Positions 1-64,000 of a stretch of 64,000 nucleotides of DNA are shown here, piece by piece (positions within the stretch are counted from its first letter, which is position 1; every line of letters starts with the position of its first letter). The stretch is from Steroidobacteraceae bacterium (lineage in GTDB: Bacteria > Pseudomonadota > Gammaproteobacteria > Steroidobacterales > Steroidobacteraceae). The notes beneath the pieces are model-generated. The model was not told the origin of the DNA, searched no databases, and saw nothing but the letters and a program-made list of their open reading frames with translations. The DNA lies in the NCBI GenBank assembly GCA_035534275.1, contig DATLSG010000016.1, positions 9,380 to 73,379 on the forward strand, read 5' to 3'. The translations under genes were made by a program, and so were the position numbers.

Positions 1-722
1 AGACACGAGTTCAGTGTTCGCGCGGAGTATTATCAACAAACACTCTATGTGCGGATGGCAGCCCCCGCCGGCCTGCAAGGACTCGATCTGTATCCCAGTC
101 TCAAGGCGATCCTGGTTCAAGTGGGATGGCGGTTCTAGGTTCCAAGGGAACTGCCGGCTCTATGGGAAGGATACCCGCCGATCGGCTTGCGCAAGCGGGA
201 TTGCGGCAAGCCGTTGGCTTACGATCCAAATGTCGGCCAGTTTTTGCACCGGGCGGTATGCTTAATCAATGATGAGAATGATGGGTCGGCGCGCACGCGC
301 CACGACGACTGTTGCGGCCGCTGGTCAAATAGCCACCCGTTTCCTGCGGTGGAAATTCGACATTGCAAGAGAAAAGTTAGCTGGCTGAAGCACGACACCG
401 ACGAGCACGAGCGGTTCATGCGTGCTCTTTTGGGAGCTCTCACCTCTGTGAACGTCGTTGGTGTTGCGTATGTGATCGATCGTCGCGCCTTCAATGCGCG
501 TCACCGCGAAAAATATAGACGCCGGATGTGGCAGTAGACGGCAGTCGCGAGGGCTCGACAGCCCCTTTCCCGAGCGGATACAGTGGGGTGCCCTGGCGGA
601 CACGAGGGTGGGCGCTGCGAGCTCGTCGGGATCGCGCGCGAGCGCGTAAAGATCTCGAGGGACGCGTTCGACGCGGTGGACGAACAGTCCGAGCGGCTGC
701 CGCAAAAAAAGCCTTTTGGGCC

Positions 723-748
723 CTTGAATCGGCGAAATCCGCCACCAT
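723..748 (+). promoter_or_regulatory. candidate sigma-32 (RpoH) heat-shock promoter upstream of groES
   Basis: CCCTTGAA (721-728), 13 nt spacer, CCACCAT (742-748). This resembles the E. coli sigma-32 consensus CCCTTGAA-N13-15-CCCCATNT. It lies about 80 nt upstream of the groES ATG. No CIRCE inverted repeat was seen. Confidence 0.5.
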
Positions 749-826
749 CATCGTTGGTCACAAGCGGAGAGTCCCACCAACCTTCGCTGCTGCGTGCCGG
801 TATCCCCAGCAATAGGAGTCTTGCAT

Positions 827-1120
827 ATGAAGATTCGACCCCTTCATGACCGAGTGATCGTGAAACGAGAAGCGGAAGAGCGCAAGTCCTCAGGCGGTAT
901 CGTGATCCCGGACACTGCGACCGAGAAACCCATATTCGGCAAAGTGGTTGCCGTCGGCAAAGGCAAGATTTTAGAAAACGGCGAAATTCGTCCGGTCGAC
1001 CTCAAGGTCGGCGACAAGATTCTATTCGGTAAGTTCAGTGGTACCGAAGTGAAGATGGACGGCGATGAGCTGGTGGTCATGCGTGAAGAAGACGTCATGG
1101 CTGTGGTCGAAGGCAAATAG
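827..1120 (+). CDS. groES: co-chaperonin GroES
   Basis: Translation [14 protein letters not shown]...[23 protein letters not shown] is canonical GroES. AGGAG lies 9 nt upstream of the ATG at 827. The track ORF starts earlier at 794. Confidence 0.97.
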
Positions 1121-1171
1121 CTCCGCCGTTGCCGGAATTTTTCACCCTTTTCAGGTAATCGAATTTCTTAG

Positions 1172-2827
<1,656 letters not shown>

Positions 2828-2874
2828 TATCCGCCACCGCTGGCGAACCCTGCAAGTGCCGGTTACCTTCAAAC

Positions 2875-2903
2875 GAGAGCGGGCTTTGGCCCGCTCTCTT
2901 TTT
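2875..2903 (+). terminator. rho-independent terminator after groEL
   Basis: Perfect 10-bp stem GAGAGCGGGC / GCCCGCTCTC with a TTTG loop, followed by TTTTT. Confidence 0.8.
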
Positions 2904-3270
2904 GACTGTAACCGGCGGGCGCCGGAATCAACTGGAGCCGGTCCCATCAATGGAGCACGACTGCCAGCATTGCGGCACCGCTAGGGTCGACACCAGCGCT
3001 GATCGGAACCAACAACTCTGCGCGCGTATGGCTAGCGGTTAGCAAAGGATTCTAGAGCGATCCAATCTTCTTCTCCCGCGCGTAATGCAGTTGGTAGAAC
3101 CAGGCGCACGTGGTGTCGATCTGGGTCGGAATTCGCGGTGGAATCTCCTGCCGCTTTGGCTTGACGACGCGTTCTGCCTGCCAGTGTGAGTAATTCATGT
3201 GGCAATCCCTGTCACTCTCGCGCTCGCGGGCTGGCTACCGGCAAATTCACTGCCAAATGATCGTGTCGCG

Positions 3271-3305
3271 CCGCGTGCCGCGTGCCGCGTGCCGCGTACC
3301 GCGCA
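3271..3305. repeat. tandem heptanucleotide repeat (CCGCGTG)x3 plus two degenerate copies
   Basis: ccgcgtg ccgcgtg ccgcgtg ccgcgta ccgcgca read directly. It sits in an apparently non-coding stretch. Confidence 0.8.
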
Positions 3306-3576
3306 ACGCGGTTGGGCTAATTGCGTAAATTGTCTCGATATCATTCGAATTCAACCCTCGGGCGATTGGTGCGCGCGAAGTCGCGCATAACGAGCTCATG
3401 CAAAGAGATCGTCCGATGCCTGACGACGGTGCGCTTGCATCGGAGAGGCAAATTGCCAATCAAGTGGCGTGGGCCGTTGGGAAAGGACCGCGACCGCGCC
3501 GCTTCCAACCATATTCAGCAAAGCTGGTACGCGGAGGCGACGACGATTCACGCGGGTATCGACGGGACGCGGGTAC

Positions 3577-4617
3577 CTACAATGTCAGATAGCTGTAAAC
3601 CATCAGCAGGCCCACCATGAGGGCCGCGCTGACTACGTAGGCGACGGCGAGTGTCGCGAATTTTACCGCGGTCAGAGTGTGGCTCTGTCCGTAGACGACA
3701 CGCATCGATCGATAGAGATATACGGGTAGGTAGATCGCGATCGCGAAGCCCGCGAGCGAGTTGACGCGTGGCGCCGGGGACAGTGCGCGCAACAGGCCGT
3801 AGACGCTCAATAGCAGGAACGCGGCGGCGTGATCGTGCACGAAGAACAGTAGGTGTTCGACGTAATGGCGTGGAGGTCGCCGGTACAACGCCTTCATGAA
3901 CAGCGCGAGCAAGGGCAGGAACACGAACAGCGCCCGGGGCAGATGCTGCAGGAACTGCTTCTTGAGCAGCCGGCCGTTGTCCGCCGCCACCTTGTAGCAA
4001 TTCGACTTGACGTGTGGCTCGATCCAAGACGCGCCGGGTCCATCGTATTTCAGAAACTCGCAGTTGGGTCCGCCCGTCGTCGGTGAGGACCCTCGGGCGG
4101 ATGCTGGCACCGGCCCGTACGGCGCAGTGATACGCGCCGGACCGACCCGTTGAACATGGGTCACGCCCTTGCTGTTCGCGGTCATGAGGACGACGGGGCG
4201 GCTTAGAAAGATGGTGCTGGAGGTCAGGAACACGAGCACGCTGAGCACGAGGTACAGCCGTATCGGCGGCAAATAGCGTGCTCGTCGACCAGCGAAATAT
4301 TCGCGCGTGAGGAACCCGGGCCTGAACACGAGCGCGACGAGTGTTCGCCACAGACGCGAGTCCGCGTGGGTGAGATCCGCCGTGGCCTCACCGATGAAGT
4401 ATCCGAGACCATGTACTTCGTATTCGACACGCTGTCCGCACGCCGCGCAAAAGCGCCCGGTCAGGACGGCGTCGCAGTTCTGACAATGCTCTGGCAACGA
4501 ATACGGTTGGTCGGAGGTGGCTTGCGGCCGGGGTGCGGCCCGCGGCGCCGGCGCCTCGGTGCCACTCGCGACCGGCGTCTTCTGATCGGATATCGTCGAA
4601 GGCCCGCGTTTGTTCAT
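3577..4617 (-). CDS. DUF3667-type zinc-ribbon membrane protein
   Basis: CQNCDAVLTGRFCAACGQ zinc ribbon, followed by RTLVALVFRPGFLTREYFAGRRARYLPPIRLYL and several hydrophobic segments. The ATG at 4617 is preferred over the upstream TTG at 4632. Confidence 0.7.
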   Translation of the reverse strand: MNKRGPSTISDQKTPVASGTEAPAPRAAPRPQATSDQPYSLPEHCQNCDAVLTGRFCAACGQRVEYEVHGLGYFIGEATADLTHADSRLWRTLVALVFRPGFLTREYFAGRRARYLPPIRLYLVLSVLVFLTSSTIFLSRPVVLMTANSKGVTHVQRVGPARITAPYGPVPASARGSSPTTGGPNCEFLKYDGPGASWIEPHVKSNCYKVAADNGRLLKKQFLQHLPRALFVFLPLLALFMKALYRRPPRHYVEHLLFFVHDHAAAFLLLSVYGLLRALSPAPRVNSLAGFAIAIYLPVYLYRSMRVVYGQSHTLTAVKFATLAVAYVVSAALMVGLLMVYSYLTL

Positions 4618-4734
4618 ACTATCCCGCCGCAAATCCGGGTGATGGCGACCCCGACGATACTCTCACAGCCGCGATTGCCGTCAAGGCAGTTGATCGAGTA
4701 GCCTGGCAATGCGGCAAATCTGAAATATTCGATC

Positions 4735-5462
4735 ACGCAGCTGCGGGCGCGAGATAGTACTCGTGATGCATTCCGCCAAGAAACCACTTGGCGCGGACGG
4801 CGTACGATTTCTCGCGGTGGTGACGCGAACGGGATTCTCCCAAGCCGGCAATGGCCGGTGGCGGATCCGGAATGCCTGGGCACAGCGCCATGTGCGGTCG
4901 TTCGGAATTGTAGCGAGGAATTCAGGATTGCAGAATGGACCGCAAACGCGATTCGATAATGGGGATTTGCCAACTCAGACCTTCGCGGCGCATGGTGCCG
5001 ACGGCTCTTTCGCAGATCGCGTTCGCTTTCGGGCGGCGCGGCGGCGTTGTCGACATCGCGGCGCCAAGTCTATTTACTCATTCGTCAAGTTGCTTGGAAA
5101 AGATGCCATCGCGATCATGCAGTAGGTACTGGTATCGCGCCTCGAACCCAACCACCTCTCGCAGTTGCTACAAGGCCCAACCGGCGTTCGGATGGGCAGT
5201 GACCTCGCAACGAACCAGGCGACGACTGCGGTGCTCGATAACCACGAATCCGTAGTGCCGCTGGAACCCGGCGGTCACGACGGCCACGAAATCTTGGGCG
5301 GTGATTCGCTGAGCTTGCAGGTGCAGGAACGTAGACTACCGCAGGCCCGCCCCTTGCCCGACCCGATGAGCGACGGGAAAGAGATTTCCGCACGGTTCTC
5401 GGCGAGACTTGAATCCCGAGTTTCAGAAGAAGCTCATGGTCAATGCGTTCGTCGCCCCACGT
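4735..5462 (-). pseudogene. degraded integrase-core (rve/DDE) transposase remnant
   Basis: My minus-strand translation gives WGDERIDHELLLKLGIQVSPRTVRK ... HPNAGWALQQLREVV...YLLHDRDGIFSKQLDE*...PRRPKANAICERAVGTMRRE...*IPRYNSERPHMAL...GGMHHEY. It contains in-frame stops and frame changes, and the N-terminal HTH part is missing. Confidence 0.7.
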
Positions 5463-5468
5463 GGCCTT

Positions 5469-5687
5469 TCAATTGCGCGAATCGCCTAAATGCGGAGCAC
5501 AGGGGTACGCCATATCGATATGGGTCGCGATTGCCTTCGATTCGCACAAGATGAAGTCACCGTGGCGCATCACTGCAATATTGCCGAAAGGATGAATGGT
5601 GTCCACGTCTGGCGCATGTGGACGCGCAGGCATCCGCGTGTAAGGCACATTGCTTTTTCGGCATCGCGATCCGCAGCGTGCGAACAA
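5469..5687 (-). pseudogene. glutathione S-transferase N-terminal fragment, truncated at the integrase remnant
   Basis: HPFGNIAVMRHGDFILCESKAIATHID matches the GST thioredoxin-fold motif (PfGkvPvL..g..l.ES.AI..Y). No C-terminal GST domain follows. Confidence 0.55.
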
Positions 5688-5726
5688 AGATCGATTGCGG
5701 CACGCCGATGAGTTAGAGGTTCGGCA

Positions 5727-6164
5727 TCACACCGCCGCCCTTGCTAGCGACGCCGCCAGTTTGTCGAACGTTCCGTTCCAGCCGTTGTTGTGACCGTCGC
5801 GGCGTTCGACATCGGAAAAGCCCTCGTGGTGAATCATCATCTCGGTTCCGGTGCCGACCGGGCGGAACGTCAAGGTAACCAGTGTCTCCCGCTCTGCGTG
5901 TATCCACGTCCAGGTGAACGCCAGCTTCGTCGGTCGCACGATCTCGCGATAGACACCTTCGACGGTCAGTGGTTCGTCATCGGGTCGGTGCATGACAATG
6001 CGATAACGGCCGCCTACTCTTGCCTCAAGCAACTTGATTTCGCCCCTAATCGCAGCCGGTCCGATCCAGTCGCCCCAGGCCCGGCTCAGCCAGGCGTCGA
6101 ACACACGCTCCGGCGGCGCCTCAAAACGGCGGGTGATCTCCAAAGACAGGGCAGCGTCAATCAT
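5727..6164 (-). CDS. SRPBCC / AHSA1 (Aha1-like START fold) family protein
   Basis: 145 aa. LEITRRFEAPPERVFDAW...LTVEGVYREIVRPTKLAFTW is typical of ArsR-linked SRPBCC proteins. Its ATG overlaps the arsR-like stop (ATGA). Confidence 0.8.
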   Translation of the reverse strand: MIDAALSLEITRRFEAPPERVFDAWLSRAWGDWIGPAAIRGEIKLLEARVGGRYRIVMHRPDDEPLTVEGVYREIVRPTKLAFTWTWIHAERETLVTLTFRPVGTGTEMMIHHEGFSDVERRDGHNNGWNGTFDKLAASLARAAV

Positions 6165-6484
6165 CGTCGATTCCTTCTTGCTTGTTTCAAGTGTTCATCC
6201 AAGCGGTCGAGACTTTCTCGCCAAAAGCGAGAATAGAAAGCCAGCCAGTCATTGGCGCTCTTCAGGGCCCCAGCCTTGAGGTGGCACCGCATGTGCTGGC
6301 CGTCGCGGATGCGCGTGATCAGCGAAGCGCCATCTAGGACCTTCAGATGGCGGGAAATTGCAGGCTGCGAAATGGCGAAGGGTTCCGCTAGTTCACCTGC
6401 CGTGGCTTCGCCGAGCGCCAAGCGTGCGAGGATCGCGCGTCTGGTCGGATCCGCGAGGGCGGAAAAGGTACGGTCCAGGTTCAT
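6161..6484 (-). CDS. ArsR/SmtB family transcriptional regulator
   Basis: 107 aa. FSALADPTRRAILARLALGEATAGELAEPFAISQPAISRHLKVL is a winged-HTH signature. Confidence 0.9.
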   Translation of the reverse strand: MNLDRTFSALADPTRRAILARLALGEATAGELAEPFAISQPAISRHLKVLDGASLITRIRDGQHMRCHLKAGALKSANDWLAFYSRFWRESLDRLDEHLKQARRNRR

Positions 6485-6500
6485 AACTTAACGCGCATGT

Positions 6501-6522
6501 TATATAACTAATCAGTTATGTA
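6501..6522. promoter_or_regulatory. candidate ArsR operator (inverted repeat)
   Basis: TATATAACT-AATC-AGTTATGTA. The core ATAACT/AGTTAT arms are perfect. It is AT-rich in a GC-rich context and lies 17 nt upstream of the arsR-like start. Confidence 0.4.
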
Positions 6523-6822
6523 CAAGGGGTCATTGACACTGTTTTGTGGCGGCGACCTGGTGCGCATCTCGGACGGCGGAGCGTGATGGCGTGAACGATC
6601 CTCAATTTTGTGCGGCGCGATCGGTTGCCTGCCGAGCCCCTCTTGATCGTGGCGTTCGAGATGGCAATGCTGCATATTCAAGCATATGGCTCGGCGGAGC
6701 ATCGGCGGCGCCAATCCGGCGTTGCCGTCGAATGTCCTGGGGGTTGCCGACTCCGCGGATCCAGACCGTGGTGCTGCGCTTGGGCTGCTTGCGATCCGAT
6801 AATCCAAACGGGAGAGGCGACG

Positions 6823-7242
6823 ATGTACGAAAATCAAGAGGTGCGCAAAGCGGCCGTTCTGCGGCCCGCGGAGATGAAAACCTACGATCGTGGCGGTGGA
6901 GCCGGCACAACACCGCTTGTAGGCGCATCAATCGGCGCCACGGCGTTCATCAATGGGATCACAGCATTCGAGCCGGGCGCGGCCATTCCGTATCACAGCC
7001 ACAACTGCGAAGAGAGCGTGCTGGTGCTTGAAGGCGACGGTGTCCTCGACATCGGCGGCGAGGAAATCGCACTCCGTGCCCTCGATACCACTTGGATTCC
7101 CCCGCAAGTCTCCCATCGATTTCGCAACGCCTCGAACACAAGGCCTCTGCGGATTTTCTGGACCTATGCCCGCATGGACGCGACGCGCACGATGACCGCC
7201 ACCGGCGCTACCGCGTTCGTTGCCCAGGAATATCAGCCATGA
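6823..7242 (+). CDS. cupin domain protein
   Basis: MYENQEVRK...IPYHSHNCEESVLVLEGDG...TWIPPQVSHRFRN carries cupin motifs 1 and 2. GGAGAGG lies upstream of the ATG at 6823. The track ORF extends to 6610. Confidence 0.75.
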   Translation: MYENQEVRKAAVLRPAEMKTYDRGGGAGTTPLVGASIGATAFINGITAFEPGAAIPYHSHNCEESVLVLEGDGVLDIGGEEIALRALDTTWIPPQVSHRFRNASNTRPLRIFWTYARMDATRTMTATGATAFVAQEYQP

Positions 7243-7282
7243 ATCCCTGGGGTCGACCAAGGCCGGCGACTTTCGTGACGTC

Positions 7283-8240
7283 ATGAAATTTCTCGTGCTA
7301 CCGGGCGACGGCATCGGCCCGGAGATCATCGAGGCTGCGGTCGGAGACCTTGACCGCGCCTACGACGGCATCGTCATCGATACCCAATCGCACGCCGCCC
7401 ATACCCCCGCCAACCGGGGCGGCCAAAACATTCATGCTGCGTTCCGCGTCAAACTCGGGTTCCACGGCAACCGGCGCATGCGCGCCTTTACTTTCTTCAA
7501 ATTTGCGGTCGGGATGGTCGATGGATCTCGTCATCATGCGCGAGGCGACGTGGGGATTCCACCGCGACCGCAACATGACTCCGTGCTGGGGTGAGTTCAT
7601 GCCTTTCCCCGACATGGCCTTGTCGGTGCGCCGGATCACCTGCCACGTCAGTGTGCGCATTGCACGGCGCGCGTTCGAATTGTCAATGAAGAGCAGTCGG
7701 AATGTGACCGCAATCCACGGGGCGAACGGCTTGCAGATGACCGACGGGTGGTTCCTTGAGTGCGCGCGTGCGGTTGCGACCGGGTTTTCACAGGTGCAAC
7801 TCGGCGATCTGCCCACGGATGCGTCAACCGGGCACCTCGTGCGCAACCCTGAACGCTTCGATATGCGTGTCGCTGAGAACTTTTACGTCGACATTCTCTC
7901 GGATCCGGCAAGCGAATGATCAGGCGACGTAGAACTCGCCGGATCGGTGATGGCGGGTGACCCTCTCTTTTGTCCACGAGAGCGGCGTGGTTCGGCGCTG
8001 CACAGTCAGAGACAAGACCTGGTGAATCCGACCTCGATGATCTTATCCGTGGCCATGCGGCGCGCTTGGCTCGCAAAACGGCGCTCTGCCGCAGCTTTAT
8101 GATCCCCGCCGCGCGGTACTGGCATGACGTGGCAGACCGGAGGTGGCTCGACAGGCCGCCGCGGATCGCAATGCGGCGCCGCCCACCTCGATGAACACTT
8201 TGGTACCGCGCAAATGCCCAATTCGATGGTTGCTGCGTCC
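7283..8240 (+). pseudogene. degraded isocitrate/isopropylmalate (tartrate) dehydrogenase family gene
   Basis: The family starts as MKFLVLPGDGIGPEI in frame 2. It continues as DLVIMREATWG...RIARRAFELSMKSSRNVTAIHGANGLQMTDGWFLE...LVRNPERFDMRVAENFYVDILSDPAS in frame 3. NPTSMILSVAMRRAWL then appears in another frame. There are several frameshifts and a degenerate middle; the end coordinate is approximate. Confidence 0.65.
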
Positions 8241-8456
8241 ACGGCGGTTACCATTGGCGCCCTTTGTGGCATCCTTGGGAAATGCTTAAGGTCTCTGGAG
8301 TGCTGATCCTGACAATCCCTGGGAGCGGATCTCGCTCGCGAGGCTCTCGGGATTCTTCCACTGGCGCAACGCCCTGGTGGTGAGGCGTTCCGAGACACCA
8401 ATCCGCCGGCATCGAGCAACGTTCAAGATACTCGATGCGCCACCAAGGAAATCCAG

Positions 8457-9527
8457 ATGCCAACGTTCGTCCGAGCAAAAGACCTGGTCCGGTTCGGGAC
8501 TGATGTTCTTGAATCGACCGGGGTGCCTGGTCCAGACGCAAATCTGGTGTCCGACAGCCTGGTGACCGCCGAACTGTGGGGTCACTCCTCGCACGGCATG
8601 TTGCGACTGCCCTGGTACGTCGAGCGCCTGCGGACCGGCGCGATGGCTGCGGCAACGGCGAGCGAAATCGCCATTGACCACGGCGCCGTCGTCGTGCTGG
8701 ACGGGCGGCACGGCATCGGTCAGGTGCTGACGCACCAAGCGGTCGAAATTGGCGTCGAGCGAGCATGTGCCCATGGAGTCAGCGCCGTCGGTGTGCGAAA
8801 CTCCAATCACTTCGGCACCGCCGCGTACTTCACGCGTGAGGCGGCCAAGGCCGGATGCGTGACATTCCTCGCCACCAACGCGAGCCCGGCGATGGCTCCG
8901 TGGGGCGGCCGGGTAAAGACCATCGGCACCAACCCATGGTCTATGGCTGCGCCGGCCGGCAAGTATGGCGTCGCCGTGGCGGACGTCGCCAACACCGCTG
9001 TCGCGCGCGGCAAGATTTACCTGGCGGCCGAGCGCGGTGTCGACATCCCCGACAACTGGGCTACCGACGAGAAGGGCGTGCCGACGACGAGCGCCGATGA
9101 CGCCATTCACGGATTGATTCTGCCAATGGGAGGCCACAAGGGCTACGTCATCTCATTCATGATGGACGTGCTCGCCGGCGTGCTGACCGGCAGTCAGTTC
9201 GGCTCCAACGTCGCTGGGCCGTATCAGCCGGATCGGGTCGCCGGCTGCGGGCATCTTCTGATGACCATCGACATCGAATCGATGATGCCGCGCGCCGAAT
9301 TCGAGAAGCGGCTCGAGGCACTGATCACCGAGGTAAAGTCTGTACCCAAGGCCGATGGCGTCGACGAGATCTTCTTCCCCGGCGAACTCGAGGACCGCAA
9401 CGCCGCGCGACATAGCGAGCACGGCATCAGCATCGCCGATCGGACCTGGATCGGTCTCGGCAAGCTCGGCGCGGTAACTCACACCCCAGTGCCGGCCACG
9501 ATTGGCGGAACATGCGTGTCCAGATGA
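8457..9527 (+). CDS. Ldh_2 family (malate/L-lactate/ureidoglycolate-type) oxidoreductase
   Basis: 356 aa. GHSSHGMLRLPWY...VRNSNHFGTAAYF...GTNPWSMAAP...MGGHKGY are Ldh_2 hallmarks. Confidence 0.85.
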   Translation: MPTFVRAKDLVRFGTDVLESTGVPGPDANLVSDSLVTAELWGHSSHGMLRLPWYVERLRTGAMAAATASEIAIDHGAVVVLDGRHGIGQVLTHQAVEIGVERACAHGVSAVGVRNSNHFGTAAYFTREAAKAGCVTFLATNASPAMAPWGGRVKTIGTNPWSMAAPAGKYGVAVADVANTAVARGKIYLAAERGVDIPDNWATDEKGVPTTSADDAIHGLILPMGGHKGYVISFMMDVLAGVLTGSQFGSNVAGPYQPDRVAGCGHLLMTIDIESMMPRAEFEKRLEALITEVKSVPKADGVDEIFFPGELEDRNAARHSEHGISIADRTWIGLGKLGAVTHTPVPATIGGTCVSR

Positions 9528-9856
9528 TCGCCCTCATTGTATCCCTTGATGTTTGCCCCGATCGCCTCGAGCAATTTCTTGGGGCGATCAAGGAAAACGC
9601 CCGACGCACGATCACCGACGAAGCGGGTTGCCGCTACTTCGACGTGACACGCGACGCCCATAACCCGTACCACTTCATCTTCTACGAGCTGTACGAGAAT
9701 GAGGCAGCCGTCGATGCTCACCGCAAGGCGCCGCACTTCGCGACGTGGCGCGCGGCCGCCGATATTTGCGTGGTCAAGGGTAGCCAGGTAAACACGCTTT
9801 GCACGCAGATCTTCCATTATCCATTGGCCGATGCCATGACGGATTCCACCACCTGA
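9524..9856 (+). CDS. antibiotic-biosynthesis-monooxygenase (ABM) / quinol monooxygenase-like protein
   Basis: MIALIVSLDV...CRYFDVTRDAHNPYHFIFYELYENEAAVDAHRKAPHF. The ATG at 9524 overlaps the upstream stop (ATGA). An alternative ATG is at 9512. Confidence 0.7.
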   Translation: MIALIVSLDVCPDRLEQFLGAIKENARRTITDEAGCRYFDVTRDAHNPYHFIFYELYENEAAVDAHRKAPHFATWRAAADICVVKGSQVNTLCTQIFHYPLADAMTDSTT

Positions 9857-10105
9857 ACTCGGCTCACAGTCCTGTGGTCCGCGAATTTCGCATCGCGATC
9901 GACGATCTGGTGCCGCGCACCGCGGAGCACTCCGGGCTCGGCATCCGTCAGATTCCGCGCCATGTGCAACATTTACGCATCAATTGGATTAGTCGTGATG
10001 CCGGCGATGACGACGCGGCGTGTGGCCAGATCGATCACCAAGGAGCGGCAATGTCACCGGGCGTTGCCAACTCGAACCCTCGACGGTAAGGAATTCTCCT
10101 GCCGC
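9850..10105 (-). pseudogene. second integrase-core (rve) transposase fragment
   Basis: My minus-strand translation LTVEGSSWQRPVTLPLLVIDLATRRVVIAGITTNPIDA*MLHMARNLTDAEPGVLRGARHQIVDRDAKF matches the common rve family (FVIDLA.RRV.IAGIT..P....M.Q.ARNLTD). It contains an in-frame stop and is truncated at both ends. Confidence 0.6.
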
Positions 10106-10221
10106 GACCGCTCTTCATAAGCGCCTTACGCCATGATTCGCGAATTCGCGCCCCCACGGGGGCGCCTGCGCCGTCGCGGTTTGCCGCGACGGTCTCGAGG
10201 CCCTGCTCCGGAGGGCGCCGA

Positions 10222-11406
10222 CTACCGGTTCTCGGTCCTTATAGCGAGGCGAAGCCTGGCGAGGTCGGCGTGCCGCGTGGTGATCGCGCGATGATCGACT
10301 GCGAGCCGCAGGTCGCGAAGCATTTCGAGCGATCGTAGAAGCACCGGCAACGGCGGCCCGCTGGCGGTAATGCCTTCCAGGCCCGGTTCGTCGAGATTGG
10401 CGGCCGGTTCCTCGATGAACCGTCTGACCAATCCGTCGTGGTGCTGTGCCGCCGATTGCCCGAACAAATCGCAGACGTCAAGATACGCCCGGGCGTTGCG
10501 TTGAAACCAATCCGCAGGGGCGTATTCTCCGACGAGCGCGAGCAACTCATCCAGCAGACTGGTGCGCGTCATACAGTCGCGTAGTCGTGCTTGATCTGAT
10601 GGCAGCATGAACGGCATTTTGTCGACCAGCAGCTGCGCATAGTAGGGGTCGTTGGCTCGGCACAAGCCCAAGAGCAGATCGAGTTCGTTGATGCCGGAGA
10701 AATCCCCGGCGTTTGCGCCGCGGTACTCCTGACGACCGACCCGGTACGGCTTGTAATATGGCCTCACCGAATAGAAAAATCGCTCGACATCCAGCTGGGC
10801 CATCAGCCGGTCGTTGAATCGCATGACGTCGCGGAGCGCCTGCTTCGCCACATCAAACATTACGTCCGCCACGGGACTGGAAACCCCCAGATGAACGATA
10901 CTCGTGAGCGCGTCCGCCGCCCGCTGCAAGGACAGAATCCCACGCGTATTCTCATCGATGAATACGAACTCATCCCGTAGGGACGTAAAGCTCTTGCGAA
11001 CGCCGGCGCGCGCCTTGTTGTGGGTCGCCAGATGTCCGGTCGAAAATCTCGGTGCCATGCCAAGCGATGCGCCTACGTGCAGGGCGAGCGACGAGGCGTC
11101 CGGAAACGGCGAGCGCTCTTCGCGTGCCGGATTGGTGAGCTCGTGCCGGCGCAACGCGCCGAGGTACATACCGACGCTGCCGAGTACGCCAAACGCGCTG
11201 TCGAACCCGTCGCCGGTGTTGCCCTCGGCGAGCAGCGCGCCGACGTAGGTTTGACCTTCATCGCGCAGCGCCGCCTTGATCGAATCGCCGCAGCCGATCA
11301 CCTGCCCGCGATTCTCCTGCGCGAAATACAAATTCTCCAGCTCGGTATTCATCTGAACGAAAGAGGTTCGAAGCCAGTTCTCGAACGCTACTGCTCTGCT
11401 GCTCAT
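10222..11406 (-). CDS. PrnB-like (DUF1864; IDO/TDO-superfamily heme enzyme) protein
   Basis: 394 aa. FFYSVRPYYKPYRVGRQEYRGANAGDFSGINELDLLLG resembles, from memory, the PrnB segment [29 protein letters not shown]. The family assignment has not been checked by search. Confidence 0.45.
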   Translation of the reverse strand: MSSRAVAFENWLRTSFVQMNTELENLYFAQENRGQVIGCGDSIKAALRDEGQTYVGALLAEGNTGDGFDSAFGVLGSVGMYLGALRRHELTNPAREERSPFPDASSLALHVGASLGMAPRFSTGHLATHNKARAGVRKSFTSLRDEFVFIDENTRGILSLQRAADALTSIVHLGVSSPVADVMFDVAKQALRDVMRFNDRLMAQLDVERFFYSVRPYYKPYRVGRQEYRGANAGDFSGINELDLLLGLCRANDPYYAQLLVDKMPFMLPSDQARLRDCMTRTSLLDELLALVGEYAPADWFQRNARAYLDVCDLFGQSAAQHHDGLVRRFIEEPAANLDEPGLEGITASGPPLPVLLRSLEMLRDLRLAVDHRAITTRHADLARLRLAIRTENR

Positions 11407-11434
11407 GTGTACCTCGCGCGAGCACCGGTAAGAT

Positions 11435-12730
11435 TCATGCGGCGAAGGCGCCGCGCGTCCGCCACAGGGACAGTGCGGCCCGGAGTGCCGCTATGGCAAT
11501 GAGATAGCCAACCACCACGGTCAAAACGATCGCCGGCCCCAGCCCCGCGGTCGCAGCAAAGACGTGGGCGCTGGCGATCGCCACCGCGGTCGGGCCGAGT
11601 CCCGCGCCCAGCGCGACGTTCAGAAAGAAACTCACGGACATCGCAAGTCCCCGAGTTCGATTCGGCACGACATCGAGAATCGCCGAGAAGCCCACTGCGG
11701 TCACTATGCCGGAAAGCGCGAAGTACAGCGGCACACCGGCCATCACGACGCCGAATGTCGCCGAGTTCATCAGGAGCGACACCGGCAAAATCATCAGGCC
11801 GGAACACAAACAGACGCGCAGCTTGCCTGGCCATCCGCCACGTGCCCCGGCTCGATCGGCCAGGGCGCCGCCGATCAGCACGCCTCCGCCGAAGCCAACC
11901 GTCAACAACAAGCCCAATTCCACGCCGATCTGCGCGGGGTCTTTGCCGAAGTCCCGAATGAGCAACGTCGGAGACCACGCTCCCACGGCATTGTCGACGA
12001 AGGAAGCCGCCGCCAATACGATATAGATGGGGACCAAGCGAGCCCACGGGGTAGCCTGCCAGGCACCGCCACCCGATACGTCGCCGGCGGTCGACCCCGC
12101 TTCCGTTGTATGGCGAGCCGGTTCGCGAATGACAAGAATCACCAGCGCCCATAGGAGTCCCGGTCCCCCGATAAAGAGCAGAACCAACCGCCACGGCGCG
12201 TACCTGGCAAAGGGCGTCGCGGCAAGCGTGCCCAATTCTATGGCGTGCAATACGCCGCCGGCGATGAGAATGGCCAAGCCGCTGCCCATCGCAATGCCGC
12301 TGAGAAAAAATCCAACGGCGGTACCGCGCCGTGACGGAGGAAAGCAGTCGCTGATCAGCGATATGGCGGCGGGGGAGAGTGCCGCCTCGCCCAATCCGAC
12401 GACGATGCGGCCGGCGAAAATTTCGCCGAAATCGTGGGAGAGGCCGCAGGCGATCGTCCCCAGGCTCCACACGGATACACCGAAGAAGATGAGGTTGCGC
12501 CGCGAAATGCGATCGGCCAAATAGCCCAACGGGATGCCGGCGATCCCATAGACCACCGCAAACGCCGTGCCCAAGAGCAGGCTGATCTGAGTATCGCTGA
12601 TGCCCATGGCGCTGCGGATTGGATCGACCAGCAGGCTCAACACCTGGCGGTCGGTGTACGACAAGACCGCCGTTGCAATCATAATTGCAACGACGGTCCA
12701 GGCGCGGGAGCGACTGGGATAAGCAGCCAT
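11435..12730 (-). CDS. MFS transporter
   Basis: About 430 aa with roughly 12 hydrophobic segments and the MFS loop motif GYLADRISRRN. ATG at 12730; a GTG lies at 12736. Confidence 0.85.
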   Translation of the reverse strand: MAAYPSRSRAWTVVAIMIATAVLSYTDRQVLSLLVDPIRSAMGISDTQISLLLGTAFAVVYGIAGIPLGYLADRISRRNLIFFGVSVWSLGTIACGLSHDFGEIFAGRIVVGLGEAALSPAAISLISDCFPPSRRGTAVGFFLSGIAMGSGLAILIAGGVLHAIELGTLAATPFARYAPWRLVLLFIGGPGLLWALVILVIREPARHTTEAGSTAGDVSGGGAWQATPWARLVPIYIVLAAASFVDNAVGAWSPTLLIRDFGKDPAQIGVELGLLLTVGFGGGVLIGGALADRAGARGGWPGKLRVCLCSGLMILPVSLLMNSATFGVVMAGVPLYFALSGIVTAVGFSAILDVVPNRTRGLAMSVSFFLNVALGAGLGPTAVAIASAHVFAATAGLGPAIVLTVVVGYLIAIAALRAALSLWRTRGAFAA

Positions 12731-12739
12731 TTCCACGCT

Positions 12740-15061
12740 CTAGAATTTGAAGTTCAAATCGACTCCAATCGTGCGCGGCTGGTTCGTGGCGACCCGATTC
12801 AAAATCGAAATGTTCGCCGACAGAGCGCCCGTGTCGCTTAGTAGGGCTTTTTTGTTCGTGAGGTTGTCCGCGAACAGGAATCCGGACCAGCGGTTCGTCT
12901 CGAGCCCCAGCCGGAATCCAACCAGATCGTATGCCGGGAGCGTATTGCGCGTGAACGTAATATCCTGAATCGAATCGACGTAGCTATTGGTCAGGCGCGC
13001 GACCAGATCTGTGCCGCGCGCGATCGGCCTCTGGTAACTCAGGCTCGTGTTTGCGGTTGCCTCCGGCACATCCAGAAGGCGCTGTCCGGCTATCACGCCG
13101 GCGGCCGGCAGAGTCGTCGAATTCGTCGCATGGGTATAGCCAAGGTTCTGCGTCAATATGATGCCTGGCACAAGCACCGCGGCGACTTCGAGCTCGGCAC
13201 CGTAGACCGTCGCCTTCCCCGCGTTCGCCGTGAACTTGAAGCCGCAACTCGGAGCGACTTGCTGCTGCACGTTCGTCCAATCTTCGTAATAGATGTCGCT
13301 GTTGACCGAGAGGTGCGCATCGAGCATGCGAAGCTTCTCACCGAGCTCGTAGTTCCAGACGCTGTCCGGGCCGAATTGCGTTGGGGCGGCCGACGCACAC
13401 GGCGGAACGGGAATGGGCGAGTTTGGGCCGCCCGGGCGGAACCCCCTGGACACGCTGGCGTAGACCGTCGTGTCGGCGTTCGGGATGTAGGCCAGATCCA
13501 CCTTGGGAGTCACCCCCGAGTTCTGGGCGAGGCCGAATAGCGGGTTGCTGGTTCCATTGGCCGAGACCCCGCTGACGCTCGTCACCGAATTGCTGTGATA
13601 TTGGTAGTAGCGCGCGCCGAGACTCACTTTGAAGTGGTTCGGCAACCGATAGGATGCATTGCCGAACGCGGCGTACTGGTCGATGTCAACCTTGCGATGG
13701 TTGTCGGCAAGATTGTTGGTGCCGAAATCCGCGTTGAAGCCGTCAGCGGCGACGGGATAGAAGGAGTAGACGTGCGAGGTCGCGCCGAAGCTGCTGTAGT
13801 ACGCGCCGATCAGCCACTGCAGTGGGCCGTCGCCGCGCGAGGCAAGCCGCAGTTCCTCGCTGAACTGACGGGTATAGTCGTCCTCGGTGATCGTGCCGGC
13901 GCCGAGTCCGAACCACGTATTGCCGGCCTCCGTCACCGTTCCAGTGCTCGAGAATGGCCAGCTGGCTGGAGGTCCGAAAAAGCCACCGATGTAGTCCTGC
14001 ATCGCCTCGGAGATGTCCTGAGTCTGGTTTTGTTGGCGATTCCAGTAGGCGGTCGCGGATACCAGCTGGAACGAATCAGAATTGTATTTGCCGGTCAGCG
14101 TGTACAGGTCGAACGTGTCCGCGAAAGGCTCCGCGACGGCGAATGGTTGGTAATGCACCTCGTTGAGCGGCGGGCTGTCGATGGTATTCGCTCCGTCCTG
14201 CGTCAGAGACTGGTGCATGAACCCCGCGATGATGTTCAGGCGATCGGTCGGCCGAAGCAGCAGCGCCGCACGTCCTCCCTGCAGCCGTTCGGTGTTGGAG
14301 TGACGGAAGTCCTGCGCCACCGGCGCGTTGGCAACGTCCCCGCGCGCCGTGCTGTTGCTGACCTCGGCCGGGAAAGAACTCAACACTTTGCGATCGATCC
14401 AACCATCGATGTATTTGTCCGTCCCGACCAGGCGAAGCGCGGCGACATCCCGAATCAACGGTATGTTCAGCATCGCGTTCTCGGTGTGATTGAAGCCGCC
14501 GCTCCCGGTCGTGTCCGAGCCGATGACTTCGACGTTGGTGGCGAAGGCATGCGGATCCGGCTTGTTGGTCACGAGCTTGATCGTGCCGCCCATCGAGCCC
14601 GCGCCGTACAGGGTACCCTGCGGTCCGCGCAACACCTCGACGCGGTTGAGATCGAAAAGGCTCGGGTCGATCACCGTCTTGCCGTTCTGTGCCATGGCGG
14701 CGGGAGTCATGCTCGCATCGTCAAGGTAGAAACCCACGGTCGGCGACTCGCCACCGGTGGAGCTGAGGCCGCGCATTTCGAATTCCGTCTGCCCGGGACC
14801 GGAAGTTTTGAACGAGACGCCCGGCACCTGCTGGGCGACCGCAGTCATGTCCGACAGGCCCTGCGCTTGGAGATCCGATCCGCTGATCGCGGTGATGCTG
14901 ATCGGCGTCTTTTGCACCGTGGAGGCGCGCTTTTCCGCAGTGACGACAATCTCTCGTAGATCCTGGCTCGGCGGCGCGAGTTGTGCCCACGCCGCACCGG
15001 CCAATGCCGTACAACATCCGAACGCCGCGAGCACCTGCTTGGCACGGTATTGCATTTTCAT
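12740..15061 (-). CDS. TonB-dependent outer-membrane receptor
   Basis: Signal peptide ...ALAGAAWAQ. Plug region IVVTAEKR...TPISITAISG...RVEVLRGPQGTLYGAGSMGGTIKLV. Terminal aromatic residue ...DLNFKF. ATG at 15061 is preceded by GAGAGG. Confidence 0.9.
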   Translation of the reverse strand: MKMQYRAKQVLAAFGCCTALAGAAWAQLAPPSQDLREIVVTAEKRASTVQKTPISITAISGSDLQAQGLSDMTAVAQQVPGVSFKTSGPGQTEFEMRGLSSTGGESPTVGFYLDDASMTPAAMAQNGKTVIDPSLFDLNRVEVLRGPQGTLYGAGSMGGTIKLVTNKPDPHAFATNVEVIGSDTTGSGGFNHTENAMLNIPLIRDVAALRLVGTDKYIDGWIDRKVLSSFPAEVSNSTARGDVANAPVAQDFRHSNTERLQGGRAALLLRPTDRLNIIAGFMHQSLTQDGANTIDSPPLNEVHYQPFAVAEPFADTFDLYTLTGKYNSDSFQLVSATAYWNRQQNQTQDISEAMQDYIGGFFGPPASWPFSSTGTVTEAGNTWFGLGAGTITEDDYTRQFSEELRLASRGDGPLQWLIGAYYSSFGATSHVYSFYPVAADGFNADFGTNNLADNHRKVDIDQYAAFGNASYRLPNHFKVSLGARYYQYHSNSVTSVSGVSANGTSNPLFGLAQNSGVTPKVDLAYIPNADTTVYASVSRGFRPGGPNSPIPVPPCASAAPTQFGPDSVWNYELGEKLRMLDAHLSVNSDIYYEDWTNVQQQVAPSCGFKFTANAGKATVYGAELEVAAVLVPGIILTQNLGYTHATNSTTLPAAGVIAGQRLLDVPEATANTSLSYQRPIARGTDLVARLTNSYVDSIQDITFTRNTLPAYDLVGFRLGLETNRWSGFLFADNLTNKKALLSDTGALSANISILNRVATNQPRTIGVDLNFKF

Positions 15062-15136
15062 ATCCCTACCTCTCTTTTTGTCGGCCAATTACGCTTCGCC
15101 GAACTTTGTGATCGTCCAGTCCCGCCATTCCTTGGT

Positions 15137-16192
15137 TTATTCGCCGGCAGCGCGGGATTCTGCCAATGCATTCAATTCATACTTCATGATCCGGCCGTGA
15201 GCGCCGGTGCGATCGCGCTCCAAATCGTATATATCCCCTGAGGGGCCTCGCCGCCGGCAAACGACGCTTGCAATCGACGACAAGTCGTCGGCGTGCAGGC
15301 GAACGCGGTCGATGCCTGCGTGTGCGTCGAGGTGTGAGGTATCGACGGCGCCGACGATCGCCGCGGCGACCTGATCCCGGTCGAGAATCGCGCGTGTCGC
15401 GACCGTGGCGATGTCAGTGTCATGCGTTGCGGCGATGCGGCTGAGCGCGCCAAGTAGCTCCTGGAACAAGCCCCAGCCGCCGAAATCCTCGATGATCAAC
15501 TTGTACTTGGCCAATGAGCGGTTGGCCAATTCCGTTCGCGGCGCCGGCTGGCCCAGCCACCGCTCGGAGAGAAATCCGCCGCACACGGTGCCGTAGCATA
15601 GCAAAGCGATATTTGCCGATCGACAGTAGGCCACCATGCCGTGATTCGCACGATCATCCACCAGCGAGTATTGAACTTGATGCGCCGTGATCGGGATTCC
15701 CGCGTCGACGAGTTCCCTCAGCCGTGGCGTGTCGAAATTGGTGGCTCCCAATCGCGCGATTTTCCCGGCCCGGCGCAGCCGGTCGAGCTCGAACGCTGTC
15801 TCGACGTAGCGCCGGGTCGCAAAATCCCACCAATGAAACTGCACTAGATCCAGGCGCTCCTGTCCCAAGCGCGTCAGGGATCGATCGATGATGGCTTCAA
15901 CCTGCGTGCGGCCAAGCGAGCGCAAATCGGCGAGGTCGGGAACGAATTTGGTATGGATCTGGATCTGCTCGGCGTGCGTCGGGTATGCCCGCCGGAAACT
16001 GCCGATCAGAAGTTCCACACCCGTATAGATATCCGCACAATCGAATGAGGTGATCCCGGCGTCGACGAACGACGCCATGTCCTTGCGCGCTTGACGAGGA
16101 TCTATGACTCCATGGTCACCGGCGAGGTGCCAACCGCCTTTGATGATCTGCGAAATTGCGTAATCGGCGGACAGCGAGATTCGGGGAATCAC
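15137..16192 (-). CDS. aldo/keto reductase
   Basis: 351 aa with FDCADIY..., GATNFD and other AKR-like segments. GTG start overlaps the upstream stop. Confidence 0.8.
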   Translation of the reverse strand: MIPRISLSADYAISQIIKGGWHLAGDHGVIDPRQARKDMASFVDAGITSFDCADIYTGVELLIGSFRRAYPTHAEQIQIHTKFVPDLADLRSLGRTQVEAIIDRSLTRLGQERLDLVQFHWWDFATRRYVETAFELDRLRRAGKIARLGATNFDTPRLRELVDAGIPITAHQVQYSLVDDRANHGMVAYCRSANIALLCYGTVCGGFLSERWLGQPAPRTELANRSLAKYKLIIEDFGGWGLFQELLGALSRIAATHDTDIATVATRAILDRDQVAAAIVGAVDTSHLDAHAGIDRVRLHADDLSSIASVVCRRRGPSGDIYDLERDRTGAHGRIMKYELNALAESRAAGE

Positions 16193-16563
16193 CGCGGATG
16201 CCCGCCCGCGAGGGAAGTTGCGGTAACCTGCGAGCGGCTGAAGCGGCGGCGGCCGGTGCGGGTAATCCGAAAGCGGGTCGGGCAGTTCGGGTCGGGGCAG
16301 GCCACCTCCGCGTCGGTCGACATCCAGTCATTCGGATCGGTAACGCGCTGTTTGGCGGGCAGCAAGGGCAGCAATGCCGCCAAGGAATATATCGAAAATC
16401 CCTGACCTGGCGGAAGCGTCAGCATCTCGCCCTGCAGTTCGAAATAATCACCCGATCGCGCGCCGCAATAAATCGTTCGATCGGGTGTTCCGACCACATC
16501 GACGCGCAGATCGTAGAGTTCGAATGCGTCGGAATCTTGTGGGTCATCGGGTTGCGGCGTCAC
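16189..16563 (-). CDS. TIGR04076-like small Cys-containing protein
   Basis: LYDLRVDVVG...CGARSGDYFELQGEMLTLPPGQGFSIYSLAALLPLLPAKQR...CPDPNC resembles the TIGR04076 family as I recall it. The start is uncertain: GTG at 16563 overlapping the gntR stop, or TTG at 16587. Confidence 0.45.
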   Translation of the reverse strand: MTPQPDDPQDSDAFELYDLRVDVVGTPDRTIYCGARSGDYFELQGEMLTLPPGQGFSIYSLAALLPLLPAKQRVTDPNDWMSTDAEVACPDPNCPTRFRITRTGRRRFSRSQVTATSLAGGHPR

Positions 16564-17261
16564 GCGACTCCATCCCGCCGCTGCCAAAGCGACTCGTCAC
16601 TCATCACGATATCGAACGCGCGGCCAATGTCGGCCTCCAGCGCCGCACGCGCTGCAATCCCATCGGACTGCGACAGCGCATCGAGCATTTCGCGGTGAAA
16701 ATTCGTCCCCCGCCCCTCGCCTCCGTCGAAGCGCTCGGAAGCCTGGCGCAGATAGGGTCCGAATTGGAGCCAGAGGCTTTCAATGATCGGCAAGATGACC
16801 GTCGACCCCGATTGACGATAGATCGCGAAGTGAAACGCGCGATTTTGTTCCGCACTTCGTTCCGAGACATGATCTTCGTCAGTCTCGCATTGAGCCACGA
16901 TCAGCCGCTCGAGCGTCGCCAGCGCCTCACTCGTAATATTTGACGCGGCGCGCGCAATCGCCAACCCCTCGATCGCAAACCGCGTCTCCCGCAAGTCTTG
17001 CAATGCGTCTTTTGACAGGGTCGGGACACGCACGGTCCGACTGGGCAAGGTTTCCAGTGCGCGCTCGACGGCCAAGCGGTTGAGAGCCTCGCGAACGGGC
17101 ATGGCACTGGTGCCGAACGCCTCCGCCAGGTCGGCAATTTTCAGCTTTTGCCCAGGTTCAAAGCCACCCCGCATCAATTGATCCCGAAGCGCGCAATACA
17201 CGCGTTCCTGGACCGTTTCACGTGCGATACGCACCAACCCGAGATCGGCACCCATCGGCAT
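16560..17261 (-). CDS. GntR family transcriptional regulator (FCD/FadR-type C-terminal domain)
   Basis: 233 aa with the wHTH segment LKIADLAEAFGTSAMPVREALNRLAVERALE and a helical C-terminal domain. Confidence 0.85.
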   Translation of the reverse strand: MPMGADLGLVRIARETVQERVYCALRDQLMRGGFEPGQKLKIADLAEAFGTSAMPVREALNRLAVERALETLPSRTVRVPTLSKDALQDLRETRFAIEGLAIARAASNITSEALATLERLIVAQCETDEDHVSERSAEQNRAFHFAIYRQSGSTVILPIIESLWLQFGPYLRQASERFDGGEGRGTNFHREMLDALSQSDGIAARAALEADIGRAFDIVMSDESLWQRRDGVA

Positions 17262-17274
17262 CGGCAGATCCTCG

Positions 17275-17299
17275 ATTTATGATCAGACATTTATAATCA
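17275..17299. promoter_or_regulatory. AT-rich direct repeats just upstream of the GntR gene (candidate operator/promoter)
   Basis: ATTTATGATCA (17275-17285) and ATTTATAATCA (17289-17299), period 14. They begin 14 nt upstream of the gntR start and form a locally AT-rich island. Confidence 0.3.
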
Positions 17300-17874
17300 A
17301 AGATCTTCGATATTGCAAGCGTATATCCGGAATTGCAGCGCCCCGCGGCCTTCGCGGCCTGAAAAAATGCCGATGCTGACCCACGCACCAGCGGCGATCG
17401 CGGCCAAGTTATTGATAGCCTGACAGATCACAGGGACGATTCGCCGCATCTTCACGGGATGTCGGCGATCTCGGCGGTGCGGTGCGATGATGCCTATGCC
17501 CTGGACCGGCGACGGCGGCCGCGACGCCGCAACGGGGCCGGTCGCGGACGCGACCGGCGCGGTCGGACTCTGGAGGGCATTCATGCCACGATCCTGGCCT
17601 CGTCTGGCGAACCCTCCGGAGCCGCCGATTTGCGTGTTCGTGGGCGAGTTCTCGAACCTCGGGTCCGGAGCATAAGCCGTCTTGGCCGCGGCGTTCGTGC
17701 ACAACCATCGCGCTTGCGCCGCATACCCCGTCGCCGTGCGGGCGATGCGATGCCCCGTGGCCGCAATTCGGTCGACCTGGATAGACGTCATCTATGGAAG
17801 GCATGAAAGCGATCCACTTCCATAATCTTCTGCACCGGCCGATGCTGCCGGCATGGCAAACACCGGAGAACACC

Positions 17875-20020
<2,146 letters not shown>

Positions 20021-20225
20021 ATTCGCGGGACCGGTCGTACTCGAGCATCGTCCTGCGGACCGTGAGAGCCCGGTACGGGTACCGCTCAATCACCAATGGT
20101 GCTGCCAGGCGCCGTGCGCTTCGCGCCGGCGAGGTATTCCCGCCCGATCACCCAATCGGGCGATCGGCGCGCCCGGAAAATGCGCTATCTTTTGGGCGTT
20201 GCCTCATTGAACAGGAGTTCGGTAC

Positions 20226-21101
20226 ATGACTGATACGTCCCCATACACGCCGCCGAAGATCTGGGAATGGAGCATGCAAAGCGGCGGCAGCTTCGCGACG
20301 ATCAACCGTCCCGTGGCGGGACCGACTCACGACAAAGCACTACCGGTCGGCCGTCATCCGCTGCAGCTCTATTCTCTTGCCACGCCGAACGGCGTCAAGG
20401 TCACGATCATGCTCGAGGAACTGCTGGCGAATGACCACCGCGGCGCCGAGTACGACGCCTGGCCGATCCGGATCACGGAAGGCGATCAATTCGGTAGCGG
20501 TTTCGTCGCCGTCAATCCAAATTCGAAGATTCCCGCTCTCATGGATCGCAGCGGGCCGACGCCGATTCGCGTGTTCGAGTCCGGTGCCATCCTGCTATAT
20601 CTCGCCGAGAAGTTCGGCGCTTTTCTCCCGGTCGACGCTGCGACGCGCATCGAATGTCTCTCGTGGCTGTTCTGGCAGATGGGCAGCGCGCCCTATCTCG
20701 GCGGCGGCTTCGGCCATTTCTACGCGTACGCACCGACGAAGATCGAGTACGCCATCGATCGCTTCGCGATGGAGGTGAAGCGGCAGTTGGACGTGCTCGA
20801 CCGGCGCCTGGCGCAATCCGATTATCTCGCGGGCGCCGACTATACGATCGCCGATATGGCGGTGTGGCCGTGGTATGGCGGACTCGCCAAGGGTTGGTGG
20901 TACGATGCCGCCGAATTCCTTCAGGTGCAGAGCTACGGGAACCTGCAGCGTTGGACCAACGCGATCGCCGACCGCGCTACCGTGCGGCGCGCTCGCAAGG
21001 TCAATTGCACCTGGGGGGACCCGGCGGATCAGTTGCACGAGCGGCACGACGCCGGCGATTTCGCGACGAAGACGCAGGATAAGGTTGCGCGGCGCGAATA
21101 G
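20226..21101 (+). CDS. yghU: YghU-type glutathione S-transferase / GSH-dependent disulfide oxidoreductase
   Basis: 291 aa. YTPPKIWEW...GSFATINRPVAGPTHDKALPVGRHPLQLYSLATPNGVKVTIMLEELL is the YghU/Nu-class signature. Confidence 0.85.
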   Translation: MTDTSPYTPPKIWEWSMQSGGSFATINRPVAGPTHDKALPVGRHPLQLYSLATPNGVKVTIMLEELLANDHRGAEYDAWPIRITEGDQFGSGFVAVNPNSKIPALMDRSGPTPIRVFESGAILLYLAEKFGAFLPVDAATRIECLSWLFWQMGSAPYLGGGFGHFYAYAPTKIEYAIDRFAMEVKRQLDVLDRRLAQSDYLAGADYTIADMAVWPWYGGLAKGWWYDAAEFLQVQSYGNLQRWTNAIADRATVRRARKVNCTWGDPADQLHERHDAGDFATKTQDKVARRE

Positions 21102-21182
21102 GCGGAGCCTCTGCACGGAGTGGCGCCGTCCCATGTCGAAATTCCTACTGCGCGGGTCGCGTAGGGTTGCGCTGCGACCGCC

Positions 21183-23075
21183 TCAGTGCAGCAGGCCGAA
21201 GACGGCGACACTGTTCGTGGTGCCGACGAATACCTTGCCGTCGGCCACGGTCGGTGTGATGAATTTGTTGCCGGCACCGAAATGATCGCGGTCGTTGGGC
21301 GCTTGATTGCTGTTGTAGAGTTCATGCGCGAGATTGCCGGCATCGTAGGCGTGCAGCACGGCGGGGTCGCCGTTCTCGTGCGCCCAGACGATGCCGTTCG
21401 CCGTGCCGTTCGCCGACACGCTGGGTGCGGTGCCGGGATATCCGAACTGAGTCGGACTTTGCGACTGCGGGCTGACGGCGAGCTGCGCATTGCTGAACGT
21501 GAAGGCCTTGAGCGGCGCGTACTGCGCGCCGTAATAGACGGTGCCGTTGAAGTAAGCCGGAGTGGACCAGATCCCGGATTGTAGCGCGCCCGTCAGCTGC
21601 TGCCAGATCGCGTTGCTCGACGGATTGAATTTGCCCATCGAATCGCGATCGACCACATACAAATTGCCGTCTTTGCCGGCGCCAACCAGCAGATGCCGCA
21701 CCGTGCCGGTGGCGTCGCTGAAATCCGGCAACAGCATCGCGCCGCCTGAGCCGAGATCCACATCCGACGCCGATTCGGCGACCTCATTGTCGACCGTGAA
21801 ATAGTCCGTGATCTGCAGACCGCCACCGGCAGTAGAGATCTTCAGAAAGGAATTGCCGTAATCCTGCTTGCTCGGAAAGCCATTGGCATCCATCGTCGTA
21901 TCGAACGGGCCGTTCGCCGTCAGCAGGTACAGGTTGCCGGCGGCGTCCGCCGCCGGGCCGCCGCCGCTCATCCAGATCGCGGGTCCCCTGCTGCCGCCGT
22001 TCGGTCCGACGTTGAGGACCGCGCTGCGCGCCAGCGTGCTTTGCGAATAGGCGATGATCCAGCCGCTATACGGCGCGTAGTCGCAATGCGAAGACCAACT
22101 CGTATACAGGGTGCCCCCCAACAGCAGCAAAGCCGCGCGCTCCTCGTATTGTCCGGCGTCGAAAACCGTCGTTCCGCCGCCGAGCGTCGGATAGGTCGCC
22201 GCGATTTCGGTCGGGCCGCCCGGCCGTTCGGCTCCGGTCGTGAGATCCAGTGCGTACAGGCGTTGATGATAAGTGGACGAACTGTCCTTGGACATCGCGA
22301 CCACGTAGATTTCACCGTCCGCACCGGCGTGTCGGTCGATGACCGGTGTCGACGTAATGCCGATCTCGGGAACCACCTGGCTGCAGCCGTGCGCGTCGCT
22401 GGTCGTTTCGCCCGGCTCAAGCAGAGAGACCTGCCAGAGCACTGCGCCAGTGTCCGCATCAAAGGCATAGACGGAATCGTGCTCCGTCGCAACGAACAGC
22501 GTATTGTGAATGGCCCCGCCGATCGAAAAGTGCGAGAGATAAAGTGGCTGGGCGTCGACCTTGCCGTCCACCGGCAGGATGCGCAGCAGGCCGAAACTGG
22601 CCGCGTTGACGTTGCTTGGCGTGAGCGTCGACTCCGTGAGATCCGCCCCGCTTCGATACAGATCGTTTTTGTACGTAACGACATCGGTCATCGTTGTCGT
22701 CGTGCCGCTCGTCACGCTGAGCATTGCGACGTCGCTGGTCACTTGTCCCGCCGCATTGCCCACGATCACGCGAAAGGCTGCGCCATCATCGCCCAAGGTC
22801 GTCGCGGGCGTCGTGTAGCTCACGGACGTCGCCGCCGCGATCGCCGCACCGTTCTTCTCCCATTGATAGTCGAGCGGCCCCGTTCCCGTTGCCGCCACCG
22901 TGAACGTCGCGGATTGTCCGACGACCACCGTCTGTGCGGATGGTTGAACAGTGATGCTCGGCGTCGAGGGTGCCGGCCCGGGCGCGGGGACCGCGTTCAT
23001 GCCGGAATTCCCGCCGCCGCATGCGGCGAGCATCAGCGGCAATAGCAGCACCGGGCCCGAACGCAATGGCCTCAT
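21183..23075 (-). CDS. lipoprotein with an N-terminal Ig-like domain and a PQQ-like beta-propeller
   Basis: Lipobox LLPLMLAAC-GG. Ig-like segment ITVQPSAQTVVVGQSATFTVAATGTGPLDYQWEKNG. Repeated beta-propeller-like blocks follow (e.g. DSVYAFDADTGAVLW, LYALDLTTG). ATG at 23075; a GTG lies at 23087. Confidence 0.55.
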   Translation of the reverse strand: MRPLRSGPVLLLPLMLAACGGGNSGMNAVPAPGPAPSTPSITVQPSAQTVVVGQSATFTVAATGTGPLDYQWEKNGAAIAAATSVSYTTPATTLGDDGAAFRVIVGNAAGQVTSDVAMLSVTSGTTTTMTDVVTYKNDLYRSGADLTESTLTPSNVNAASFGLLRILPVDGKVDAQPLYLSHFSIGGAIHNTLFVATEHDSVYAFDADTGAVLWQVSLLEPGETTSDAHGCSQVVPEIGITSTPVIDRHAGADGEIYVVAMSKDSSSTYHQRLYALDLTTGAERPGGPTEIAATYPTLGGGTTVFDAGQYEERAALLLLGGTLYTSWSSHCDYAPYSGWIIAYSQSTLARSAVLNVGPNGGSRGPAIWMSGGGPAADAAGNLYLLTANGPFDTTMDANGFPSKQDYGNSFLKISTAGGGLQITDYFTVDNEVAESASDVDLGSGGAMLLPDFSDATGTVRHLLVGAGKDGNLYVVDRDSMGKFNPSSNAIWQQLTGALQSGIWSTPAYFNGTVYYGAQYAPLKAFTFSNAQLAVSPQSQSPTQFGYPGTAPSVSANGTANGIVWAHENGDPAVLHAYDAGNLAHELYNSNQAPNDRDHFGAGNKFITPTVADGKVFVGTTNSVAVFGLLH

Positions 23076-23381
23076 GACCCGCGGCACCGGTCCGACGCAT
23101 CCCGCGACACATGGCGGCGTTCATCTTCCGCGTTGCGATCTTGCATCTCTTCGCCCCTCGGAAATCATGCCGATCCGCCTGCATCGCGCGCGACACCCAG
23201 GCATGCGCCTCGTACGTCGCGCCTTTGGTCGAGGTTCGTGCTCCGAAGAACTCAGTTTGCCCCTTCTCGCCGGGGTTGGGCAACTGACCGGCCGCGTTTG
23301 CGCGCCGCATCGGCCGCCCGTTCTGCCAGCCGACCAATACGCGGTGCAGGCCCGACCATTGGCCCGCGGGGGCGACCGGGG

Positions 23382-25481
23382 TTATTCGGACGCCGGTATC
23401 GTGATCATCGCGATCGTTCTTTGGCCGAGCAGCGCGCCGGGGCCTGGGTCGTTGATTTTCACGTAGAATCGCGTCGGTTCGAGCCGTGTGGGATCTGAAA
23501 CGATTGGAATGAACAGGCTAAGGGTGCGTCTGCCCGCCTTGATGTGCGCAATGCGGGCAGCGAATCCCGTGAAGTCCTTTCCGGCAGCCGCCGTTCCAGG
23601 TTCGGTTCGCCACATGAAACTCACCGTGCGGCGCCAATTGCCGCTTCGCCGGATCACAATCTGAGCAAATGCGCCGCCCCGTGCAACCTGAATCAGATTG
23701 GCCGTCAACTCAATGCGCGCGAGCGCCGCACGGCCAGTCAGAACGCCGCGCCTGGGGCCGCGTGCGCGAGCGCCGAGGTGCGCCTTCGTTTCGATGGTCG
23801 CAACCGGCCGGCCGGCACTGCGGCCGCCGTCGCGCGGATCTCGCCCATTCTCGAGGCGGTTCGCGGACACCATGTCGCCATGGACCGGCGCCAGGTGCAC
23901 AGTGATGTGGTCGGGCGCATGATTGCCTGAGGCGGTGGATCGGAGCAATTCGTGCCACGCGCGCACGATCACTTGATGGGAGCGTGCGACATCCCGGCCC
24001 AAGCTGGTATGCATAGCCGCCGCGGACGGGACGATCGGTCCGTTGGCATTTGTCATCCATACGCCGCCCGCGGTCAACAGAATCAGCGCCGCCGAGAGGG
24101 CCACCAGGAGCCCCGGCATACGCCGGCGTGGCGGCACCGTCAGCAGCGCGGACAGCTTCGGCAAGGGCCGCATTGCCGTGGTTGAAGCGAGCCGATGCAC
24201 CCACTCCGCGACATCCGAAGGGCGACGGTCGCGCCGCCAATCGAGCCCTTCCCGCAGCGCACTCCATTGGTCTGCGGTCAGTTCGGCGGGGCGGACTGGA
24301 CTCCACAGGGCGGCACGCGCTTCGATCGCGGTGCGGTTAGCGAAAGGATGCTTTCCCGAGAACAAAAAATACGCGACACAGGCCAATGCGAAGACGTCGT
24401 CGCGCGTGTCTGGCGTCCGGCCTTCGAAGACCTCGCAGCTTGCATAGCTCGGCGCTGCTATGAAATTCGAGGCTGCCGGAACCAATCCGGACGTCGATGC
24501 GGCGCCCATCACTCGATGGGCGGCGCCGAAGTCCAAAACACGCACCTCGCCGTTGCCGGTGAGAAAGATGTTTTCTGGATTGATGTCGCCGTGCGCGATG
24601 CCGCGCGAATGAGCGTGCGCAAGCGCGGCACCGACATCCCGAATGACTGTGTGGGCGTGCGCTCTATCCAGTGCCGTGCCGTTGCGCGCGCTCAAGATTC
24701 GGCCCAACGGGGCTCCCGTGAGCAATTCCATGGTAAAGAACGCCGTATCGCCATCGCGGTCGAATTCATGGACGCGCACAATGTTTGGGTGGGAAAGCGA
24801 TCGCAAATGCACGAACTCGGTCAACAATTCACTGATCAATTGCGCGCGTCGGGCGACCTCGCAATGCAAGATCTTGATGGCCAATCGTCGACCGTCTTCA
24901 TCGACGCCGACCAGATATTGATCGATGGCCTCCCATATCGTGCCCGTACCACCGCGCCCGACGATCGCCAGCAGGCGGTAGCGGCCGCGCAGGACGTCCC
25001 CAGGGGCCAAGTCCCCTGCGATCTCGTCCACGTTTGCGGGGGCCCCCGCGGGGGAATCAGGCGCGGATTGCTCGGCCGGGGCCGGTCGTGGCGCCGGTAT
25101 CTCCAACGGCGCGTCGATCTGCACCGCGGGCGCTCGACCGGCGCGTTGCAGCAGCGGCACACTGATGCAACTGCTTTGCTGTCCGCGTACCAGGAGAGCG
25201 CCCAAATACGATTCGGCTTGCTGATACACCGCGTGGCGTATTCTTCCGAGTCGGTAGTACTGGTCGATCACCGACAAGATCTCGCAGGTCTCCTCCGGGG
25301 TGGATTTCACCAATGCGCGCACTTCTCGCAGAAAGGCGTGCGGATCGTTGAAGTCGGCGACCAATGCGTCGATGCGCGCCCGCATTGTGGGCGACGATTC
25401 AGCCGTCGAAGGAATCGGATTGCCGGGGTTGGCCGCTGCGCTCATCTTTGCATAGTTACGCAACAGGGCGCGTGGCGCCAT
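23382..25481 (-). CDS. transmembrane Ser/Thr protein kinase with an extracytoplasmic Calx-beta-like domain
   Basis: Kinase motifs GRGGTGTIWEA, AIKIL, HGDINPENIF and DFGAA. One TM segment LLVALSAALILLTAGGVWM. C-terminal FMWRTEPGTAAAGKDFTGF... fits a Calx-beta pattern. Confidence 0.8.
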   Translation of the reverse strand: MAPRALLRNYAKMSAAANPGNPIPSTAESSPTMRARIDALVADFNDPHAFLREVRALVKSTPEETCEILSVIDQYYRLGRIRHAVYQQAESYLGALLVRGQQSSCISVPLLQRAGRAPAVQIDAPLEIPAPRPAPAEQSAPDSPAGAPANVDEIAGDLAPGDVLRGRYRLLAIVGRGGTGTIWEAIDQYLVGVDEDGRRLAIKILHCEVARRAQLISELLTEFVHLRSLSHPNIVRVHEFDRDGDTAFFTMELLTGAPLGRILSARNGTALDRAHAHTVIRDVGAALAHAHSRGIAHGDINPENIFLTGNGEVRVLDFGAAHRVMGAASTSGLVPAASNFIAAPSYASCEVFEGRTPDTRDDVFALACVAYFLFSGKHPFANRTAIEARAALWSPVRPAELTADQWSALREGLDWRRDRRPSDVAEWVHRLASTTAMRPLPKLSALLTVPPRRRMPGLLVALSAALILLTAGGVWMTNANGPIVPSAAAMHTSLGRDVARSHQVIVRAWHELLRSTASGNHAPDHITVHLAPVHGDMVSANRLENGRDPRDGGRSAGRPVATIETKAHLGARARGPRRGVLTGRAALARIELTANLIQVARGGAFAQIVIRRSGNWRRTVSFMWRTEPGTAAAGKDFTGFAARIAHIKAGRRTLSLFIPIVSDPTRLEPTRFYVKINDPGPGALLGQRTIAMITIPASE

Positions 25482-25868
25482 ACCTATTTGACCACTCGAG
25501 GCGGCGGCGGGTGCGATCCCGTAATCGTGTCGCCTGATTCCGCCGCCCGGCGGCGTTCACATGCGCCGTATTCCCCCATTCAACCGGCCGGTCGTTCATC
25601 ATGTGCGCGCTTTACAGTGTCGAGGGCGATTCCGGACAAGCCCATCGTCCCCAGGACGAGGGCATCGGGGCATTGTTGGTCGCAGCGCCGGGCTGGTCTG
25701 TGCGGCAGCAAACATCGCCCGAGGGAACGTCCCGAGGGCTACCGGTTCGCCGTCAATTCGTCGCCGATCGCGCCGAACGCCAGGATGCGGGGTCGAGTTG
25801 CGCCTCCGACGCGCTTCGATCGCTCTTTTACGTGCGGGGCTGATCGACGGCGATGACCACTGCCTCGG

Positions 25869-26150
25869 CTAATTCGGCGGATTGCTCGATTGACCGTCGC
25901 GCGATTCGCCCTGGTGAGCCATCTGCACCTGCCTCTGCCGCATCTTCATTTCCCGCTTGCATTCCATTCTCATATGGCTCATTGACTCGCGGCCATTCTT
26001 CGCCTTCTGATGCTCCATGCAATGACTCATCATGTGGCGTTTCTGCATCATCGTCATGTGCGTCGCCGTCATGTTGGAATCACCGGCCACGGCGTAGCTG
26101 GCGAACGCCACCACGCCTGCCAATATCATCACAGCGGATCTATGGTTCAT
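25869..26150 (-). CDS. small secreted Met/His-rich protein (possible metal binding)
   Basis: 93 aa. Signal peptide MNHRSAVMILAGVVAFASYAVAG. The mature part is rich in M/H/K/R (THMTMMQKRHMMSHCMEHQ...SMSHMRMECKREMKM). GGAG lies 6 nt upstream of the ATG at 26150. Confidence 0.5.
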   Translation of the reverse strand: MNHRSAVMILAGVVAFASYAVAGDSNMTATHMTMMQKRHMMSHCMEHQKAKNGRESMSHMRMECKREMKMRQRQVQMAHQGESRDGQSSNPPN

Positions 26151-26364
26151 CGATATCTCCTGGTTGGCCTCTCGCGAAGCGCTCGTGCATCTTGGTCTTT
26201 GACTGCGTTGCAGGGTCGCGCGCCAGCGGACGCCGTGTCTGTGCTTTACCAGACATAGATCGGTATGCCGTAACCGCCGCCACGTGCAGGTCGAGTCGGG
26301 CGACATGCGGTGGACGGCGCCACGCAACAGCGGCCGGCCACGGTTATGAGACAGTGGCGATATG

Positions 26365-26706
26365 TTACGGAGCTTCTTCGGAATCCGGATGGATCACGCC
26401 AAATTGCGCTGGAACGCTGGCATAGAAGAGTCGAATTCGCTCACCCTGGATCAATTTCAGGAGCTTTTCGGCTTCTTCGCCCGTCACGATGAATTCCACC
26501 TCGATTGCCAGCGTGCCGGCAAGCTCGAAGAATTTCGCCTCGTGCACGCGATGGTGGCGCCCGAAGCCGGCCATGGCCTTGAACGCCGAACCGCCGCGAA
26601 CGCCTAGCTTATTGGCCTGAACCAGCAACCATTCCCAGGCCGGATATCCGTGGATGCGCTCGTCCTCATGCACGTAGAAGCGCAAATAGGAACCTTCCAT
26701 TGCCAT
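26365..26706 (-). CDS. DUF190 (PII-like) protein, a family commonly linked to crcB
   Basis: 113 aa. YLRFYVHEDERIHGYPAWEWLLVQANKLGVRGGSAFKAMAGFGRHHRVHE is a typical DUF190 core. Confidence 0.8.
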   Translation of the reverse strand: MAMEGSYLRFYVHEDERIHGYPAWEWLLVQANKLGVRGGSAFKAMAGFGRHHRVHEAKFFELAGTLAIEVEFIVTGEEAEKLLKLIQGERIRLFYASVPAQFGVIHPDSEEAP

Positions 26707-26980
26707 TCCCCCCTGTCTGAAGGACCGCTCGTCGACGCACCGCGATTCTGATCCAGGCGACGGTGCCGATGCCAGCGAAAAACACCAGCACCGATCCCGG
26801 CAAATGAATCGGGGCTTGCGCGACGATCCACAGGTGGCGGCCCAATTGCTGCAAGCCGACCGGTTCGACCGAGAAGGTCGAGAAGGCGGTCAGTCCGCTG
26901 CAAAAACCGGCGATCGCCAGCCAGCGGCAGTGCACCGCCAATGCCGGGAACGCGGCAAAGACGGCGACGATGACGCTCAA
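26666..26980 (-). CDS. crcB: CrcB/Fluc fluoride channel homologue, apparently lacking TM1 and most of TM2
   Basis: The Phe-box motif GFCSGLTAFSTFS (canonical GFxGGLTTFSTFS) sits only about 26 aa from the ORF start. TTG start overlaps the upstream stop (TTGA). The upstream sequence in this frame is charged and not TM-like. Confidence 0.7.
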   Translation of the reverse strand: MSVIVAVFAAFPALAVHCRWLAIAGFCSGLTAFSTFSVEPVGLQQLGRHLWIVAQAPIHLPGSVLVFFAGIGTVAWIRIAVRRRAVLQTGGNGNGRFLFALLRA

Positions 26981-28959
26981 CGCAAGCTCAGCGCGAGGAT
27001 GCCGATCAGCAGTGCGCCGATCATCGCCAAATAAAAGTTCAGATCGCCAGACTGCAGGGCGCCCAACCTGCGGGCGAGGCGCGACACTCCGCGCCGGATC
27101 GGCGTGAACACCAGCGGTCCGAAGACATCGGCGACGTCATGATTCAACTCGACCTTGCGGATGAAGTAGACGACCGTGCGGTGTTCGCGCGCGGTATCGA
27201 GTGTCGGGCGGTAGATGAAACTGTAGAACGTGCGCATCGCATTCGCGAACGTGAGCGACGTGGTCGCGGCGCGGTGCGCCTCTTCCCGCATTCCGCCGTA
27301 CCACACCCGCGCGCTGCGTACGGCGTGCCGCCGCAAATTGAGCAGCAGCAGCAGCGGCAGGATTGCCAGCAGCGGCGTGACCAGGATCAGTTTCGTCGGC
27401 GAGATGAACGCAAACGTATCGGTCAGCGGTACGAGCAGCCAGCCATGCGACATGGCACGCGCGCTGTGGGCGCCGAATTGCCGGAAGGTCGCCGCGTCGA
27501 GCGCGCCGAGCCAACGGGGCAAGCCCACGGCGGTGGCCGCCACGGCGAGCCCGAGGACTAAGGCGGCAAAGCCGTGACGAGCGCCGATGCGCGGTGCATC
27601 GCTCGGATCGGATGCGCCGAGCAGACCGATGCCGAACGCTTTGACGAAGGTCGCGAGCGCGACCGCGGCGGTGAGCGCGATGCCCGCACCGGCCAGGGCG
27701 AGCGTCACGCGACCGGCCACAGTGGTCAACTGGAAACCCTGAAACAGGGTCTGGAATGTGAACCACTCGGTGACGAAGCCGATCTGGGGCGGCATCGCCG
27801 CGAGACTCATGGCGGCGAAGAGGGCGCCGATCCCGAAGCCCCAGGGGGCCCGACGCAGCCAGCCGCGCTGTGCAATCCGGTAGCTGCCGCCCGCGGTAAA
27901 AACGCCGTCCGCGCAGACAAACAGGCCGCCCTTGGCGAGTGCGTGCCCGGCGAGGTGGAGCATGGCCACGGTCCAGGCGAGGCCCGCCAGCAGCCCTTGC
28001 CCGTCGGCGCGAAATATCAGGCACGCACCGAGTGCGGTCACGGCAATTCCGGCGTTCTCCGCGGAAGAAAAGGCCAGAAGACGGCGCCAGTCGTCCTGTT
28101 GCAAGGCGTAGAGGACCGCAAGAACCGCGGATAGCGCGCCCGCCGCCGTCACCAGGACGCCGAGAGTGAAGATCCCCGCGCCGTTGCCTGGAAGCCAATT
28201 GACCAGGCCGCGCGACAGCGCGAAGAATGCGGCATTCAGCACGACTCCCGATAAGATCGCGCCCGACGCGCCGCTGCCGGTCGCGTAGGCTCCCGGAAAC
28301 CACTCATAGAAGGGCAGCAAGCCGAGTTTTGCGCCGAAACCGATCAGCAGCAGGACGCCGATCCACACTTGCGCTCCCGCCGAAAGAGACGGCGCGACAG
28401 ACTTAAACCCGTCGAATGCGAGGCTGCCGCCGGCGTGACGCGCGAGCAGCAGCAACGCGAGCAGGATCGCGACCGCTCCCACCTCCAATAGCGCGAGCAT
28501 GAACATGGCGCTGGGCCCGGGGTGCGATGAGAGGCGTTCGGAGAGAATCATCACGGCGCCGCCGAAGCTCATCAATTCCCACGCGAGCAACAGCGAATAC
28601 CCGTCCTGCAGGCCGAACACGCCGACCGCGCCGAGCATCGACATCGTGGCACCGGCGATCCAACCCGATCGGCGCGTGCACACCGGCGTGTTCACCCACA
28701 CGGCGATTGCCGCCGGCGCCAGTCCGAACCCCATCAGCCACAGCGCACCGCTCGTGTAGTGCAGCTGCACTCGCTGGCCGGCGAGCGCGAACCCCAGCGG
28801 CCACGCCGCTGCGCCCTGCGGCAGGGCAATCACCGCGGCCGCGACTCCAACGGCAGCGCCGAGGCCCGCCAGCCATCGCGCCGGGGTATCGGCGCCGCCC
28901 ATGGCGAGCAACAGTCCGCCGAAAAGCGAAGCGGCGCTTATGGCGATGGCTTCAAGCAT
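26977..28959 (-). CDS. antiporter-like membrane subunit (HyfB/HycC/NuoL-like) of the Ehr-type complex
   Basis: 660 aa and polytopic. Proton-conducting-transporter core (WLPGAYATGSGASGAILSGVVLNAAFF..., AFSSAENAGI, HALAKGGLF). HyfB/HycC-like C-terminus LQSGDLNFYLAMIG. Confidence 0.85.
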   Translation of the reverse strand: MLEAIAISAASLFGGLLLAMGGADTPARWLAGLGAAVGVAAAVIALPQGAAAWPLGFALAGQRVQLHYTSGALWLMGFGLAPAAIAVWVNTPVCTRRSGWIAGATMSMLGAVGVFGLQDGYSLLLAWELMSFGGAVMILSERLSSHPGPSAMFMLALLEVGAVAILLALLLLARHAGGSLAFDGFKSVAPSLSAGAQVWIGVLLLIGFGAKLGLLPFYEWFPGAYATGSGASGAILSGVVLNAAFFALSRGLVNWLPGNGAGIFTLGVLVTAAGALSAVLAVLYALQQDDWRRLLAFSSAENAGIAVTALGACLIFRADGQGLLAGLAWTVAMLHLAGHALAKGGLFVCADGVFTAGGSYRIAQRGWLRRAPWGFGIGALFAAMSLAAMPPQIGFVTEWFTFQTLFQGFQLTTVAGRVTLALAGAGIALTAAVALATFVKAFGIGLLGASDPSDAPRIGARHGFAALVLGLAVAATAVGLPRWLGALDAATFRQFGAHSARAMSHGWLLVPLTDTFAFISPTKLILVTPLLAILPLLLLLNLRRHAVRSARVWYGGMREEAHRAATTSLTFANAMRTFYSFIYRPTLDTAREHRTVVYFIRKVELNHDVADVFGPLVFTPIRRGVSRLARRLGALQSGDLNFYLAMIGALLIGILALSLR

Positions 28960-29770
28960 GCGCCTCTCCCGGCGCGATCCGGCCGCCGCGGACGCGTTGC
29001 GGTGCGCGCTCCATGAGGATCAGCAGTGCGTGAATGATCGCGGCCGGGTTCGGCGGGCAGCCGGGCAGATATACATCCACCGGCAATTCACCGTCGAGTC
29101 CCCGGCCGCAGGCGTAGCCGCCGCCGTTCGTCCCGCCCGAGACCGCGCAGGTGCCGACCGCCATCACGAAGCGCGGTTCCGGCATCGCTGCGTACGTCTC
29201 ACTCAGCGGTCCGCGCATCGCGTAGGTCACGGGGCCGGTGACCAGCAGCAGGTCGGCGAAGCGCGGTGACGCGGTGAAGAAGACGCCCAGGCGGTGCAGG
29301 TTGTAGTACGGATTATTGAGCGCCTGCAATTCCGATTCGCAGCCGTTACAGGAACCGGCGTCGACGTGCCGTACGTGCAGGCTGCGGCCGAAAACACGCC
29401 GAATGCCGGACCTCAATGCCTCGCCGGCAGGCGATTCCACCGCTTCGTTCCACAGAAGATCTTCCCGCCGACGCACGCCGAACGCCCAGTCCGCGGAGCT
29501 CGTCAGCGCGCCGGTCGGGCAGACCTCGACGCACAACTGACAGGCCACGCAGCGCCCGTAGTCGAGCGCCACGCGCAAGGGCGATGCCGATTCGGTCAGC
29601 GTAATCGCCTGCGGCAGGCAGGCGTCGGCACAGCGCCGGCAGCCCTCTTCGCATTTGCTCGCCTCGAGGCGCGGCATGCCGAGTACTCCTTGCTGCCCGT
29701 CCGGGCCAGATCGAGGCCACGCAGTGCTCACCTTGCCTTGGGTCAAACCGAACAGCGTCCACAGGGGCAT
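28952..29770 (-). CDS. fused 2x[4Fe-4S] ferredoxin (HycF/NuoI-like) and NuoB/HycG-like small subunit
   Basis: N-terminal CEEGCRRCADAC and CVACQLCVEVCP. C-terminal part has VDAGSCNGCE, GTCAVSGG and LPGCPPNP, which are the four proximal-cluster cysteines. GGAGG lies upstream of the ATG at 29770. Confidence 0.85.
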   Translation of the reverse strand: MPLWTLFGLTQGKVSTAWPRSGPDGQQGVLGMPRLEASKCEEGCRRCADACLPQAITLTESASPLRVALDYGRCVACQLCVEVCPTGALTSSADWAFGVRRREDLLWNEAVESPAGEALRSGIRRVFGRSLHVRHVDAGSCNGCESELQALNNPYYNLHRLGVFFTASPRFADLLLVTGPVTYAMRGPLSETYAAMPEPRFVMAVGTCAVSGGTNGGGYACGRGLDGELPVDVYLPGCPPNPAAIIHALLILMERAPQRVRGGRIAPGEAHA

Positions 29771-29788
29771 GGCAATACCTCCGCTCGT

Positions 29789-31279
29789 CTATCGGTCGCA
29801 GCCGGCTATCGTGAGGCCGAAACTCGCCTCATTGATTGCGTAATCCATCATGTTGCTCTCGTGTACAGTGAACGCGAACACCCGCCAGTTCGAAAAGCTC
29901 GGGGATTTGATCTTGACCCGTGCCAGGCGCCCGCGGCCATCGACATGCACCGAGTAGTACAGAGAGCCGCGCGGCGATTCGCACCAGCCGATGCCCTCGG
30001 CGCCCGGTGCGACCTCACACACGCTGCGGATCGGACCGTCGGGCAGGGATTCCAGCGCACGTTCGATGAGCCGGACGCTGCGATGTATTTCGGCGATGCG
30101 TACCTGCTGGCGTGCGTGGGCGTCGCCGGCCTGCCGCACGGCGATCTCGACCGGCAACTGCGGATACGCGGCGTACGGTTGGTCCTGGCGCAGGTCGCGC
30201 TCGAGCCCCGAGGCGCGCTCGACCGGACCGGTGGCGCCTTGGTCGAACGCGAGCTTGCGGCTGAGTACGCCGGTCGTGATGAGCCGATCGAGGTGCGACG
30301 ACGTCGACTCGAGCATCTCGGCGTACGCGCCGAGTTCGGCATCCAGCGGGCCCAGGGCATCGAGCAAACCCGCGAGCCGCGGCATGCGCCGCAATCCGCC
30401 GGGAGCAATCAGGCCGCGCAGCAGACGGTTGCCGGTCGCGCGGCCGTTGATCTGCTTCGCGAGCTCCTCGAGGTACTTGCCTTCGGCTTCGCCGACTTTG
30501 AGCGTGGTCGCATGACATAGATGGCCAAGGTAATGCAGGTGGTTGTAGAGTCGCTCGAGCTCGGCGAGCAGCACACGCAGCCAGCGTGCGCGCGCGGGCA
30601 CCGCGCAGCCCGCCGCCGATTCGAGCGCCTGGCAATAGGCGAGCGCATGGGCGACGCTGCCGACCCCGGATACGCGCTCGGCGAGCACCGCGCCGAGCTC
30701 GGGCGCGAGTCCCTCGAATCGCAGCTCCATGCCGCGGTGCTTGAAGAATAGCTGCGGGTGGTAGTGAACGATGGCTTCGCCGAGATAATAGAAATCGAAC
30801 TGCGCGGACTCGACTACGTCGGCGCGCACCGGGCCGAACGGCAGTATCTGCACCTCGCCCGAGGTTCGGCCGGCAATTTCCGGCAGAGGCGGCGGCGCCG
30901 GCGTGTAGCGCACGGTGGCCCGTGAGCCGGGCAGCAAAGGCGGGACTGAGGCCTGCGCGCCCGGCAGAAGCACGAGCGGTCTTGGCTCCGGCAGGTTTTC
31001 AAAATGCAGGCCGCACAGATCGGTGACTTCCCGCTCGTACCACGACAGCAGCGGCGCGATCGCGGCGAGACTGGGTGTCCCCTCCGGACCCGGACGGCAA
31101 CGCCAGATCCGCATCGCTTGCGTGCCGCGATGAATCAGGTACCGGAGCTCCGGCGTCCCGGCCTCGCGGTCCGGGAACCAGGCATAGAGCATCTGCAGGC
31201 GTTCGCCGGCGCCGACCGCGTTCTCGCAGCGCCGCTGCAGATCCGCCACCGCCACGTCTTCGAGTTGCGGCGCGCTCAT
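29789..31279 (-). CDS. NuoC-NuoD/HycE-like 'large subunit' lacking the [NiFe] cysteine ligands (Ehr-type)
   Basis: 496 aa from the ATG at 31279, which overlaps the upstream stop as ATGA. L1 motif is ERVSGVGSVAH versus hydrogenase R-x-C-G-x-C-x-x-x-H. The C-terminus is GLTIAGCDR-stop versus D-P-C-x-x-C-x-x-R. The 881-aa track ORF is an upstream extension overlapping the previous gene. Confidence 0.85.
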   Translation of the reverse strand: MSAPQLEDVAVADLQRRCENAVGAGERLQMLYAWFPDREAGTPELRYLIHRGTQAMRIWRCRPGPEGTPSLAAIAPLLSWYEREVTDLCGLHFENLPEPRPLVLLPGAQASVPPLLPGSRATVRYTPAPPPLPEIAGRTSGEVQILPFGPVRADVVESAQFDFYYLGEAIVHYHPQLFFKHRGMELRFEGLAPELGAVLAERVSGVGSVAHALAYCQALESAAGCAVPARARWLRVLLAELERLYNHLHYLGHLCHATTLKVGEAEGKYLEELAKQINGRATGNRLLRGLIAPGGLRRMPRLAGLLDALGPLDAELGAYAEMLESTSSHLDRLITTGVLSRKLAFDQGATGPVERASGLERDLRQDQPYAAYPQLPVEIAVRQAGDAHARQQVRIAEIHRSVRLIERALESLPDGPIRSVCEVAPGAEGIGWCESPRGSLYYSVHVDGRGRLARVKIKSPSFSNWRVFAFTVHESNMMDYAINEASFGLTIAGCDR

Positions 31280-32799
31280 GGAACGGCCTTGCCCGAGAGT
31301 TGGGCGGCGACGACCGAAAAATAGTGGGAGATGGCCTGCGGCCACCATAGTCCCAGTACCAGCAGGGGCACGAGCGCCAACCACATCGGCAGCACGCACC
31401 AGACGCTCTCGCGCACCGGTGCGCGGGCGGCCCCCGCCGATCCGCCCGTCTGCGCACCCGCCGGCGCCGCGGTGTGTCCGCCAAAGTACATCGCGCGGAA
31501 ATGATCGAGGAAGCCGACGAAAATCACGACCAGCAGCGGCAGCATCACGAACACGGCCCAGGCGTTGACCCCTGCCAGGCCCGCACGCATGATCGTAAGT
31601 TCGCTCAAGAACAAGCTGAAGGGCGGCGCCCCGGTGATCGCCACCGCCCCGGCGAGCCAAAGGAGCCCCGAGGCCGGCAGGGAGCGCAGCACGCGGTGGA
31701 TGCGGCTGATCCGCTTCGTGTGAAATGCCTGCATCGTGTTGCCGGCGCCGAAGAACATCAGCGACTTGTTCAAGGAATGCCCGAGCATGTGATACAGCGC
31801 GCCCGCGATCCCGAGCGGCCCGCCGAAACCGAAGCCCAGGGTCATGATGCCCATGTGCTCGACGCTCGAATAAGCCATGAGACGCTTGATGCCGCGCTGG
31901 CGCACGATGAACAGCGCGGCGATGAACAGCGAAAACGCGCCGATCGAGACCACCACGAGGCGCGGCAGGGCTCCGAGACGGCCTCGGTCCGCGACTTGGA
32001 GAAAACGCACGATTCCGATCATCGCCGTATTGAGCAGTGCACCGGAAAGCATCGCCGACACCGGCGCGGGTCCCTCGCTGTGGGCATCCGGCAGCCACGT
32101 GTGCATCGGCGCGAGACCCACTTTGGTGCCGAAGCCGATCAGCACGAGGAGAAACGCGGCGAGTGCGACGGTCGGGTTCAGCTGCGGTGCGACGGTGCGC
32201 AGGGCCGCCCAAGTCAAGTCGTAGGTGGGGCCCATGCGCAGGCTGCCCGCCCAATAGAACAGGATGATCCCGAGGAGCGCCAGGCTGATCCCCGCGGAAA
32301 CCACGACGATGTATTTCCACGCGGCCTCGACGCTGTCGCGGCGGAGCTCGAAACACACGAGAAACGTGCTGACGAGCGTCGTCAGTTCGATCGCGATCCA
32401 GTACACGCCGATGTTGTTCATCAGCGGACCGCACAAGGTGGTAAGCGCGAAACCGGCGAAAAGTGCATAGAAACGATGCAGGCGGCCCGCCTCATCGAGT
32501 CGGCGCATGTAGCCGATCGCATAGATCGACGAAAGCAGATACACGCTCGCGACACTGAGCAGGACCCAGGCGCCGAGCGCGTCGACGATCAGGTAGCCGT
32601 GCCAGAACGTCAGTGTCCTCACGAGTGCTCGCGGCAGCAGCAGCAGCACGGCTGCAAGGACCGAGACGGCCGCGGTCAGATTGAGGTATTCGGCCGGCCG
32701 CGGCCGCCTCGCGAGCAAACAGCCCAGCACTGCGGCGAGCGGTGCGAGGAGAATCACCCCGAGCAAACCGCCCACGATCCGGTCGTTCGCATCCATCAT
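31276..32799 (-). CDS. antiporter-like membrane subunit (HyfF/NuoN/NuoM-like)
   Basis: 507 aa from the ATG at 32799 (ATGA overlap). Contains GLAPMHTWLPDAHSEGPAPVSAMLSGALLNTAM and MAYSSVEHMGIM motifs. Confidence 0.85.
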   Translation of the reverse strand: MMDANDRIVGGLLGVILLAPLAAVLGCLLARRPRPAEYLNLTAAVSVLAAVLLLLPRALVRTLTFWHGYLIVDALGAWVLLSVASVYLLSSIYAIGYMRRLDEAGRLHRFYALFAGFALTTLCGPLMNNIGVYWIAIELTTLVSTFLVCFELRRDSVEAAWKYIVVVSAGISLALLGIILFYWAGSLRMGPTYDLTWAALRTVAPQLNPTVALAAFLLVLIGFGTKVGLAPMHTWLPDAHSEGPAPVSAMLSGALLNTAMIGIVRFLQVADRGRLGALPRLVVVSIGAFSLFIAALFIVRQRGIKRLMAYSSVEHMGIMTLGFGFGGPLGIAGALYHMLGHSLNKSLMFFGAGNTMQAFHTKRISRIHRVLRSLPASGLLWLAGAVAITGAPPFSLFLSELTIMRAGLAGVNAWAVFVMLPLLVVIFVGFLDHFRAMYFGGHTAAPAGAQTGGSAGAARAPVRESVWCVLPMWLALVPLLVLGLWWPQAISHYFSVVAAQLSGKAVP

Positions 32800-33476
32800 C
32801 CCACCAATCGGCGCAAGTCGTGAGCGCTCGACGTCCCCGCGTGCAGGAGGAGGTATCGGACCAGCACACCGAAGCATGCGACCACGACGAGCAGGTCGAA
32901 GAGGATCACGAGTTCGATCAACAGCGGCATGCCGGGCACCAAAATCTGGGAACCGAGGAAAATGCCGTTCTCCAGTACCAGGAGACCGAGAATCTGACTG
33001 ATCACCTCGCCGCGCACGGCCAGCATCAGGAAACCGATCAGCTTCATCGACAACATGACGGTCAACGCGAGCACGGCCACGCTACCGGCGATCCCCAAGG
33101 AAATGCCGACGTGATCGGCGACGACGAAGGCGAATATCACGAGCAGCGCGCCGACCACGAGGCTAGAGCTCGGCGAGAGCCGCTCGTGCAGTTCGCGGTC
33201 CACATTCATCTGGCGGACGATGCGCAGGAGCAGGTAGGGCAGCAGCAAGCCGCGAAACAGCGCCGTGAGGACGGCGATCAGATACAGTTCGGGATAGTGT
33301 CCGTAATAGCCGATTGCCACGGACAACAGTGCGATCAACCAGGATTGCACGGCGAAGGCGAGCAGATAGTCCTTGAGCCAGCGCGATCCGAGCATCACGA
33401 ACGCAAGCAGCAGGCTCGCGATCGCGAGGAGGCTGAAGAGCGATGCGGCGAGCGGCGGCAGATGCACGGCGAACAT
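32796..33476 (-). CDS. HyfE-like small polytopic membrane subunit (NuoK-related)
   Basis: About 226 aa and very hydrophobic (LFSLLAIASLLLAFVMLGS..., LVLENGIFLG...). It occupies the HyfE position between the HycD-like and HyfF-like genes. Confidence 0.7.
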   Translation of the reverse strand: MFAVHLPPLAASLFSLLAIASLLLAFVMLGSRWLKDYLLAFAVQSWLIALLSVAIGYYGHYPELYLIAVLTALFRGLLLPYLLLRIVRQMNVDRELHERLSPSSSLVVGALLVIFAFVVADHVGISLGIAGSVAVLALTVMLSMKLIGFLMLAVRGEVISQILGLLVLENGIFLGSQILVPGMPLLIELVILFDLLVVVACFGVLVRYLLLHAGTSSAHDLRRLVG

Positions 33477-33480
33477 GACG

Positions 33481-34422
33481 TCAACGCAATTGGTTGGCGA
33501 CGATCGCCAGCACCGCAAGCAGGAAAGAGGCGGCCAACGGCTCCTGATAGCGGAAATAGCGCAACCGCGACTGGACCGTCTCGACGAACACGACCGCGAG
33601 TGCGACGAACGAGAACTTGCCGAGCAACGCCGCGGCGGCGCCGACGGCGCCGATCGCGGAGCCGTGGTGCGACAGCCACCAGGGGAGCAGGAGCACGTTG
33701 CAGAAGATCGTATAAAGGATGAACTGCTTCATCATGGCGGCCCACTTCAGCAGTGCGAGCAGCGGTCCCGAGTATTCCAATATGCGCGCCTCGTCGATCA
33801 TGTAGACCTCGATGTGCGTGCTGGAGTGGATCGGCAGGCGGTCGGTCTCCACGAGCAGCAAAATGAAAAAGGCCGCCACCAGGAACAGGTGCGCGGGACC
33901 CCAATAGACCGCGGGTTGCCCGGCCAGAAGGTGGTTCACGACGAACGGCAACATGGCCTTGGCGAGCAGGGTGATGCCGACGAAGACCAGGATCAGGGTG
34001 GGTTCGGCCAGGATCCCGAGCATCACGGCACGCGATGCGCCAATGCCGCCATATGCGCCGCCGGAATCCAATCCGGCAAGCGTGATCATGAACGAACCGA
34101 GCGTCAGGATGAACCCGCCACCAAGGATGTCGCCCATGTCGGACAAGGGCAGCGGATAGTCGGTCAACACGGGGATCAGGATCGGCACCGTCAGCATGCA
34201 GGTGAACGCGACGACCGGCGCGATCCAATAGATGAAGCTCGCCGTCTCCGGGACGACCGCTTGCTTATGCAACAGCTTCCACAGGTCGCGGTACGGCTGC
34301 AGGATCCCGGGACCCTGCGCGCGCTGCACGCGCTCCTCCCACTGCAGGATCACTCCCTGCAGCAGTGGCGCGAGCAGCATCACGCTCAGTACTTGGGCGA
34401 TTTGCAGCAGGATGTCGCGCAT
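33481..34422 (-). CDS. HycD/HyfC/NuoH-like membrane subunit
   Basis: 313 aa from the ATG at 34422. MRDILLQIAQVLSVMLLAPLLQGVILQWEERVQRAQGPGILQPYRDLWKLLHK is the characteristic HycD/NuoH N-terminus. AGGA lies about 10 nt upstream. Confidence 0.85.
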   Translation of the reverse strand: MRDILLQIAQVLSVMLLAPLLQGVILQWEERVQRAQGPGILQPYRDLWKLLHKQAVVPETASFIYWIAPVVAFTCMLTVPILIPVLTDYPLPLSDMGDILGGGFILTLGSFMITLAGLDSGGAYGGIGASRAVMLGILAEPTLILVFVGITLLAKAMLPFVVNHLLAGQPAVYWGPAHLFLVAAFFILLLVETDRLPIHSSTHIEVYMIDEARILEYSGPLLALLKWAAMMKQFILYTIFCNVLLLPWWLSHHGSAIGAVGAAAALLGKFSFVALAVVFVETVQSRLRYFRYQEPLAASFLLAVLAIVANQLR

Positions 34423-34507
34423 CACGCCGTCCTGCGCTGCAGACGAACGGCCGGCGCGAACTGCGCACCCGGGGCCCGAACGGTCGATCGGTTGAGTGTC
34501 GCCGCCA

Positions 34508-34532
34508 CCAAACCCTCTCTTCATCCAGAGGT
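34508..34532 (-). terminator. weak hairpin plus U-containing tract downstream of the riboswitch aptamer (possible expression platform)
   Basis: RNA is CCUCU-GGAUGAAG-AGAGG followed by GUUUGGU. The stem is only 5 bp and the U tract is poor. No clear competing pairing with the aptamer 3' strand was found. Confidence 0.25.
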
Positions 34533-34540
34533 CGGATTAT

Positions 34541-34593
34541 GGTAGGCATCATCGGCCGAGAATCCGGCGGTTCGAGGAGGAATGCCATCTCCC
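34541..34593 (-). promoter_or_regulatory. fluoride riboswitch (crcB RNA motif) aptamer
   Basis: Minus-strand RNA is GGGAGAUGGCAUUCCUCCUCGAACCGCCGGAUUCUCGGCCGAUGAUGCCUACC. P1 is GGAG/CUCC around AUGGCAUU. The conserved GAACCGCC is present. P3 is GCCG-GAUUCU-CGGC. The conserved GAUGAUGCCUAC is present. The pseudoknot is GGCAU:AUGCC. Confidence 0.85.
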
Positions 34594-34601
34594 GCGGATT
34601 C

Positions 34602-34630
34602 AATATACTAGCTGCGACAGAGCGCGGCAA
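34602..34630 (-). promoter_or_regulatory. sigma-70-like promoter driving the riboswitch leader
   Basis: On the minus strand, TTGCCG (34630-34625), a 17 nt spacer, then TATATT (34607-34602). The -10 ends 8 nt before the first aptamer G. Confidence 0.55.
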
Positions 34631-34710
34631 GCCGCGCAACGCGAGCATGCAAACGGATCACCGGACATTGTGCAGGCAACTCGCCGTAGCGCGCCGCGGC
34701 GTGAGAGAAT

Positions 34711-36117
<1,407 letters not shown>

Positions 36118-36298
36118 TCATAACCGATGGCTGCCGCCGCAGTGCCGGACGGCGATCGCGCCGGCGATGCACCTGAGGAATCTGTCGCAAACCGGCCCGA
36201 AGGCCGCCTGACGGCTAGCGCGGGAGCTACCGTGCGATGAGTGCTCGCGCGCGACCGCAGTGGCCGCGCGCGAGCAGTGGGCCTTTAAACCGCGGCGA

Positions 36299-38374
36299 TC
36301 AGTTTTCGCCCCGGCCTCGTTGTTCACCGCCGAACGCCTGCACGAAGTTCCATCCGTTCGGCGTGCCGACACCCGTCGCTGGATCCCAACCCGGGCCCGT
36401 CTGCAGCGTCGAGTCGGTGCCAAAGGTCAGCACGAACCAGCGGGTCGAGAAGGGACTGTTGTACAGGGCGCTGACGAAGGTCGGCAGGCCCTGCAGGGGC
36501 AGCGCGAGATCCCATGGCGTGAGATTCTGCGTGCCGTTCGAATCCTCGATCACACCGCTCACGTTGGAGCGCATATCCGGCGTCCCGTCGATGTCCGTGA
36601 TCGCGCCGGGAGGCAGGCGATACAGATACGGTGCCGCCTGTCCGAGCGCGTGCCCGGCACGCTGGGCGGCGATGCCCCAAAGTGCCGAGAACATCGGGGT
36701 CGCGAGGCTCGTGCCGCCGATCACGCCGATCGACTGATCGCCGAGGTTGTCGACGCTCTCGACGATTTCGACACCGGTGTACGGGTCGGCTACCCAGGAG
36801 ACGTCCGGGACCAGACGCCGTTGTCCGCCGAGACCGCGCTGGAACGACGGCAAGCGGTAGACGTTGCTGGTTCCGCCGCCGCCGCCATAGACGAAGCCCT
36901 CATTGTTCGGCGGGTCGATCGGCGGGTTGCCGAGAGAGGCCTTGTCGGCCACCTCGGTGATGTTGTTGCCCCAGCTCGTCTGGAACAGGATGTGCTGATT
37001 TCGATCGAGCGCGACGCTGACGCCGCCGACAGCGGTTGCGTACGGCGAGCTCGCCGGATAGTTCACGTCCTGGTAGCCGAGGTCGTAGGTCTCGTTGCCC
37101 TCGTCACCGCTCGCGAAGTTGACGGCGATGCCCCGTGAGTTCGCGAGCATCAATATCTGGTCACCTGATTGGCGCAGTTGCACGTCGGTGCCGGATTCGT
37201 AGCCCGACCAGCTGTTCGAGATCGCGACCACGCCCGGTTGCATCGCGGCCATTGCGATCGCGGCGAACAGGTCATCGAAGGAGTTCGTCGGCGCGACCAC
37301 CAGCAGGATATTCGCTCCCGGCGCAATTGCGTGTACCCACTCGACGTCGAGTGTCGTCTCGTCCGCCCAGCCCGCGTTCGGATCACCCGAGAACGGCGAT
37401 TCGGTCGAAGTGCCGAGCACGGTCAGATTGGCCGGCGGCAGGCCCATCACCTGGGAGAATGTCGCCAGGTCGGCCTGCACGGTCGTCGAGCCGTACGCGT
37501 CAACGATCGCGATCGTCTCACCGGTGCCGTCGAGCCCGACCCGATACAACGGACTCAGGTTGTACGCGGTCTGCAGGTCGCTCGGTTGGTAGCCGCAAGG
37601 CGGCAGCGATCCGATTGCTTGGTTGTTGATGTCGGCGCCATAGCGCAGCCCCTGATAGGTCGCAGTCGCACCGTTGCCGCTGAATGTCTGCGTCGTCGGC
37701 GGATAAAAGCACTGTGCCGAGAAGAACAGACCCTTCGCCCCGGCCGTGAGCGGAATCATCCGCGGGCTTGCGCCCTCGGGGTCGCTCGCGCGAGCGACGT
37801 TCGGCTTCACGAAGCCGCGCGCCGGCGCCCGAGCGACGTTCGGCCGGGCACCGAGGCTGGATATGCCGCCGATCGAGGCTACCAGCGGGGCAATCTCCCC
37901 GGGTATCGTCGGGCTCGTCGCGCTGGCGTGAAACGTCTCGCCGTTCAGCGTGTAGCGATGCAAAGTGACGTCGAACGCGGATTCGACGTTCGCGGCCGTG
38001 CCCGACGCTCTGACGAATAGATTATTCGGCCCCACATCGGTCACCGCGAGGCCCCGCGACTTCAGAAAATTGCTGACCGCCGCGACGTCATTGGCGCTCG
38101 GTGCATTGCGCGCGGCGATCTGCGCGTTCGTCAACCAATTCGCCGTCCCTCGCTGCTGTTCGGCGAGCGTGCGCTGCAGAGCCGCCTGGTCATGCAGTTT
38201 CAGCCAGACCGTGATGCGGACGGCGCTCGATTGACTCATGGGTCCGAGATCCGTCGCGCGCGCGAGCGGCGATTGCGCGGAGATTCCGCCATTGCTCGCG
38301 TGCGCGAGCATGCCGCACGCCGAGAGCGAAGCGAGACAAACGGCGGCAATACGAACTATTTTTCGGTTTAGCAT
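36299..38374 (-). CDS. S53 (sedolisin/kumamolisin-type) serine peptidase with pro-enzyme activation domain
   Basis: Signal peptide. Pro-domain (RITVWLKLHDQAALQ...). Catalytic-domain motifs SGDEG and GGTSLATPMFSALWG. ATG at 38374 is preceded by AGGGG. Confidence 0.85.
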   Translation of the reverse strand: MLNRKIVRIAAVCLASLSACGMLAHASNGGISAQSPLARATDLGPMSQSSAVRITVWLKLHDQAALQRTLAEQQRGTANWLTNAQIAARNAPSANDVAAVSNFLKSRGLAVTDVGPNNLFVRASGTAANVESAFDVTLHRYTLNGETFHASATSPTIPGEIAPLVASIGGISSLGARPNVARAPARGFVKPNVARASDPEGASPRMIPLTAGAKGLFFSAQCFYPPTTQTFSGNGATATYQGLRYGADINNQAIGSLPPCGYQPSDLQTAYNLSPLYRVGLDGTGETIAIVDAYGSTTVQADLATFSQVMGLPPANLTVLGTSTESPFSGDPNAGWADETTLDVEWVHAIAPGANILLVVAPTNSFDDLFAAIAMAAMQPGVVAISNSWSGYESGTDVQLRQSGDQILMLANSRGIAVNFASGDEGNETYDLGYQDVNYPASSPYATAVGGVSVALDRNQHILFQTSWGNNITEVADKASLGNPPIDPPNNEGFVYGGGGGTSNVYRLPSFQRGLGGQRRLVPDVSWVADPYTGVEIVESVDNLGDQSIGVIGGTSLATPMFSALWGIAAQRAGHALGQAAPYLYRLPPGAITDIDGTPDMRSNVSGVIEDSNGTQNLTPWDLALPLQGLPTFVSALYNSPFSTRWFVLTFGTDSTLQTGPGWDPATGVGTPNGWNFVQAFGGEQRGRGEN

Positions 38375-38770
38375 ACATCGCACCCCTAGCTTTTTGCGAA
38401 CACGCCCGCCGTCCGGAGCCGATGCGCCATGTCATCGGTCCATCGAGTCGAATGCGTTCATTTGCGTTTCATTCGCGGACGTTGGCTTTTGATGGCGCAC
38501 CACCCCTGAGCGGCGAGGACCACCATGTCGTTGACGCTACATCCATCGTCGTTGCACGTCAATGCACGGACGCGGGCGCGCCTTTTTGACATATGCCGGT
38601 CGTTCTCCCGGGATGCCGATCGGCGCTGCTCCTTTTGGCTGCGTTCGGCAGGCATATGGCCAAGGGGGCCGGAGCGCCCGGCCAAGCCACGCCGACCGGC
38701 GTGACGCAGGCGCGCCGCCCCGCCGCCGGCGAACCGCGCGATCGGCTCCGGCGTGCCGCCATCGGCTTCA

Positions 38771-39685
38771 TCAGCGCCGCGGCGGCACGCGGTCGCGCGC
38801 CAGCGCTTGGCACATGCAGTGCACGGCGCCACCGCCGGCGGCGATCATCGAAACGTCCGGATCATAGACGGTCAGACCCTCGGCGCGACAAGCGGCGATC
38901 AGCGCCTTGCTGGACGAGGGAATCACGACGCGGTCATTGCCGAGCGACACCACGTTCGTCCCCAGTTGCATGGCGTCGGCGTACGCGACCGGCAGCACGC
39001 GAATGCGCTGCGCCTGCAGCCAGGCGACGAATTCCGGTTCCACCGCTTCGACGCACAGCACGGCCAGACCCTCCGCCAGTACGCCCAGTTGCACGTCGAG
39101 GTGTAAAAAATGCGGATCGAATGCGTAGCTGCGAAATTCCCAACCCTCAGCCTCGAACCATCCGCGCACTTGGTTCACGGCGGGCTCGATCGAACGCTCT
39201 CCGGAATGACCACAAACGGCGAGCCCCGGCTCGAGCACCATGAGGTCCCCACCCTCGACGTTGCCGGCGGTAACCAGGTCGTAGATCGGAATCCCGGCAT
39301 CGAGGTAGAAGCGCAGGCAGGCTGCGTATTCACCGCGACGATACACCTTCTGCAACTGCATGATGACCGCGCCCCAGGGCGTCATCACGCTGCTGTCGCG
39401 GGCGAACAGCTGGTAGGGCAGCTCGGGCTCGGCCGGCAGCACGTGCACCTCGACACCGGCCTGACGGTACACGTCGAGCATTTCACCGTATTGGCGCCGT
39501 GCGCTATCTGAGTCGAATCGCAATCCGACACGTGCCGCCCGCTGTGCGACCGCGTTGCCCGGCTGCCATTTGAAATGATCGATCGGCCCGACCAGCACCT
39601 TGCGCAGGACGCCGTATTCGCTGTCGACACCCCATTGCTGCGGACGCGGCGTGTTGCCGCCGGCGACCCTGGTACTCAGCGTCAT
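38771..39685 (-). CDS. amidinotransferase / DDAH / arginine-deiminase-superfamily protein
   Basis: 304 aa from the ATG at 39685. Contains FARDSSVMTPWGAVI... and the C-terminal catalytic GGGAVHCMCQAL. Confidence 0.7.
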   Translation of the reverse strand: MTLSTRVAGGNTPRPQQWGVDSEYGVLRKVLVGPIDHFKWQPGNAVAQRAARVGLRFDSDSARRQYGEMLDVYRQAGVEVHVLPAEPELPYQLFARDSSVMTPWGAVIMQLQKVYRRGEYAACLRFYLDAGIPIYDLVTAGNVEGGDLMVLEPGLAVCGHSGERSIEPAVNQVRGWFEAEGWEFRSYAFDPHFLHLDVQLGVLAEGLAVLCVEAVEPEFVAWLQAQRIRVLPVAYADAMQLGTNVVSLGNDRVVIPSSSKALIAACRAEGLTVYDPDVSMIAAGGGAVHCMCQALARDRVPPRR

Positions 39686-39737
39686 CGCGTGTCCTTCCCC
39701 GGCGCCGCGGCGCGCGCCCGTCCGTGCACCATGCCCA

Positions 39738-40997
39738 CTACGATCTTGCCACCGCCCACACCGCGTGCAGCAGTACGTTTGCCCCCGCCTCGAGATCCTC
39801 CAGACGGGCATCTTCCGCTTCGTTGTGGCTGAGGCCGTCCCGGCATGGGACGAAGATCATCGCTGTCGGCGCGAAGCGCGCCGTATACAAGGAATCGTGG
39901 CCGGCGCCGCTGACGATCCGCTGCCGGCTGTAGCCCAGTTCGCCGGCGGTGCGATCGATCAGATCGATCAAGGCCGGATCGAATTGGGCCGGCGGCATGT
40001 GCCAAACCGTATCGATGCGTGCCTCGACGCGCGCGTCCGCCGCGAAGTACGCCACGCGGTCACGCAACTGGGCCTGCATCGCCGCGAGCTCGGCCGCCTC
40101 CGGGTGCCGCAGATCGATCGAGATGACCAAGCGCTCGGGAACCGTATTGCGCGAGCCCGGCTGAATCTTGACGTCGCCGATGGTCGTCCGTCCCCACGGC
40201 GCGCGTTCGTCCGCGAGAGAGAACGCGTAGTCGATGATTGGCAAGGCTGCGCGCCAGGGATCGCGGCGCGTCTCCATCGGCGTGGGGCCCGCATGACAGG
40301 CCTCGCCGGTCAACACCACGTCGAGCCAGTAGGCGCCCTGAATGCCGGTGACCACGCCGATCGTGGTACCCGCCGCCTCGAGGATGGGTCCTTGCTCGAT
40401 GTGCGCCTCGAACGCCGCCGCGAACGGCCGCGGCCGCGCCGGCTGCGCACCCACGTAGCCTATCCGTGCAAGCTCTTCGCCGACCGAGCGGCCGTCGCGG
40501 TCGGCCCGTGCATACGCGTAGTCGAGACCGAACGCTCCCGCGACCACCCCCGAGCCGAGCATCGCCGGGGCGAAGCGGCAGCCTTCCTCGTTCGTCCAGC
40601 TGACGACTTCGACCGGCCGCCGCGCGACCAAACCACGCTCGCCGAGCGTGCGCAGCACCTCGATTCCGGCGAGCACCCCATAGACCCCGTCGAAGCGCCC
40701 GCCCGTCGCCTGCGTGTCCAGGTGGCTGCCGATCAGCACCGGCGCCGCGCCCGGGTCCGTGCCCTCGCGTCGCGCGAACAGGTTGCCGATCTCGTCGACC
40801 GTGACACGGCAGCCGAGCGAACGGGTCAATTCGACGAAGTGGTCGCGACCGATGCGGTCATCATCGGTCAAGGCCTGTCGATTGCAGCCGCCGCGTCCCG
40901 TGGCGCCGATCCGCGCCATCTCCTCGAGGCTCGCCCAAAGCCGGGCCGCGTCGATTCGCAGCCCGTCGCAACTCTCCGGTCCATCCTCGCACGGCAT
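39738..40997 (-). CDS. M20 family amidase (allantoate amidohydrolase / N-carbamoyl-L-amino-acid hydrolase type)
   Basis: 419 aa. IGSHLDTQATGGRFDGVYGVLAGIEVLRTL and SGAGHDS are motifs of the hydantoinase/carbamoylase family. Confidence 0.85.
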   Translation of the reverse strand: MPCEDGPESCDGLRIDAARLWASLEEMARIGATGRGGCNRQALTDDDRIGRDHFVELTRSLGCRVTVDEIGNLFARREGTDPGAAPVLIGSHLDTQATGGRFDGVYGVLAGIEVLRTLGERGLVARRPVEVVSWTNEEGCRFAPAMLGSGVVAGAFGLDYAYARADRDGRSVGEELARIGYVGAQPARPRPFAAAFEAHIEQGPILEAAGTTIGVVTGIQGAYWLDVVLTGEACHAGPTPMETRRDPWRAALPIIDYAFSLADERAPWGRTTIGDVKIQPGSRNTVPERLVISIDLRHPEAAELAAMQAQLRDRVAYFAADARVEARIDTVWHMPPAQFDPALIDLIDRTAGELGYSRQRIVSGAGHDSLYTARFAPTAMIFVPCRDGLSHNEAEDARLEDLEAGANVLLHAVWAVARS

Positions 40998-41574
40998 TGC
41001 AGCACTCGAATTGGTCCAGGCCCACTGATTAATCAGGTTAACGCCATCCCGCTGCGAAGAATACCCCCACGAGCTCCGCCAAACAGCCGGGTGCGAGACA
41101 GGCCGCGGTGGTTTATCCTGGCGATCCAGCCGGGCGCAGTCGGGTTCAATCGGGGGTCGCCGATGCCTCTCGAGCCGCTTCTGCTTTCGTTCAGCGAGAT
41201 CGCGGCGATGTCGCCGTTCCTCGGGCCATCATCCGCCGTCGCGCAGGGTCTACCGCGCAATCTGCAGCAGGCGGCACGGCTGGAGCGAGCCGACGCCCTC
41301 CCGGCGGGCAATTATTACCCGGCACCGCGACGGTGCGCGGCGGATCGTCGGGCGAGCGTGTCGGGGCGGCAGTCCGGTAAAGTTCAAGACTGACCCGCGA
41401 CTCGGTCACGATCAGACCATGGCGCAGTCCGTAGGCGATCAACCCGGCTGGATTCGCGACCGCTTCGCGGGAAAGCCCCCGCATGGGAGCTGTGCGGTAC
41501 GCTAAGGACGCCGGGGGCCGCGGCGGGATTCGGCGGCGATTGGCGTCGCGGCGCCGCTCACTTGGAGGGTTGCA

Positions 41575-42033
41575 ATGTCATCAATCGATCAGCATTTCCG
41601 GGTCGCGATGCGGCGGCTGGCGAAAATCTCGACGGTGAGCTTGTTGCTTGGTGCCATGAGCGCAGCCATTGCGGCGCGTGCCGCCAACCCGCAAGCGGCT
41701 GCGGAAGCGGCCGCCGCGACTTGGCTCGCGTTGGTCGACGCCGGCAAATACGGCAGCAGCTGGACCCAAGCCGCCAGCTACGTTCGCCAGACGGTCGCGC
41801 AATCGGCGTGGGCATTGTCGGTCGCCCGCGCGCGGGCCGTATGCGGTCCGCTGCAGTCGCGGCACCTCGAATCGGCGTACGCGACCGCGTATTTACCCGA
41901 TTCGCCCGATGGACATTACGTGGTCATCCACTACTCGAGCCGCTTTGCGCACAAGATCGGTGTGACCGAGACGATCACGATGGTCGCCGAATCATCCGGT
42001 CGCTGGCGCGTCATCGGCTACTACATCAACTGA
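41575..42033 (+). CDS. DUF4019 domain secreted protein
   Basis: 152 aa with a signal peptide. WLALVDAGKYGSSWTQAASYVRQTV...GRWRVIGYYI is typical of DUF4019. GGAGGG lies upstream. Confidence 0.7.
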   Translation: MSSIDQHFRVAMRRLAKISTVSLLLGAMSAAIAARAANPQAAAEAAAATWLALVDAGKYGSSWTQAASYVRQTVAQSAWALSVARARAVCGPLQSRHLESAYATAYLPDSPDGHYVVIHYSSRFAHKIGVTETITMVAESSGRWRVIGYYIN

Positions 42034-43097
42034 TCGCGGAACTCGAGAATCCGGCCTGCGCGCGGATCGCAGACGAAAACCCGGCCGCGGCCGTCGTCGG
42101 TGACGCAGTGCGCGCCCGGAGCCGTGCGGTAGAGCGCACGCGGCTGTAACGCGCCGGAGTCACTCACCCGGAACACGGTCAGCGTCGCGGCGCGCGCCCC
42201 CGGGACATAGAGATGCCGAAGCGCGGCTGAGTAGCTGATGATGTCCACACCGGCGCCGACCGTAGCCTTCGCCAGCATGCGGCCGCCGGACCTGAGGTCG
42301 AGGACCGTCGCCGCTCCCTCGGCGCAGCCGACGAAGAGGAATTGCCGGGCCTCGTCCAATGCGAGTCCGCGGGGTCCCGCGCAGCCGTTGCGCCAGGTGC
42401 CGATCACCCCCGGGTGCGCCAGATCCAGCACCGCGGTCTTATCCTTCCAGAGGTTGGTATAGGCGCGGCCGAGCGCGCTGTCGAATACCAGCGACTCCGG
42501 CCCGCCAGGCACCGCCACCGTACGGATGAGCGTGAACCTCGGCTGCGCACCGCTGCGGATCCGAAACACCTGGATCTGCTGGCCACGCGGTTCGGTCACC
42601 CAGAGTTCCCGGCGAGCGCCGAGGTAACGCACGTAGTCCGGCTCGCTCGCAAGCGGCACACGGGAGACCGCCTTGCCGTCGTGTGCATTCAGGACGACGA
42701 CGGCGCTGTGTTCATGGTCGCTCGCGAAGATGTAGCCGTCGCCGTAGGCCGCCGAGGTCGTCCCGGCGCGATGCGCCTGGTTCGCGGCGGCGGGCGCAAT
42801 CCGATAGCGCGCGGCGATGGCGCCGTTGCGCGGATCGATGAGATCGAGCATGCCGGTTCGGCCGGCCGGGATGGATACCCGATCGAGCACGGAGAAATAG
42901 CCGATGTCGTCGAATCCGATGCCGGGCCCGCCGCCGGGGATGCGCAGCCGCGCCCGGGGCGCCGCCAGAGTCGCCGGTGCCGCCGGTGCCGCCTGCGCTG
43001 TCTGCGTACCGCCGATCGCCAGAGCGAGCACGCTCAGCGCCGCAAGCGCGCCGGCGTGCCGTGTTGCCCAGTCATTGTTCGCATGTGCGATCCACAT
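42021..43097 (-). CDS. secreted beta-propeller repeat protein (YncE/YVTN-like)
   Basis: Signal peptide ...TAQAAPA. Repeated strand-rich blocks. ATG at 43097 is preceded by GGAG. The family call is tentative. Confidence 0.4.
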   Translation of the reverse strand: MWIAHANNDWATRHAGALAALSVLALAIGGTQTAQAAPAAPATLAAPRARLRIPGGGPGIGFDDIGYFSVLDRVSIPAGRTGMLDLIDPRNGAIAARYRIAPAAANQAHRAGTTSAAYGDGYIFASDHEHSAVVVLNAHDGKAVSRVPLASEPDYVRYLGARRELWVTEPRGQQIQVFRIRSGAQPRFTLIRTVAVPGGPESLVFDSALGRAYTNLWKDKTAVLDLAHPGVIGTWRNGCAGPRGLALDEARQFLFVGCAEGAATVLDLRSGGRMLAKATVGAGVDIISYSAALRHLYVPGARAATLTVFRVSDSGALQPRALYRTAPGAHCVTDDGRGRVFVCDPRAGRILEFRDQLM

Positions 43098-43262
43098 AGC
43101 AGTCTCCGCGTCGCCGTTGCTACGCCGCGCCGCTCGCATGGCGCAGGCGCTGCAACCCAGCCATTCTAAAGGGCATCGTTCGGCTTGTCAGCGGCGTCGG
43201 CCACGGCGCCGCTATGGAGTGCGGTCGACCCTCGTACAATGCGGCGGACCCGGACGTATGCC

Positions 43263-43679
43263 TCACCAACTAGTTTTGCGATGCGCGTACTGGGGGGACA
43301 TGGGCATCATGTTGGCGTTCTCGTTGTACATGACCCAGATCGATGCGCCCAGCACGATCACCACCAGCACCAGGGTAAAGATCAAGGCGAGCATGTTCCA
43401 GCCGTTTTCCGAGGTGGTGTTCATGTGCAGGAAAAACACCATGTGCACCACGATCTGCGCGGCACCGAGCGCCAATATGATCAATATCGTCACGTCCTTG
43501 TCGTGGACGACGTGATCCATGACCAGCCAGAACGGGATCGCCGTCAGAATCGCCGCCAGAACGAATCCGGTCAGATAGCCCTTGAGGCTTGCGTGCGGGA
43601 CCCGATCGCCGCGATCGTGTCCGTGGGCCTGTCGCGGGTCCATGGCGCGCGGTTCAGCGCTCCTCGAGCTGCGGCTCAT
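43263..43679 (-). CDS. cyoD: cytochrome o ubiquinol oxidase subunit IV
   Basis: SLKGYLTGFVLAAILTAIPFWLVM...VHMVFFLHMNTTSENGWNMLALIFT matches CyoD. The start overlaps the cyoC stop (ATGA). Confidence 0.9.
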   Translation of the reverse strand: MSRSSRSAEPRAMDPRQAHGHDRGDRVPHASLKGYLTGFVLAAILTAIPFWLVMDHVVHDKDVTILIILALGAAQIVVHMVFFLHMNTTSENGWNMLALIFTLVLVVIVLGASIWVMYNENANMMPMSPQYAHRKTSW

Positions 43680-44302
43680 CGCAGTACTCCCACCAGGTAG
43701 ACGAAGCTGAAGACTCCGACCCAGATCAGATCGAGGAAGTGCCAGAACATGCCGAGGCAGTTCAGGCGCCGTCGATTGTCGGCGGTCAATCCATATTTGC
43801 CCACCTGCACCATGAGGGTGATCAGCCAAATGATGCCGAACGTCACGTGCAGACCATGCGTTCCCACCAGCGTGAAGAACGACGACAGGAACGCGCTGCG
43901 ATCCGGCCCGGCGCCTTCGGCCACCATGTGGATGAATTCGCGGATTTCCAGGCCGACGAAGCCCGCCGCCAACACGCCAGCGACCGCGAGCCAGGCGAGC
44001 GTCGCCCGTCCGCGGTCTTTCGCCATTGCCAGCATCGCAACGCCGAACGTCACCGAAGACAGCAACAGCAACGCGGTGTTGATCGCGAGCCCCGGCAAAT
44101 CGACCACGTCCTTGGCCGACGGTCCGGCGGCATAGCTACCGCCGAGCACCGCGTTGCACGCAAAAAGCGCGGCGAAGATGAAGCAATCGCTCATCAGATA
44201 GATCCAGAAGCCCAGTAGCGCGCCGTTCTGCGGATGCGGCTCTTCCGTGCAGTAGAACGCCGGTGCAGCGGATTTCACGGTTTCGCCTGCCGTGGTGTTC
44301 AT
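43676..44302 (-). CDS. cyoC: cytochrome o ubiquinol oxidase subunit III
   Basis: 208 aa. [20 protein letters not shown]...[18 protein letters not shown]. The start overlaps the cyoB stop. Confidence 0.92.
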
Positions 44303-46311
44303 GGACCGGAAGCCTGTTGAGCCAGTTGCCGACCGTACGCGAGCTCCGTGCGGCTCACCTCCGCGGCGGGTATGTGGTATTCGCGCTGATAGTTGCAGCT
44401 GTGCCCGATCACCACGCCGACCAAGGATGCGAACGCGCCCGCCGCCAACCACCAGATGTGCCAGACCAGGCCGAATCCGCAGGCGAATGCAAACCCCGCC
44501 AGGATTACGCCGGCACCGGTGTTCCTCGGCATATCGATCGGCTTGAAACCCTCCGTCGGCCGTTCGTGCCCGCGCTGTTTCATGTCCGTCCAGGCATCGC
44601 GTTCATAAACGATGGGCGTGAACGCGAAGTTGTACGCTGGCGGCGGCGACGAGGTCGCCCATTCCAGGGTGCGGCCGTCCCAGATGTCTCCGGTCGGATC
44701 ACGCAAGGAGTCGCGGTTGCGGATGCTGACCACGATCTGGATCAGCAACGCAACGATCCCGAGGAAGATCAGCAATGCGCCAAACGCCGCGATCTGGAAC
44801 CAGATCTGCAGGCTCGGATCCGTGAAGTGGCTGAGGCGGCGGGTCACGCCCATCAGCCCAAGGACGTACAAGGGCGCGAATGCGATCCAGAAGCCGACCA
44901 GCCAGAACCAGAAACAGACCTTGCCCCAGAACGGATCCAAGCGGAAACCGAAGGCCTTCGGAAACCAGTAGTTGACGCCGGCAAACGCGCCGAACACGAC
45001 TCCGCCGATGATCACGTTGTGGAAGTGCGCCACCAGAAACAGACTGTTGTGCAGCAGGAAGTCGGCCGGCGCGACCGACAGCATCACGCCGGTCATGCCG
45101 CCGATGGTGAACGTGAAGAGAAAGCCGAGGGCCCACAACATCGGCACGTCGAAGCGGATGCGTCCGCGATACATCGTGAACAGCCAGTTGAAGATCTTCA
45201 CGCCCGTAGGAATGGAAATCATCATCGTCGTCAGGGCGAAGAATGAATTGACGTCGGCGCCAGACCCCATCGTGAAGAAATGGTGCAGCCAGACCAGGTA
45301 GGACAGGATCATGATGGCGACGGTCGCGTAGACCATCGACGAATAGCCGAACAGCCGCTTGCCCGAGAACGTTGCGATGACTTCCGAATACACGCCGAAC
45401 ATCGGCAGGATCAGAATGTAGACCTCCGGGTGTCCCCATATCCATATCAGGTTGATGTACATCATGATGTTGCCGCCGAGATCGCTGGTGAAGAAGTGGG
45501 TACCGACGTAGCGGTCCAGCGACAACAAAGCCAACGACGCCGTCAGGACCGGGAAAGCCGCAACGATCAGTGCGTTGGTGCACAAGGCGGTCCAGGTGAA
45601 AATCGGCATTTTCATCAGGGTCATGCCGGGCGCGCGCATCTTCAGGATCGTCACGACCATGTTGATCCCCGAAAGCAGGGTGCCGACGCCGGCGATCTGC
45701 AGGCCCCAGATGTAATAATCGACGCCGACCCCCGGACTTTGCGCGAGCTCGGAAACCGGCGGATATCCCAGCCAACCGGTCCGGGCAAAATCGCCGAGGA
45801 AAAGCGAGACCATGAACAGCATGGCGCCGGCCACGGTCATCCAGAAGCTGAAATTATTCAGAAATGGGAAGGCCACGTCGCGCGCCCCGATCTGCATCGG
45901 CATGGCGAAGTTCATCAGTCCGACGATGAACGGCATGGCGACGAAGAAAATCATGATTGCACCGTGCGCGGTGAAGATCTGGTCGTAGTGGTGCGGCGGC
46001 AGAAAGCCCATGTTGGCGCCGAAGGCGATGGCCTGCTGCATGCGCATCATCACCGCGTCGGCGATTCCGCGCAGCAGCATCACGATCGCGAACGCGACGT
46101 ACATGATGCCGATCTTCTTGTGATCGATGCTGGTGAACCATTCGCGCCACAGGTAGCCCCATTTGCCGGCATAGGTCACCGCGCCGAGCAGCGCGATTCC
46201 ACTCGCCGAGACGGCGACGAACGTCCAGACGAGGATCGGGTTGTCATATGGAATGGCGCTCCAGGACAGACGCCCGAGGATGAAGTGGAGCAATGCGGAG
46301 CGGTCATGCAT
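44299..46311 (-). CDS. cyoB: cytochrome o ubiquinol oxidase subunit I
   Basis: 670 aa with heme-copper oxidase motifs ([28 protein letters not shown]). Confidence 0.97.
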
Positions 46312-46333
46312 CGTTCTGGCCTCGCGCGATGGA

Positions 46334-47320
46334 TCAGTGTGTCGCGGCCGCGCCCATGTTCATGCCGTGCGCAGGCACGGGCCCGGTGGCGCCGGCGCCG
46401 GCCAAGGGGCGCCCGCCGCGGGCGTCGATGGCCATCATCCGGCGCATGCACATATGTTGCGGATCGACGCAGCGGTTGAGAATCCGGGTGTACAGATCCG
46501 GCTCGTAGCTCGCATAGTGATGTACGGGTTCCGCCCGGCTGGGTTGGGCGAGCCGTTGATACGCCCGGCGATCGAGCGTGCCGCCGCCCGCCTTGATCCG
46601 CGACACCCAGCGTTGGAATGCCGGCGCGCTCAGGCCGAGAAAGCGAAAACGCATGTCGGTGAAGCCCAAGCCGCTGTAGTTGGCCGAGAAGCCCTTGTAG
46701 TCGCCGGGTTCATTGATCACCGCATGCAACACCGTCTGCATGCCGGGCATCGTGTAGATCTGTCCCGCCAAGGCCGGCACGAAGAACGAGTTCATCGTGG
46801 CCGAGGAGGTGAGCCTGAAGTCGATCGGCACGTCGATCGGCGCCGCCATTTGATTCACGGCCGCGATACCGTAGTCGGGATAGAAAAACAGCCATTTCCA
46901 GTCGAGCGACACCACTTCGACTCGCAGCGGCTTGATCTGCGCCGAAACGACCTGCGAATCGTCGATCCGACGGAGCGGCCGATAGGGGTCCAGCTGATGC
47001 GTGCCGATCCACGTCATCGCACCGAGCGCGATGATGATCATGAGGGGAGCCGCCCAGACGATGAGTTCGACTTTGGTGGAATGCTCCCACTCGGGATCGT
47101 AGGTCGAGGTCTTCGCCGACGCGCGGTACCGCCAGGCGACGACCGCGATGGCAACCAGCACCGGCACGATGATCAGCAGCATCAGAACGACCGAGGCGAT
47201 CATCAAGTTGCGCTGCCGCATCGCCACGTCGCCGGCGGGGTGCAGCAGAACCATGTTGCAGCCGCTCAGCAGTGCCGCCCATGGCGCCAGCAGCAGGCCG
47301 CGGAGAGATTTCACTGACAT
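46334..47320 (-). CDS. cyoA: cytochrome o ubiquinol oxidase subunit II
   Basis: 328 aa. Lipoprotein-type signal (LLSGC), two TM segments and a cupredoxin-like domain without CuA ligands. It occupies the first position of the cyo operon. Confidence 0.9.
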
Positions 47321-47538
47321 GGCGATGCGTCGGCGGGCATGGAAGGTGCGGCATTATACGAATGTAGCCGCGCAATGACGATTGAAGCTTTCTTCACCCG
47401 CGGTCGACTGCACAAATTTCGTACATTCATGCGCACCGAATCGCGGCGTCGATGCATTCGGCGGCCGATTTGAGCGTGCGCCGATCGCGCGTTCGGCCTA
47501 AGATCGCAGCAGGTGAAAAGCGGCCGCACGGGAACATC

Positions 47539-48879
47539 ATGTCGAGCACTCATGCAAGTTCGAGCGTCCAGCCGACCGCGCCGGCTCATAGCAACTCCAG
47601 GCCCACGCAGGATCACGGCGTATCGCTCGGCGATATCGCGATCGGCGTCGTCATCGGCCGCACCTCCGAATTCTTCGACTTCTTCGTCTTCGGCATCGGC
47701 TGCGTACTGATCTTCCCGTCGGTGTTTTTTCCGTTTGCCAGCCGCTTGGACGGCACGTTCTACGCCTTCGCGATCTTTTCGCTCGCCTTCATCGGCCGCC
47801 CGCTGGGTTCACTGTTCTTCAAGCTGTTGCACGAACACTATGGTCGCGGGACCAAACTGACGATCGCGCTGTTCTTGCTTGGCAGCACGACCGCCGGCAT
47901 CGCCTTCGTTCCGGGCTATGCGTCGCTCGGCAAGGCGGCGATCGTCCTGTTGATACTGTTGCGCTTCGGCCAGGGTTTCGCGATCGGCGGCAGCTGGGAC
48001 GGTTTGCCGTCGCTGCTCGCGCTGAACGCGCCGAGCAAACGCCGTGGCTGGTACGCGATGATTCCGCAGCTGGGGGCCCCGATTGGCTTTATCGTTGCCG
48101 CGGCGCTGTTCGCCTACCTGCAGATGAGCCTCTCGCCCGGCGAATTCCTCAAGTGGGGTTGGCGCTACCCGTTCTTCGTCGCATTCGCGATCAACGTCGT
48201 CGCCCTGTTCGCGCGGCTGCGGCTGGTCATCAACCCGGAATTTTCGGCCCTCCTGAAATCCCGCGAACTCGAGCCGTCGCCGGTCGGCGAACTGGTGCGC
48301 ACGCAGGGACGCAACATCGCGCTCGGCGCGTTCGCGCCGCTCGGCAGCTATGCGTTGTTTCACATGGTCACGATCTTCGCGCTCTCCTGGGCGCTGCTGT
48401 TCACGAAGCAATCGATCGACGCCTTCCTGATCGTACAGATCGTCGGCGCCGCGGTGGCGGTGCCTTGCATGATCGTCTCGGGAGTGATCGCCGATCGCAT
48501 CGGCCGCCGCCTGACACTGGCCATCTTCGCCGTGCTGATCGCGATCTACAGCGGCTACACGCCGCTACTGCTGTCGGGCAGCACCGCGGGCGGCTATCTG
48601 TTCATCGTCCTCGGCTTCGCACTGCTGGGATTTTCCCATGCGCAGGCCGCCGGTACGGTCAATTCCAGTTTCCGCAGCTATTTCCGCTATACCGGCGCCT
48701 TGATCACTTCGGATCTAAGCTGGTTGCTCGGCGCCGCGTTCGCCCCGCTGGTGGCGTTGGCGCTCGCGTACTATTTCGGTGTGGGTTACGTCGGGCTGTA
48801 TCTGCTGTCGGGAGCGCTTGCGACGCTGGGCGCGTTATGGGTGAGTCGCGCCGAGAGTCGCACCGAGAACCCCGCGTAG
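47539..48879 (+). CDS. MFS transporter, metabolite:H+ symporter (ProP/KgtP-like) family
   Basis: GRTSEFFDFFVFG near the N-terminus and about 12 TM segments. Start is uncertain (ATG at 47539 or 47452). Confidence 0.8.
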   Translation: MSSTHASSSVQPTAPAHSNSRPTQDHGVSLGDIAIGVVIGRTSEFFDFFVFGIGCVLIFPSVFFPFASRLDGTFYAFAIFSLAFIGRPLGSLFFKLLHEHYGRGTKLTIALFLLGSTTAGIAFVPGYASLGKAAIVLLILLRFGQGFAIGGSWDGLPSLLALNAPSKRRGWYAMIPQLGAPIGFIVAAALFAYLQMSLSPGEFLKWGWRYPFFVAFAINVVALFARLRLVINPEFSALLKSRELEPSPVGELVRTQGRNIALGAFAPLGSYALFHMVTIFALSWALLFTKQSIDAFLIVQIVGAAVAVPCMIVSGVIADRIGRRLTLAIFAVLIAIYSGYTPLLLSGSTAGGYLFIVLGFALLGFSHAQAAGTVNSSFRSYFRYTGALITSDLSWLLGAAFAPLVALALAYYFGVGYVGLYLLSGALATLGALWVSRAESRTENPA

Positions 48880-48896
48880 GACGGACGGACCAGCGC

Positions 48897-49817
48897 TCAT
48901 TCGACGTTGGGGATCCGCACAATTCGGCCTTTCGCCTGGGGATCGTTCGGGTCCTTCACGACCGTCACATAGAGGCTCTTCTCGCCGGGACCGAAGGCGA
49001 CGTTGGTGGTGCCGTCGCCGGCGGCAATCGCGAATACATGCAGCAGCTTGCCCTGCGCAGAGATCTTCAGGACCTTGCCACCGGACCATTGAGCGACATA
49101 CATGTTGCCTCTGCGGCCGATCTTCATGCTGTCCGGGCCCAGCCACCAGGATCGCACCTTGTCCGGAACGAGGAGATTGAGCAGCGCGAAATTCGCCCTG
49201 TTGCTCAGCGAGCCGTCCGCGTTGACGGAGAATTTCAGAATGCAATTGCCGACCGTTTCACTGACATAGAGCGTCCTCTGATCCGGCGAAATCCCGATGC
49301 CATTTGCGTAGTTCAGATCATCGGCCACCTCGACCCATTTCCCGCTGCCCGGCGCCATGTAGAGGATCTTGCCCTCGACGGCTGTGGGTAAGGGCTTCGG
49401 CGGCCCGAACAGGGTGGCGTAGGCTCCGCCGTCGGCGGTGACCATGAGGTCGTTGACGCCGCCGGCGAACTTGTTGCCCCGGGCGTCGGTGTCCCAGCGG
49501 TGCAGGAGCCGGCCGTTCATCGTGAGTTCGAGAATCGCGCCCGGATCGTCGGTGCAGGCGAGCAGAAACGTCCGCTGCCGGGTGAGTGCGAGCCCGTTAT
49601 GGCTGCAGCCGGCGAGGGAGTTCAGCACCGTGACTTTCTTGCCATCCCATCGCGACAGCGTGTCGGAGACCCAACTGACGAAGTAGAGATTGCCGTCGAC
49701 GTACAGCGGCCCCTCGGGGCCCTCGACATGGCGCACCACGGTGACCTCGCCGGCGCTTGCGGCGCAGGCTCCCGTGAGTGCAACCGCCACGACGCAGATC
49801 ATCTTGCGCAAATGCAT
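48897..49817 (-). CDS. SMP-30/gluconolactonase/LRE-like beta-propeller protein, secreted
   Basis: Signal peptide MHLRKMICVVAVALTGACAASA. NGIGISPDQRTLYVSET and CSHNGLAL blocks. GGGAGAG lies upstream of the ATG at 49817. Confidence 0.65.
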   Translation of the reverse strand: MHLRKMICVVAVALTGACAASAGEVTVVRHVEGPEGPLYVDGNLYFVSWVSDTLSRWDGKKVTVLNSLAGCSHNGLALTRQRTFLLACTDDPGAILELTMNGRLLHRWDTDARGNKFAGGVNDLMVTADGGAYATLFGPPKPLPTAVEGKILYMAPGSGKWVEVADDLNYANGIGISPDQRTLYVSETVGNCILKFSVNADGSLSNRANFALLNLLVPDKVRSWWLGPDSMKIGRRGNMYVAQWSGGKVLKISAQGKLLHVFAIAAGDGTTNVAFGPGEKSLYVTVVKDPNDPQAKGRIVRIPNVE

Positions 49818-50062
49818 TATTGCTCTCCCTATGTCGATGGTGGCGCGTCCGGCGTGCCGACGCCGGGTGCGGCGGTGTGCCACGGGACTCGCGAAGGCGA
49901 CCATAGCAGTTCGGCGGCGAGTTGCAAATTGCGATCTCGGCGCAGCGGCCGTGCCGGCATCCGCCCCGGCGACGCGAGCCGTTCGCGCGTGCGACGTGTT
50001 AGTCTGTCATCTGGCACCGTCGGAGCGGGCACCATGAGCGCACGTTAGAGCGAGAGCATGCC

Positions 50063-53000
50063 GTGAGCACGGACGATCCCGAGCCCGCGCAACTGGACGT
50101 TTTGCGGCGCAGCGAAGCGACGCTGCGCAAGCTGCAGCGCGTCGCCGGCATCGGCAGCTGGGAAGTTGAGCTCGAAAGCGGCCGCATGACCTGGTCCGAG
50201 TCGATGTTCTCGATCTTCGGCGCCGATCCGGCGAGTTTCGCCGGCACCTACGCGGAGTATCGGTCGCGCGTGCATGCGGAGGATGCCGCAAGGGTGCAGG
50301 CCGCGAGTGCCGCCAGCCGCAGCGTCGCCGACGGGGGATTGCTCGATCTCGAGTATCGCATCGTGCGCCCGGACGGCGCGGTGCGCACGGTGCACGAGCA
50401 CGGCGAGGTCACGTTCGATGCGGCCGGCAAGCCGGTCCGCGCGGTCGGCGTGGTGCTCGACGTCACCGAACGCCGATTGACCGAAGCCGAACTGACGCGC
50501 ACGAGCCGGGCGTTGCAAATGTTGAGCCGCTGCAACGAAGCGGTCATCCGCGCGCAGGACGAGCGGACGCTGCTGGACGAGGTTTGCCGCGTCGCGGTCG
50601 ACGTGGGCGGCTATCGGATGGCGAGCGTGCTGTTCGCGCAGGACGACACCGCACGGACATTTCGACCGGTGGCGCACGCCGGCCACGAAGCGAATTATTT
50701 TGCCGGGATCACGCTGTCGTGGGCGGCCGAACGAGCCGATGGCAACGGCCCGGCGGGCCGCGCGATGCGCAGCGCGCGCGCCGTCATGGTCGCCGATCTG
50801 GCCGCGGATCCGGACTGTGCGCCGTGGGCGCAGGCGGCGCTCGAGCGCGGCTACCGCAGCGTGGTCGCGCTGCCGCTGAAATCGGCCGATCGTCCGTTCG
50901 GCGTCTTCGGCCTGTACAGCGGCGAAGTCCGCAGCATTGCGCCCCGGGAGGTGGCGCTGCTGCACGAGCTCGCCGACGATCTTGCCTTTGGCATCGCCGG
51001 CCTGCGCGTCAAGGCCGAGCGGCAGTTGTTGCTCGAAACGGCGATGGCGATTTCCGAACGCGCCTCGGGCAGCATCGGCGCCGCCCATTTCGAGAAGCTG
51101 TTGCAGGCGTTGCTGCTCGGCCTGGGCGCGGACGCCGGATTCATCGCCGGCTTGTCCACGGAGGGCGCCTCGCAGATGGAGGCGATTTGCGCGGTGATCG
51201 GCGGCGAGGTCGTTCCGCGCTTTCGTTACGCGGTGGCGGCTACGCCGTGCGAGGACATCCGCGGTCATGAGGAACTGGTCATCGAACGTGACGTCTGTGT
51301 TGCGTATCCGCGCGCCGCGTCGCTCGCAAAACTGCAAGCCCAGGCGTACGTCGGCAAGAATCTGCTCGATGCGGACGGGGAGCGCATCGGCACGATGTTC
51401 ATTTTGTATCGCAAGCCGCTGGCGCAGCGTACGCTCGCCGTGGCGATGTTGCGGATGTTCGCCGCGCGGGTCGCGGCCGAGATCGTCCGCCAGCGCGACG
51501 AGTCCCGGTTGCGCGACCAGGTCTTGCTGCTCGATCAGGCACGGGATGCGATCTTCGTGCGCACGCTCGATGACCGGATCACCTATTGGAATCAGGGTGC
51601 GCAGCGATTGTATGGCTGGATGGCGTCCGAGGTCCTCGGCCGTTCGGTCCGCGATCTCAAGGTCGCCGACCTGCCGCAATTTCTCGAGGCGACGCAATGC
51701 CTGCAACGCGACGGCGAGTGGTTCGGCGAGCTCGAGGAGCGCACCAAGGACGACCGCCGGGTCGTCGTCGAGTGCCGTTGGAGCCTGCTGCAGGGCGATG
51801 GCGGCGCGCCGCTGCGAGTCTTGGCGATCAATACCGACATCACCGAGCGCAAAAGGACCGAGAAGCGCCTGGCGGAGAGCGAGGTACGGGCGGCGCACGC
51901 ACAGAGGATGGAGTCGATCGGCCAGTTGACGGGCGGCATCGCCCACGACTTCAACAATCTGCTGACGGTGATCATCGGCAATTCGGCCGAGCTCAGCGAG
52001 GAGTTGCGCGAACGGCCGCGGCTCGCCGAGATGGCGCACATGGTGGCTACGGCCGGGCAACGCGCCGCGGAATTGACCAATCGACTGCTCGCGTTCGCCC
52101 GTCGCCAGGCGCTCGAGCCGAAACGCATCGAACCGCCCGGGGTCATCGAGGGCATGCTGGCCATGCTGCGAAGGACGCTCGGCGAGAACATCGAGATCAA
52201 AGCAATCACGCATCCGGCGACGTGGCCCGTGTACATCGATCCGGGGCAGCTGGAGCTCGCGATCTTGAACCTGTGCATCAATGCGCGGGACGCGATGCCG
52301 GAAGGCGGCAAGTTGATGATCGAGACGGCGAACCTCACGCTCGATCAAGAGTACGCGGCGGCCGATTTCGAGGTGACGCCCGGCGAGTACGTGATGGTCG
52401 CGATCACGGATACCGGCGGCGGAATACCGCCCGGGCAACTCGCGCGGGTCTTCGATCCGTTCTTCACCACCAAACCGAGCGGCAAGGGCACCGGCCTCGG
52501 CTTGAGCATGGTGTATGGCTTCACCAAACAATCCGGCGGCAGCGTGCGAATCTATTCCGAAGTGGCGGTCGGCACCACCGTCAAGCTGTATTTGCCGCGC
52601 CTGCGCGCCGAAGCGGCGGCAGCCTGCCCGCGCGGTCCGAGCCCGCCGCAGCCCGAACCGCGCGGTTCCGCGATCATTCTGCTGGTCGAGGACGATGCAC
52701 TGGTCCGAAGCCACGCGGCGCGCCTGCTCGAGGACCTCGGCTACCGCGTGATCGCCGCGGCCGACGGCCCGGAGGCGCTCGCGATCGCCGGCGGCGACCG
52801 GCGGATCGACCTGTTGTTCACCGACGTCATGATGCCCGGTGGAATGAACGGCCCGCAGCTCGCCGAGGCGGTGGGGCGCCTTCGTCCGAACATCGCGGTG
52901 CTATACACCTCGGGCTACACGGAGAACGCGGTCGTCCACCACCGGCGTGTCGACGCCGGCAGGCCGCTCCTGCACAAGCCCTACGATCGTCGCGCGCTCG

Positions 53001-53080
53001 CCGAGAAGATCCGGCATGCGCTGCTGGGGCGGGACATTCTTGACGCCGCACCGCCCCGCCCCGGTGAGCCGACCGGCTGA
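50063..53080 (+). CDS. hybrid sensor histidine kinase (PAS-GAF-GAF-PAS-HisKA-HATPase-REC)
   Basis: 1005 aa with a GTG start. H-box GGIAHDFNNLLTVI. G-boxes DTGGGI and GTGLGLSMVYG. Receiver domain ILLVEDD...DLLFTDVMMPG. Confidence 0.9.
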   Translation: MSTDDPEPAQLDVLRRSEATLRKLQRVAGIGSWEVELESGRMTWSESMFSIFGADPASFAGTYAEYRSRVHAEDAARVQAASAASRSVADGGLLDLEYRIVRPDGAVRTVHEHGEVTFDAAGKPVRAVGVVLDVTERRLTEAELTRTSRALQMLSRCNEAVIRAQDERTLLDEVCRVAVDVGGYRMASVLFAQDDTARTFRPVAHAGHEANYFAGITLSWAAERADGNGPAGRAMRSARAVMVADLAADPDCAPWAQAALERGYRSVVALPLKSADRPFGVFGLYSGEVRSIAPREVALLHELADDLAFGIAGLRVKAERQLLLETAMAISERASGSIGAAHFEKLLQALLLGLGADAGFIAGLSTEGASQMEAICAVIGGEVVPRFRYAVAATPCEDIRGHEELVIERDVCVAYPRAASLAKLQAQAYVGKNLLDADGERIGTMFILYRKPLAQRTLAVAMLRMFAARVAAEIVRQRDESRLRDQVLLLDQARDAIFVRTLDDRITYWNQGAQRLYGWMASEVLGRSVRDLKVADLPQFLEATQCLQRDGEWFGELEERTKDDRRVVVECRWSLLQGDGGAPLRVLAINTDITERKRTEKRLAESEVRAAHAQRMESIGQLTGGIAHDFNNLLTVIIGNSAELSEELRERPRLAEMAHMVATAGQRAAELTNRLLAFARRQALEPKRIEPPGVIEGMLAMLRRTLGENIEIKAITHPATWPVYIDPGQLELAILNLCINARDAMPEGGKLMIETANLTLDQEYAAADFEVTPGEYVMVAITDTGGGIPPGQLARVFDPFFTTKPSGKGTGLGLSMVYGFTKQSGGSVRIYSEVAVGTTVKLYLPRLRAEAAAACPRGPSPPQPEPRGSAIILLVEDDALVRSHAARLLEDLGYRVIAAADGPEALAIAGGDRRIDLLFTDVMMPGGMNGPQLAEAVGRLRPNIAVLYTSGYTENAVVHHRRVDAGRPLLHKPYDRRALAEKIRHALLGRDILDAAPPRPGEPTG

Positions 53081-53148
53081 CGGGCGCTGTGCGGCGCAAG
53101 CGCCGATCCGCGGCACCGCGCGGCGGCCGGCAGGCCGCCGAGTCTCGC

Positions 53149-53523
53149 TCACACGGCAGATTCGACCGGCGTGTCGACGGCGCCGCCGAACTCGGCCCAA
53201 TCCTTGAACGCACCCAAGTTGTAGACCCGCTCGTAGCCCAGGTCTTTGAGCGCCTTGCCGCTGAGCGCCGCGCGGCCGCCGGAGGCACAATAGACGATGA
53301 GCGCCTTGTCCTTGGCAAAATTCTTGTCGTGGTACGGCGACTCGGGATCGGCGCGAAATTCCAGCATGCCGCGCGAGACGTGTATGGCGCCCGCGGCCTT
53401 GCCGCTCTGCGCGATTTCCGGCGCGTCGCGCACATCGATCAGCAGGACATTGCCCCGGGCGATCATCGCCTGCGCCTGCGCCGGCGTGATCCGCGGCACC
53501 GCGGCGTTTGCGGCCTCCATCAT
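53149..53523 (-). CDS. rhodanese-like domain protein
   Basis: About 124 aa from the ATG at 53523. Contains LLIDVRDAPE... and the active-site loop VYCASGGRAA. Confidence 0.8.
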   Translation of the reverse strand: MMEAANAAVPRITPAQAQAMIARGNVLLIDVRDAPEIAQSGKAAGAIHVSRGMLEFRADPESPYHDKNFAKDKALIVYCASGGRAALSGKALKDLGYERVYNLGAFKDWAEFGGAVDTPVESAV

Positions 53524-53723
53524 CTGCTTGACGCTCGTGACCACATCGTCCTCCGCGCAATGACTTGCGCTTGCCCGGGACCGGCGCGAAATCCGCAGCC
53601 CATCAGGCGGTCCATGATAAGGCAAATTCGCGAGTGGTGGGGCCCAGAGCGCCCCAGCCCCCAACACGAGCGGTTACCGGTTACACTGTCGCGCGGTCCA
53701 CCGGGAGACAGGCGTATGGCGTC

Positions 53724-54605
53724 GTGTCGCTGAGGTCGCGCAAGGCGCGCCGCGTCCGCGTCGAGGTCGGCGGGCGTCAATTCACCAAGGTCGGTGTTCG
53801 TCCGCGCGACTGGCGTGATGCCTACCATTTGGTGCTGGGCCTGAATTGGCCGGTCTTTTTCCTGATCGTCGTCACGCTGTTCGTGCTGACGAACCTGTTG
53901 TTCGCGTGGATTTACCTGCTGCAGCCGGGAGCGGTCGCGCATGCGCACGGCTTCGTCGACGAATTCTTCTTCAGCATCGAAACGCTGTCGACCGTTGGTT
54001 ACGGCGAAATGTACCCGCTCACCCTGTTCGCGCAGGCCGTCGCCTCGGTCGAGATCGTCGTCGGTTTGATCGGTGTCGCCACCATGACCGGCCTCGTGTT
54101 CGTGCGGTTCTCGCGGCCGCGTGCGCGCATCTTGTTCAGCAAGTTCGCCGTGATCGGCCGCTTCAACGGCGTACCGACGCTGATGGTGCGCATGGCCAAT
54201 GAGCGGCACAACATGATCCTCGAGGCCGACGTCCGGCTGACCTTGATCAGGCTCGAGACGACCGCCGAAGGCGCTGCGTTCCGGCGTCAACACGACCTGC
54301 GCCTGGACCGGCACCACTCGGCGGCATTCGCGCTCAGCTGGACCGTGATGCATCCGATCGATGCGAGGAGCCCGCTTGACGGCGTCACGGCCGAGGCGCT
54401 GGCGCGCTCGCAGGCGTTCCTGACGGTTTCAGTCAGCGGCCTCGACGACATCCTCGATCAGACCGTGCACGCACGCGGCGTCTACACACCGGATCAAGTC
54501 CTCTTCGGCAAGCGTTACGTCGACATCCTCGTGCCGCAGGAAGGCCACACGATCCTTGATCTGACGCGATTCCACGAGACAGAGGCGGATCACGATGGAC
54601 ATTGA
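53724..54605 (+). CDS. inward-rectifier-type K+ channel (KirBac family)
   Basis: WRDAYHLVLGLNWPVFF..., selectivity filter SIETLSTVGYGE, GLVFVRFSRPRARILFS, and an Ig-like cytoplasmic domain. It aligns along its length with KirBac1.1 as I recall it. Start is uncertain (GTG at 53724; the ORF is open from 53565). Confidence 0.85.
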   Translation: MSLRSRKARRVRVEVGGRQFTKVGVRPRDWRDAYHLVLGLNWPVFFLIVVTLFVLTNLLFAWIYLLQPGAVAHAHGFVDEFFFSIETLSTVGYGEMYPLTLFAQAVASVEIVVGLIGVATMTGLVFVRFSRPRARILFSKFAVIGRFNGVPTLMVRMANERHNMILEADVRLTLIRLETTAEGAAFRRQHDLRLDRHHSAAFALSWTVMHPIDARSPLDGVTAEALARSQAFLTVSVSGLDDILDQTVHARGVYTPDQVLFGKRYVDILVPQEGHTILDLTRFHETEADHDGH

Positions 54606-54626
54606 GGCGCGGCGCCGCGGCCGCCG

Positions 54627-56096
54627 CTAGTCCTCGCCCATTGCAACAAAGAATGCCGCCGTGTCCGCGAGGCGCTGCGCGCGCGCGCCGATCAGCCCGA
54701 TACGCGCCTGCTGCGCGAGTTGCTCCGCCGCGAGCACCTGCAGGTAGCTCGCGCTGCCGAGGCGGTATTGCTGTGCGACGAGGCGCCAGGAAGCGGCGGC
54801 CGCGCCGTCGGCGGCGCTCTGTGCGCGCAGACCCCGGGCATCTTGATCGAGCGCCCGCAGCACGTCGGCCACGTTGCGCAGGGCTTGCAACACGGTCTCG
54901 CGATAGTCGGCCGCGGCGGCATCGACGCTCGACTCGGCGGCCCGTGCAGCCGGCCGCAGACCGGCGTTGAACAGGGGTTGCGCGAGCTGGCCGGCCACGT
55001 TCCAGATGAGCGAGCCGGGGCCGAACAGCGCGGCCGTCGTCAGGGCCTCGCTGCCGAGGCTCGCGCTCAGCGTGATCTGCGGATAAAGATCTGCGACCGC
55101 CACGTCGTAATTCGCGGTCGCGGCGTGCAACAGCGCTTCGGCGGCGCGAACGTCCGGCCGCCGGCGCGTCAGCACGGCCGGCACCCGCAGCGGCAGATCC
55201 GCCGGTAGTGTGAAATCCGTGAGGCGAAACTGCGGCAGCGCGCCGTCCGCCGGCGCGCGGCCGGCGAGCAGCGCAAGCAGATGCCGCGTCTGCGCGAGGC
55301 GGACACGCAAGGGCGCGAGACTTGCGCGGGTCTGGTCCGCCTGGCTCTGCAGGCTCAGCAGATCGAGTGTTGCGCTCGTGCCGAGCGCGATCCGCCGCCG
55401 CGTCATCGTCACCTGCGCCGACTGTGCCGCGAGTATCCGTCGTGTCGCCCCGAGCTGTGCGCGCAGCTGTGCCTCGGTGATCGCCGCGGTGACGATGTCG
55501 GCGGCGAGCGTCAGGCGCGCGCCGCGAAACGCGTACCGTTGATAGTCGACCTGTGCGGCGAGCGATTCGAGCGCGCGCCGTTGCCGCCCGAACAAGTCGA
55601 AGTTGTAGCCGACATCGGCGCCGACGTCGTAGACGTTGAACGTGCGCGCGCTGCCAGGAAAGCCCATCAGCGCCGGGTTGATCGTCTGTCGCTCGGCGCC
55701 CGCCTTGGCGGCGACCTGCGGGTAGCGGCTCGCGCCGGACTGCGCGGCGAGCGTTTGTGCCGCGCGCCGCAGATTCGCGCGCGCGCCCGTGAGCGTCGCG
55801 TTCGATACGAGCGCGCGGCCGATCATCGCGTCGAGCTTGGCCGAGCCGAAGCGGCGCCACCAGGCGTGGTCGGCGCGTCCGCCGCTCTTCAGGCGTTGCG
55901 ACGCGCCGAACGCTCCCGGCGCCGAGCGGGTTTGCACCGGCTGCGCCATCGCGGTGTAACGCACGACCGAGGGCGGCGGCGGCGGTTTGAAATCTGGACC
56001 GGCGGCGCAGGCGCTCAACAGGGCGACGCTCGCCGCGAGCGCAGCCGGACGCGCCGCGCGCCCGCAAGCCGATGCACCGGGCCATGCGTTTCGCAT
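54627..56096 (-). CDS. efflux outer-membrane lipoprotein, NodT family
   Basis: 489 aa with lipobox LLSAC. The two-repeat OMF architecture is Leu/Ala/Gln-rich. Confidence 0.85.
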   Translation of the reverse strand: MRNAWPGASACGRAARPAALAASVALLSACAAGPDFKPPPPPSVVRYTAMAQPVQTRSAPGAFGASQRLKSGGRADHAWWRRFGSAKLDAMIGRALVSNATLTGARANLRRAAQTLAAQSGASRYPQVAAKAGAERQTINPALMGFPGSARTFNVYDVGADVGYNFDLFGRQRRALESLAAQVDYQRYAFRGARLTLAADIVTAAITEAQLRAQLGATRRILAAQSAQVTMTRRRIALGTSATLDLLSLQSQADQTRASLAPLRVRLAQTRHLLALLAGRAPADGALPQFRLTDFTLPADLPLRVPAVLTRRRPDVRAAEALLHAATANYDVAVADLYPQITLSASLGSEALTTAALFGPGSLIWNVAGQLAQPLFNAGLRPAARAAESSVDAAAADYRETVLQALRNVADVLRALDQDARGLRAQSAADGAAAASWRLVAQQYRLGSASYLQVLAAEQLAQQARIGLIGARAQRLADTAAFFVAMGED

Positions 56097-56193
56097 AAAG
56101 AAACCCTATGATAGCCAATCGATCGAGTGTCCGGCGCGCTCAATATGGCCGCAGGTACCCTGGTGCCGACGATTGCTTGCGGGTGCATCGCTG

Positions 56194-57192
56194 ATGAGTT
56201 CGCGCAAACGCTTGGTTTTGTTCGTGTTGATTGGCGTTCTCATCGCGCTCGCCGCGCTGGTCTGGCTGTGGCCACCCGCTCACCGCTGGGTGTTCGGACC
56301 GGCCGTCCCGGCGAACCGGCTCGAGGTGTCCGGCAATATCGAGGCACACGAGAGCGTGCTCAGCTTCACGAACGTCCAGGGGACGATCACCGCCCTGCCG
56401 TTCGACGAGGGTCGGCGCGTCGCCGCCGGCACCGTGCTCGCGCGCCTCGACGACCGCGTGTACCGGCAACAACTCGCGATCGATGCGGCCGCCCAGACGG
56501 CGGCCGATCGCCAGGTCGGCGTCAACCGCAGCGCGCTCGCCGCGGCCCGCAGTACCGTCGCGAGCGACCGCCTGGATCTCGCCGAGAAGCGACGCGACCG
56601 GGCGCGCGATGCCGCACAATCCCGGCTCGGCGCCGTCTCGCGGCAGACCTACGACCTCGCGGCCACGGCGGCAGGCCAGGCGGCCGCGGCCTCGGCGCGG
56701 GACGTGGCGCTGGTCAACGTCGATGCGGCCGGCGTTGCGCTCGCCCGGGCCAATCTGCAAACCGCGCGGGCACGCGTCGCGCTCGACCGCCTGACGCTCG
56801 GCTACGCGACGCTGACGGCGCCGTTCGCCGGCGTTCTCACGGTTCGCCAGGCCGAACTCGGCGAGCTGGCGGGGCCTGGTGTCGCGATCTTCACGCTCGC
56901 CGACCTCGATCACGTTTGGCTGCGCGCCTACGTGAACGAACCCGATATCGGCAAGCTGCGCCTCGGCGAGCGCGTCGCGGTGAGCACCGACGCCTACCCG
57001 GGTCATCATTATGCCGGCCGCATCGGCTTCATCGCCGCGACCGCCGAGTTCACTCCGAAGACCGTCGAGACGCATGCCGAGCGCGTGACGCTGGTGTACC
57101 GAATCCGGATCGAGATCGACAACCCGACCCATGAGCTGCTGCCGGGCATGCCGGCGGACGCGTCGATCGACCTGCTGCCGGCACGCCGATGA
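56194..57192 (+). CDS. HlyD-family membrane fusion protein (YbhG-like)
   Basis: 332 aa from the ATG at 56194. N-terminal TM segment, coiled-coil region and barrel-sandwich motifs (LTAPFAGVL). Confidence 0.85.
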   Translation: MSSRKRLVLFVLIGVLIALAALVWLWPPAHRWVFGPAVPANRLEVSGNIEAHESVLSFTNVQGTITALPFDEGRRVAAGTVLARLDDRVYRQQLAIDAAAQTAADRQVGVNRSALAAARSTVASDRLDLAEKRRDRARDAAQSRLGAVSRQTYDLAATAAGQAAAASARDVALVNVDAAGVALARANLQTARARVALDRLTLGYATLTAPFAGVLTVRQAELGELAGPGVAIFTLADLDHVWLRAYVNEPDIGKLRLGERVAVSTDAYPGHHYAGRIGFIAATAEFTPKTVETHAERVTLVYRIRIEIDNPTHELLPGMPADASIDLLPARR

Positions 57193-58130
57193 GCGTCGAC
57201 ACCGGCGAGCCTGCGGTGAGCGTGCAGGCGCTCGGCAAGCGCTTCGGCGCCGTGCGGGCGGTGCATGAGGTCGCGTTCACGGTCGCACGCGGCGAGATCT
57301 TCGGCCTCGTCGGCCCGGACGGCGCCGGCAAGACGACGACGATGCGCATGCTCGCCGGCGTGCTGCGCGCCGACTCGGGCCAGATCAGGGTCGATGGCGT
57401 CGACGTTTTGGCCGATCCCGAGCGGGCAAAACGCCATCTGAGCTACATGCCGCAGCGTTTCGGCCTGTACGAGGACCTCAGCGTCGCCGAGAACATCTTC
57501 TTCTACGCCGAGCTGTTCGGCGTGCCTCGGGCGCAGCGCATCAGCCGCAGCAGCGAGCTGTTGCGCGCCGCGGGCCTCGCCGGTTTCGAACGCCGGCTCG
57601 CCGGCCAGCTGTCGGGCGGCATGAAACAGAAGCTCGGGCTGGTGTGCGCGCTGATCCATACCCCGCGGGTGCTGTTGCTCGATGAACCGACGACCGGCGT
57701 CGATCCGGTGTCGCGCCGCGACTTTTGGGCGATCCTGTACGAGCTGCGCGAAACCGGCGTGTCGATCGTGATGGCGACGGCCTATATGGACGAGGCGGAA
57801 CGGTGCTCGCGTCTCGCATTGTTCAACGCCGGCGAGGTCAGTCATTGCGACACGCCTGCGCGGCTGAAGGCGGCGATGCCCGGCGCGCTGGTCTCGATCA
57901 CGACGGCCGCACCCGGCGCCCTGCGCGGCGTGCTCGCCGGGATGCCCGGCGTGCTGGGCGTGCTGCTGATGGGCGATCGGCTGCACGTGCGCGTCGACGA
58001 CGCCCCGCGCCGCTTGCCCGAGTTGCGCGCGGCGCTCGGCGCGCGCGGCCTGACGCAGGCGCGCGTCGAGACGATCGAGCCGGGAATCGAGGATGTCTTC
58101 GTCGCGTTGCTCGGCGCAACCGCCGCATGA
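57189..58130 (+). CDS. ABC transporter ATP-binding protein
   Basis: Walker A GPDGAGKTT, signature LSGGMKQKL and Walker B LLLDEPT. The start overlaps the upstream stop. Confidence 0.92.
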   Translation: MSVDTGEPAVSVQALGKRFGAVRAVHEVAFTVARGEIFGLVGPDGAGKTTTMRMLAGVLRADSGQIRVDGVDVLADPERAKRHLSYMPQRFGLYEDLSVAENIFFYAELFGVPRAQRISRSSELLRAAGLAGFERRLAGQLSGGMKQKLGLVCALIHTPRVLLLDEPTTGVDPVSRRDFWAILYELRETGVSIVMATAYMDEAERCSRLALFNAGEVSHCDTPARLKAAMPGALVSITTAAPGALRGVLAGMPGVLGVLLMGDRLHVRVDDAPRRLPELRAALGARGLTQARVETIEPGIEDVFVALLGATAA

Positions 58131-59083
58131 ACCCGGCGACCGAGCCGGCGGTCGCCGCGCGCGGCCTGAGCAAGCGCTTCGGCGCATTCGTCGCGGTGGA
58201 CCATCTCGATCTGGCCATCGGCCGCGGTGAGGTGATGGGCTTCATCGGTCCGAACGGCGCCGGCAAGTCGACGACCATCCGCATGTTCTGCGGACTGCTT
58301 GCGCCGAGCGCGGGCAGCGCGTCGGTCGCCGGCTTCGACGTCGGCACACAGTCGCAGCGGGTCCGCGAGCACATCGGCTACATGTCGCAGAAGTTCTCGT
58401 TGTACGGCGATCTGACGGTACGGGAGAACCTGCGCTTCTTCGGCGGCATCTACCGCGTACCGTCCCGCGAGTTCGCCGAGCGCACGGCGTTCGCGATGCG
58501 CATGGCCGGACTCGAGGGGCGCGAGGATGCGCTGGTCGCGACGCTCGCCGGCGGCTGGAAGCAGCGCCTCGCACTCGGCTGCGCGATCCTGCACCGGCCG
58601 CCGGTGCTGTTCCTCGACGAGCCGACCTCGGGCGTCGAGCCGCAGGCGCGGCGCCAGTTCTGGGATTTGATCCACGAGCTCGCGGCGGACGGCGTCACGA
58701 TCCTCGTGTCCACGCATTACATGGACGAAGCGGAGTACTGCAACCGGATCGCGCTGATCGACCGGGGCCGCCTGATCGCCGTCGGCAGTCCGACCGAACT
58801 GCGCGCCCATGGCCTCGGCGGCGAACTCGTCGAGGTCGCCTGCGAGCCGCTCGGCGCCGCGATCAAGGCGCTGGCCGGCGCGCCGGGGGTGATCGATGCC
58901 GCGATATTCGGCGACCGGCTGCACGTCGTTCTCGCGGCCGACGGCCCCGGTATCGGCGGACTGCCGGGTCTGCTGCAGGCTCGCGGAGTGCGCGGCGGCG
59001 CGATTCGATCGGTGGCGCCCAGCCTCGAGGACGTGTTCGTCCGGTTGGTCAGCCGAGGCGCGGACGCGAGGGGTGCCGCGTGA
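58127..59083 (+). CDS. ABC transporter ATP-binding protein (second ATPase)
   Basis: ATG at 58127 overlaps the previous stop (ATGA). Contains GPNGAGKSTT, LAGGWKQRL and LFLDEPTSG. Confidence 0.92.
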   Translation: MNPATEPAVAARGLSKRFGAFVAVDHLDLAIGRGEVMGFIGPNGAGKSTTIRMFCGLLAPSAGSASVAGFDVGTQSQRVREHIGYMSQKFSLYGDLTVRENLRFFGGIYRVPSREFAERTAFAMRMAGLEGREDALVATLAGGWKQRLALGCAILHRPPVLFLDEPTSGVEPQARRQFWDLIHELAADGVTILVSTHYMDEAEYCNRIALIDRGRLIAVGSPTELRAHGLGGELVEVACEPLGAAIKALAGAPGVIDAAIFGDRLHVVLAADGPGIGGLPGLLQARGVRGGAIRSVAPSLEDVFVRLVSRGADARGAA

Positions 59084-60216
59084 ACGGCCGCCGGCTGCTC
59101 GCGATGGCCTACAAGGAGGCGTTGCAGATCTGGCGCGATCCGCGCAGCCTCGCGATCGCGCTGATCATGCCGCTCATGCAGATGGGTCTTCTGGGCTACG
59201 GCGTGAGCTTGGACATCAAGCACGTGCCCCTGTGCCTGTACGATCAGGAGAACTCGCAACAAAGCCGGGCGATCGACAGCCGCCTGGTGGCGGGCGGCTG
59301 GTTCACGGTCGTGGCGAGGCTCGACAGCCAGGCGGCGATTCGCGGGGCGATGGACCGGGGCGAGTGCATCGCGGCGGTCGTCATCCCCGTGGACTTCTCG
59401 CGGAAGCTGGCGACGACCGGCACCGCGTCGCTGCAGGCGGTGTTCGACGCGACCGACGTCAACACGACCAACATCGCGCTCGGCTACCTGCAGGGCGTGG
59501 TCGCCGAGCTCAATGCCCGCCTCGAGTCGCAATGGGCCGCCGCACACGGCACGCGCGTCTCGCTGCTCGGCGAAGTCGATGCCCGCGCGAGCACCTGGTT
59601 CAACGAGACCCTCGACAGCCGCAATTTCATCATTCCGGGCGTCGTCGCCGTGATCCTCGCGCTGGTCGGCGCGCAACTCACCTCGCTGACGGTGTCGCGC
59701 GAGTGGGAGCGCGGCACGATGGAGCAGTTGATCTCCACCCCGGTGAGCGCGCTCGAGGTGATGCTCGGCAAACTGATCCCGTATTTTGTGATCGGCATGG
59801 TGGACGCGGCGATGTGCCTGAGCCTCGCCGTGTTCTGGTTCGACGTGCCGTTTCGCGGCGACCTCGCGTTGCTGCTCGCGTCCACCGCGCTGTTCAGCCT
59901 GGTAATCCTCGGCATCGGCTATTTGATCTCGGTGCGCATCCGCAGTCAGCTCGGCGCGAGCCAGGTCGCGTTGCTCGTGACCATGTTGCCGACCACGCTG
60001 CTCTCGGGCTACACCTTTCCGATCGATCAAATGCCGGCGCCGATCCAGGCGCTGACCTTGATCGTCTATCCACGCTACTTCGTGACGATCCTGCGCGGGA
60101 TCTTCCTCAAGGGCAGCGGCGTCGTCGATCTGTGGCCGTCGCTCGCGGGACTCGCGATCTTCGCGCTGCTCATCGTCTGGTTCGCGGCGCGCGCCTTTCG
60201 CAAGAGCTTGGACTGA
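59080..60216 (+). CDS. ABC-2 type transporter permease (YbhS/YbhR-like)
   Basis: 378 aa. N-terminal KEALQIWRDPRS, a large periplasmic loop and then 5 TM segments. Confidence 0.88.
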   Translation: MNGRRLLAMAYKEALQIWRDPRSLAIALIMPLMQMGLLGYGVSLDIKHVPLCLYDQENSQQSRAIDSRLVAGGWFTVVARLDSQAAIRGAMDRGECIAAVVIPVDFSRKLATTGTASLQAVFDATDVNTTNIALGYLQGVVAELNARLESQWAAAHGTRVSLLGEVDARASTWFNETLDSRNFIIPGVVAVILALVGAQLTSLTVSREWERGTMEQLISTPVSALEVMLGKLIPYFVIGMVDAAMCLSLAVFWFDVPFRGDLALLLASTALFSLVILGIGYLISVRIRSQLGASQVALLVTMLPTTLLSGYTFPIDQMPAPIQALTLIVYPRYFVTILRGIFLKGSGVVDLWPSLAGLAIFALLIVWFAARAFRKSLD

Positions 60217-60221
60217 ATCGC

Positions 60222-61355
60222 ATGTTCGCGCGACTGTCGGCGATGCTGGTCAAGGAGTTCCTGGAGATCCGCCGCGATCGGTGGTCAATGGTGCGGCTGA
60301 TCGTACCGTTGGTCGTGCAGATGCTGGCGTTCGGCTACGCCGCCACATTCACCGTGCACCACGTCGCCACAGTCGTGCTGGATCGCGACCAGAGCGCGGC
60401 AAGCCGCGACCTGATTTCGCATCTGACCGCCTCCGGCCGCTTCGACGTGGTGGATGTGGCGGGCTCGGACGCACAACTTCGAGCCGACATCGACCACGAC
60501 CGCGCGGTGATGGCAATCGTGATCCATCCCGAGTTCGAACGCGACCTGACCGATGGCGTGAGCGCTCCCGTGCAGATCGTCGTCGACGGCACCAATTCGA
60601 ACACGGCGCTGATCGCCCTCGCTTATGTCGGCCAGATCGTCGGCAACTTTTCGGCGGATGAGGCGAAGCGCCTGAGGCGTACCGCGGCGAGCGTGGCCGC
60701 CCCGCAGATCGGCATCGCGATCGAGGCCCGCCCTTGGTTCAACGCGGGGCTCGAGGACACCTGGTTCTTCATCCCGGGTGTGATCGGCACCCTGACCTTG
60801 ATGCAAGTGGTCAGCCTGACGGCGTTCGCGATTGTGCGCGAGCGCGAAGTGGGCACGCTCGAGCAGATCATGGTCAGCCCCATCCGCCCGTTCGAGTTCA
60901 TTCTCGGCAAGACCGTGCCGTTTTTTCTGATCGGCCTCGGCAGCGTCACGCTCGTGAGCGGCATCGGCATCCTCTGGTTCAAAGTGCCCTTCGTCGGCGA
61001 CCCGCTGGTCATGCTGGCCGGAGCGACCTTGTTCCTGCTGGCCGCGGTCGGCATGGGTCTATTGCTATCGACGTTCTCGAGAACCCAGCAACAGGCTTTC
61101 GCGCTCAATTTCTTCTTCGTCAATCCGTTCTTCATCCTGTCGGGATTCGCCTTTCCGATCGCCGCGATGCCGAAGGCCTTGCAGTGGTTCACGCTGATCA
61201 ACCCGCTGCGGTATTTCCTGGTGGTGATCCGCGCGGTATTCTTGAAGGGCGTCAGCTTCGCCGACCTCTGGCCGGACCTCGGCGCGATGGCCCTGCTCGG
61301 CGGCGCGATGCTGCTGACGAGCGTGCTGCGTTTTCGCGCCTCGCTCGATGCCTGA
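60222..61355 (+). CDS. ABC-2 type transporter permease (paralogue)
   Basis: 377 aa from the ATG at 60222. KEFLEIRRDRWS..., with the same architecture as the preceding gene. Confidence 0.88.
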   Translation: MFARLSAMLVKEFLEIRRDRWSMVRLIVPLVVQMLAFGYAATFTVHHVATVVLDRDQSAASRDLISHLTASGRFDVVDVAGSDAQLRADIDHDRAVMAIVIHPEFERDLTDGVSAPVQIVVDGTNSNTALIALAYVGQIVGNFSADEAKRLRRTAASVAAPQIGIAIEARPWFNAGLEDTWFFIPGVIGTLTLMQVVSLTAFAIVREREVGTLEQIMVSPIRPFEFILGKTVPFFLIGLGSVTLVSGIGILWFKVPFVGDPLVMLAGATLFLLAAVGMGLLLSTFSRTQQQAFALNFFFVNPFFILSGFAFPIAAMPKALQWFTLINPLRYFLVVIRAVFLKGVSFADLWPDLGAMALLGGAMLLTSVLRFRASLDA

Positions 61356-61404
61356 GCGGTCCGATCCCTCCGATCGACGGGCGCCGAGTGCGGTGAGGGC
61401 GGCC

Positions 61405-62805
61405 TCAGCCGGGGCCGAGCATCGAATCCGGCCGGACCCAGCGGTCGAACTGCGCTTCGCTCACGTAGCCGAGCGCGAGCGCCGCGGCTCGCAACGTGCT
61501 GCCCTCTTCGTGCGCCCGCTTCGCGACCTGCGCGGCCCGGTCGTAGCCGATGTGCGGACTGAGCGCCGTCACCAGCATCAAGGAGCGCTGGACCAGTTCC
61601 TCGATGCGCCGGCGGTCCGGCTCGATGCCGGCGACGCAATGATCGACGAAGCTCGTCGTCGCGTCGGCGAGCAGACCGATCGACTGCAGCAGGCTGTGGA
61701 CGATCAGCGGTTTCATGGTGTTCAATTCCAGCTGTCCCTGGCTGCCGGCGAGCGTGATGGTGACGTGGTTGCCGATCACCTGCGCGGCGACCATCAGCAG
61801 CGCCTCGATCTGCGTCGGATTGACCTTGCCGGGCATGATCGAGGAGCCCGGCTCGTTTTCCGGCAGATGCAGTTCGCCCAGGCCGCAGCGCGGACCCGAC
61901 GCCATGAGACGCAGGTCGTTGCCGATCTTGGTCAAGGAGGCGGCCAGTACGCTGAGCGCGCCGGAGAGTTCGACGAGCGCATCGTGGCTCGCAATGGCCT
62001 CGAACTTGTCGGCCGCGGCAACGAATGGCAGCCCGGTCAAGCGGGCCGCGGTTTCGACGAAGCGCGCATCGAATCCCGCGCGTGTGTTCAGCCCCGTGCC
62101 GACCGCGGTGCCACCCTGGGCAAGCGGGTACAGGCGGGGCAGACAGGCGAGGATGCGCGCCACGCCGAGCTCGATCTGCCGCGCGTAGGCGCCGAACTCC
62201 TGGCCGAGCGTGAGCGGCGTCGCGTCCTGCAGATGGGTGCGGCCGATCTTGACGATCGACGCGAAGGCGCCGGCCTTGGCACGGAGCGCGGCGTGCAGGT
62301 GGCGCAACGCCGGCAGCAACCGCCGGTCGATCTGTTCGACGGCGGCGAGGTGCATCGCGGTCGGAAAGCTGTCGTTCGAGGACTGGCCGCGATTGACGTG
62401 ATCATTGGGGTGCACCGGGTGCCGGCCGCCGCGGCCGGCGCCGAGCAACTCGTTGGCCCGTCCAGCCAGCACCTCGTTCATGTTCATGTTGGTTTGGGTT
62501 CCCGATCCGGTCTGCCAGACGACCAGCGGGAATTCATCGTCGTGCCGTCCGGCGATCACCTCATCGGCCGCGGCGACGATCGCCTCGCCGAGCCGCCCGT
62601 CGATCTCGCCGAGGTCCATGTTGGCGAGCGCCGCGGCCTTCTTCTGTACGGCCAGCGCCCGGATCAGCGCGACCGGCATCCGTTCGCTGCCGATGCGGAA
62701 GTTATCGAGTGAGCGCTGCGTCTGCGCTCCCCAGTAGTGCTCGGCGGGGACCTCGATCGCGCCCATGCTGTCGCGTTCGCTGCGGGTGGGGCTGGTTTGT
62801 TCCAT
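61405..62805 (-). CDS. fumC: class II fumarate hydratase
   Basis: 466 aa with the [13 protein letters not shown] signature and a [10 protein letters not shown] motif. Confidence 0.97.
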
Positions 62806-62982
62806 GACGGGTGTCCTGCTGCGGTGTCATTGAGGATATGGTAACGCCCGCCGCAATCGCGCGGGTGCCGAAGCGGGCACGCGTGACAGCGCATGCCCTA
62901 CGGAGCGAGAATGGCGCTGACATTCTCCTTGGCTAAATTGCACACAAACGGCATGCGCGCGCGCGTGGACGGAGGTAATGAC

Positions 62983-64000
62983 GTGAAGAAGTATCTGACT
63001 CCCATGTTGATCCTTTTGCTGGGCACCTGCAGTCTCGCGGCGATCGCCGCCGACAAGCCCGCTGCCAAGGCCGCGGCCGGCGCCGCGGCCTCCAGCAAGG
63101 CGACCCCGCCGAAGGAACAGAAGTCCGTGACCCAGGGCAGCGTCACCGTGGAAGGGCGGCGCGTGGACTACACGGCCACCGCCGGCACCATTATCCTGCG
63201 CACTGCCAAGGGTAAGCCCACCGGCAGCATGTTCTACGTGGCATACACCAAGCGCGGCGTGAAGGACAAAAGCCGGCGGCCCGTGACGTTCTTCTACAAC
63301 GGCGGTCCGGGCTCTTCCTCGGTCTGGCTGCACATGGGGGCCTTCGGTCCGCAGCGGGTGGTGACCGCGGACCACAGCCACACGCCCGCTGCGCCGTACC
63401 AGCTGGTCAACAACGACTACAGCCTGCTGGACGTCAGTGACGAGGTCTTCGTCGATGCGATGGGCACCGGCTATAGCCGCATCATCGCCAAGGACAAGGG
63501 CGGCGTCGGCAAGCCCAAGGACTTCTACGGAGTTGACGCCGACGTCAAGTCCTTCGCCCAGTTCGTCAGCCGTTATCTGAGCGAGAACGGCCGGTGGAAT
63601 TCGCCGAAATACCTGTTCGGCGAGAGCTACGGCACGCCACGTTCGGCGGCGCTGGTGAATTATCTGCAATTGCACGACGACATGGATTTGAACGGCGTCA
63701 TTTTGCTGTCGTCCATATTGGATTTCAGGACCGCGAGCTTCAATGCCGGCAACGATCTGCCCTTCGAGCTGTTCCTGCCGAGCTATGCGGCGGTCGCGTG
63801 GTATCACCATGCGCTGCCGAACCAGCCGGCCGAGTTGCAGCCGCTGCTGCAGCAAGTGCAGCACTTCGCGCTGAACGGCTACGCGCAAGCGCTGAATCAG
63901 GGCAATGCGCTGAGCCCGACGGATTTCGCCGCGGTGGCGAGCAAGCTGCATGAATTCACCGGGCTCGGCGTCGGTTACCTCGAAAAAGCCGATTTGCGGG
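62983..64000 (+). CDS. S10-family serine carboxypeptidase-like protein (partial, runs off the window)
   Basis: My translation from the GTG at 62983 (GGAGG 7 nt upstream) gives VKKYLTPMLILLLGTCSLAAIAA...PVTFFYNGGPGSSSVWLHMGAFGP...YLFGESYGT. It is open to the window end and is not in the supplied ORF track. Confidence 0.75.
   Translation, partial: MKKYLTPMLILLLGTCSLAAIAADKPAAKAAAGAAASSKATPPKEQKSVTQGSVTVEGRRVDYTATAGTIILRTAKGKPTGSMFYVAYTKRGVKDKSRRPVTFFYNGGPGSSSVWLHMGAFGPQRVVTADHSHTPAAPYQLVNNDYSLLDVSDEVFVDAMGTGYSRIIAKDKGGVGKPKDFYGVDADVKSFAQFVSRYLSENGRWNSPKYLFGESYGTPRSAALVNYLQLHDDMDLNGVILLSSILDFRTASFNAGNDLPFELFLPSYAAVAWYHHALPNQPAELQPLLQQVQHFALNGYAQALNQGNALSPTDFAAVASKLHEFTGLGVGYLEKADLR

Follow-up and report, generated by a model that had tools for sequence, protein, structure and literature searches.

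Energy-converting-hydrogenase-related (Ehr) complexes were reportedly catalogued bioinformatically by Marreiros et al. in 2013. Ehr complexes are also mentioned in PMC6349859. Weinberg (2010) listed 'formate hydrogen lyase' genes among those that follow the crcB motif (PMC2864571), as the sequence-only reading of the present DNA had correctly stated, and a 2024 review reads such riboswitch-associated genes as true formate hydrogenlyase (FHL) genes (PMC11139923). The link between the riboswitch and 'formate hydrogen lyase' genes has been in print since 2010, and again in 2012; a link between Ehr complexes and fluoride was not found in the searchable literature. Na+/H+ antiporters are the second most common fluoride-riboswitch cargo, and a theme of the fluoride regulon is that inhibited enzymes (enolase, pyrophosphatase) are replaced or overproduced (PMC11139923). 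Furthermore, HF accumulates as a weak acid, draining the proton motive force (PMF) and acidifying the cytoplasm, and Fluc export depends on membrane potential (PMC11139923).

Operon layout and the riboswitch leader

We analysed a stretch of 64 kb (hereafter the window) and found an operon in which a fluoride riboswitch precedes the genes for a predicted Ehr-type membrane complex, Hyf-like and with six subunits (Table 1). By closest homologue, its six tightly packed genes are nuoH/hycD, hyfE, hyfF, a fused NuoCD/HycE large subunit, a ferredoxin-NuoB fusion and hyfB. The sequence-only reading had proposed a minus-strand layout, and Pfam, NCBIfam and gene calls placed the six complex genes and DUF190 in the order that it gave. 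Three of the overlapping junctions that it described were reproduced as well: overlaps of 4 nt, 4 nt and 8 nt recur in independent gene calls from three assemblies of the same sequence and, together with the position of the riboswitch, support a single, tightly coupled, riboswitch-led unit. The start of the NuoH-like protein (314 aa from GTG 34425, or 313 aa from ATG 34422) was fixed by 70 orthologues that open with M/V-T/R-R-D-I-L-L-Q. Also as proposed, gene calls covering most of the window included no hyp, fdhF or hycI. No electron donor or acceptor gene was identifiable in or near the operon. Haem-copper oxidase genes were observed in the host, suggesting an aerobe.

Table 1. Features of the predicted operon, in window coordinates.
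Feature	Position	Strand	Basis and remarks
Sigma-70-like promoter TTGCCG-N17-TATATT	34602..34630	-	Consensus scan; ends one base before the aptamer
Fluoride riboswitch aptamer RF01734	34536..34601	-	cmscan, full model 1-64
Expression-platform hairpin	34504..34547	-	MFE fold
Upstream leader ORF, 29 codons	34422..34511	-	Start TTG 34511 or GTG 34508; TGA 34424-34422
NuoH/HycD-like membrane subunit	33481..34425	-	Pfam NADHdh, 116 bits
HyfE-like small membrane subunit, 226 aa	32796..33476	-	NCBIfam 'hydrogenase 4 membrane subunit', 55.8 bits
HyfF/MbhH/NuoN-like antiporter-type subunit, 507 aa	31276..32799	-	Pfam Proton_antipo_M, 176 bits
Fused NuoC+NuoD/HycE-like large subunit, 496 aa, without NiFe site	29789..31279	-	Pfam Complex1_30kDa + NiFeSe_Hases + Complex1_49kDa
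2x[4Fe-4S] ferredoxin (HycF/NuoI-like) fused to NuoB/HycG-like subunit, 272 aa	28952..29770	-	Pfam Fer4_7 + Oxidored_q6
HyfB/HycC/NuoL-like antiporter-type subunit, 660 aa	26977..28959	-	Pfam Proton_antipo_M
crcB remnant (predicted pseudogene)	26666..26980	-	Homology restricted to 26747-26980
DUF190 (COG1993) protein, intact	26365..26706	-	Pfam DUF190, 66 bits vs gathering score 23.4

The fluoride riboswitch aptamer anticipated from the sequence was confirmed as the sole Rfam match in the window (51.5 bits vs a gathering score of 34, E 2.3e-11), and it scored 67.8 bits with the family-specific model R1. The promoter predicted immediately upstream was also found: a promoter-like box ends at the aptamer start in 42 of 72 related riboswitches, compared to 0-3 at control offsets, and the TTGCCG...TATATT box is likewise placed in related Gammaproteobacterial loci.

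In each of the 70 related loci whose upstream DNA is long enough, from Alpha-, Beta- and Gammaproteobacteria and Acidobacteria, a riboswitch lies at the same position, immediately ahead of the nuoH-like gene and 3.2-3.9 kb upstream of the Cys-less large subunit. Because these loci comprise related genomes as well as two duplicates (L026/L028, L016/L017), they are not independent events. The order of the six genes is invariant across related loci, and the family keeps the pairing of riboswitch and complex throughout several phyla. An hyfB-crcB(-DUF190) tail, with crcB directly after hyfB, recurs in 23 of 71 loci. Neighbouring genes with their own riboswitches encode CrcB, CLC, enolase, DUF190, MutS-like and other proteins. 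A second, paralogous Cys-less family is also linked to fluoride riboswitches in Verrucomicrobiae and Thermoanaerobaculia. These comparisons strengthen the riboswitch-complex link well beyond what the sequence-only reading could show.

Folding of the leader (MFE) revealed a hairpin between the aptamer 3' tail GCCUACCAUAAUCC and GGUUUGGUGGC that covers the Shine-Dalgarno region and start codon of the upstream ORF (uORF). The outer stem CUACC/GGUAG-GGUGG is kept in 23/23 Gamma/Beta loci and is nearly invariant because it overlaps the aptamer, so that covariation support for the expression platform is thin, with one compensatory pair. In Alphaproteobacteria, the tail UCCUUUC, as read from the sequences, pairs straight with the Shine-Dalgarno GAGAGGA. 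The stop codon of the leader ORF overlaps the nuoH-like start (GTGA/TGATG). A uORF preceded by a Shine-Dalgarno and ending at the start of the first gene occurs in 53 of 67 loci, with an NTGA overlap in 48 of 65. Furthermore, the uORF frame is free of stops in 58 of 65 leaders, while the two remaining frames are open in 17 and 25 and shuffled leaders give 32 ± 3.9 (maximum 46). This conserved leader ORF with its stop over the first gene's start indicates a putative translational control, while the leader could act through Rho instead of translational re-initiation.

Redox and ion-translocating sites of the complex

Alignment to HycE and MbhL places S204, G207, T490 and C494 at the NiFe ligand positions of the large subunit, C494 being the sole cysteine kept. 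With three of these four cysteines replaced, the subunit agrees with the NiFe-less hydrogenase-like complex first proposed. The ERVSGVGSVAH motif of this subunit is invariant or nearly so in the family, 90 of the 115 closest representatives of 50%-identity clusters are Cys-less too, and none of the operon's proteins reached an NCBIfam hydrogenase equivalog cut-off. The complex genes are predicted to be of the Ehr type and not to encode hydrogenases. A genuine formate hydrogenlyase or hydrogenase-4, through which fluoride would switch cells to formate oxidation with H2 evolution, would fit the best solved relatives of the large subunit (HycE, 7z0s_E, 177 bits) and of the HyfB-like subunit (HycC, 7z0s_C), the database names of relatives ('formate hydrogenlyase subunit 5', 'Ni,Fe-hydrogenase III large subunit') and the interpretation in PMC11139923. 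However, the three replaced NiFe cysteines with their fixed replacement motif, the unreached equivalog cut-offs, the lack of fdhF, hyp and hycI among the gene calls described above and the haem-copper oxidases of a suggested aerobe leave it next to no probability, and we consider it effectively refuted.

The cluster cysteines of the Fer4-NuoB fusion (C40/44/47/51, C74/77/80/84 and C141/144/208/238) are invariant, 12 of 12, in 76 orthologues from four classes. In the membrane arm, both antiporter-like subunits conserve a TM5 Glu, a TM7 Lys and a TM12 Lys, namely E138, K226 and K345 (at least 97% in 70 orthologues) in the HyfF-like subunit, whose best solved relative is MbhH (6cfw_H), and E128, K211 and K343 in the HyfB-like subunit. 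Acidic channel residues are conserved in the NuoH-like subunit, as are E63, E169 and E188 in the HyfE-like subunit, which falls under its NCBIfam cut-off of 136 bits and has no Pfam match. These residues indicate that the complex keeps two antiporter-like ion channels and an intact Fe-S wire of three clusters. MrpA and MrpD also match the two antiporter-like subunits, as MbhH does, and Na+/H+ antiporters are common riboswitch cargo (PMC11139923), which would suit an Mrp-like secondary Na+(K+)/H+ antiporter that serves pH homeostasis independently of redox chemistry, the peripheral module being only a structural or regulatory relic. We consider this quite improbable, as neither the invariance of the cluster cysteines nor the conservation of the peripheral subunits, which is as strong as that of the membrane subunits, would be expected of a relic.

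The architecture also corresponds to a minimal complex I/NDH-1 core. The complex might then be a donor:quinone oxidoreductase acting as a fluoride-insensitive substitute for a sensitive respiratory or energy-conserving enzyme, and not a dedicated PMF-rescue pump, in keeping with the replacement of inhibited enzymes in fluoride regulons (PMC11139923). This is unlikely given that the quinone head-group ligands of complex I, Nqo4 His38 and Tyr87, correspond to V156 and G205 in the large subunit, and that no fluoride-sensitive counterpart was identified.

The crcB remnant and the proposed role of the operon

The crcB ORF aligns only to residues 48-125 of full-length CrcB (tblastn) and to positions 37-103 of the 103-position Pfam profile (35.6 bits), stays under every NCBIfam CrcB cut-off (best 55 bits vs 125) and is not called as a gene in any of three assemblies. 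Compared to the closest relative (L091), in which the hyfB-crcB-DUF190 tail is intact, a clean 204-nt deletion has removed the spacer, the ribosome-binding site and crcB codons 1-49; the remnant has also lost its stop codon and gained new prolines. The ratio of amino-acid-changing to synonymous codon differences is 21:13 for the remnant, compared to 218:380 for the Ehr genes (Fisher p = 0.006); the latter ratio, about 0.55-0.6, points to purifying selection, and constraint on the remnant is relaxed. DUF190 shares 81% amino acid identity with its L091 orthologue and is called in three assemblies. Of the crcB and DUF190 cargo originally proposed, DUF190 is therefore intact, while crcB in this genome is, judging from the deletion and the failed profile cut-offs, a 5'-deleted remnant and not functional cargo. 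The deletion that destroyed the co-transcribed crcB would be recent, leaving the complex and DUF190 as functional cargo.

The crcB pseudogene, and a nuoH-like gene split in two in one of three assemblies, could mean that the whole locus is decaying in this MAG and that the riboswitch-operon link is a fossil. Such decay is very improbable, since the window and two other assemblies carry DUF190 and all six structural genes intact, most differences from the nearest relative are synonymous and the riboswitch score is well above threshold. Loss of crcB alongside purifying selection on the complex and DUF190 could also point to direct fluoride handling by the complex, either as primary redox-driven F-/HF extrusion or as an obligate DUF190/CrcB partner, and the complex could then replace Fluc. 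The family is tied exclusively to fluoride riboswitches, co-transcription with crcB and DUF190 is frequent, and the metal-free pocket with its conserved C494 has no assigned substrate. However, no anion-selective element is recognisable, the Glu/Lys pattern is of the cation/proton type, and the genome outside the window may carry another crcB or CLC-F, which makes this role highly doubtful.

The ion pump first proposed, induced by fluoride, driven by redox chemistry and sustaining PMF and pH against uncoupling by HF, would suit the conserved Fe-S wire and the ion-channel residues and is plausible. The best explanation as a whole, to which we give about an even chance, is a fluoride-switched Ehr operon with translational gating by the leader ORF and a redox-driven H+/Na+ pump. 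Without fluoride, the aptamer 3' tail would pair with the Shine-Dalgarno/start region of the leader ORF. Fluoride, bound as an Mg-F complex according to the literature, would lock the tail into the aptamer pseudoknot and free the leader ORF for translation. Ribosomes ending the leader ORF at the overlapping GTGA would re-initiate on the nuoH-like gene, and overlapping stop/start junctions would pass translation down the operon. Leader-translating ribosomes probably also shield the ~110-nt leader from premature termination. A soluble, ferredoxin-like carrier would donate electrons at the HycF-like domain of the complex, which would use them to move H+ or Na+ outward, offsetting the inflow of protons and the loss of PMF that result from HF entry and electrogenic F- exit, possibly in acidic, fluoride-bearing soils. 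The fluoride link thereby offers an orphan family of Ehr enzymes a role in fluoride tolerance that can be tested.

Comparison with known systems

The subunit set and order resemble those of E. coli formate hydrogenlyase (Hyc, PDB 7Z0S) and hydrogenase-4 (Hyf), but the complex lacks the NiFe ligands, FdhF, HycB, Hyp and HycI, and its HycF-like and HycG-like parts are one fused protein. Furthermore, E. coli FHL is under FhlA/formate control, whereas this operon lies under a fluoride riboswitch. With the complex I/NDH-1 core (T. thermophilus Nqo4/6/8/12-14), the complex shares NuoH-, NuoB-, NuoC/D- and NuoI-like modules and antiporter-like subunits with a common TM5 Glu, TM7 Lys and TM12 Lys. In contrast to complex I, it has no NADH module, Val and Gly replace His38 and Tyr87, and there are only two antiporter-like subunits. 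Its membrane arm is related to Pyrococcus MBH and MBS (PDB 6CFW, 6U8Y) and to Mrp antiporters, and MBS provides a precedent for a hydrogenase relative with altered chemistry. However, the subunit complement differs and includes no recognisable Mrp small subunits, MBH retains its NiFe site, and neither MBH/MBS nor Mrp is known to be linked to fluoride.

The classical riboswitch-crcB units of B. cereus and T. petrophila share the aptamer family and the ON-switch logic, with the 3' tail in an alternative helix. Here, the platform is not a U-tract terminator and appears to gate a leader ORF coupled to an 8-kb operon, the cargo is a predicted energy-converting complex, and crcB is secondary and apparently dead in this genome. 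Finally, other Ehr complexes are, like this one, homologous to group-4 hydrogenase subunits without the NiFe cysteines, whereas this family and the paralogous one have fluoride as a predicted regulatory input and a fluoride-regulon neighbourhood.

Fluoride riboswitches ahead of the operon and its relatives

The only Rfam match at the gathering threshold within the 64-kb window is a fluoride riboswitch, located on the coding strand 111-114 nt 5' of the first of eight minus-strand ORFs. The 4-nt, 4-nt and 8-nt gene overlaps described in the sequence-only reading recurred in independent gene calls from three other assemblies of the window sequence. In one of these (L081), the nuoH-like gene appears as two genes of 206 and 106 aa, owing either to a variant in the population or to misassembly; it is whole (313 aa) in the other two.

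Features of the operon, its surroundings and the related loci
Sequence	Feature	Position	Strand	Details
Window	Sigma-70-like box TTGCCG-17-TATATT	34630-34602	minus	directly 5' of riboswitch
Window	Fluoride riboswitch RF01734	34536-34601	minus	51.5 bits vs gathering score 34; E 2.3e-11; model positions 1-64 of 64
Window	ORF 1, NuoH/HycD-like protein		minus	
Window	ORF 2, 226-aa membrane protein		minus	sole match NCBIfam 'hydrogenase 4 membrane subunit' (HyfE), below cut-off
Window	ORF 3, HyfF/NuoN-like antiporter-type subunit		minus	
Window	ORF 4, large subunit, NuoC-NuoD/HycE-like fusion		minus	
Window	ORF 5, NuoB-type subunit fused to 2x[4Fe-4S] ferredoxin		minus	
Window	ORF 6, HyfB-like antiporter-type subunit		minus	
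Window	ORF 7, short CrcB-like ORF	26666-26980	minus	
Window	ORF 8, DUF190 (PF02641)		minus	Pfam 66.3 bits vs gathering score 23.4
Window	Enolase	34711-36033	minus	full-length
Window	93-aa ORF	~25869-26150	minus	L081 15130-15411
Window	Ser/Thr protein kinase, C-terminal Calx-beta domain	23382-25481	minus	just 3' of operon
Window	PrnB-family homologue	10222-11406	minus	~15 kb beyond operon
L081	nuoH-like gene, split	6858-7799		
L004	Divergent riboswitch pair	5380-5445 and 5627-5690	minus and plus	
L025	Paralogous operon	13548-19581		
L014	Paralogous operon	7779-9974		
L019	Paralogous operon	4914-7351		
L086-L090	Paralogous operon			
L088	236-aa tandem DUF190 protein	534-1244		Thermoanaerobaculia contig
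L086	Na/Pi cotransporter-PhoU fusion	15707-17320		

Scanning GTDB with one genome per species revealed 509 loci encoding a relative. The best 80 of them (60-73% identity) were fetched, and come from Steroidobacteraceae, other Gammaproteobacteria, Alcaligenaceae isolates (Pollutimonas, Pusillimonas, Candidimonas), Xanthobacteraceae, Mesorhizobium montanum and Acidobacteriaceae. By Rfam, the first nine loci contain 22 fluoride riboswitches, and a covariance model built from these 22 and run on the 80 loci and the window detected 154. The sequence-only reading had asked how often such riboswitches precede homologues of HycE that lack the NiFe cysteines: all 70 loci with at least 3.8 kb of upstream sequence carry one on the same strand, 3.16-3.9 kb upstream of the large subunit and immediately 5' of the nuoH-like gene, and the ten loci lacking a riboswitch are all too short upstream. 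The order of the six genes is invariant across the related loci. Although related genomes and two duplicated loci are among those counted, so that the events are not independent, the link spans several phyla, making chance or hitch-hiking implausible.

Many of the loci contain two to five riboswitches and can be described as 'fluoride islands'. The other genes led by riboswitches encode AAA_22 ATPases (13 loci), MutS_V-like proteins (10), CrcB (7), dynamin-family GTPases (7), enolase (6), an unknown 151-aa protein (5), DUF190 (4), CLC (2), an SNF2 helicase and an IlvD/Edd dehydratase. Islands in Pollutimonas bauzanensis (L026), L004, L041, L065 and others hold up to five riboswitches in 19 kb, often as divergent back-to-back pairs about 150 nt apart, as in L004. 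In the window, a same-strand enolase gene lies directly 5' of the riboswitch promoter and, unlike its counterparts in the six related loci, has no riboswitch of its own.

We also found a second operon of identical gene order, sharing only ~38-46% identity with the first and preceded by its own riboswitch, that follows the first in three loci. Its large subunit contains none of the NiFe cysteines (ERFNGITAFAH ... SFGLSVAENDR). In five further contigs of this paralogous family, which include Verrucomicrobiae, Thermoanaerobaculia and one 5.6-Mb genome, a co-directional fluoride riboswitch is found upstream in every case, either directly or with crcB-DUF190 or enolase in between. The paralogous NuoB-like subunit reads GNPPPP in place of the expected GCPP and may thus lack one cluster ligand. 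Beside crcB in L088 lies a gene for a protein with two tandem DUF190 domains and a faint P-II match. Downstream of the paralogous operon in L086, a Na/Pi cotransporter-PhoU fusion adjoins a riboswitch-led gene for a dynamin-like GTPase, a position consistent with reports that connect phosphate with fluoride tolerance (PMC11139923).

Cofactor sites and channels of the complex

Pfam, PDB and NCBIfam matches revealed a subunit set homologous to group 4 [NiFe] hydrogenases and formate hydrogenlyase (large, small, ferredoxin, HycD and HycC/HyfB types), with all NCBIfam matches below the equivalog cut-offs. Among proteins of solved structure, the large subunit is closest to E. coli HycE (7Z0S, 177 bits) and Pyrococcus MbhL, followed by complex I 49-kDa subunits. 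A hydrogenase is recognized by four cysteine ligands of NiFe, in an N-terminal RxCGxC and a C-terminal DPCxxC motif. As the sequence-only reading had proposed, the large subunit lacks a NiFe site: three of these four cysteines are replaced, the hydrogenase CGxC being SGVG (S204, G207) and the first C-terminal cysteine T490. C494, the sole cysteine retained at a NiFe position, is present in 77/79 orthologues, and the motif ERVSGVGSVAH is fixed among the large subunits of the family. Absence of hyp, fdhF and hycI was likewise borne out, as the window's gene calls, which span ~1-41 kb and 44.6-64 kb, contain none of them. Exact-protein look-ups of genes in the right-hand part of the window gave no match. 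Haem-copper oxidase genes are among the window's gene calls, suggesting that the host is probably an aerobe. A genuine formate hydrogenlyase, to which the homology of the subunits would point, is effectively excluded.

A HMMER search of 1.84 billion cluster representatives returned 6051 relatives. Among the best 150, 115 are full-length; both CxxC motifs are absent from 90 of these and present in 19. The relatives sharing 32-62% identity are mostly Cys-less, and true hydrogenases share 34-40%. The 90 Cys-less sequences place the large subunit within a large Cys-less radiation of the energy-converting hydrogenase related (Ehr) type, in agreement with its group-4-hydrogenase-like subunits and missing NiFe cysteines.

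The complex could also be a quinone reductase that is insensitive to fluoride, as its relatedness to complex I might suggest. However, V156 and G205 align with the quinone ligands His38 and Tyr87 of Thermus thermophilus Nqo4, and the pocket of the large subunit is devoid of every known ligand set. No electron donor or acceptor could be identified for the complex. The rest of the machine looks functional from its conserved residues. All eight ferredoxin-type and four NuoB-type cluster cysteines (the latter C141, C144, C208 and C238) show no variation across 76 orthologues. The TM5 glutamate, TM7 lysine and TM12 lysine are retained in each antiporter-like subunit (E138/K226/K345 and E128/K211/K343), and the membrane acidic residues of the NuoH- and HyfE-like subunits are kept as well. 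A further alternative is a Mrp-like antiporter working independently of redox chemistry: the complex does contain MrpA/D-like subunits, and these stand alongside a redox module with invariant Fe-S ligands.

The leader and its reading frame

Downstream of the aptamer, we found no intrinsic terminator (hairpin and U-tract); terminator-like matches occurred at chance level and inside genes, and folding of the whole leader was no better than that of shuffled sequences (z = 0.05). Instead, the 3' tail of the aptamer (GCCUACC...) is able to pair with GGUUUGGUGGC, which contains a start codon (TTG 34511 or GTG 34508) just 3' of the strong Shine-Dalgarno-like sequence AGAGAGGG. This outer stem is found in 23/23 Gamma- and Betaproteobacteria loci, with one compensatory change, and in Alphaproteobacteria, as read from the sequences, the tail pairs directly with a GAGAGGA Shine-Dalgarno sequence.

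The start codon opens a leader ORF of 29 codons in the window and 10-57 elsewhere, with an unconserved sequence and a stop that overlaps the start of the nuoH-like gene (GTGA). An ORF of this type preceded by a Shine-Dalgarno sequence is present in 53/67 loci, and the NTGA overlap in 48/65 leaders. Its frame is free of stops in 58/65 leaders, compared to 17 and 25 for the remaining frames and to 32 +/- 3.9 (maximum 46) in 1000 shuffles. We infer from these features that the riboswitch is a translational ON switch: it would gate translation of the leader ORF, to which translation of the first structural gene would be coupled. A Rho-dependent component in the control of the leader is possible. 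We considered a longer nuoH-like protein, extended at its N-terminus to ATG 34524 (347 aa), and rejected it because the orthologues begin M/V-T/R-R-D-I-L-L-Q and because the nuoH frame is free of stops upstream in only 17/65 leaders, against 58/65 for the +1 frame. The leader ORF and its stop/start overlap offer a testable way in which a small translational riboswitch could control an 8-kb operon.

Loss of crcB, proposed function and earlier reports

The short CrcB-like ORF, taken in the sequence-only reading for a classical cargo gene, proved to be a 5'-deleted remnant. It aligns solely with residues 48-125 of full-length CrcB from related loci, and its Pfam match is partial (positions 37-103, 35.6 bits vs 32.9). 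CrcB/Fluc is recognized as a full-length four-helix protein of ~120-130 aa at curated family cut-offs; the ORF falls below all NCBIfam CrcB cut-offs (best, 55 bits vs 125) and was not called as a gene in the three assemblies. In the closest relative found, whose large subunit is 86% identical, hyfB is followed by an intact 129-aa crcB and DUF190. Compared to it, the window shows a clean 204-nt deletion beginning three bases past the hyfB stop. Missing as a result are the spacer and codons 1-49 of crcB, which encode helix 1 and the greater part of helix 2. In what is left of the gene, the stop codon is gone as well, and several prolines have arisen along with other non-conservative changes.

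Differences between the two genomes are mostly synonymous in the Ehr genes (218 amino-acid-changing to 380 synonymous codon differences) as opposed to 21:13 in the remnant (Fisher p = 0.006). On this comparison, crcB of the window is a recent pseudogene. A decaying locus would account for the remnant; the codon differences of the Ehr genes follow the opposite pattern. The decay is a local peculiarity and makes the argument from classical cargo slightly weaker. Co-location of crcB with the module, another point raised earlier, held in part: with full-length CrcB queries, crcB was found immediately 3' of hyfB in 23/71 loci, not in all, with no riboswitch in between and with DUF190 next in 14. 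No second crcB and no CLC, AAA, MutS-like or dynamin-like island genes were found within the window.

Some 215 nt 3' of DUF190 lies a 93-aa ORF called in three assemblies, with a signal-peptide-like N-terminus, a very His/Met-rich sequence (MTATHMTMMQKRHMMSHCMEHQ...) and no Pfam match, which could encode a periplasmic metal-binding protein. The kinase gene and, farther away, a homologue of the PrnB family (pyrrolnitrin biosynthesis) follow on the same strand.

The complex is a member of the fluoride regulon that combines an electron-transfer wire with two cation/proton-type channels. Entry of HF acidifies the cytoplasm and drains the proton motive force, membrane potential is needed for Fluc export, and Na+/H+ antiporters rank second among the cargoes of fluoride riboswitches (PMC11139923). 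For these reasons, the reading proposed from sequence, a fluoride-induced, redox-driven ion pump that would restore proton motive force and pH, is the best supported, and we give it an even chance. Many related MAGs come from peat or soil projects according to their record titles (e.g. palsa, SPRUCE), habitats that we take to be acidic. Alternatively, the complex itself might drive fluoride or HF out, or obligatorily energise DUF190/Fluc; its pocket, free of metal and quinone ligands at the end of an invariant Fe-S wire, would then be part of a dedicated fluoride machine. We consider such direct handling very unlikely; if true, the complex could remain the main fluoride defence after loss of crcB, as in the window genome.

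To our knowledge, Ehr complexes, which form a large and widespread group of relatives of complex I and hydrogenases, have no known function. One Ehr family (509 GTDB species-representative matches) and a paralogous one are now linked to riboswitches wherever the upstream sequence sufficed, which provides a clear inducer and stress context. The redox-driven pump reading suggests that membrane energetics is central to how acid-soil bacteria tolerate fluoride, and Pollutimonas, Candidimonas, Pusillimonas and Mesorhizobium montanum are cultured hosts for genetics.

The sequence-only reading had named 'formate hydrogen lyase' among riboswitch-associated genes, and Weinberg et al. 2010 indeed list such genes 3' of the crcB motif (PMC2864571). 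A 2024 review (PMC11139923) repeats the association from Baker et al. 2012 and takes it to mean formate oxidation and a shift to fermentation. Our searches on Ehr, hydrogenase, hydrogenlyase or DUF190 with fluoride riboswitches returned only this listing, and no paper in the literature searched identifies the genes as Cys-less Ehr or ties Ehr to fluoride. The association of the riboswitch with these genes is thus already known, and the window copy is an ordinary member of a widespread family. Four points appear to be new: what the complex is, how strict and broad its link to the riboswitch is, the second family of paralogues and the leader-ORF mechanism. The findings on the complex correct a view still held in recent reviews, that fluoride riboswitches act through formate hydrogenlyase to shift cells to fermentation.

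Follow-up and report, generated by a model that had tools for sequence, protein, structure and literature searches.

Complexes of the energy-converting hydrogenase-related (Ehr) type, reportedly defined by Marreiros et al. in 2013, have to our knowledge been known from genomes for more than ten years without a substrate, an inducer or a phenotype. They are related to the group 4 hydrogenases and are devoid of the Ni-Fe ligands (PMC6349859; PMC10284858). A preprint on Methylocystis sumavensis describes a six-gene 'group 4f' complex with an AARVS motif, which was induced 16-23-fold at pH 5 and from which no H2 was detected (10.1101/2025.08.29.672306). Genes named 'formate hydrogen lyase' (FHL) are also among those most commonly associated with the fluoride riboswitch, Na+/H+ antiporters being the second most common class, and a review takes the genes linked to the riboswitch for FHL and for the sign of a fermentative shift (PMC11139923). 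Accumulating as a weak acid, fluoride depresses both the proton-motive force and cytoplasmic pH, and the two types of fluoride exporter depend on the proton-motive force (PMC11139923).

We analysed a window of 64,000 nucleotides from a Steroidobacteraceae bacterium, a Gammaproteobacteria, which is the whole stretch of DNA to which all positions refer. Judged from its sequence, the protein under study belongs, as the large subunit, to an Ehr-type membrane complex that resembles complex I and has six subunits; it is not a hydrogenase. The features of the locus are collected in Table 1.

Table 1. The riboswitch-led operon and its neighbours, with positions in the window.
Feature	Position	Strand	Evidence and remarks
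Degraded crcB (Fluc fluoride channel) remnant	26666..26980	-	Pfam CRCB profile positions 37-103 only
DUF190 (COG1993) protein	26365..26700	-	Pfam DUF190 3.1e-18
HyfB/NuoL-like antiporter-like subunit, 660 aa	26977..28959	-	Pfam Proton_antipo_M; best NCBIfam 'hydrogenase 4 subunit B'
Fused electron-transfer subunit: N-terminal 2x[4Fe-4S] HycF/NuoI-like domain plus HycG/MbhJ/NuoB-like domain	28952..29770	-	Pfam Fer4_7, Oxidored_q6
Large subunit, 496 aa	29789..31279	-	Fused NuoC-like and NuoD/HycE-like protein without Ni-Fe ligand cysteines
HyfF/NuoM/N-like antiporter-like subunit, about 506 aa	31276..32799	-	Pfam Proton_antipo_M 1.4e-51; best NCBIfam 'hydrogenase 4 subunit F'
HyfE-like small membrane subunit, 226 aa	32796..33476	-	NCBIfam 'hydrogenase 4 membrane subunit' PRK11492, 6.8e-15, below curated cut-off; position conserved
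NuoH/HyfC/HycD-like membrane subunit, 313 aa as called	33481..34422	-	Pfam NADHdh 3.8e-33; ORF open to 34524
Fluoride riboswitch aptamer (crcB RNA motif, RF01734), operon leader	34536..34601	-	51.5 bits (gathering score 34), E 2.3e-11, full-length model match
Sigma-70-like promoter TTGCCG-17-TATATT	34602..34630	-	Consensus scan, pattern match only; abuts the aptamer 5' end
Enolase, directly upstream of the riboswitch-led operon	34711..36033	-	Pfam Enolase_N, Enolase_C; no riboswitch ahead here

The large-subunit gene starts with an ATG at 31279, in a 4-nt overlap with the stop of the gene ahead of it. Its product carries the Pfam domains Complex1_30kDa (NuoC-like, residues 65-108), NiFeSe_Hases (N-terminus, 182-255) and Complex1_49kDa. 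E. coli HycE is both its closest solved relative by sequence (7z0s_E, E 4.5e-51; the match to MbhL reaches E 6.2e-36) and its top fold match (Foldseek, TM 0.74), which bears out the HycE-like architecture, a NuoC-like domain joined to a NuoD/large-subunit domain, that a sequence-only reading of this DNA had proposed. An AF2 model recovered the fold, but its pLDDT is under 50 across residues 130-180 and 462-496, precisely the pocket, and we therefore drew no inference about a cavity from it. The open reading frame is intact and the identical protein is present on 6 contigs of several assemblies. The metal-site motifs were found again in 120 close homologues, the cysteine substitutions are common to hundreds of orthologues, with 434 genomes found, and 149 of the 496 positions (30%) are at least 97% conserved among 84 orthologues from fetched loci, the former active-site motifs included. 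Since the residues at the former cysteine positions are near-invariant in the 84 orthologues, the loss of the cysteines is not the sequencing or frameshift artefact that the same reading had considered.

The active-site motifs were compared against the true E. coli HycE and NuoCD genes. The N-terminal motif reads DRVCGICGFAH in HycE, DRIEYLGGCVNE in NuoCD and ERVSGVGSVAH in our protein, and the C-terminus reads GSLDPCYSCTDR followed by a 32-residue tail in HycE, GSIDFVMSDVDR-stop in NuoCD and ASFGLTIAGCDR-stop in our protein. Neither the L1 motif R-x-C-G-x-C-x-x-x-H nor the L2 motif D-P-C-x-x-C-x-x-R/H, each of which holds two ligand cysteines, is present, the latter being GLTIAGCDR where HycE has DPCYSCTDR. 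From the alignment with HycE, the Ni-Fe ligand positions are therefore occupied by Ser204, Gly207, Thr490 and Gly493, while Cys494 is displaced by one position; in the fetched loci these residues are kept in 84/84 (S204), 75/84 (G207), 79/84 (T490), 83/84 (G493) and 81/84 (C494) orthologues. The earlier claim that all four cysteines are replaced and the lone one shifted by one thus holds, and it does not stem from a misalignment, since the four cysteines are really absent at the ligand positions when the true E. coli genes are used; the sole slip lies in the HycE motif, which was given a start in ER instead of DR. The protein terminates at the Arg where HycE is cleaved. Hence, as had been argued from the -DR end, there is no tail for HycI-type processing; this end is nevertheless not discriminating, because Cys-bearing relatives of the group 4f type end likewise (P0150 ends in ...ELCYSCCDR-stop, without extension), and some true group 4 enzymes have no C-terminal extension either. 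A search of the window and of 85 related loci, 1.36 Mb altogether, gave no homologues of HycI, HycH, HypA or HypB.

The remaining pocket residues were also aligned with complex I. The quinone Tyr of NuoCD and of Thermus thermophilus Nqo4 (RMDYLH; Tyr87) aligns with Gly205, Nqo4 His38 with Val156 and Nqo4 His34 with Arg152. The hydrogenase proton-relay Glu is kept as Glu157 in 83/84 orthologues and its adjoining His is an Arg in 84/84. Together, the conserved pocket residues are Arg152, Glu157, Ser204, Gly205, Gly207, Ser208, His211, Thr490, Gly493, Cys494, Asp495 and Arg496. The sequence-only reading had noted the missing complex I Tyr, to which we add Val156 at the His38 position, and its view that the pocket fits neither a NiFe site nor a canonical quinone site is borne out by the absence of the Cys, Tyr and His residues. 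The aligned residues show a Ni-Fe site that is lost and remodelled into a different, strictly conserved pocket.

As that reading had also proposed, the large subunit falls within the published definition of Ehr (PMC6349859; PMC10284858). In a neighbour-joining tree of 119 sequences, its clade contains no member with at least three of the four ligand cysteines. The AARVS motif of the M. sumavensis complex matches the other large Ehr clade (P0270-type); that complex therefore gives only indirect support for a role of Ehr in acid or pH homeostasis.

The large-subunit gene is the fourth of an operon that encodes, in order, the NuoH-like, HyfE-like and HyfF-like subunits, the large subunit, the fused 2x[4Fe-4S] and NuoB-like subunit and the HyfB-like subunit, and this order is kept in every fetched locus long enough to contain all six genes. 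The NuoH-like gene comes first in all loci and its call agrees with the gene calls of public assemblies; in one public assembly it is split in two. The best solved relatives of the fused electron-transfer subunit are MbhJ and HycG. Its 12 Fe-S cysteines (Cys40/44/47/51, Cys74/77/80/84 and Cys141/144/208/238) are invariant in 81/81 orthologues, and, judged from the sequence, a three-cluster [4Fe-4S] wire to the pocket is intact. The NuoB of complex I has a tandem-cysteine (CC) motif. The proximal cluster of the fused subunit is instead bound by SCNGCE (CxxC), as in MbhJ and HycG, and mitochondrial PSST sequences align to this subunit from the second Cys only. Because this motif is not a tandem-Cys one, and because the Tyr and His ligands are absent from the pocket, a canonical quinone reductase is not indicated. 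In the membrane arm, Glu-TM5, Lys-TM7 and Glu-TM12 are kept in the HyfF-like and HyfB-like subunits alike, and the TM8 Lys position is an Asn in both, as in E. coli HyfF; the two antiporter-like subunits and the NuoH-like subunit retain their predicted proton-transfer residues. Gene content, gene order and public gene calls reveal neither a donor nor an acceptor encoded in the operon. No formate dehydrogenase (FdhF) or HycB/HyfA ferredoxin subunit is encoded within 10 kb on either side, the tblastn matches of HycB being confined to the ferredoxin domain of the fused subunit.

The aptamer of a fluoride riboswitch lies upstream of the first gene of the operon (start 34422), on the same strand. 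The promoter consensus scan returned 2 sites against 0.1 expected in shuffles, and no second riboswitch was detected between 25500 and 37500, even at E<=1. A simple terminator scan gave no intrinsic terminator after the aptamer. The same arrangement of riboswitch and operon occurs in 69/69 related loci with enough upstream sequence, from Proteobacteria and Acidobacteria: in each of the 67 loci that extend at least 3.7 kb upstream, the riboswitch stands 3.19-3.65 kb before the large-subunit start, and two shorter loci are also positive (the contigs of P0127, P0131 and P0122 are too short to be informative). At Rfam's gathering threshold it is carried by 8/8 diverse loci, and relatives at 41-47% identity are positive as well, namely L086, L172 (43 bits) and L171 (32.3 bits, just below threshold). 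With R1, a covariance model built from 21 proteobacterial aptamers, no riboswitch was found in 80 loci of the other large Ehr clade. Since R1 is less sensitive than the Rfam model on divergent hosts (16.5 vs 43 bits for L172, while L171 was missed), this negative control was rerun with Rfam's own model on 19 loci (278 kb), again with no riboswitch. From this arrangement we infer that the operon is transcribed behind, and controlled by, the predicted fluoride riboswitch; no expression or genetic data on the fluoride-linked clade were found in the searchable literature. The riboswitch at the head of the operon, the most telling feature of the locus, escaped the sequence-only reading, which was confined to the protein; it turns the 'substrate unknown' that this reading attached to the class into a testable physiological role.

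The neighbourhood belongs to the fluoride response. The crcB remnant is without the TM1-TM2 region seen in intact neighbours such as L003 and is uncalled as a gene in public assemblies. A fusion or frameshift between crcB and the HyfB-like gene was considered and rejected, the upstream frame not being CrcB-like. DUF190 proteins, which are frequent companions of crcB, lie no more than 8 kb away in 44/57 long related loci. Enolase, a fluoride-sensitive enzyme and a common member of the fluoride regulon, is itself directly riboswitch-led in 7 related loci, and the riboswitch-led genes near related operons encode dynamin, MutS-like protein, enolase, CrcB and CLC. An island on a conjugative plasmid of Burkholderia cenocepacia shows the same arrangement; it carries PPase, HAD, DUF190, crcB and CLC, with seven riboswitches across 21.5 kb. 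The genes that earlier fluoride-riboswitch surveys entered as 'formate hydrogen lyase' probably encode this Ehr complex; in the literature searched, we found no paper that re-reads the riboswitch-linked FHL as an Ehr complex without Ni-Fe.

We propose, with a probability of about 0.55, that the complex works as a redox-driven ion pump, induced by fluoride and distinct from a hydrogenase, which keeps up the proton-motive force and the pH of the cytoplasm while HF and F- cycle. A rise in cytoplasmic fluoride, typically through HF diffusing in at low external pH, would switch the operon on through the riboswitch. Electrons from a soluble low-potential donor, most likely a ferredoxin-type protein, would then enter via the HycF-like domain and pass to an acceptor at the remodelled pocket, which may be a quinone bound in a non-canonical way. 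The redox energy would be spent on expelling protons or another cation, and the pump would make good the loss of proton-motive force and of cytoplasmic alkalinity as HF enters and F- exits via Fluc or CLC-F. Because both exporters depend on the proton-motive force, pumping would sustain fluoride export. As the operon encodes neither donor nor acceptor, the redox reaction of the complex is inferred in its entirety. Rather doubtfully, the complex might go further and be a dedicated stress-response respiratory machine, the former Ni-Fe pocket having been re-purposed for a chemistry or a sensing absent from hydrogenases and complex I, so that, for example, pump turnover would be coupled to or gated by HF/F-, or would use an unrecognised acceptor.

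Other readings of the same data differ in what they make of the pocket and of the peripheral arm. No part of the protein is more conserved than the pocket, which resembles neither the hydrogenase nor the complex I solution, Glu157 is kept in 83/84 orthologues next to an Arg that replaces His in 84/84, and the proximal cluster has the hydrogenase-type CxxC of MbhJ and HycG, a motif that goes with low-potential chemistry. These observations would suit a new redox chemistry at the pocket, with a low-potential acceptor other than a quinone or with a fluoride-linked substrate; Arg152, Glu157, Ser204, Thr490 and Cys494 would make up a new site for catalysis or anion binding, and ion pumping would be secondary. 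However, the gene neighbourhood yields no candidate substrate, there are no linked cofactor-maturation genes, and the pocket part of the AF2 model is of low confidence and not trusted; we consider such a chemistry unlikely. The complex could instead act in pH homeostasis as a secondary cation/proton antiporter of the Mrp kind, whose peripheral arm and Fe-S clusters are structural or regulatory and do not drive transport. Its membrane arm is indeed made of Mrp-type antiporter-like subunits, the operon is without donor or acceptor module, and Na+/H+ antiporters rank second among fluoride-riboswitch gene classes (PMC11139923). Yet about 770 residues of the peripheral arm are under strong purifying selection, including the 12 cluster ligands (81/81) and the pocket. 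Mrp antiporters function without a peripheral arm, and pure antiport is, in our estimation, quite improbable.

A true formate hydrogenlyase, or a [NiFe]-hydrogenase of group 4, that shifts the cell to fermentative H2 production under fluoride stress would agree with the database names ('nickel-dependent hydrogenase large subunit', 'formate hydrogenlyase subunit 5'), with HycE as the nearest solved relative and with the review's reading of the riboswitch-linked genes (PMC11139923). But the four metal-ligating cysteines are missing clade-wide, formate dehydrogenase, HycI and Hyp genes were not found nearby, and the hosts, from their taxonomy, appear to be mostly aerobic soil bacteria by inferred lifestyle; we give this reading very little credence. 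That the cysteine losses mark a pseudogene in decay or an error of assembly or sequencing, as the degraded adjoining crcB in this genome and the split NuoH-like gene in one public assembly might suggest, is scarcely credible against an intact reading frame whose product is identical on 6 contigs, hundreds of orthologues with the same substitutions and 30% of positions near-invariant. The redox-driven ion pump thus stays our preferred reading.

For the Ehr class, the fluoride riboswitch is a first clear physiological cue. Riboswitch-linked 'FHL' genes that have neither a Ni-Fe site nor a formate dehydrogenase cannot yield hydrogen and are therefore no sign of a fermentative shift; as their sequences suggest, they more probably support the proton-motive force that is spent on fluoride export. 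This correction bears on the engineering of fluoride tolerance into organofluorine-degrading strains. Ehr function becomes directly testable through the fluoride cue given by the riboswitch, neighbours that form an established fluoride-response set, and tractable hosts, namely plasmids of Burkholderia cenocepacia (NZ_CP073671 type) and B. multivorans, Pollutimonas (P. bauzanensis), Candidimonas and Mesorhizobium montanum. If the re-purposing of the pocket is true, the Ehr class would gain its first member with a defined inducer and physiological role, and the FHL arm of the fluoride response would need re-interpretation. The clade is also a natural experiment in ways of remodelling the hydrogenase-to-complex-I active site.

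Among the closest known systems are other Ehr complexes, with which the complex shares NuoB-like Fe-S, NuoH-like and Mrp-type antiporter-like subunits and both defining properties, kinship with group 4 hydrogenases and the lack of Ni-Fe ligands. Its clade nevertheless has its own signature (GPVR[AG]DVxES, ERVSG[VI]GSVAH, AGCDR-stop), fused HycF-like and HycG-like subunits and an invariant fluoride riboswitch leader, whereas the other large Ehr clade has GPxHAGxIEP, ERxSGD.. and KSFNLSYSGNDL and no such riboswitch. The group 4f [NiFe]-hydrogenases (putative Ehf in the HydDB scheme) come nearest among the Cys-bearing relatives (34-40% identity) and are of the same length class with a -DR end without C-terminal extension, but retain the four cysteines (ERICGVC..., ...ELCYSCCDR). 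The E. coli FHL complexes (Hyd-3, HycE 7z0s; Hyd-4/Hyf) provide, in HycE, the best solved match by sequence and fold; our membrane subunits match HyfB, HyfC, HyfE and HyfF best, and the small subunit is nearest to HycG and MbhJ. Unlike them, our complex has neither a Ni-Fe site nor the 32-residue processing tail of HycE, and its locus, with the HycF and HycG equivalents fused, is without FdhF, HycB/HyfA, HyfD, HycH and HycI. E. coli FHL is regulated by formate and FhlA, in place of which our operon has the predicted fluoride riboswitch.

With the Q-module of complex I (NuoCD/Nqo4, NuoB, NuoI, NuoH) and with ferredoxin-dependent NDH-1, the complex shares the fusion of C and D seen in E. coli NuoCD, the -DR end, the three-cluster wire and an L-shaped subunit complement with antiporter-like pumps. 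In contrast to complex I, it has Gly205 and Val156 for Nqo4 Tyr87 and His38, CxxC instead of tandem Cys in the NuoB-like part, no NuoE, F, G or A in the operon and only two antiporter-like subunits, the HyfE-like subunit possibly standing in for NuoJ/K. Mrp antiporters resemble its membrane arm of antiporter-like subunits but are without the peripheral arm. The MBS/Mbx complex of Pyrococcus furiosus likewise derives from a hydrogenase and has ceased to make H2 (PMC6349859), although MbsL matches only weakly (6u8y_L, E 1.2e-24) and comes far behind HycE in the ranking. Finally, like the regulon of the fluoride riboswitch (Baker et al. 2012, following the summary in PMC11139923), the operon stands behind an RF01734 aptamer among crcB, a CLC-F-type channel, enolase, pyrophosphatase, HAD, MutS-like, dynamin and DUF190 genes, many of which are themselves riboswitch-led; unlike in that literature, where the genes are taken as true FHL, the sequences described here are those of a Ni-Fe-less Ehr complex without formate dehydrogenase.

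We aligned the large subunit (hereafter the query) with the genuine E. coli hyc, hyf and nuo genes, retrieved for this comparison. HycE has DRVCGICGFAH as its N-terminal metal motif and ends in GSLDPCYSCTDR plus a 32-residue tail; the query reads ERVSGVGSVAH and ends in ASFGLTIAGCDR-stop, and E. coli NuoCD reads DRIEYLGGCVNE and ends in GSIDFVMSDVDR-stop. The Ni-Fe ligand positions are occupied by Ser204, Gly207, Thr490 and Gly493, and Cys494 lies out of register by one residue, so that the alignment bears out the sequence-only reading, which had described four replaced cysteines and a single displaced one; its sole slip was a HycE motif beginning with ER, the actual start being DR. The query halts at the Arg equivalent to the HycE processing point and has, as claimed, no C-terminal extension. 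The complex I quinone Tyr, rightly said not to be kept, aligns with Gly205, and Nqo4 His38 and His34 align with Val156 and Arg152. The proposed HycE-like architecture also held: Pfam detects a NuoC-like segment, the N-terminal part of a Ni-dependent hydrogenase large subunit and a 49-kDa/NuoD domain, the best solved sequence match is E. coli HycE (E 4.5e-51), with P. furiosus MbhL next and NuoD/Nqo4 proteins after it, and the AlphaFold2 model (pLDDT 72.5, pTM 0.80) is closest in fold to HycE (TM 0.74), then to fused NuoCD proteins.

Misalignment, or a sequencing or frameshift artefact, named earlier as what could undo this description, did not apply. The identical protein is found on six contigs from several assemblies (as 'nickel-dependent hydrogenase large subunit [Steroidobacteraceae bacterium]' at NCBI), and the same motifs recur in its 120 closest homologues (66-86% identity). 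Over 84 orthologues translated from the fetched loci, Ser204 and Arg152 are kept in all 84, Glu157 and Gly493 in 83, Cys494 in 81, Thr490 in 79 and Gly207 in 75. An artefactual loss of the cysteines is thus effectively excluded, with a probability close to nil. Relatives occur in 434 genomes (one genome scanned per species); with hundreds of orthologues, the gene is not unique. At least 97% conservation is reached at 149 of the 496 positions, and the former active-site segments rank among the most conserved stretches of the subunit; the Ni-Fe site is remodelled rather than abandoned.

The query gene is the fourth of six on one strand, in an order unchanged across all fetched loci long enough for the genes. 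The operon has no NuoEFG. In the fused subunit, twelve cysteines (Cys40/44/47/51, Cys74/77/80/84 and Cys141/144/208/238) are invariant in 81/81 orthologues, the last four forming the hydrogenase CxxC pattern, as in MbhJ and HycG. A thirteenth, the non-ligand Cys221 of the NuoB-like domain, is kept in 61 of 81 orthologues, the others having Ser or Ala. Both antiporter-like subunits retain Glu-TM5, Lys-TM7 and Glu-TM12 and have Asn at the TM8 Lys position, like E. coli HyfF. The sequences thus show no Ni-Fe site and an intact three-cluster wire, and they predict an intact pump-type membrane arm. The NuoH-like gene, intact in the window and a second assembly, is split into two calls in assembly ERZ27256814, probably by an assembly or strain frameshift.

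Coordinates of the operon, its leader and associated features
Feature	Locus	Coordinates	Strand	Remarks
1, NuoH/HyfC-like	window	34422-33481	minus	
2, HyfE-like	window	33476-32796	minus	
3, HyfF/NuoM-like	window	32799-31276	minus	
4, large subunit	window	31279-29789	minus	496 aa; ATG at 31279, 4-nt overlap with preceding gene's stop
5, 2x[4Fe-4S] HycF/NuoI-like domain fused to HycG/MbhJ/NuoB-like small subunit	window	29770-28952	minus	Cys221 at about 29108-29110
6, HyfB/NuoL-like	window	28959-26977	minus	
RF01734 aptamer	window	34536-34601	minus	51.5 bits vs gathering score 34, E 2.3e-11
Enolase	window	34711-36033	minus	
crcB remnant	window	26666-26980	minus	
Met/His-rich small protein	window	25869-26150	minus	
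Split NuoH-like gene	L081 (ERZ27256814)	6858-7799		= window 33481-34422
B. cenocepacia island	L169 (NZ_CP073671.1)	92094-113578		21.5 kb, conjugative plasmid, blood isolate
Burkholderia hypothetical protein	L169	14498-15610	minus	
Burkholderia hypothetical protein	L170	14265-15593	minus	
P-loop protein	L006	3650-4456	minus	also L001, L005, L009, L010, L015, L019, L020, L027, L031
Group II intron domains	L099	10720-13931		RF02001 x2, RF00029 x1

The single match in a whole-window Rfam scan was a fluoride riboswitch aptamer, RF01734, between the enolase gene and the operon's first gene, with a promoter-like TTGCCG-17-TATATT adjoining its 5' end; the operon is thus predicted to sit behind a fluoride-riboswitch leader. 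With the Rfam model at gathering threshold, the aptamer was found at the same relative position in 8/8 diverse related loci (Gamma-, Beta- and Alphaproteobacteria and Acidobacteriaceae), with 13 additional aptamers nearby. A covariance model built from the aptamers of these eight loci matched 150 aptamers in 80 loci plus the window. A same-strand aptamer lay upstream in 67/67 loci that extend upstream by 3.7 kb or more, 3188-3650 nt (median 3262) from the large-subunit start, the independent count being slightly lower because L023/L025 and L015/L016 are near-duplicates; two shorter loci also had one. The entire 17.5-kb locus of L023 and L025 (Pollutimonas bauzanensis) is identical on two contigs of one assembly, through either duplication or assembly redundancy, and L015 and L016, which come from two MAGs, agreed exactly in hit coordinates and scores throughout the scans. 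Among distant relatives, L086 (47% identity) has the upstream aptamer and a convergent riboswitch-led crcB-DUF190-crcB, L172 (42%) an upstream aptamer of 43 bits, and L171 (41%) one of 32.3 bits, slightly below threshold, its operon being followed by Usp, pyrophosphatase, MFS and CrcB. Fluoride control thus appears obligatory in this clade, and the earlier interpretation, supported as far as it went, was incomplete in that the riboswitch gives the decisive context.

By their motifs, representatives of the wider family sort into three classes: the query clade (loop GPVR..V.ES, L1 ERVSG.., C-terminus ..AG[C]DR), another Cys-less clade (GPxHAGxIEP, ERxSGD.., KSFNLSYSGNDL) and Cys-bearing, 4f-like proteins (GPIHAGIIEP, ERICGVC.., ..ELCYSCxDR). 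In 80 metagenome loci of the other Cys-less clade we found no aptamer with our own covariance model; since this model is insensitive on divergent hosts, 19 of them (278 kb in total, all reaching 7 kb or more upstream) were re-scanned with Rfam's own model, again with no aptamer found. In a rough NJ tree (119 sequences), the Arg152-type proteins group together in a 49-leaf clade that includes no Cys-bearing member. Hence, the fluoride link is a property of the query clade and not of Ehr complexes at large. One control locus, L099, has group II intron domains adjoining its Ehr operon.

Riboswitch-led neighbours include dynamin (8), MutS-like (8), enolase (7), CrcB (6) and CLC (3) genes; of 57 long loci, 34 have CrcB and 44 have DUF190 within 8 kb. 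Plasmid copies with about 55% identity come from Burkholderia cenocepacia (a conjugative plasmid of 134 kb), from B. multivorans and from two Caballeronia strains, in the latter on large plasmid records of about 1.8 Mb. The B. cenocepacia island (L169) runs MutS, dynamin, pyrophosphatase, HAD, DUF190, the six-gene operon, a hypothetical gene, crcB, histidine phosphatase and CLC channel; its seven aptamers head the CLC channel, crcB, HAD-pyrophosphatase, the dynamin operon, two hypothetical genes and the Ehr operon. It looks like a mobile fluoride-resistance island, and the operon sits within the canonical fluoride regulon.

Several smaller features accompany these loci. Downstream of the window operon lies a crcB remnant, not called in public assemblies, that aligns with just the C-terminal two thirds of the CRCB profile, lacks the TM1-TM2 region found in the intact L003 orthologue (130 aa), has one Thr of the TTFSTFS motif altered and has a reading frame that extends into DUF190. 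Downstream of DUF190, a small predicted secreted, Met/His-rich protein contains HMTMMQKRHMMSHCMEH and has no Pfam match. The enolase gene, which immediately precedes the riboswitch in the same orientation, lacks its own aptamer in the window, but enolase is directly riboswitch-led in 7 related loci; the window gene may represent a second copy related to fluoride. Steroidobacteraceae-type loci carry, divergent from the operon and behind its own fluoride riboswitch, a P-loop protein (about 260-285 aa) whose one Pfam hit, to AAA_22, is weak. In Burkholderia, a hypothetical protein of about 370-440 aa with its own riboswitch and no Pfam match is convergent with the HyfB-like gene.

Entering HF makes the cytoplasm more acidic and reduces the proton-motive force (PMF), on which export by both Fluc and CLC-F depends, and the genes most often linked to the riboswitch include Na+/H+ antiporters and 'formate hydrogen lyase' (PMC11139923). 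We propose that fluoride induces the complex and that it works as a redox-driven pump of protons or cations: electrons would enter from a ferredoxin-type donor via the HycF-like domain and be handed to an acceptor at the remodelled pocket, and pumping would restore the PMF and cytoplasmic pH drained by HF/F- cycling. We give this reading slightly better than even odds (about 0.55). The isolate names of many source MAGs hint at peat, palsa and other soils, where low pH would aggravate fluoride toxicity. Against this reading, the operon contains no donor or acceptor gene, and the missing canonical quinone ligands and hydrogenase-type cluster motif are further weak points. New chemistry at the conserved, remodelled pocket is an unlikely alternative, and a non-redox, Mrp-like antiporter, the other main rival, is slightly less probable still. 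A true hydrogenase or formate hydrogenlyase (FHL), as the HycE-like fold and database name would have it, is effectively excluded: the ligands are replaced, no formate dehydrogenase or separate HycB-like subunit was found in the operon, and no HycI, HycH, HypA or HypB homologue in the window or 85 related loci (1.36 Mb in all).

'Formate hydrogen lyase' genes have been linked to fluoride riboswitches since 2012, a link that the review PMC11139923 takes as evidence of a fermentative shift. Among open-access full texts, a coverage in which absence is not proof, we found no paper noting that these fluoride-linked genes encode a Ni-Fe-less Ehr complex. A 2025-26 bioRxiv preprint (10.1101/2025.08.29.672306) describes a Methylocystis 'group 4f' complex (ehfA-F) that reportedly carries an 'AARVS' motif, rises 16-23-fold at pH 5 and yields no detectable H2. 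This motif fits the other Ehr clade, so the 'group 4f hydrogenase' may be a Cys-less Ehr; if so, HydDB-style classification labels Ehr proteins as hydrogenases. For a role of Ehr complexes in pH homeostasis, the Methylocystis complex offers only indirect support. The fluoride link brings Ehr function within experimental reach and re-interprets one arm of the bacterial fluoride response. The query complex fails the defining tests of a [NiFe]-hydrogenase, an FHL and a canonical complex I Q-module, and fits Ehr as defined in the literature (PMC6349859; PMC10284858), the class to which it had been assigned at the outset. Within that class, its clade is a distinct variant, marked by a conserved pocket peculiar to it, a fused electron-transfer subunit and a fluoride-riboswitch leader.

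Follow-up and report, generated by a model that had tools for sequence, protein, structure and literature searches.

A fluoride riboswitch upstream of an Ehr-type operon in a Steroidobacteraceae bacterium, with a leader ORF as its candidate expression platform

On the minus strand of the window (the whole stretch of DNA analysed, 64,000 nucleotides) a fluoride aptamer precedes the genes of a complex-I-like membrane complex. In the reading proposed here, to which we assign a probability of about 0.5, the fluoride riboswitch gates a leader ORF of non-conserved sequence, and termination-reinitiation would turn on a dedicated fluoride-stress complex of Ehr type that has no Ni-Fe site. The aptamer itself is ordinary: it belongs to a well-studied class, and its gene context was noted when the motif was first described. 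Less expected are the leader ORF as apparent expression platform, a complex that is not a hydrogenase, and the tie to a fluoride aptamer in all testable relatives. If true, the reading would add a new type of expression platform to the fluoride riboswitch class. It would also give the first physiological handle on Ehr, for example ion pumping that aids fluoride export by Fluc, or control of the cytoplasmic pH.

Fluoride aptamer, promoter and conserved position

The elements of the promoter and the aptamer are as follows.

34602..34630, minus strand: sigma-70-type promoter, -35 box TTGCCG (34630..34625), 17-nt spacer, -10 box TATATT (34607..34602)
34536..34601, core 34593..34541, minus strand: aptamer, found with RF01734 and with our model R1
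34592..34589 with 34579..34576, minus strand: P1, GGAG paired with CUCC, loop of 9 nt (AUGGCAUUC)
34568..34565 with 34558..34555, minus strand: P3, GCCG paired with CGGC
34586..34582 with 34549..34545, minus strand: pseudoknot, GGCAU paired with AUGCC

The initial annotation had read a crcB-motif aptamer at 34593..34541 of the minus strand (GGGAGAUGGCAUUCCUCCUCGAACCGCCGGAUUCUCGGCCGAUGAUGCCUACC) and had suggested a cmsearch with RF01734 as a check. This search bore the reading out. RF01734 (Fluoride) matched 34601..34536 of the minus strand with 51.5 bits (E 2.3e-11, model positions 1-64 of 64), well over the gathering score of 34 bits, and in the Rfam 15 scan it was the sole family above threshold across the 64-kb window. 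Our own covariance model R1 gave the aptamer 68.7 bits. P1, P3, the pseudoknot and the two conserved stretches, the single-stranded AACCGCC and the GAUGA..CCUAC tail, all lie where they had been placed; the P1 loop, given earlier as 8 nt, has 9. The same architecture of P1, P3, pseudoknot, AACCGCC and GAUGA..CCUAC is found in the B. cereus crcB and T. petrophila (PDB 4ENC) aptamers. No second fluoride aptamer was detected in 22000-40000 with Rfam at relaxed thresholds, nor with our own covariance model run with filters off, whose next best score was 9.2 bits.

Related loci were obtained from species-representative genomes with the large-subunit protein of the downstream operon as query; they are 80 of 434 relatives, with 60-73% identity. 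The set is made up of loci from Steroidobacteraceae and other Gammaproteobacteria, Alcaligenaceae, Xanthobacteraceae and other Alphaproteobacteria, and Acidobacteriaceae, and the genomes nearest by large subunit are Steroidobacteraceae-like Gammaproteobacteria (73% identity at most). A covariance model built from 34 aptamers found 159 matches in the 80 loci. In the window aptamer each of the 13 base pairs that make up P1, P3 and the pseudoknot is a standard one. Over 133 distinct related aptamers 97.5% of the cells at these 13 pairs are paired, and compensatory changes occur at nine of the pairs, two of them in the pseudoknot. These pairing and covariation values were not attained in any of 500 shuffles, and versions with slid partners collapsed. 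At all columns conserved to at least 95% in the 133 aptamers, column 92 excepted, the window agrees with the majority base, and it has the near-invariant ligand-site segments GAUGG, AACCGCC, GAUGA and CCU.

Each of the 69 testable loci (those with at least about 3300 nt of sequence upstream of the large-subunit gene) has an aptamer on the operon strand, 3270-3710 nt upstream of this gene. Gamma-, Beta- and Alphaproteobacteria are represented among the 69, as are Acidobacteriota. The geometry of the window is alike, with the aptamer 3318 nt upstream of the large-subunit gene. The pair statistics and this position in relatives show that the aptamer is real and that both it and its location are conserved. 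The RNA is almost certainly a genuine fluoride aptamer, and it is predicted to bind fluoride itself. The earlier proposal that it controls the downstream gene was strengthened by the comparison, since the same aptamer stands before the orthologous operon in each of the 69 loci, and the riboswitch is very probably an ON switch for this operon.

The TTGCCG-N17-TATATT promoter, with a start near 34595, had also been proposed in the initial annotation. In a pattern scan of 34200-34900 it was recovered as the only promoter-like site on the minus strand, with 9 of 12 matches where 0.1 sites are expected in shuffled sequence. The motif CTTGCCG-N17-GTATATT is kept at the same distance from P1 and GGAGATGG in about a dozen relatives (L001, L002, L004-L006, L010, L013-L015, L020, L022, L026 and L028), whose sequences around it are otherwise dissimilar. 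Conservation of the motif at a fixed distance from P1 supports both the promoter and a start near 34595; transcription is expected to begin at about this position, just before P1.

The operon and its large subunit

Downstream of the aptamer, six genes code for the subunits of the complex.

33481..34422, minus strand: gene 1 (hycD), HycD/HyfC/NuoH-like membrane subunit, 313 aa; PF00146, 116 bits
32796..33476, minus strand: gene 2, HyfE-like membrane subunit, 226 aa; NF008556, 55.8 bits, below the curated cut-off
31276..32799, minus strand: gene 3, HyfF/NuoN-like antiporter-type subunit, 507 aa; PF00361, 176 bits
29789..31279, minus strand: gene 4, NuoC-NuoD/HycE-like large subunit without Ni-Fe site, 496 aa; from alignments to HycE and MBH
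28952..29770, minus strand: gene 5, fusion of a 2x[4Fe-4S] ferredoxin (HycF/NuoI-like) with a NuoB/HycG-like part, 272 aa; Fer4_7 and PF01058
26977..28959, minus strand: gene 6 (hyfB), HyfB/NuoL-like antiporter-type subunit, 660 aa; PF00361

The six genes are tightly packed, and their order is identical in all 80 related loci. For gene 2 a Pfam match was not found; NF008556 is the NCBIfam entry for the hydrogenase 4 membrane subunit. The best NCBIfam match of gene 3 is hydrogenase 4 subunit F, under its cut-off, and gene 6 matched hydrogenase 4 subunit B with 290 bits, likewise below the cut-off, so that none of the six subunits reached an NCBIfam equivalog cut-off. The cysteines of the Fe-S clusters in gene 5, both the NuoB-type and the 2x[4Fe-4S] ones, are kept, as read from motifs in the translation.

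The orthologs of gene 1 are 75-89% identical and align from residue 1-2. Because these alignments begin at residue 1-2, 34422 (or GTG 34425) is the conserved gene start. The initial annotation had called 34422 the first ATG: as the start of the gene the position stands, as the first ATG it does not, an in-frame ATG at 34524 and ATGs within the aptamer preceding it. An N-terminal extension of hycD from ATG 34524 was considered and rejected, both because the orthologs start at residue 1-2 of the 34422 form and because upstream of the gene just 25% of the leaders have the hycD frame open.

In the large subunit three of the four Ni-Fe cysteines are gone and one is left. In group 4 [NiFe]-hydrogenases the four cysteine ligands of the Ni-Fe centre lie in an N-terminal RxCGxC and a C-terminal DPCxxC motif. 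The C-terminus of the window protein reads GLTIAGCDR, and P. furiosus MBH (6CFW, 6cfw_L) has DPCL at the first C-terminal cysteine. At the N-terminal motif the window has RVSGVGSVAH where E. coli HycE (7Z0S, 7z0s_E) has RVCGICGFAH. The same substitutions were found in all 77 orthologs from related loci in which the motif was read, and also in a more distant paralogous operon of one of these loci (L022). A protein identical to the large subunit is present on metagenome contigs (ENA ERZ27256814 and ERZ27256801, and JGI 3300031672).

With three of four Ni-Fe cysteines absent from every ortholog read, the complex is of Ehr type rather than a hydrogenase. Ehr complexes have been described as standing near the group 4 hydrogenases, as being without the CxxC motifs and as having no function assigned to them (PMC10284858); the complex-I-like complex of the window fits this definition, by which, and not by phylogeny, it is assigned here. 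Its subunit set (NuoH-, HyfE-, HyfF-, NuoCD/HycE-, HycF/G- and HyfB-like) resembles that of Ehr and that of E. coli hydrogenase 4 and formate hydrogenlyase (7Z0S), HycE of the latter being the best solved relative of the window large subunit. Like Ehr complexes it is without the CxxC motifs of the Ni-Fe site. It differs from hydrogenase 4 and formate hydrogenlyase in that formate dehydrogenase and hyp maturation genes were not found in the unit 34422..26365, and from Ehr complexes in that fluoride aptamers accompany this clade at each testable locus, a connection for which the Ehr literature searched gave no precedent.

An association of the crcB motif with 'formate hydrogen lyase' genes was reported in 2010 (PMC2864571) and repeated in a 2024 review (PMC11139923). 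The complex has thus been filed for 15 years as a formate hydrogenlyase though it is unable to be a hydrogenase. A literature search found no paper joining energy-converting hydrogenase or hydrogenase 4 with fluoride and riboswitch, and for fluoride riboswitch with hydrogenase it returned general reviews only. The tie to fluoride aptamers in the related loci makes the function of Ehr testable by a simple fluoride phenotype in cultured relatives such as Pollutimonas, Candidimonas, Mesorhizobium montanum and Edaphobacter.

Switch hairpin, leader ORF and alternative platforms

Between the aptamer core and hycD two further elements were found.

34504..34547, minus strand: switch hairpin, GCC-ACCA-AAUCC-CCUCU paired with AGAGG-GGUUU-UGGU-GGC, -17.2 kcal/mol
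34422..34508, minus strand: leader ORF (uORF) of 28 codons, MAATLNRSTVRAPGAQFAPAVRLQRRTA; Shine-Dalgarno AGAGGG 34518..34513, start GUG 34508..34506

The 44-nt hairpin takes up the pseudoknot bases G34547, C34546 and C34545 together with the Shine-Dalgarno sequence and the GUG start of the leader ORF. The weak hairpin with GUUUGGU that had been noted at 34532-34508 is present, but it is only the inner part of this longer, conserved hairpin, which overlaps the aptamer tail. Of 68 orthologous leaders, 64 were found to have an equivalent hairpin starting in the tail; those that the criterion missed are the window, L002 and L004, in which the hairpin begins at GCC, and L080. The consensus fold of the closest subgroup takes in the window. 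The mean energy of the hairpins is -18.0 kcal/mol, compared with -8.9 kcal/mol when the downstream sequence is shuffled. The 3' arm tracks the sequence of the tail, being GGUGGC where the tail is AUGCCUACC and GGAGUC where it is GACUCCU. In the paralogous operon of L022 the leader has 39 nt, and its tail, likewise CCUACC, pairs with a GGUGG standing immediately before the gene's own AUG. The fold of the whole leader is not more stable than that of shuffled sequences (z -0.40). A conserved fold that competes with the aptamer in the ligand-free state is as expected for an ON switch.

The mechanism that we propose is the following. Transcription would start at about 34595 from the TTGCCG/TATATT promoter. 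With fluoride bound (as a Mg2+ cluster), the pseudoknot and the pair A34552/U34544 would hold the 3' tail inside the aptamer. When fluoride is absent, the tail would pair with 34513..34504 and close the 44-nt hairpin 34547..34504, burying the AGAGGG Shine-Dalgarno sequence and the GUG start of the 28-codon leader ORF. Fluoride would in this way free the leader ORF for translation. Ribosomes would then move along the structured spacer of 85 nt, melt the hairpin that surrounds the Shine-Dalgarno sequence of hycD, stop at the UGA that overlaps the hycD AUG, and re-initiate at hycD. The translated leader would also be shielded from Rho.

The leaders available for comparison form a set of 64 distinct sequences of 58-196 nt, almost without sequence conservation. 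The frame of the leader ORF, which ends on the hycD start, contains no stop in 91% of the 64, and the remaining two frames contain none in 25% and 42%; in reading these values it has to be kept in mind that a G+C content of 64% favours long open frames. A Shine-Dalgarno sequence together with a start codon in the 3' arm of the hairpin, with the stop of the ORF within -12..+7 of the hycD start, were found in 53 of the 64 leaders against 33.1 +/- 3.1 (maximum 41) in 200 trials with shuffled spacers, a null that at 33 of 64 is already high; the leaders are, moreover, phylogenetically related, so that the statistics overstate their independence. Deletion of 1 or 2 nt lowered the count from 53 to 8 and 6, respectively. 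In the window the stop codon UGA (34424..34422) shares its A with the AUG of hycD (UGAUG), and the stop-start overlaps in relatives are of the AUGA, GUGA or UGAUG type. The position of the start is fixed in relatives, the codon being ATG, GTG or TTG, and the ORFs have about 17-50 codons. The possibility that the leader ORF codes for a conserved small protein or an extra subunit was rejected, the peptides sharing only the residues encoded by the hairpin. A fixed start combined with an unconserved peptide is what one expects when a leader ORF matters through the act of translation rather than through its product.

When the aptamer was locked in a partition-function model, the accessibility of the segment from Shine-Dalgarno sequence to start codon rose in 44 of 52 leaders (Wilcoxon p 2.5e-7). 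In the window it rose from 0.11 to 0.32, a gain that appears modest in the model. A short inner stem (CCUCU with AGAGG), possible in both states, also includes the Shine-Dalgarno sequence of the window, and the GUG start is only 4-5 nt from this sequence; UUG 34511 is an alternative start. As hycD has an AGGA of its own 7 nt before the AUG, independent initiation may occur. Taken together, the comparative evidence points first to translational control through the leader ORF. That the riboswitch gates a translated leader coupled to hycD has, in our judgement, a somewhat better than even chance of being right; both the translation of the ORF and its coupling to hycD are deduced from the conserved arrangement.

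A terminator would be the more familiar solution. In this alternative the hairpin 34547..34504, or the inner stem 34531..34514 with the following GUUUGGU, acts without fluoride as a weak or factor-assisted intrinsic terminator, and fluoride blocks its folding. Terminators overlap many crcB motifs (PMC2864571), and the hairpin does overlap the aptamer tail. Furthermore, 4-7 U residues follow the hairpin in the alphaproteobacterial orthologs, where this U-rich sequence might just as well act as the tail of a terminator, UUAUUUUCU follows it in L054, and GUUUGGU follows the inner stem in the window. However, a pattern scan of 34200-34900 found no intrinsic terminator, in agreement with the initial annotation, which had seen no canonical terminator in the leader. 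The U run of the window lies within the 3' arm of the full hairpin, after which comes GGCGGCGACAC, and relatives such as L005-L012 keep the hairpin without any U run (GGAGUGGUAGUGCGC). After the fluoride aptamers associated with enolase genes in related loci (L009, L019, L027 and L031) come hairpins that have U-rich runs, which indicates that the absence of such a run is specific to the present leader. Finally, a terminator leaves the conserved open frame and the stop-start overlap unexplained. We therefore consider attenuation unlikely.

Rho-dependent or non-canonical termination had been suggested in the initial annotation. The regulated step could accordingly be Rho-dependent termination within the leader of about 100 nt, brought about by a rut site exposed in the ligand-free fold or by polarity in the untranslated leader. 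In favour of this alternative, the leader is long and has no canonical terminator, a C-rich conserved sequence (GACCCGAGC...CCCGAGCC) follows the hairpin in many gammaproteobacterial relatives, and polarity would be a natural result of leaving the leader ORF untranslated. Yet the window leader has as many C as G residues (30 and 30 in 82 nt), its best C/G ratio over 40-60 nt is at the 80th percentile of the window, hence without rut-like bias, and the CCCGAGC element is absent from the window. Nor is a conserved reading frame needed for a primary Rho mechanism. As the primary step Rho-dependent termination seems improbable; Rho polarity could be a secondary consequence of control through the leader ORF.

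Compared with known fluoride riboswitches, the leader-ORF platform proposed here has the same ON logic, with the 3' tail common to the aptamer and the competing hairpin. It differs in that the hairpin buries a ribosome-binding site and has no U-tailed terminator, and in that the directly gated gene appears to be the leader ORF and not the first gene of the operon. The matches listed in the literature search included no fluoride riboswitch with a uORF or leader peptide. There is a parallel in another class: the B12 riboswitch of M. tuberculosis ppe2 controls a translated leader, which PPE2 needs through termination-reinitiation (PMC11260477). Both systems have a short upstream ORF under a riboswitch and a main gene coupled to it, in the window by the UGAUG overlap. 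The ppe2 riboswitch, on the other hand, belongs to a different ligand and aptamer class, is an OFF switch and was established experimentally, whereas the window system would be an ON switch and is proposed from comparative sequence only. The leader ORF suggests a terminator-free route for fluoride riboswitches in bacteria of high G+C content, a route that matters for the prediction of regulation and for the building of fluoride biosensors.

C34554, the crcB remnant and the end of the unit

One deviation within the aptamer and two genes at the distal end of the unit remain to be described.

34554, minus strand: C34554, equivalent of U38 of T. petrophila, the partner of A6 (here A34588), according to a numbering map made here
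26747..26968, minus strand: crcB (Fluc fluoride channel) remnant, 5'-truncated; Pfam CRCB, 35.6 bits, profile positions 37-103 of 103
26365..26706, minus strand: DUF190 gene, 113 aa; PF02641, 66 bits

Two tertiary pairs, A6/U38 (reverse Watson-Crick) and A40/U48, have been described (bioRxiv 10.1101/2022.05.19.492696). The equivalent of A40/U48 is intact in the window (A34552 with U34544). In place of the U of the first pair, which known fluoride riboswitches have, the window carries C34554. Among 133 distinct aptamers this position is U in 129 and C in 4, and the Rfam consensus is U. The C replaces a 97%-conserved U of a tertiary pair beside the ligand site, so that affinity may drop. C is otherwise found in the L013 leader, which is orthologous, and in two L002 aptamers, and owing to this recurrence C34554 is regarded as a rare recurring variant and not as a sign of decay.

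The crcB remnant, which comes next after hyfB, aligns to residues 52-125 of the full-length CrcB proteins of relatives, the first ~51 residues being absent, and is 57% identical to CrcB of L003. Elsewhere in the 64-kb window no further crcB was found. It is very improbable that the C at a 97%-U position and a crcB without its first ~51 codons mark a decayed locus that no longer responds to fluoride, because no other conserved position is altered, all three helices are preserved together with the A34552/U34544 pair, the apparently intact loci L013 (orthologous leader) and L002 carry this C as well, and the promoter, the leader ORF and all six genes of the complex are intact.

The DUF190 gene is probably the last gene of the unit. 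An eight-gene unit composed of the six genes of the Ehr-type complex, a decayed crcB and DUF190 is the best explanation of the arrangement. The crcB remnant and DUF190 in the unit, with an enolase gene upstream, form a context of fluoride-response genes; before the enolase gene no riboswitch was found with relaxed Rfam thresholds, with our own model or by reading 35950..36320. In L003, L004 and about twenty further loci the gene after hyfB is an intact crcB, and the DUF190 gene of relatives lies near crcB and fluoride aptamers.

Aptamer position 34554 and leader variants in relatives

Comparison of the fluoride aptamer upstream of hycD with 133 related aptamers and with the Rfam consensus revealed a single-nucleotide variant.

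34554, minus strand: C variant in the aptamer

The equivalent position is occupied by U in 129 of the 133 related aptamers and in the consensus, whereas the window has C, a nucleotide shared by two of the related loci, L013 and L002. According to the numbering mapped in this analysis, 34554 is the counterpart of T. petrophila U38, a member of the A6/U38 tertiary pair.

Many gammaproteobacterial relatives carry a conserved C-rich element, GACCCGAGC-N-CCCGAG(C/U)C, 3' of the switch hairpin (in the leaders of L005-L033, about 50-90 nt past the aptamer). This element, which is absent from the window leader, could serve as a rut site in the relatives or belong to the spacer of the leader ORF. The leaders of L032 and L037 are roughly 480-540 nt long, with inserted coding sequence. 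Another related locus, L054, has a gene between aptamer and hycD.

L054 4254..4828: DUF190 gene

Its stop overlaps the start of hycD, and a U run is found 3' of the hairpin that follows the aptamer.

Gene packing and the 3' end of the operon

28952..29770, minus strand: fused ferredoxin-type (HycF/NuoI-like) and NuoB/HycG-like subunits, 272 aa
26747..26968, minus strand: 5'-truncated crcB (Fluc fluoride channel), first about 51 codons gone
25869..26150, minus strand: small ORF 3' of DUF190, 93 aa
23382..25481, minus strand: 699-aa protein with a Ser/Thr protein kinase domain and a C-terminal Calx-beta domain

The fusion gene and hyfB share 8 nt, and overlaps of 4 nt occur at several other genes of the unit. 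The truncated crcB begins directly 3' of the hyfB stop; relatives have an intact crcB at the equivalent site. Since no second crcB was found within the 64 kb window, fluoride export in the source organism presumably depends on a gene located elsewhere. The N-terminus of the 93-aa protein resembles a signal peptide and its tail is rich in His and Met (HMTMMQKRHMMSHCMEH...); the protein showed neither a Pfam match nor a homolog in the 80 related loci.

Enolase, additional aptamers and a divergent operon copy

34711..35976, minus strand: enolase, immediately upstream of the riboswitch and operon
L005 6532..6592, minus strand: second fluoride aptamer
L005 5720..6505, minus strand: P-loop AAA ATPase gene (Pfam AAA_22), 261 aa
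L022 14552..21575, also L018 4918..7351: the six-gene operon in a divergent second copy, at 38-46% identity

The window enolase is 74-80% identical to operon-adjacent enolases of several close relatives. Unlike the enolase genes of L009, L019, L027 and L031, which are preceded by their own fluoride aptamer and then a hairpin with a U-rich run, it has no aptamer in front. In many relatives, L005, L006, L010, L027, L031 and L033 among them, a second fluoride aptamer lies on the opposite strand about 100 nt away. That of L005 stands before the P-loop AAA ATPase gene; such an ATPase (AAA_22) is not a known partner in fluoride regulons.

The divergent operon copy has a fluoride aptamer of its own and a 39-nt leader whose Shine-Dalgarno sequence, directly 5' of the AUG, forms pairs with the tail of the aptamer. 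None of the four Ni-Fe cysteines is retained in the large subunit of this copy.
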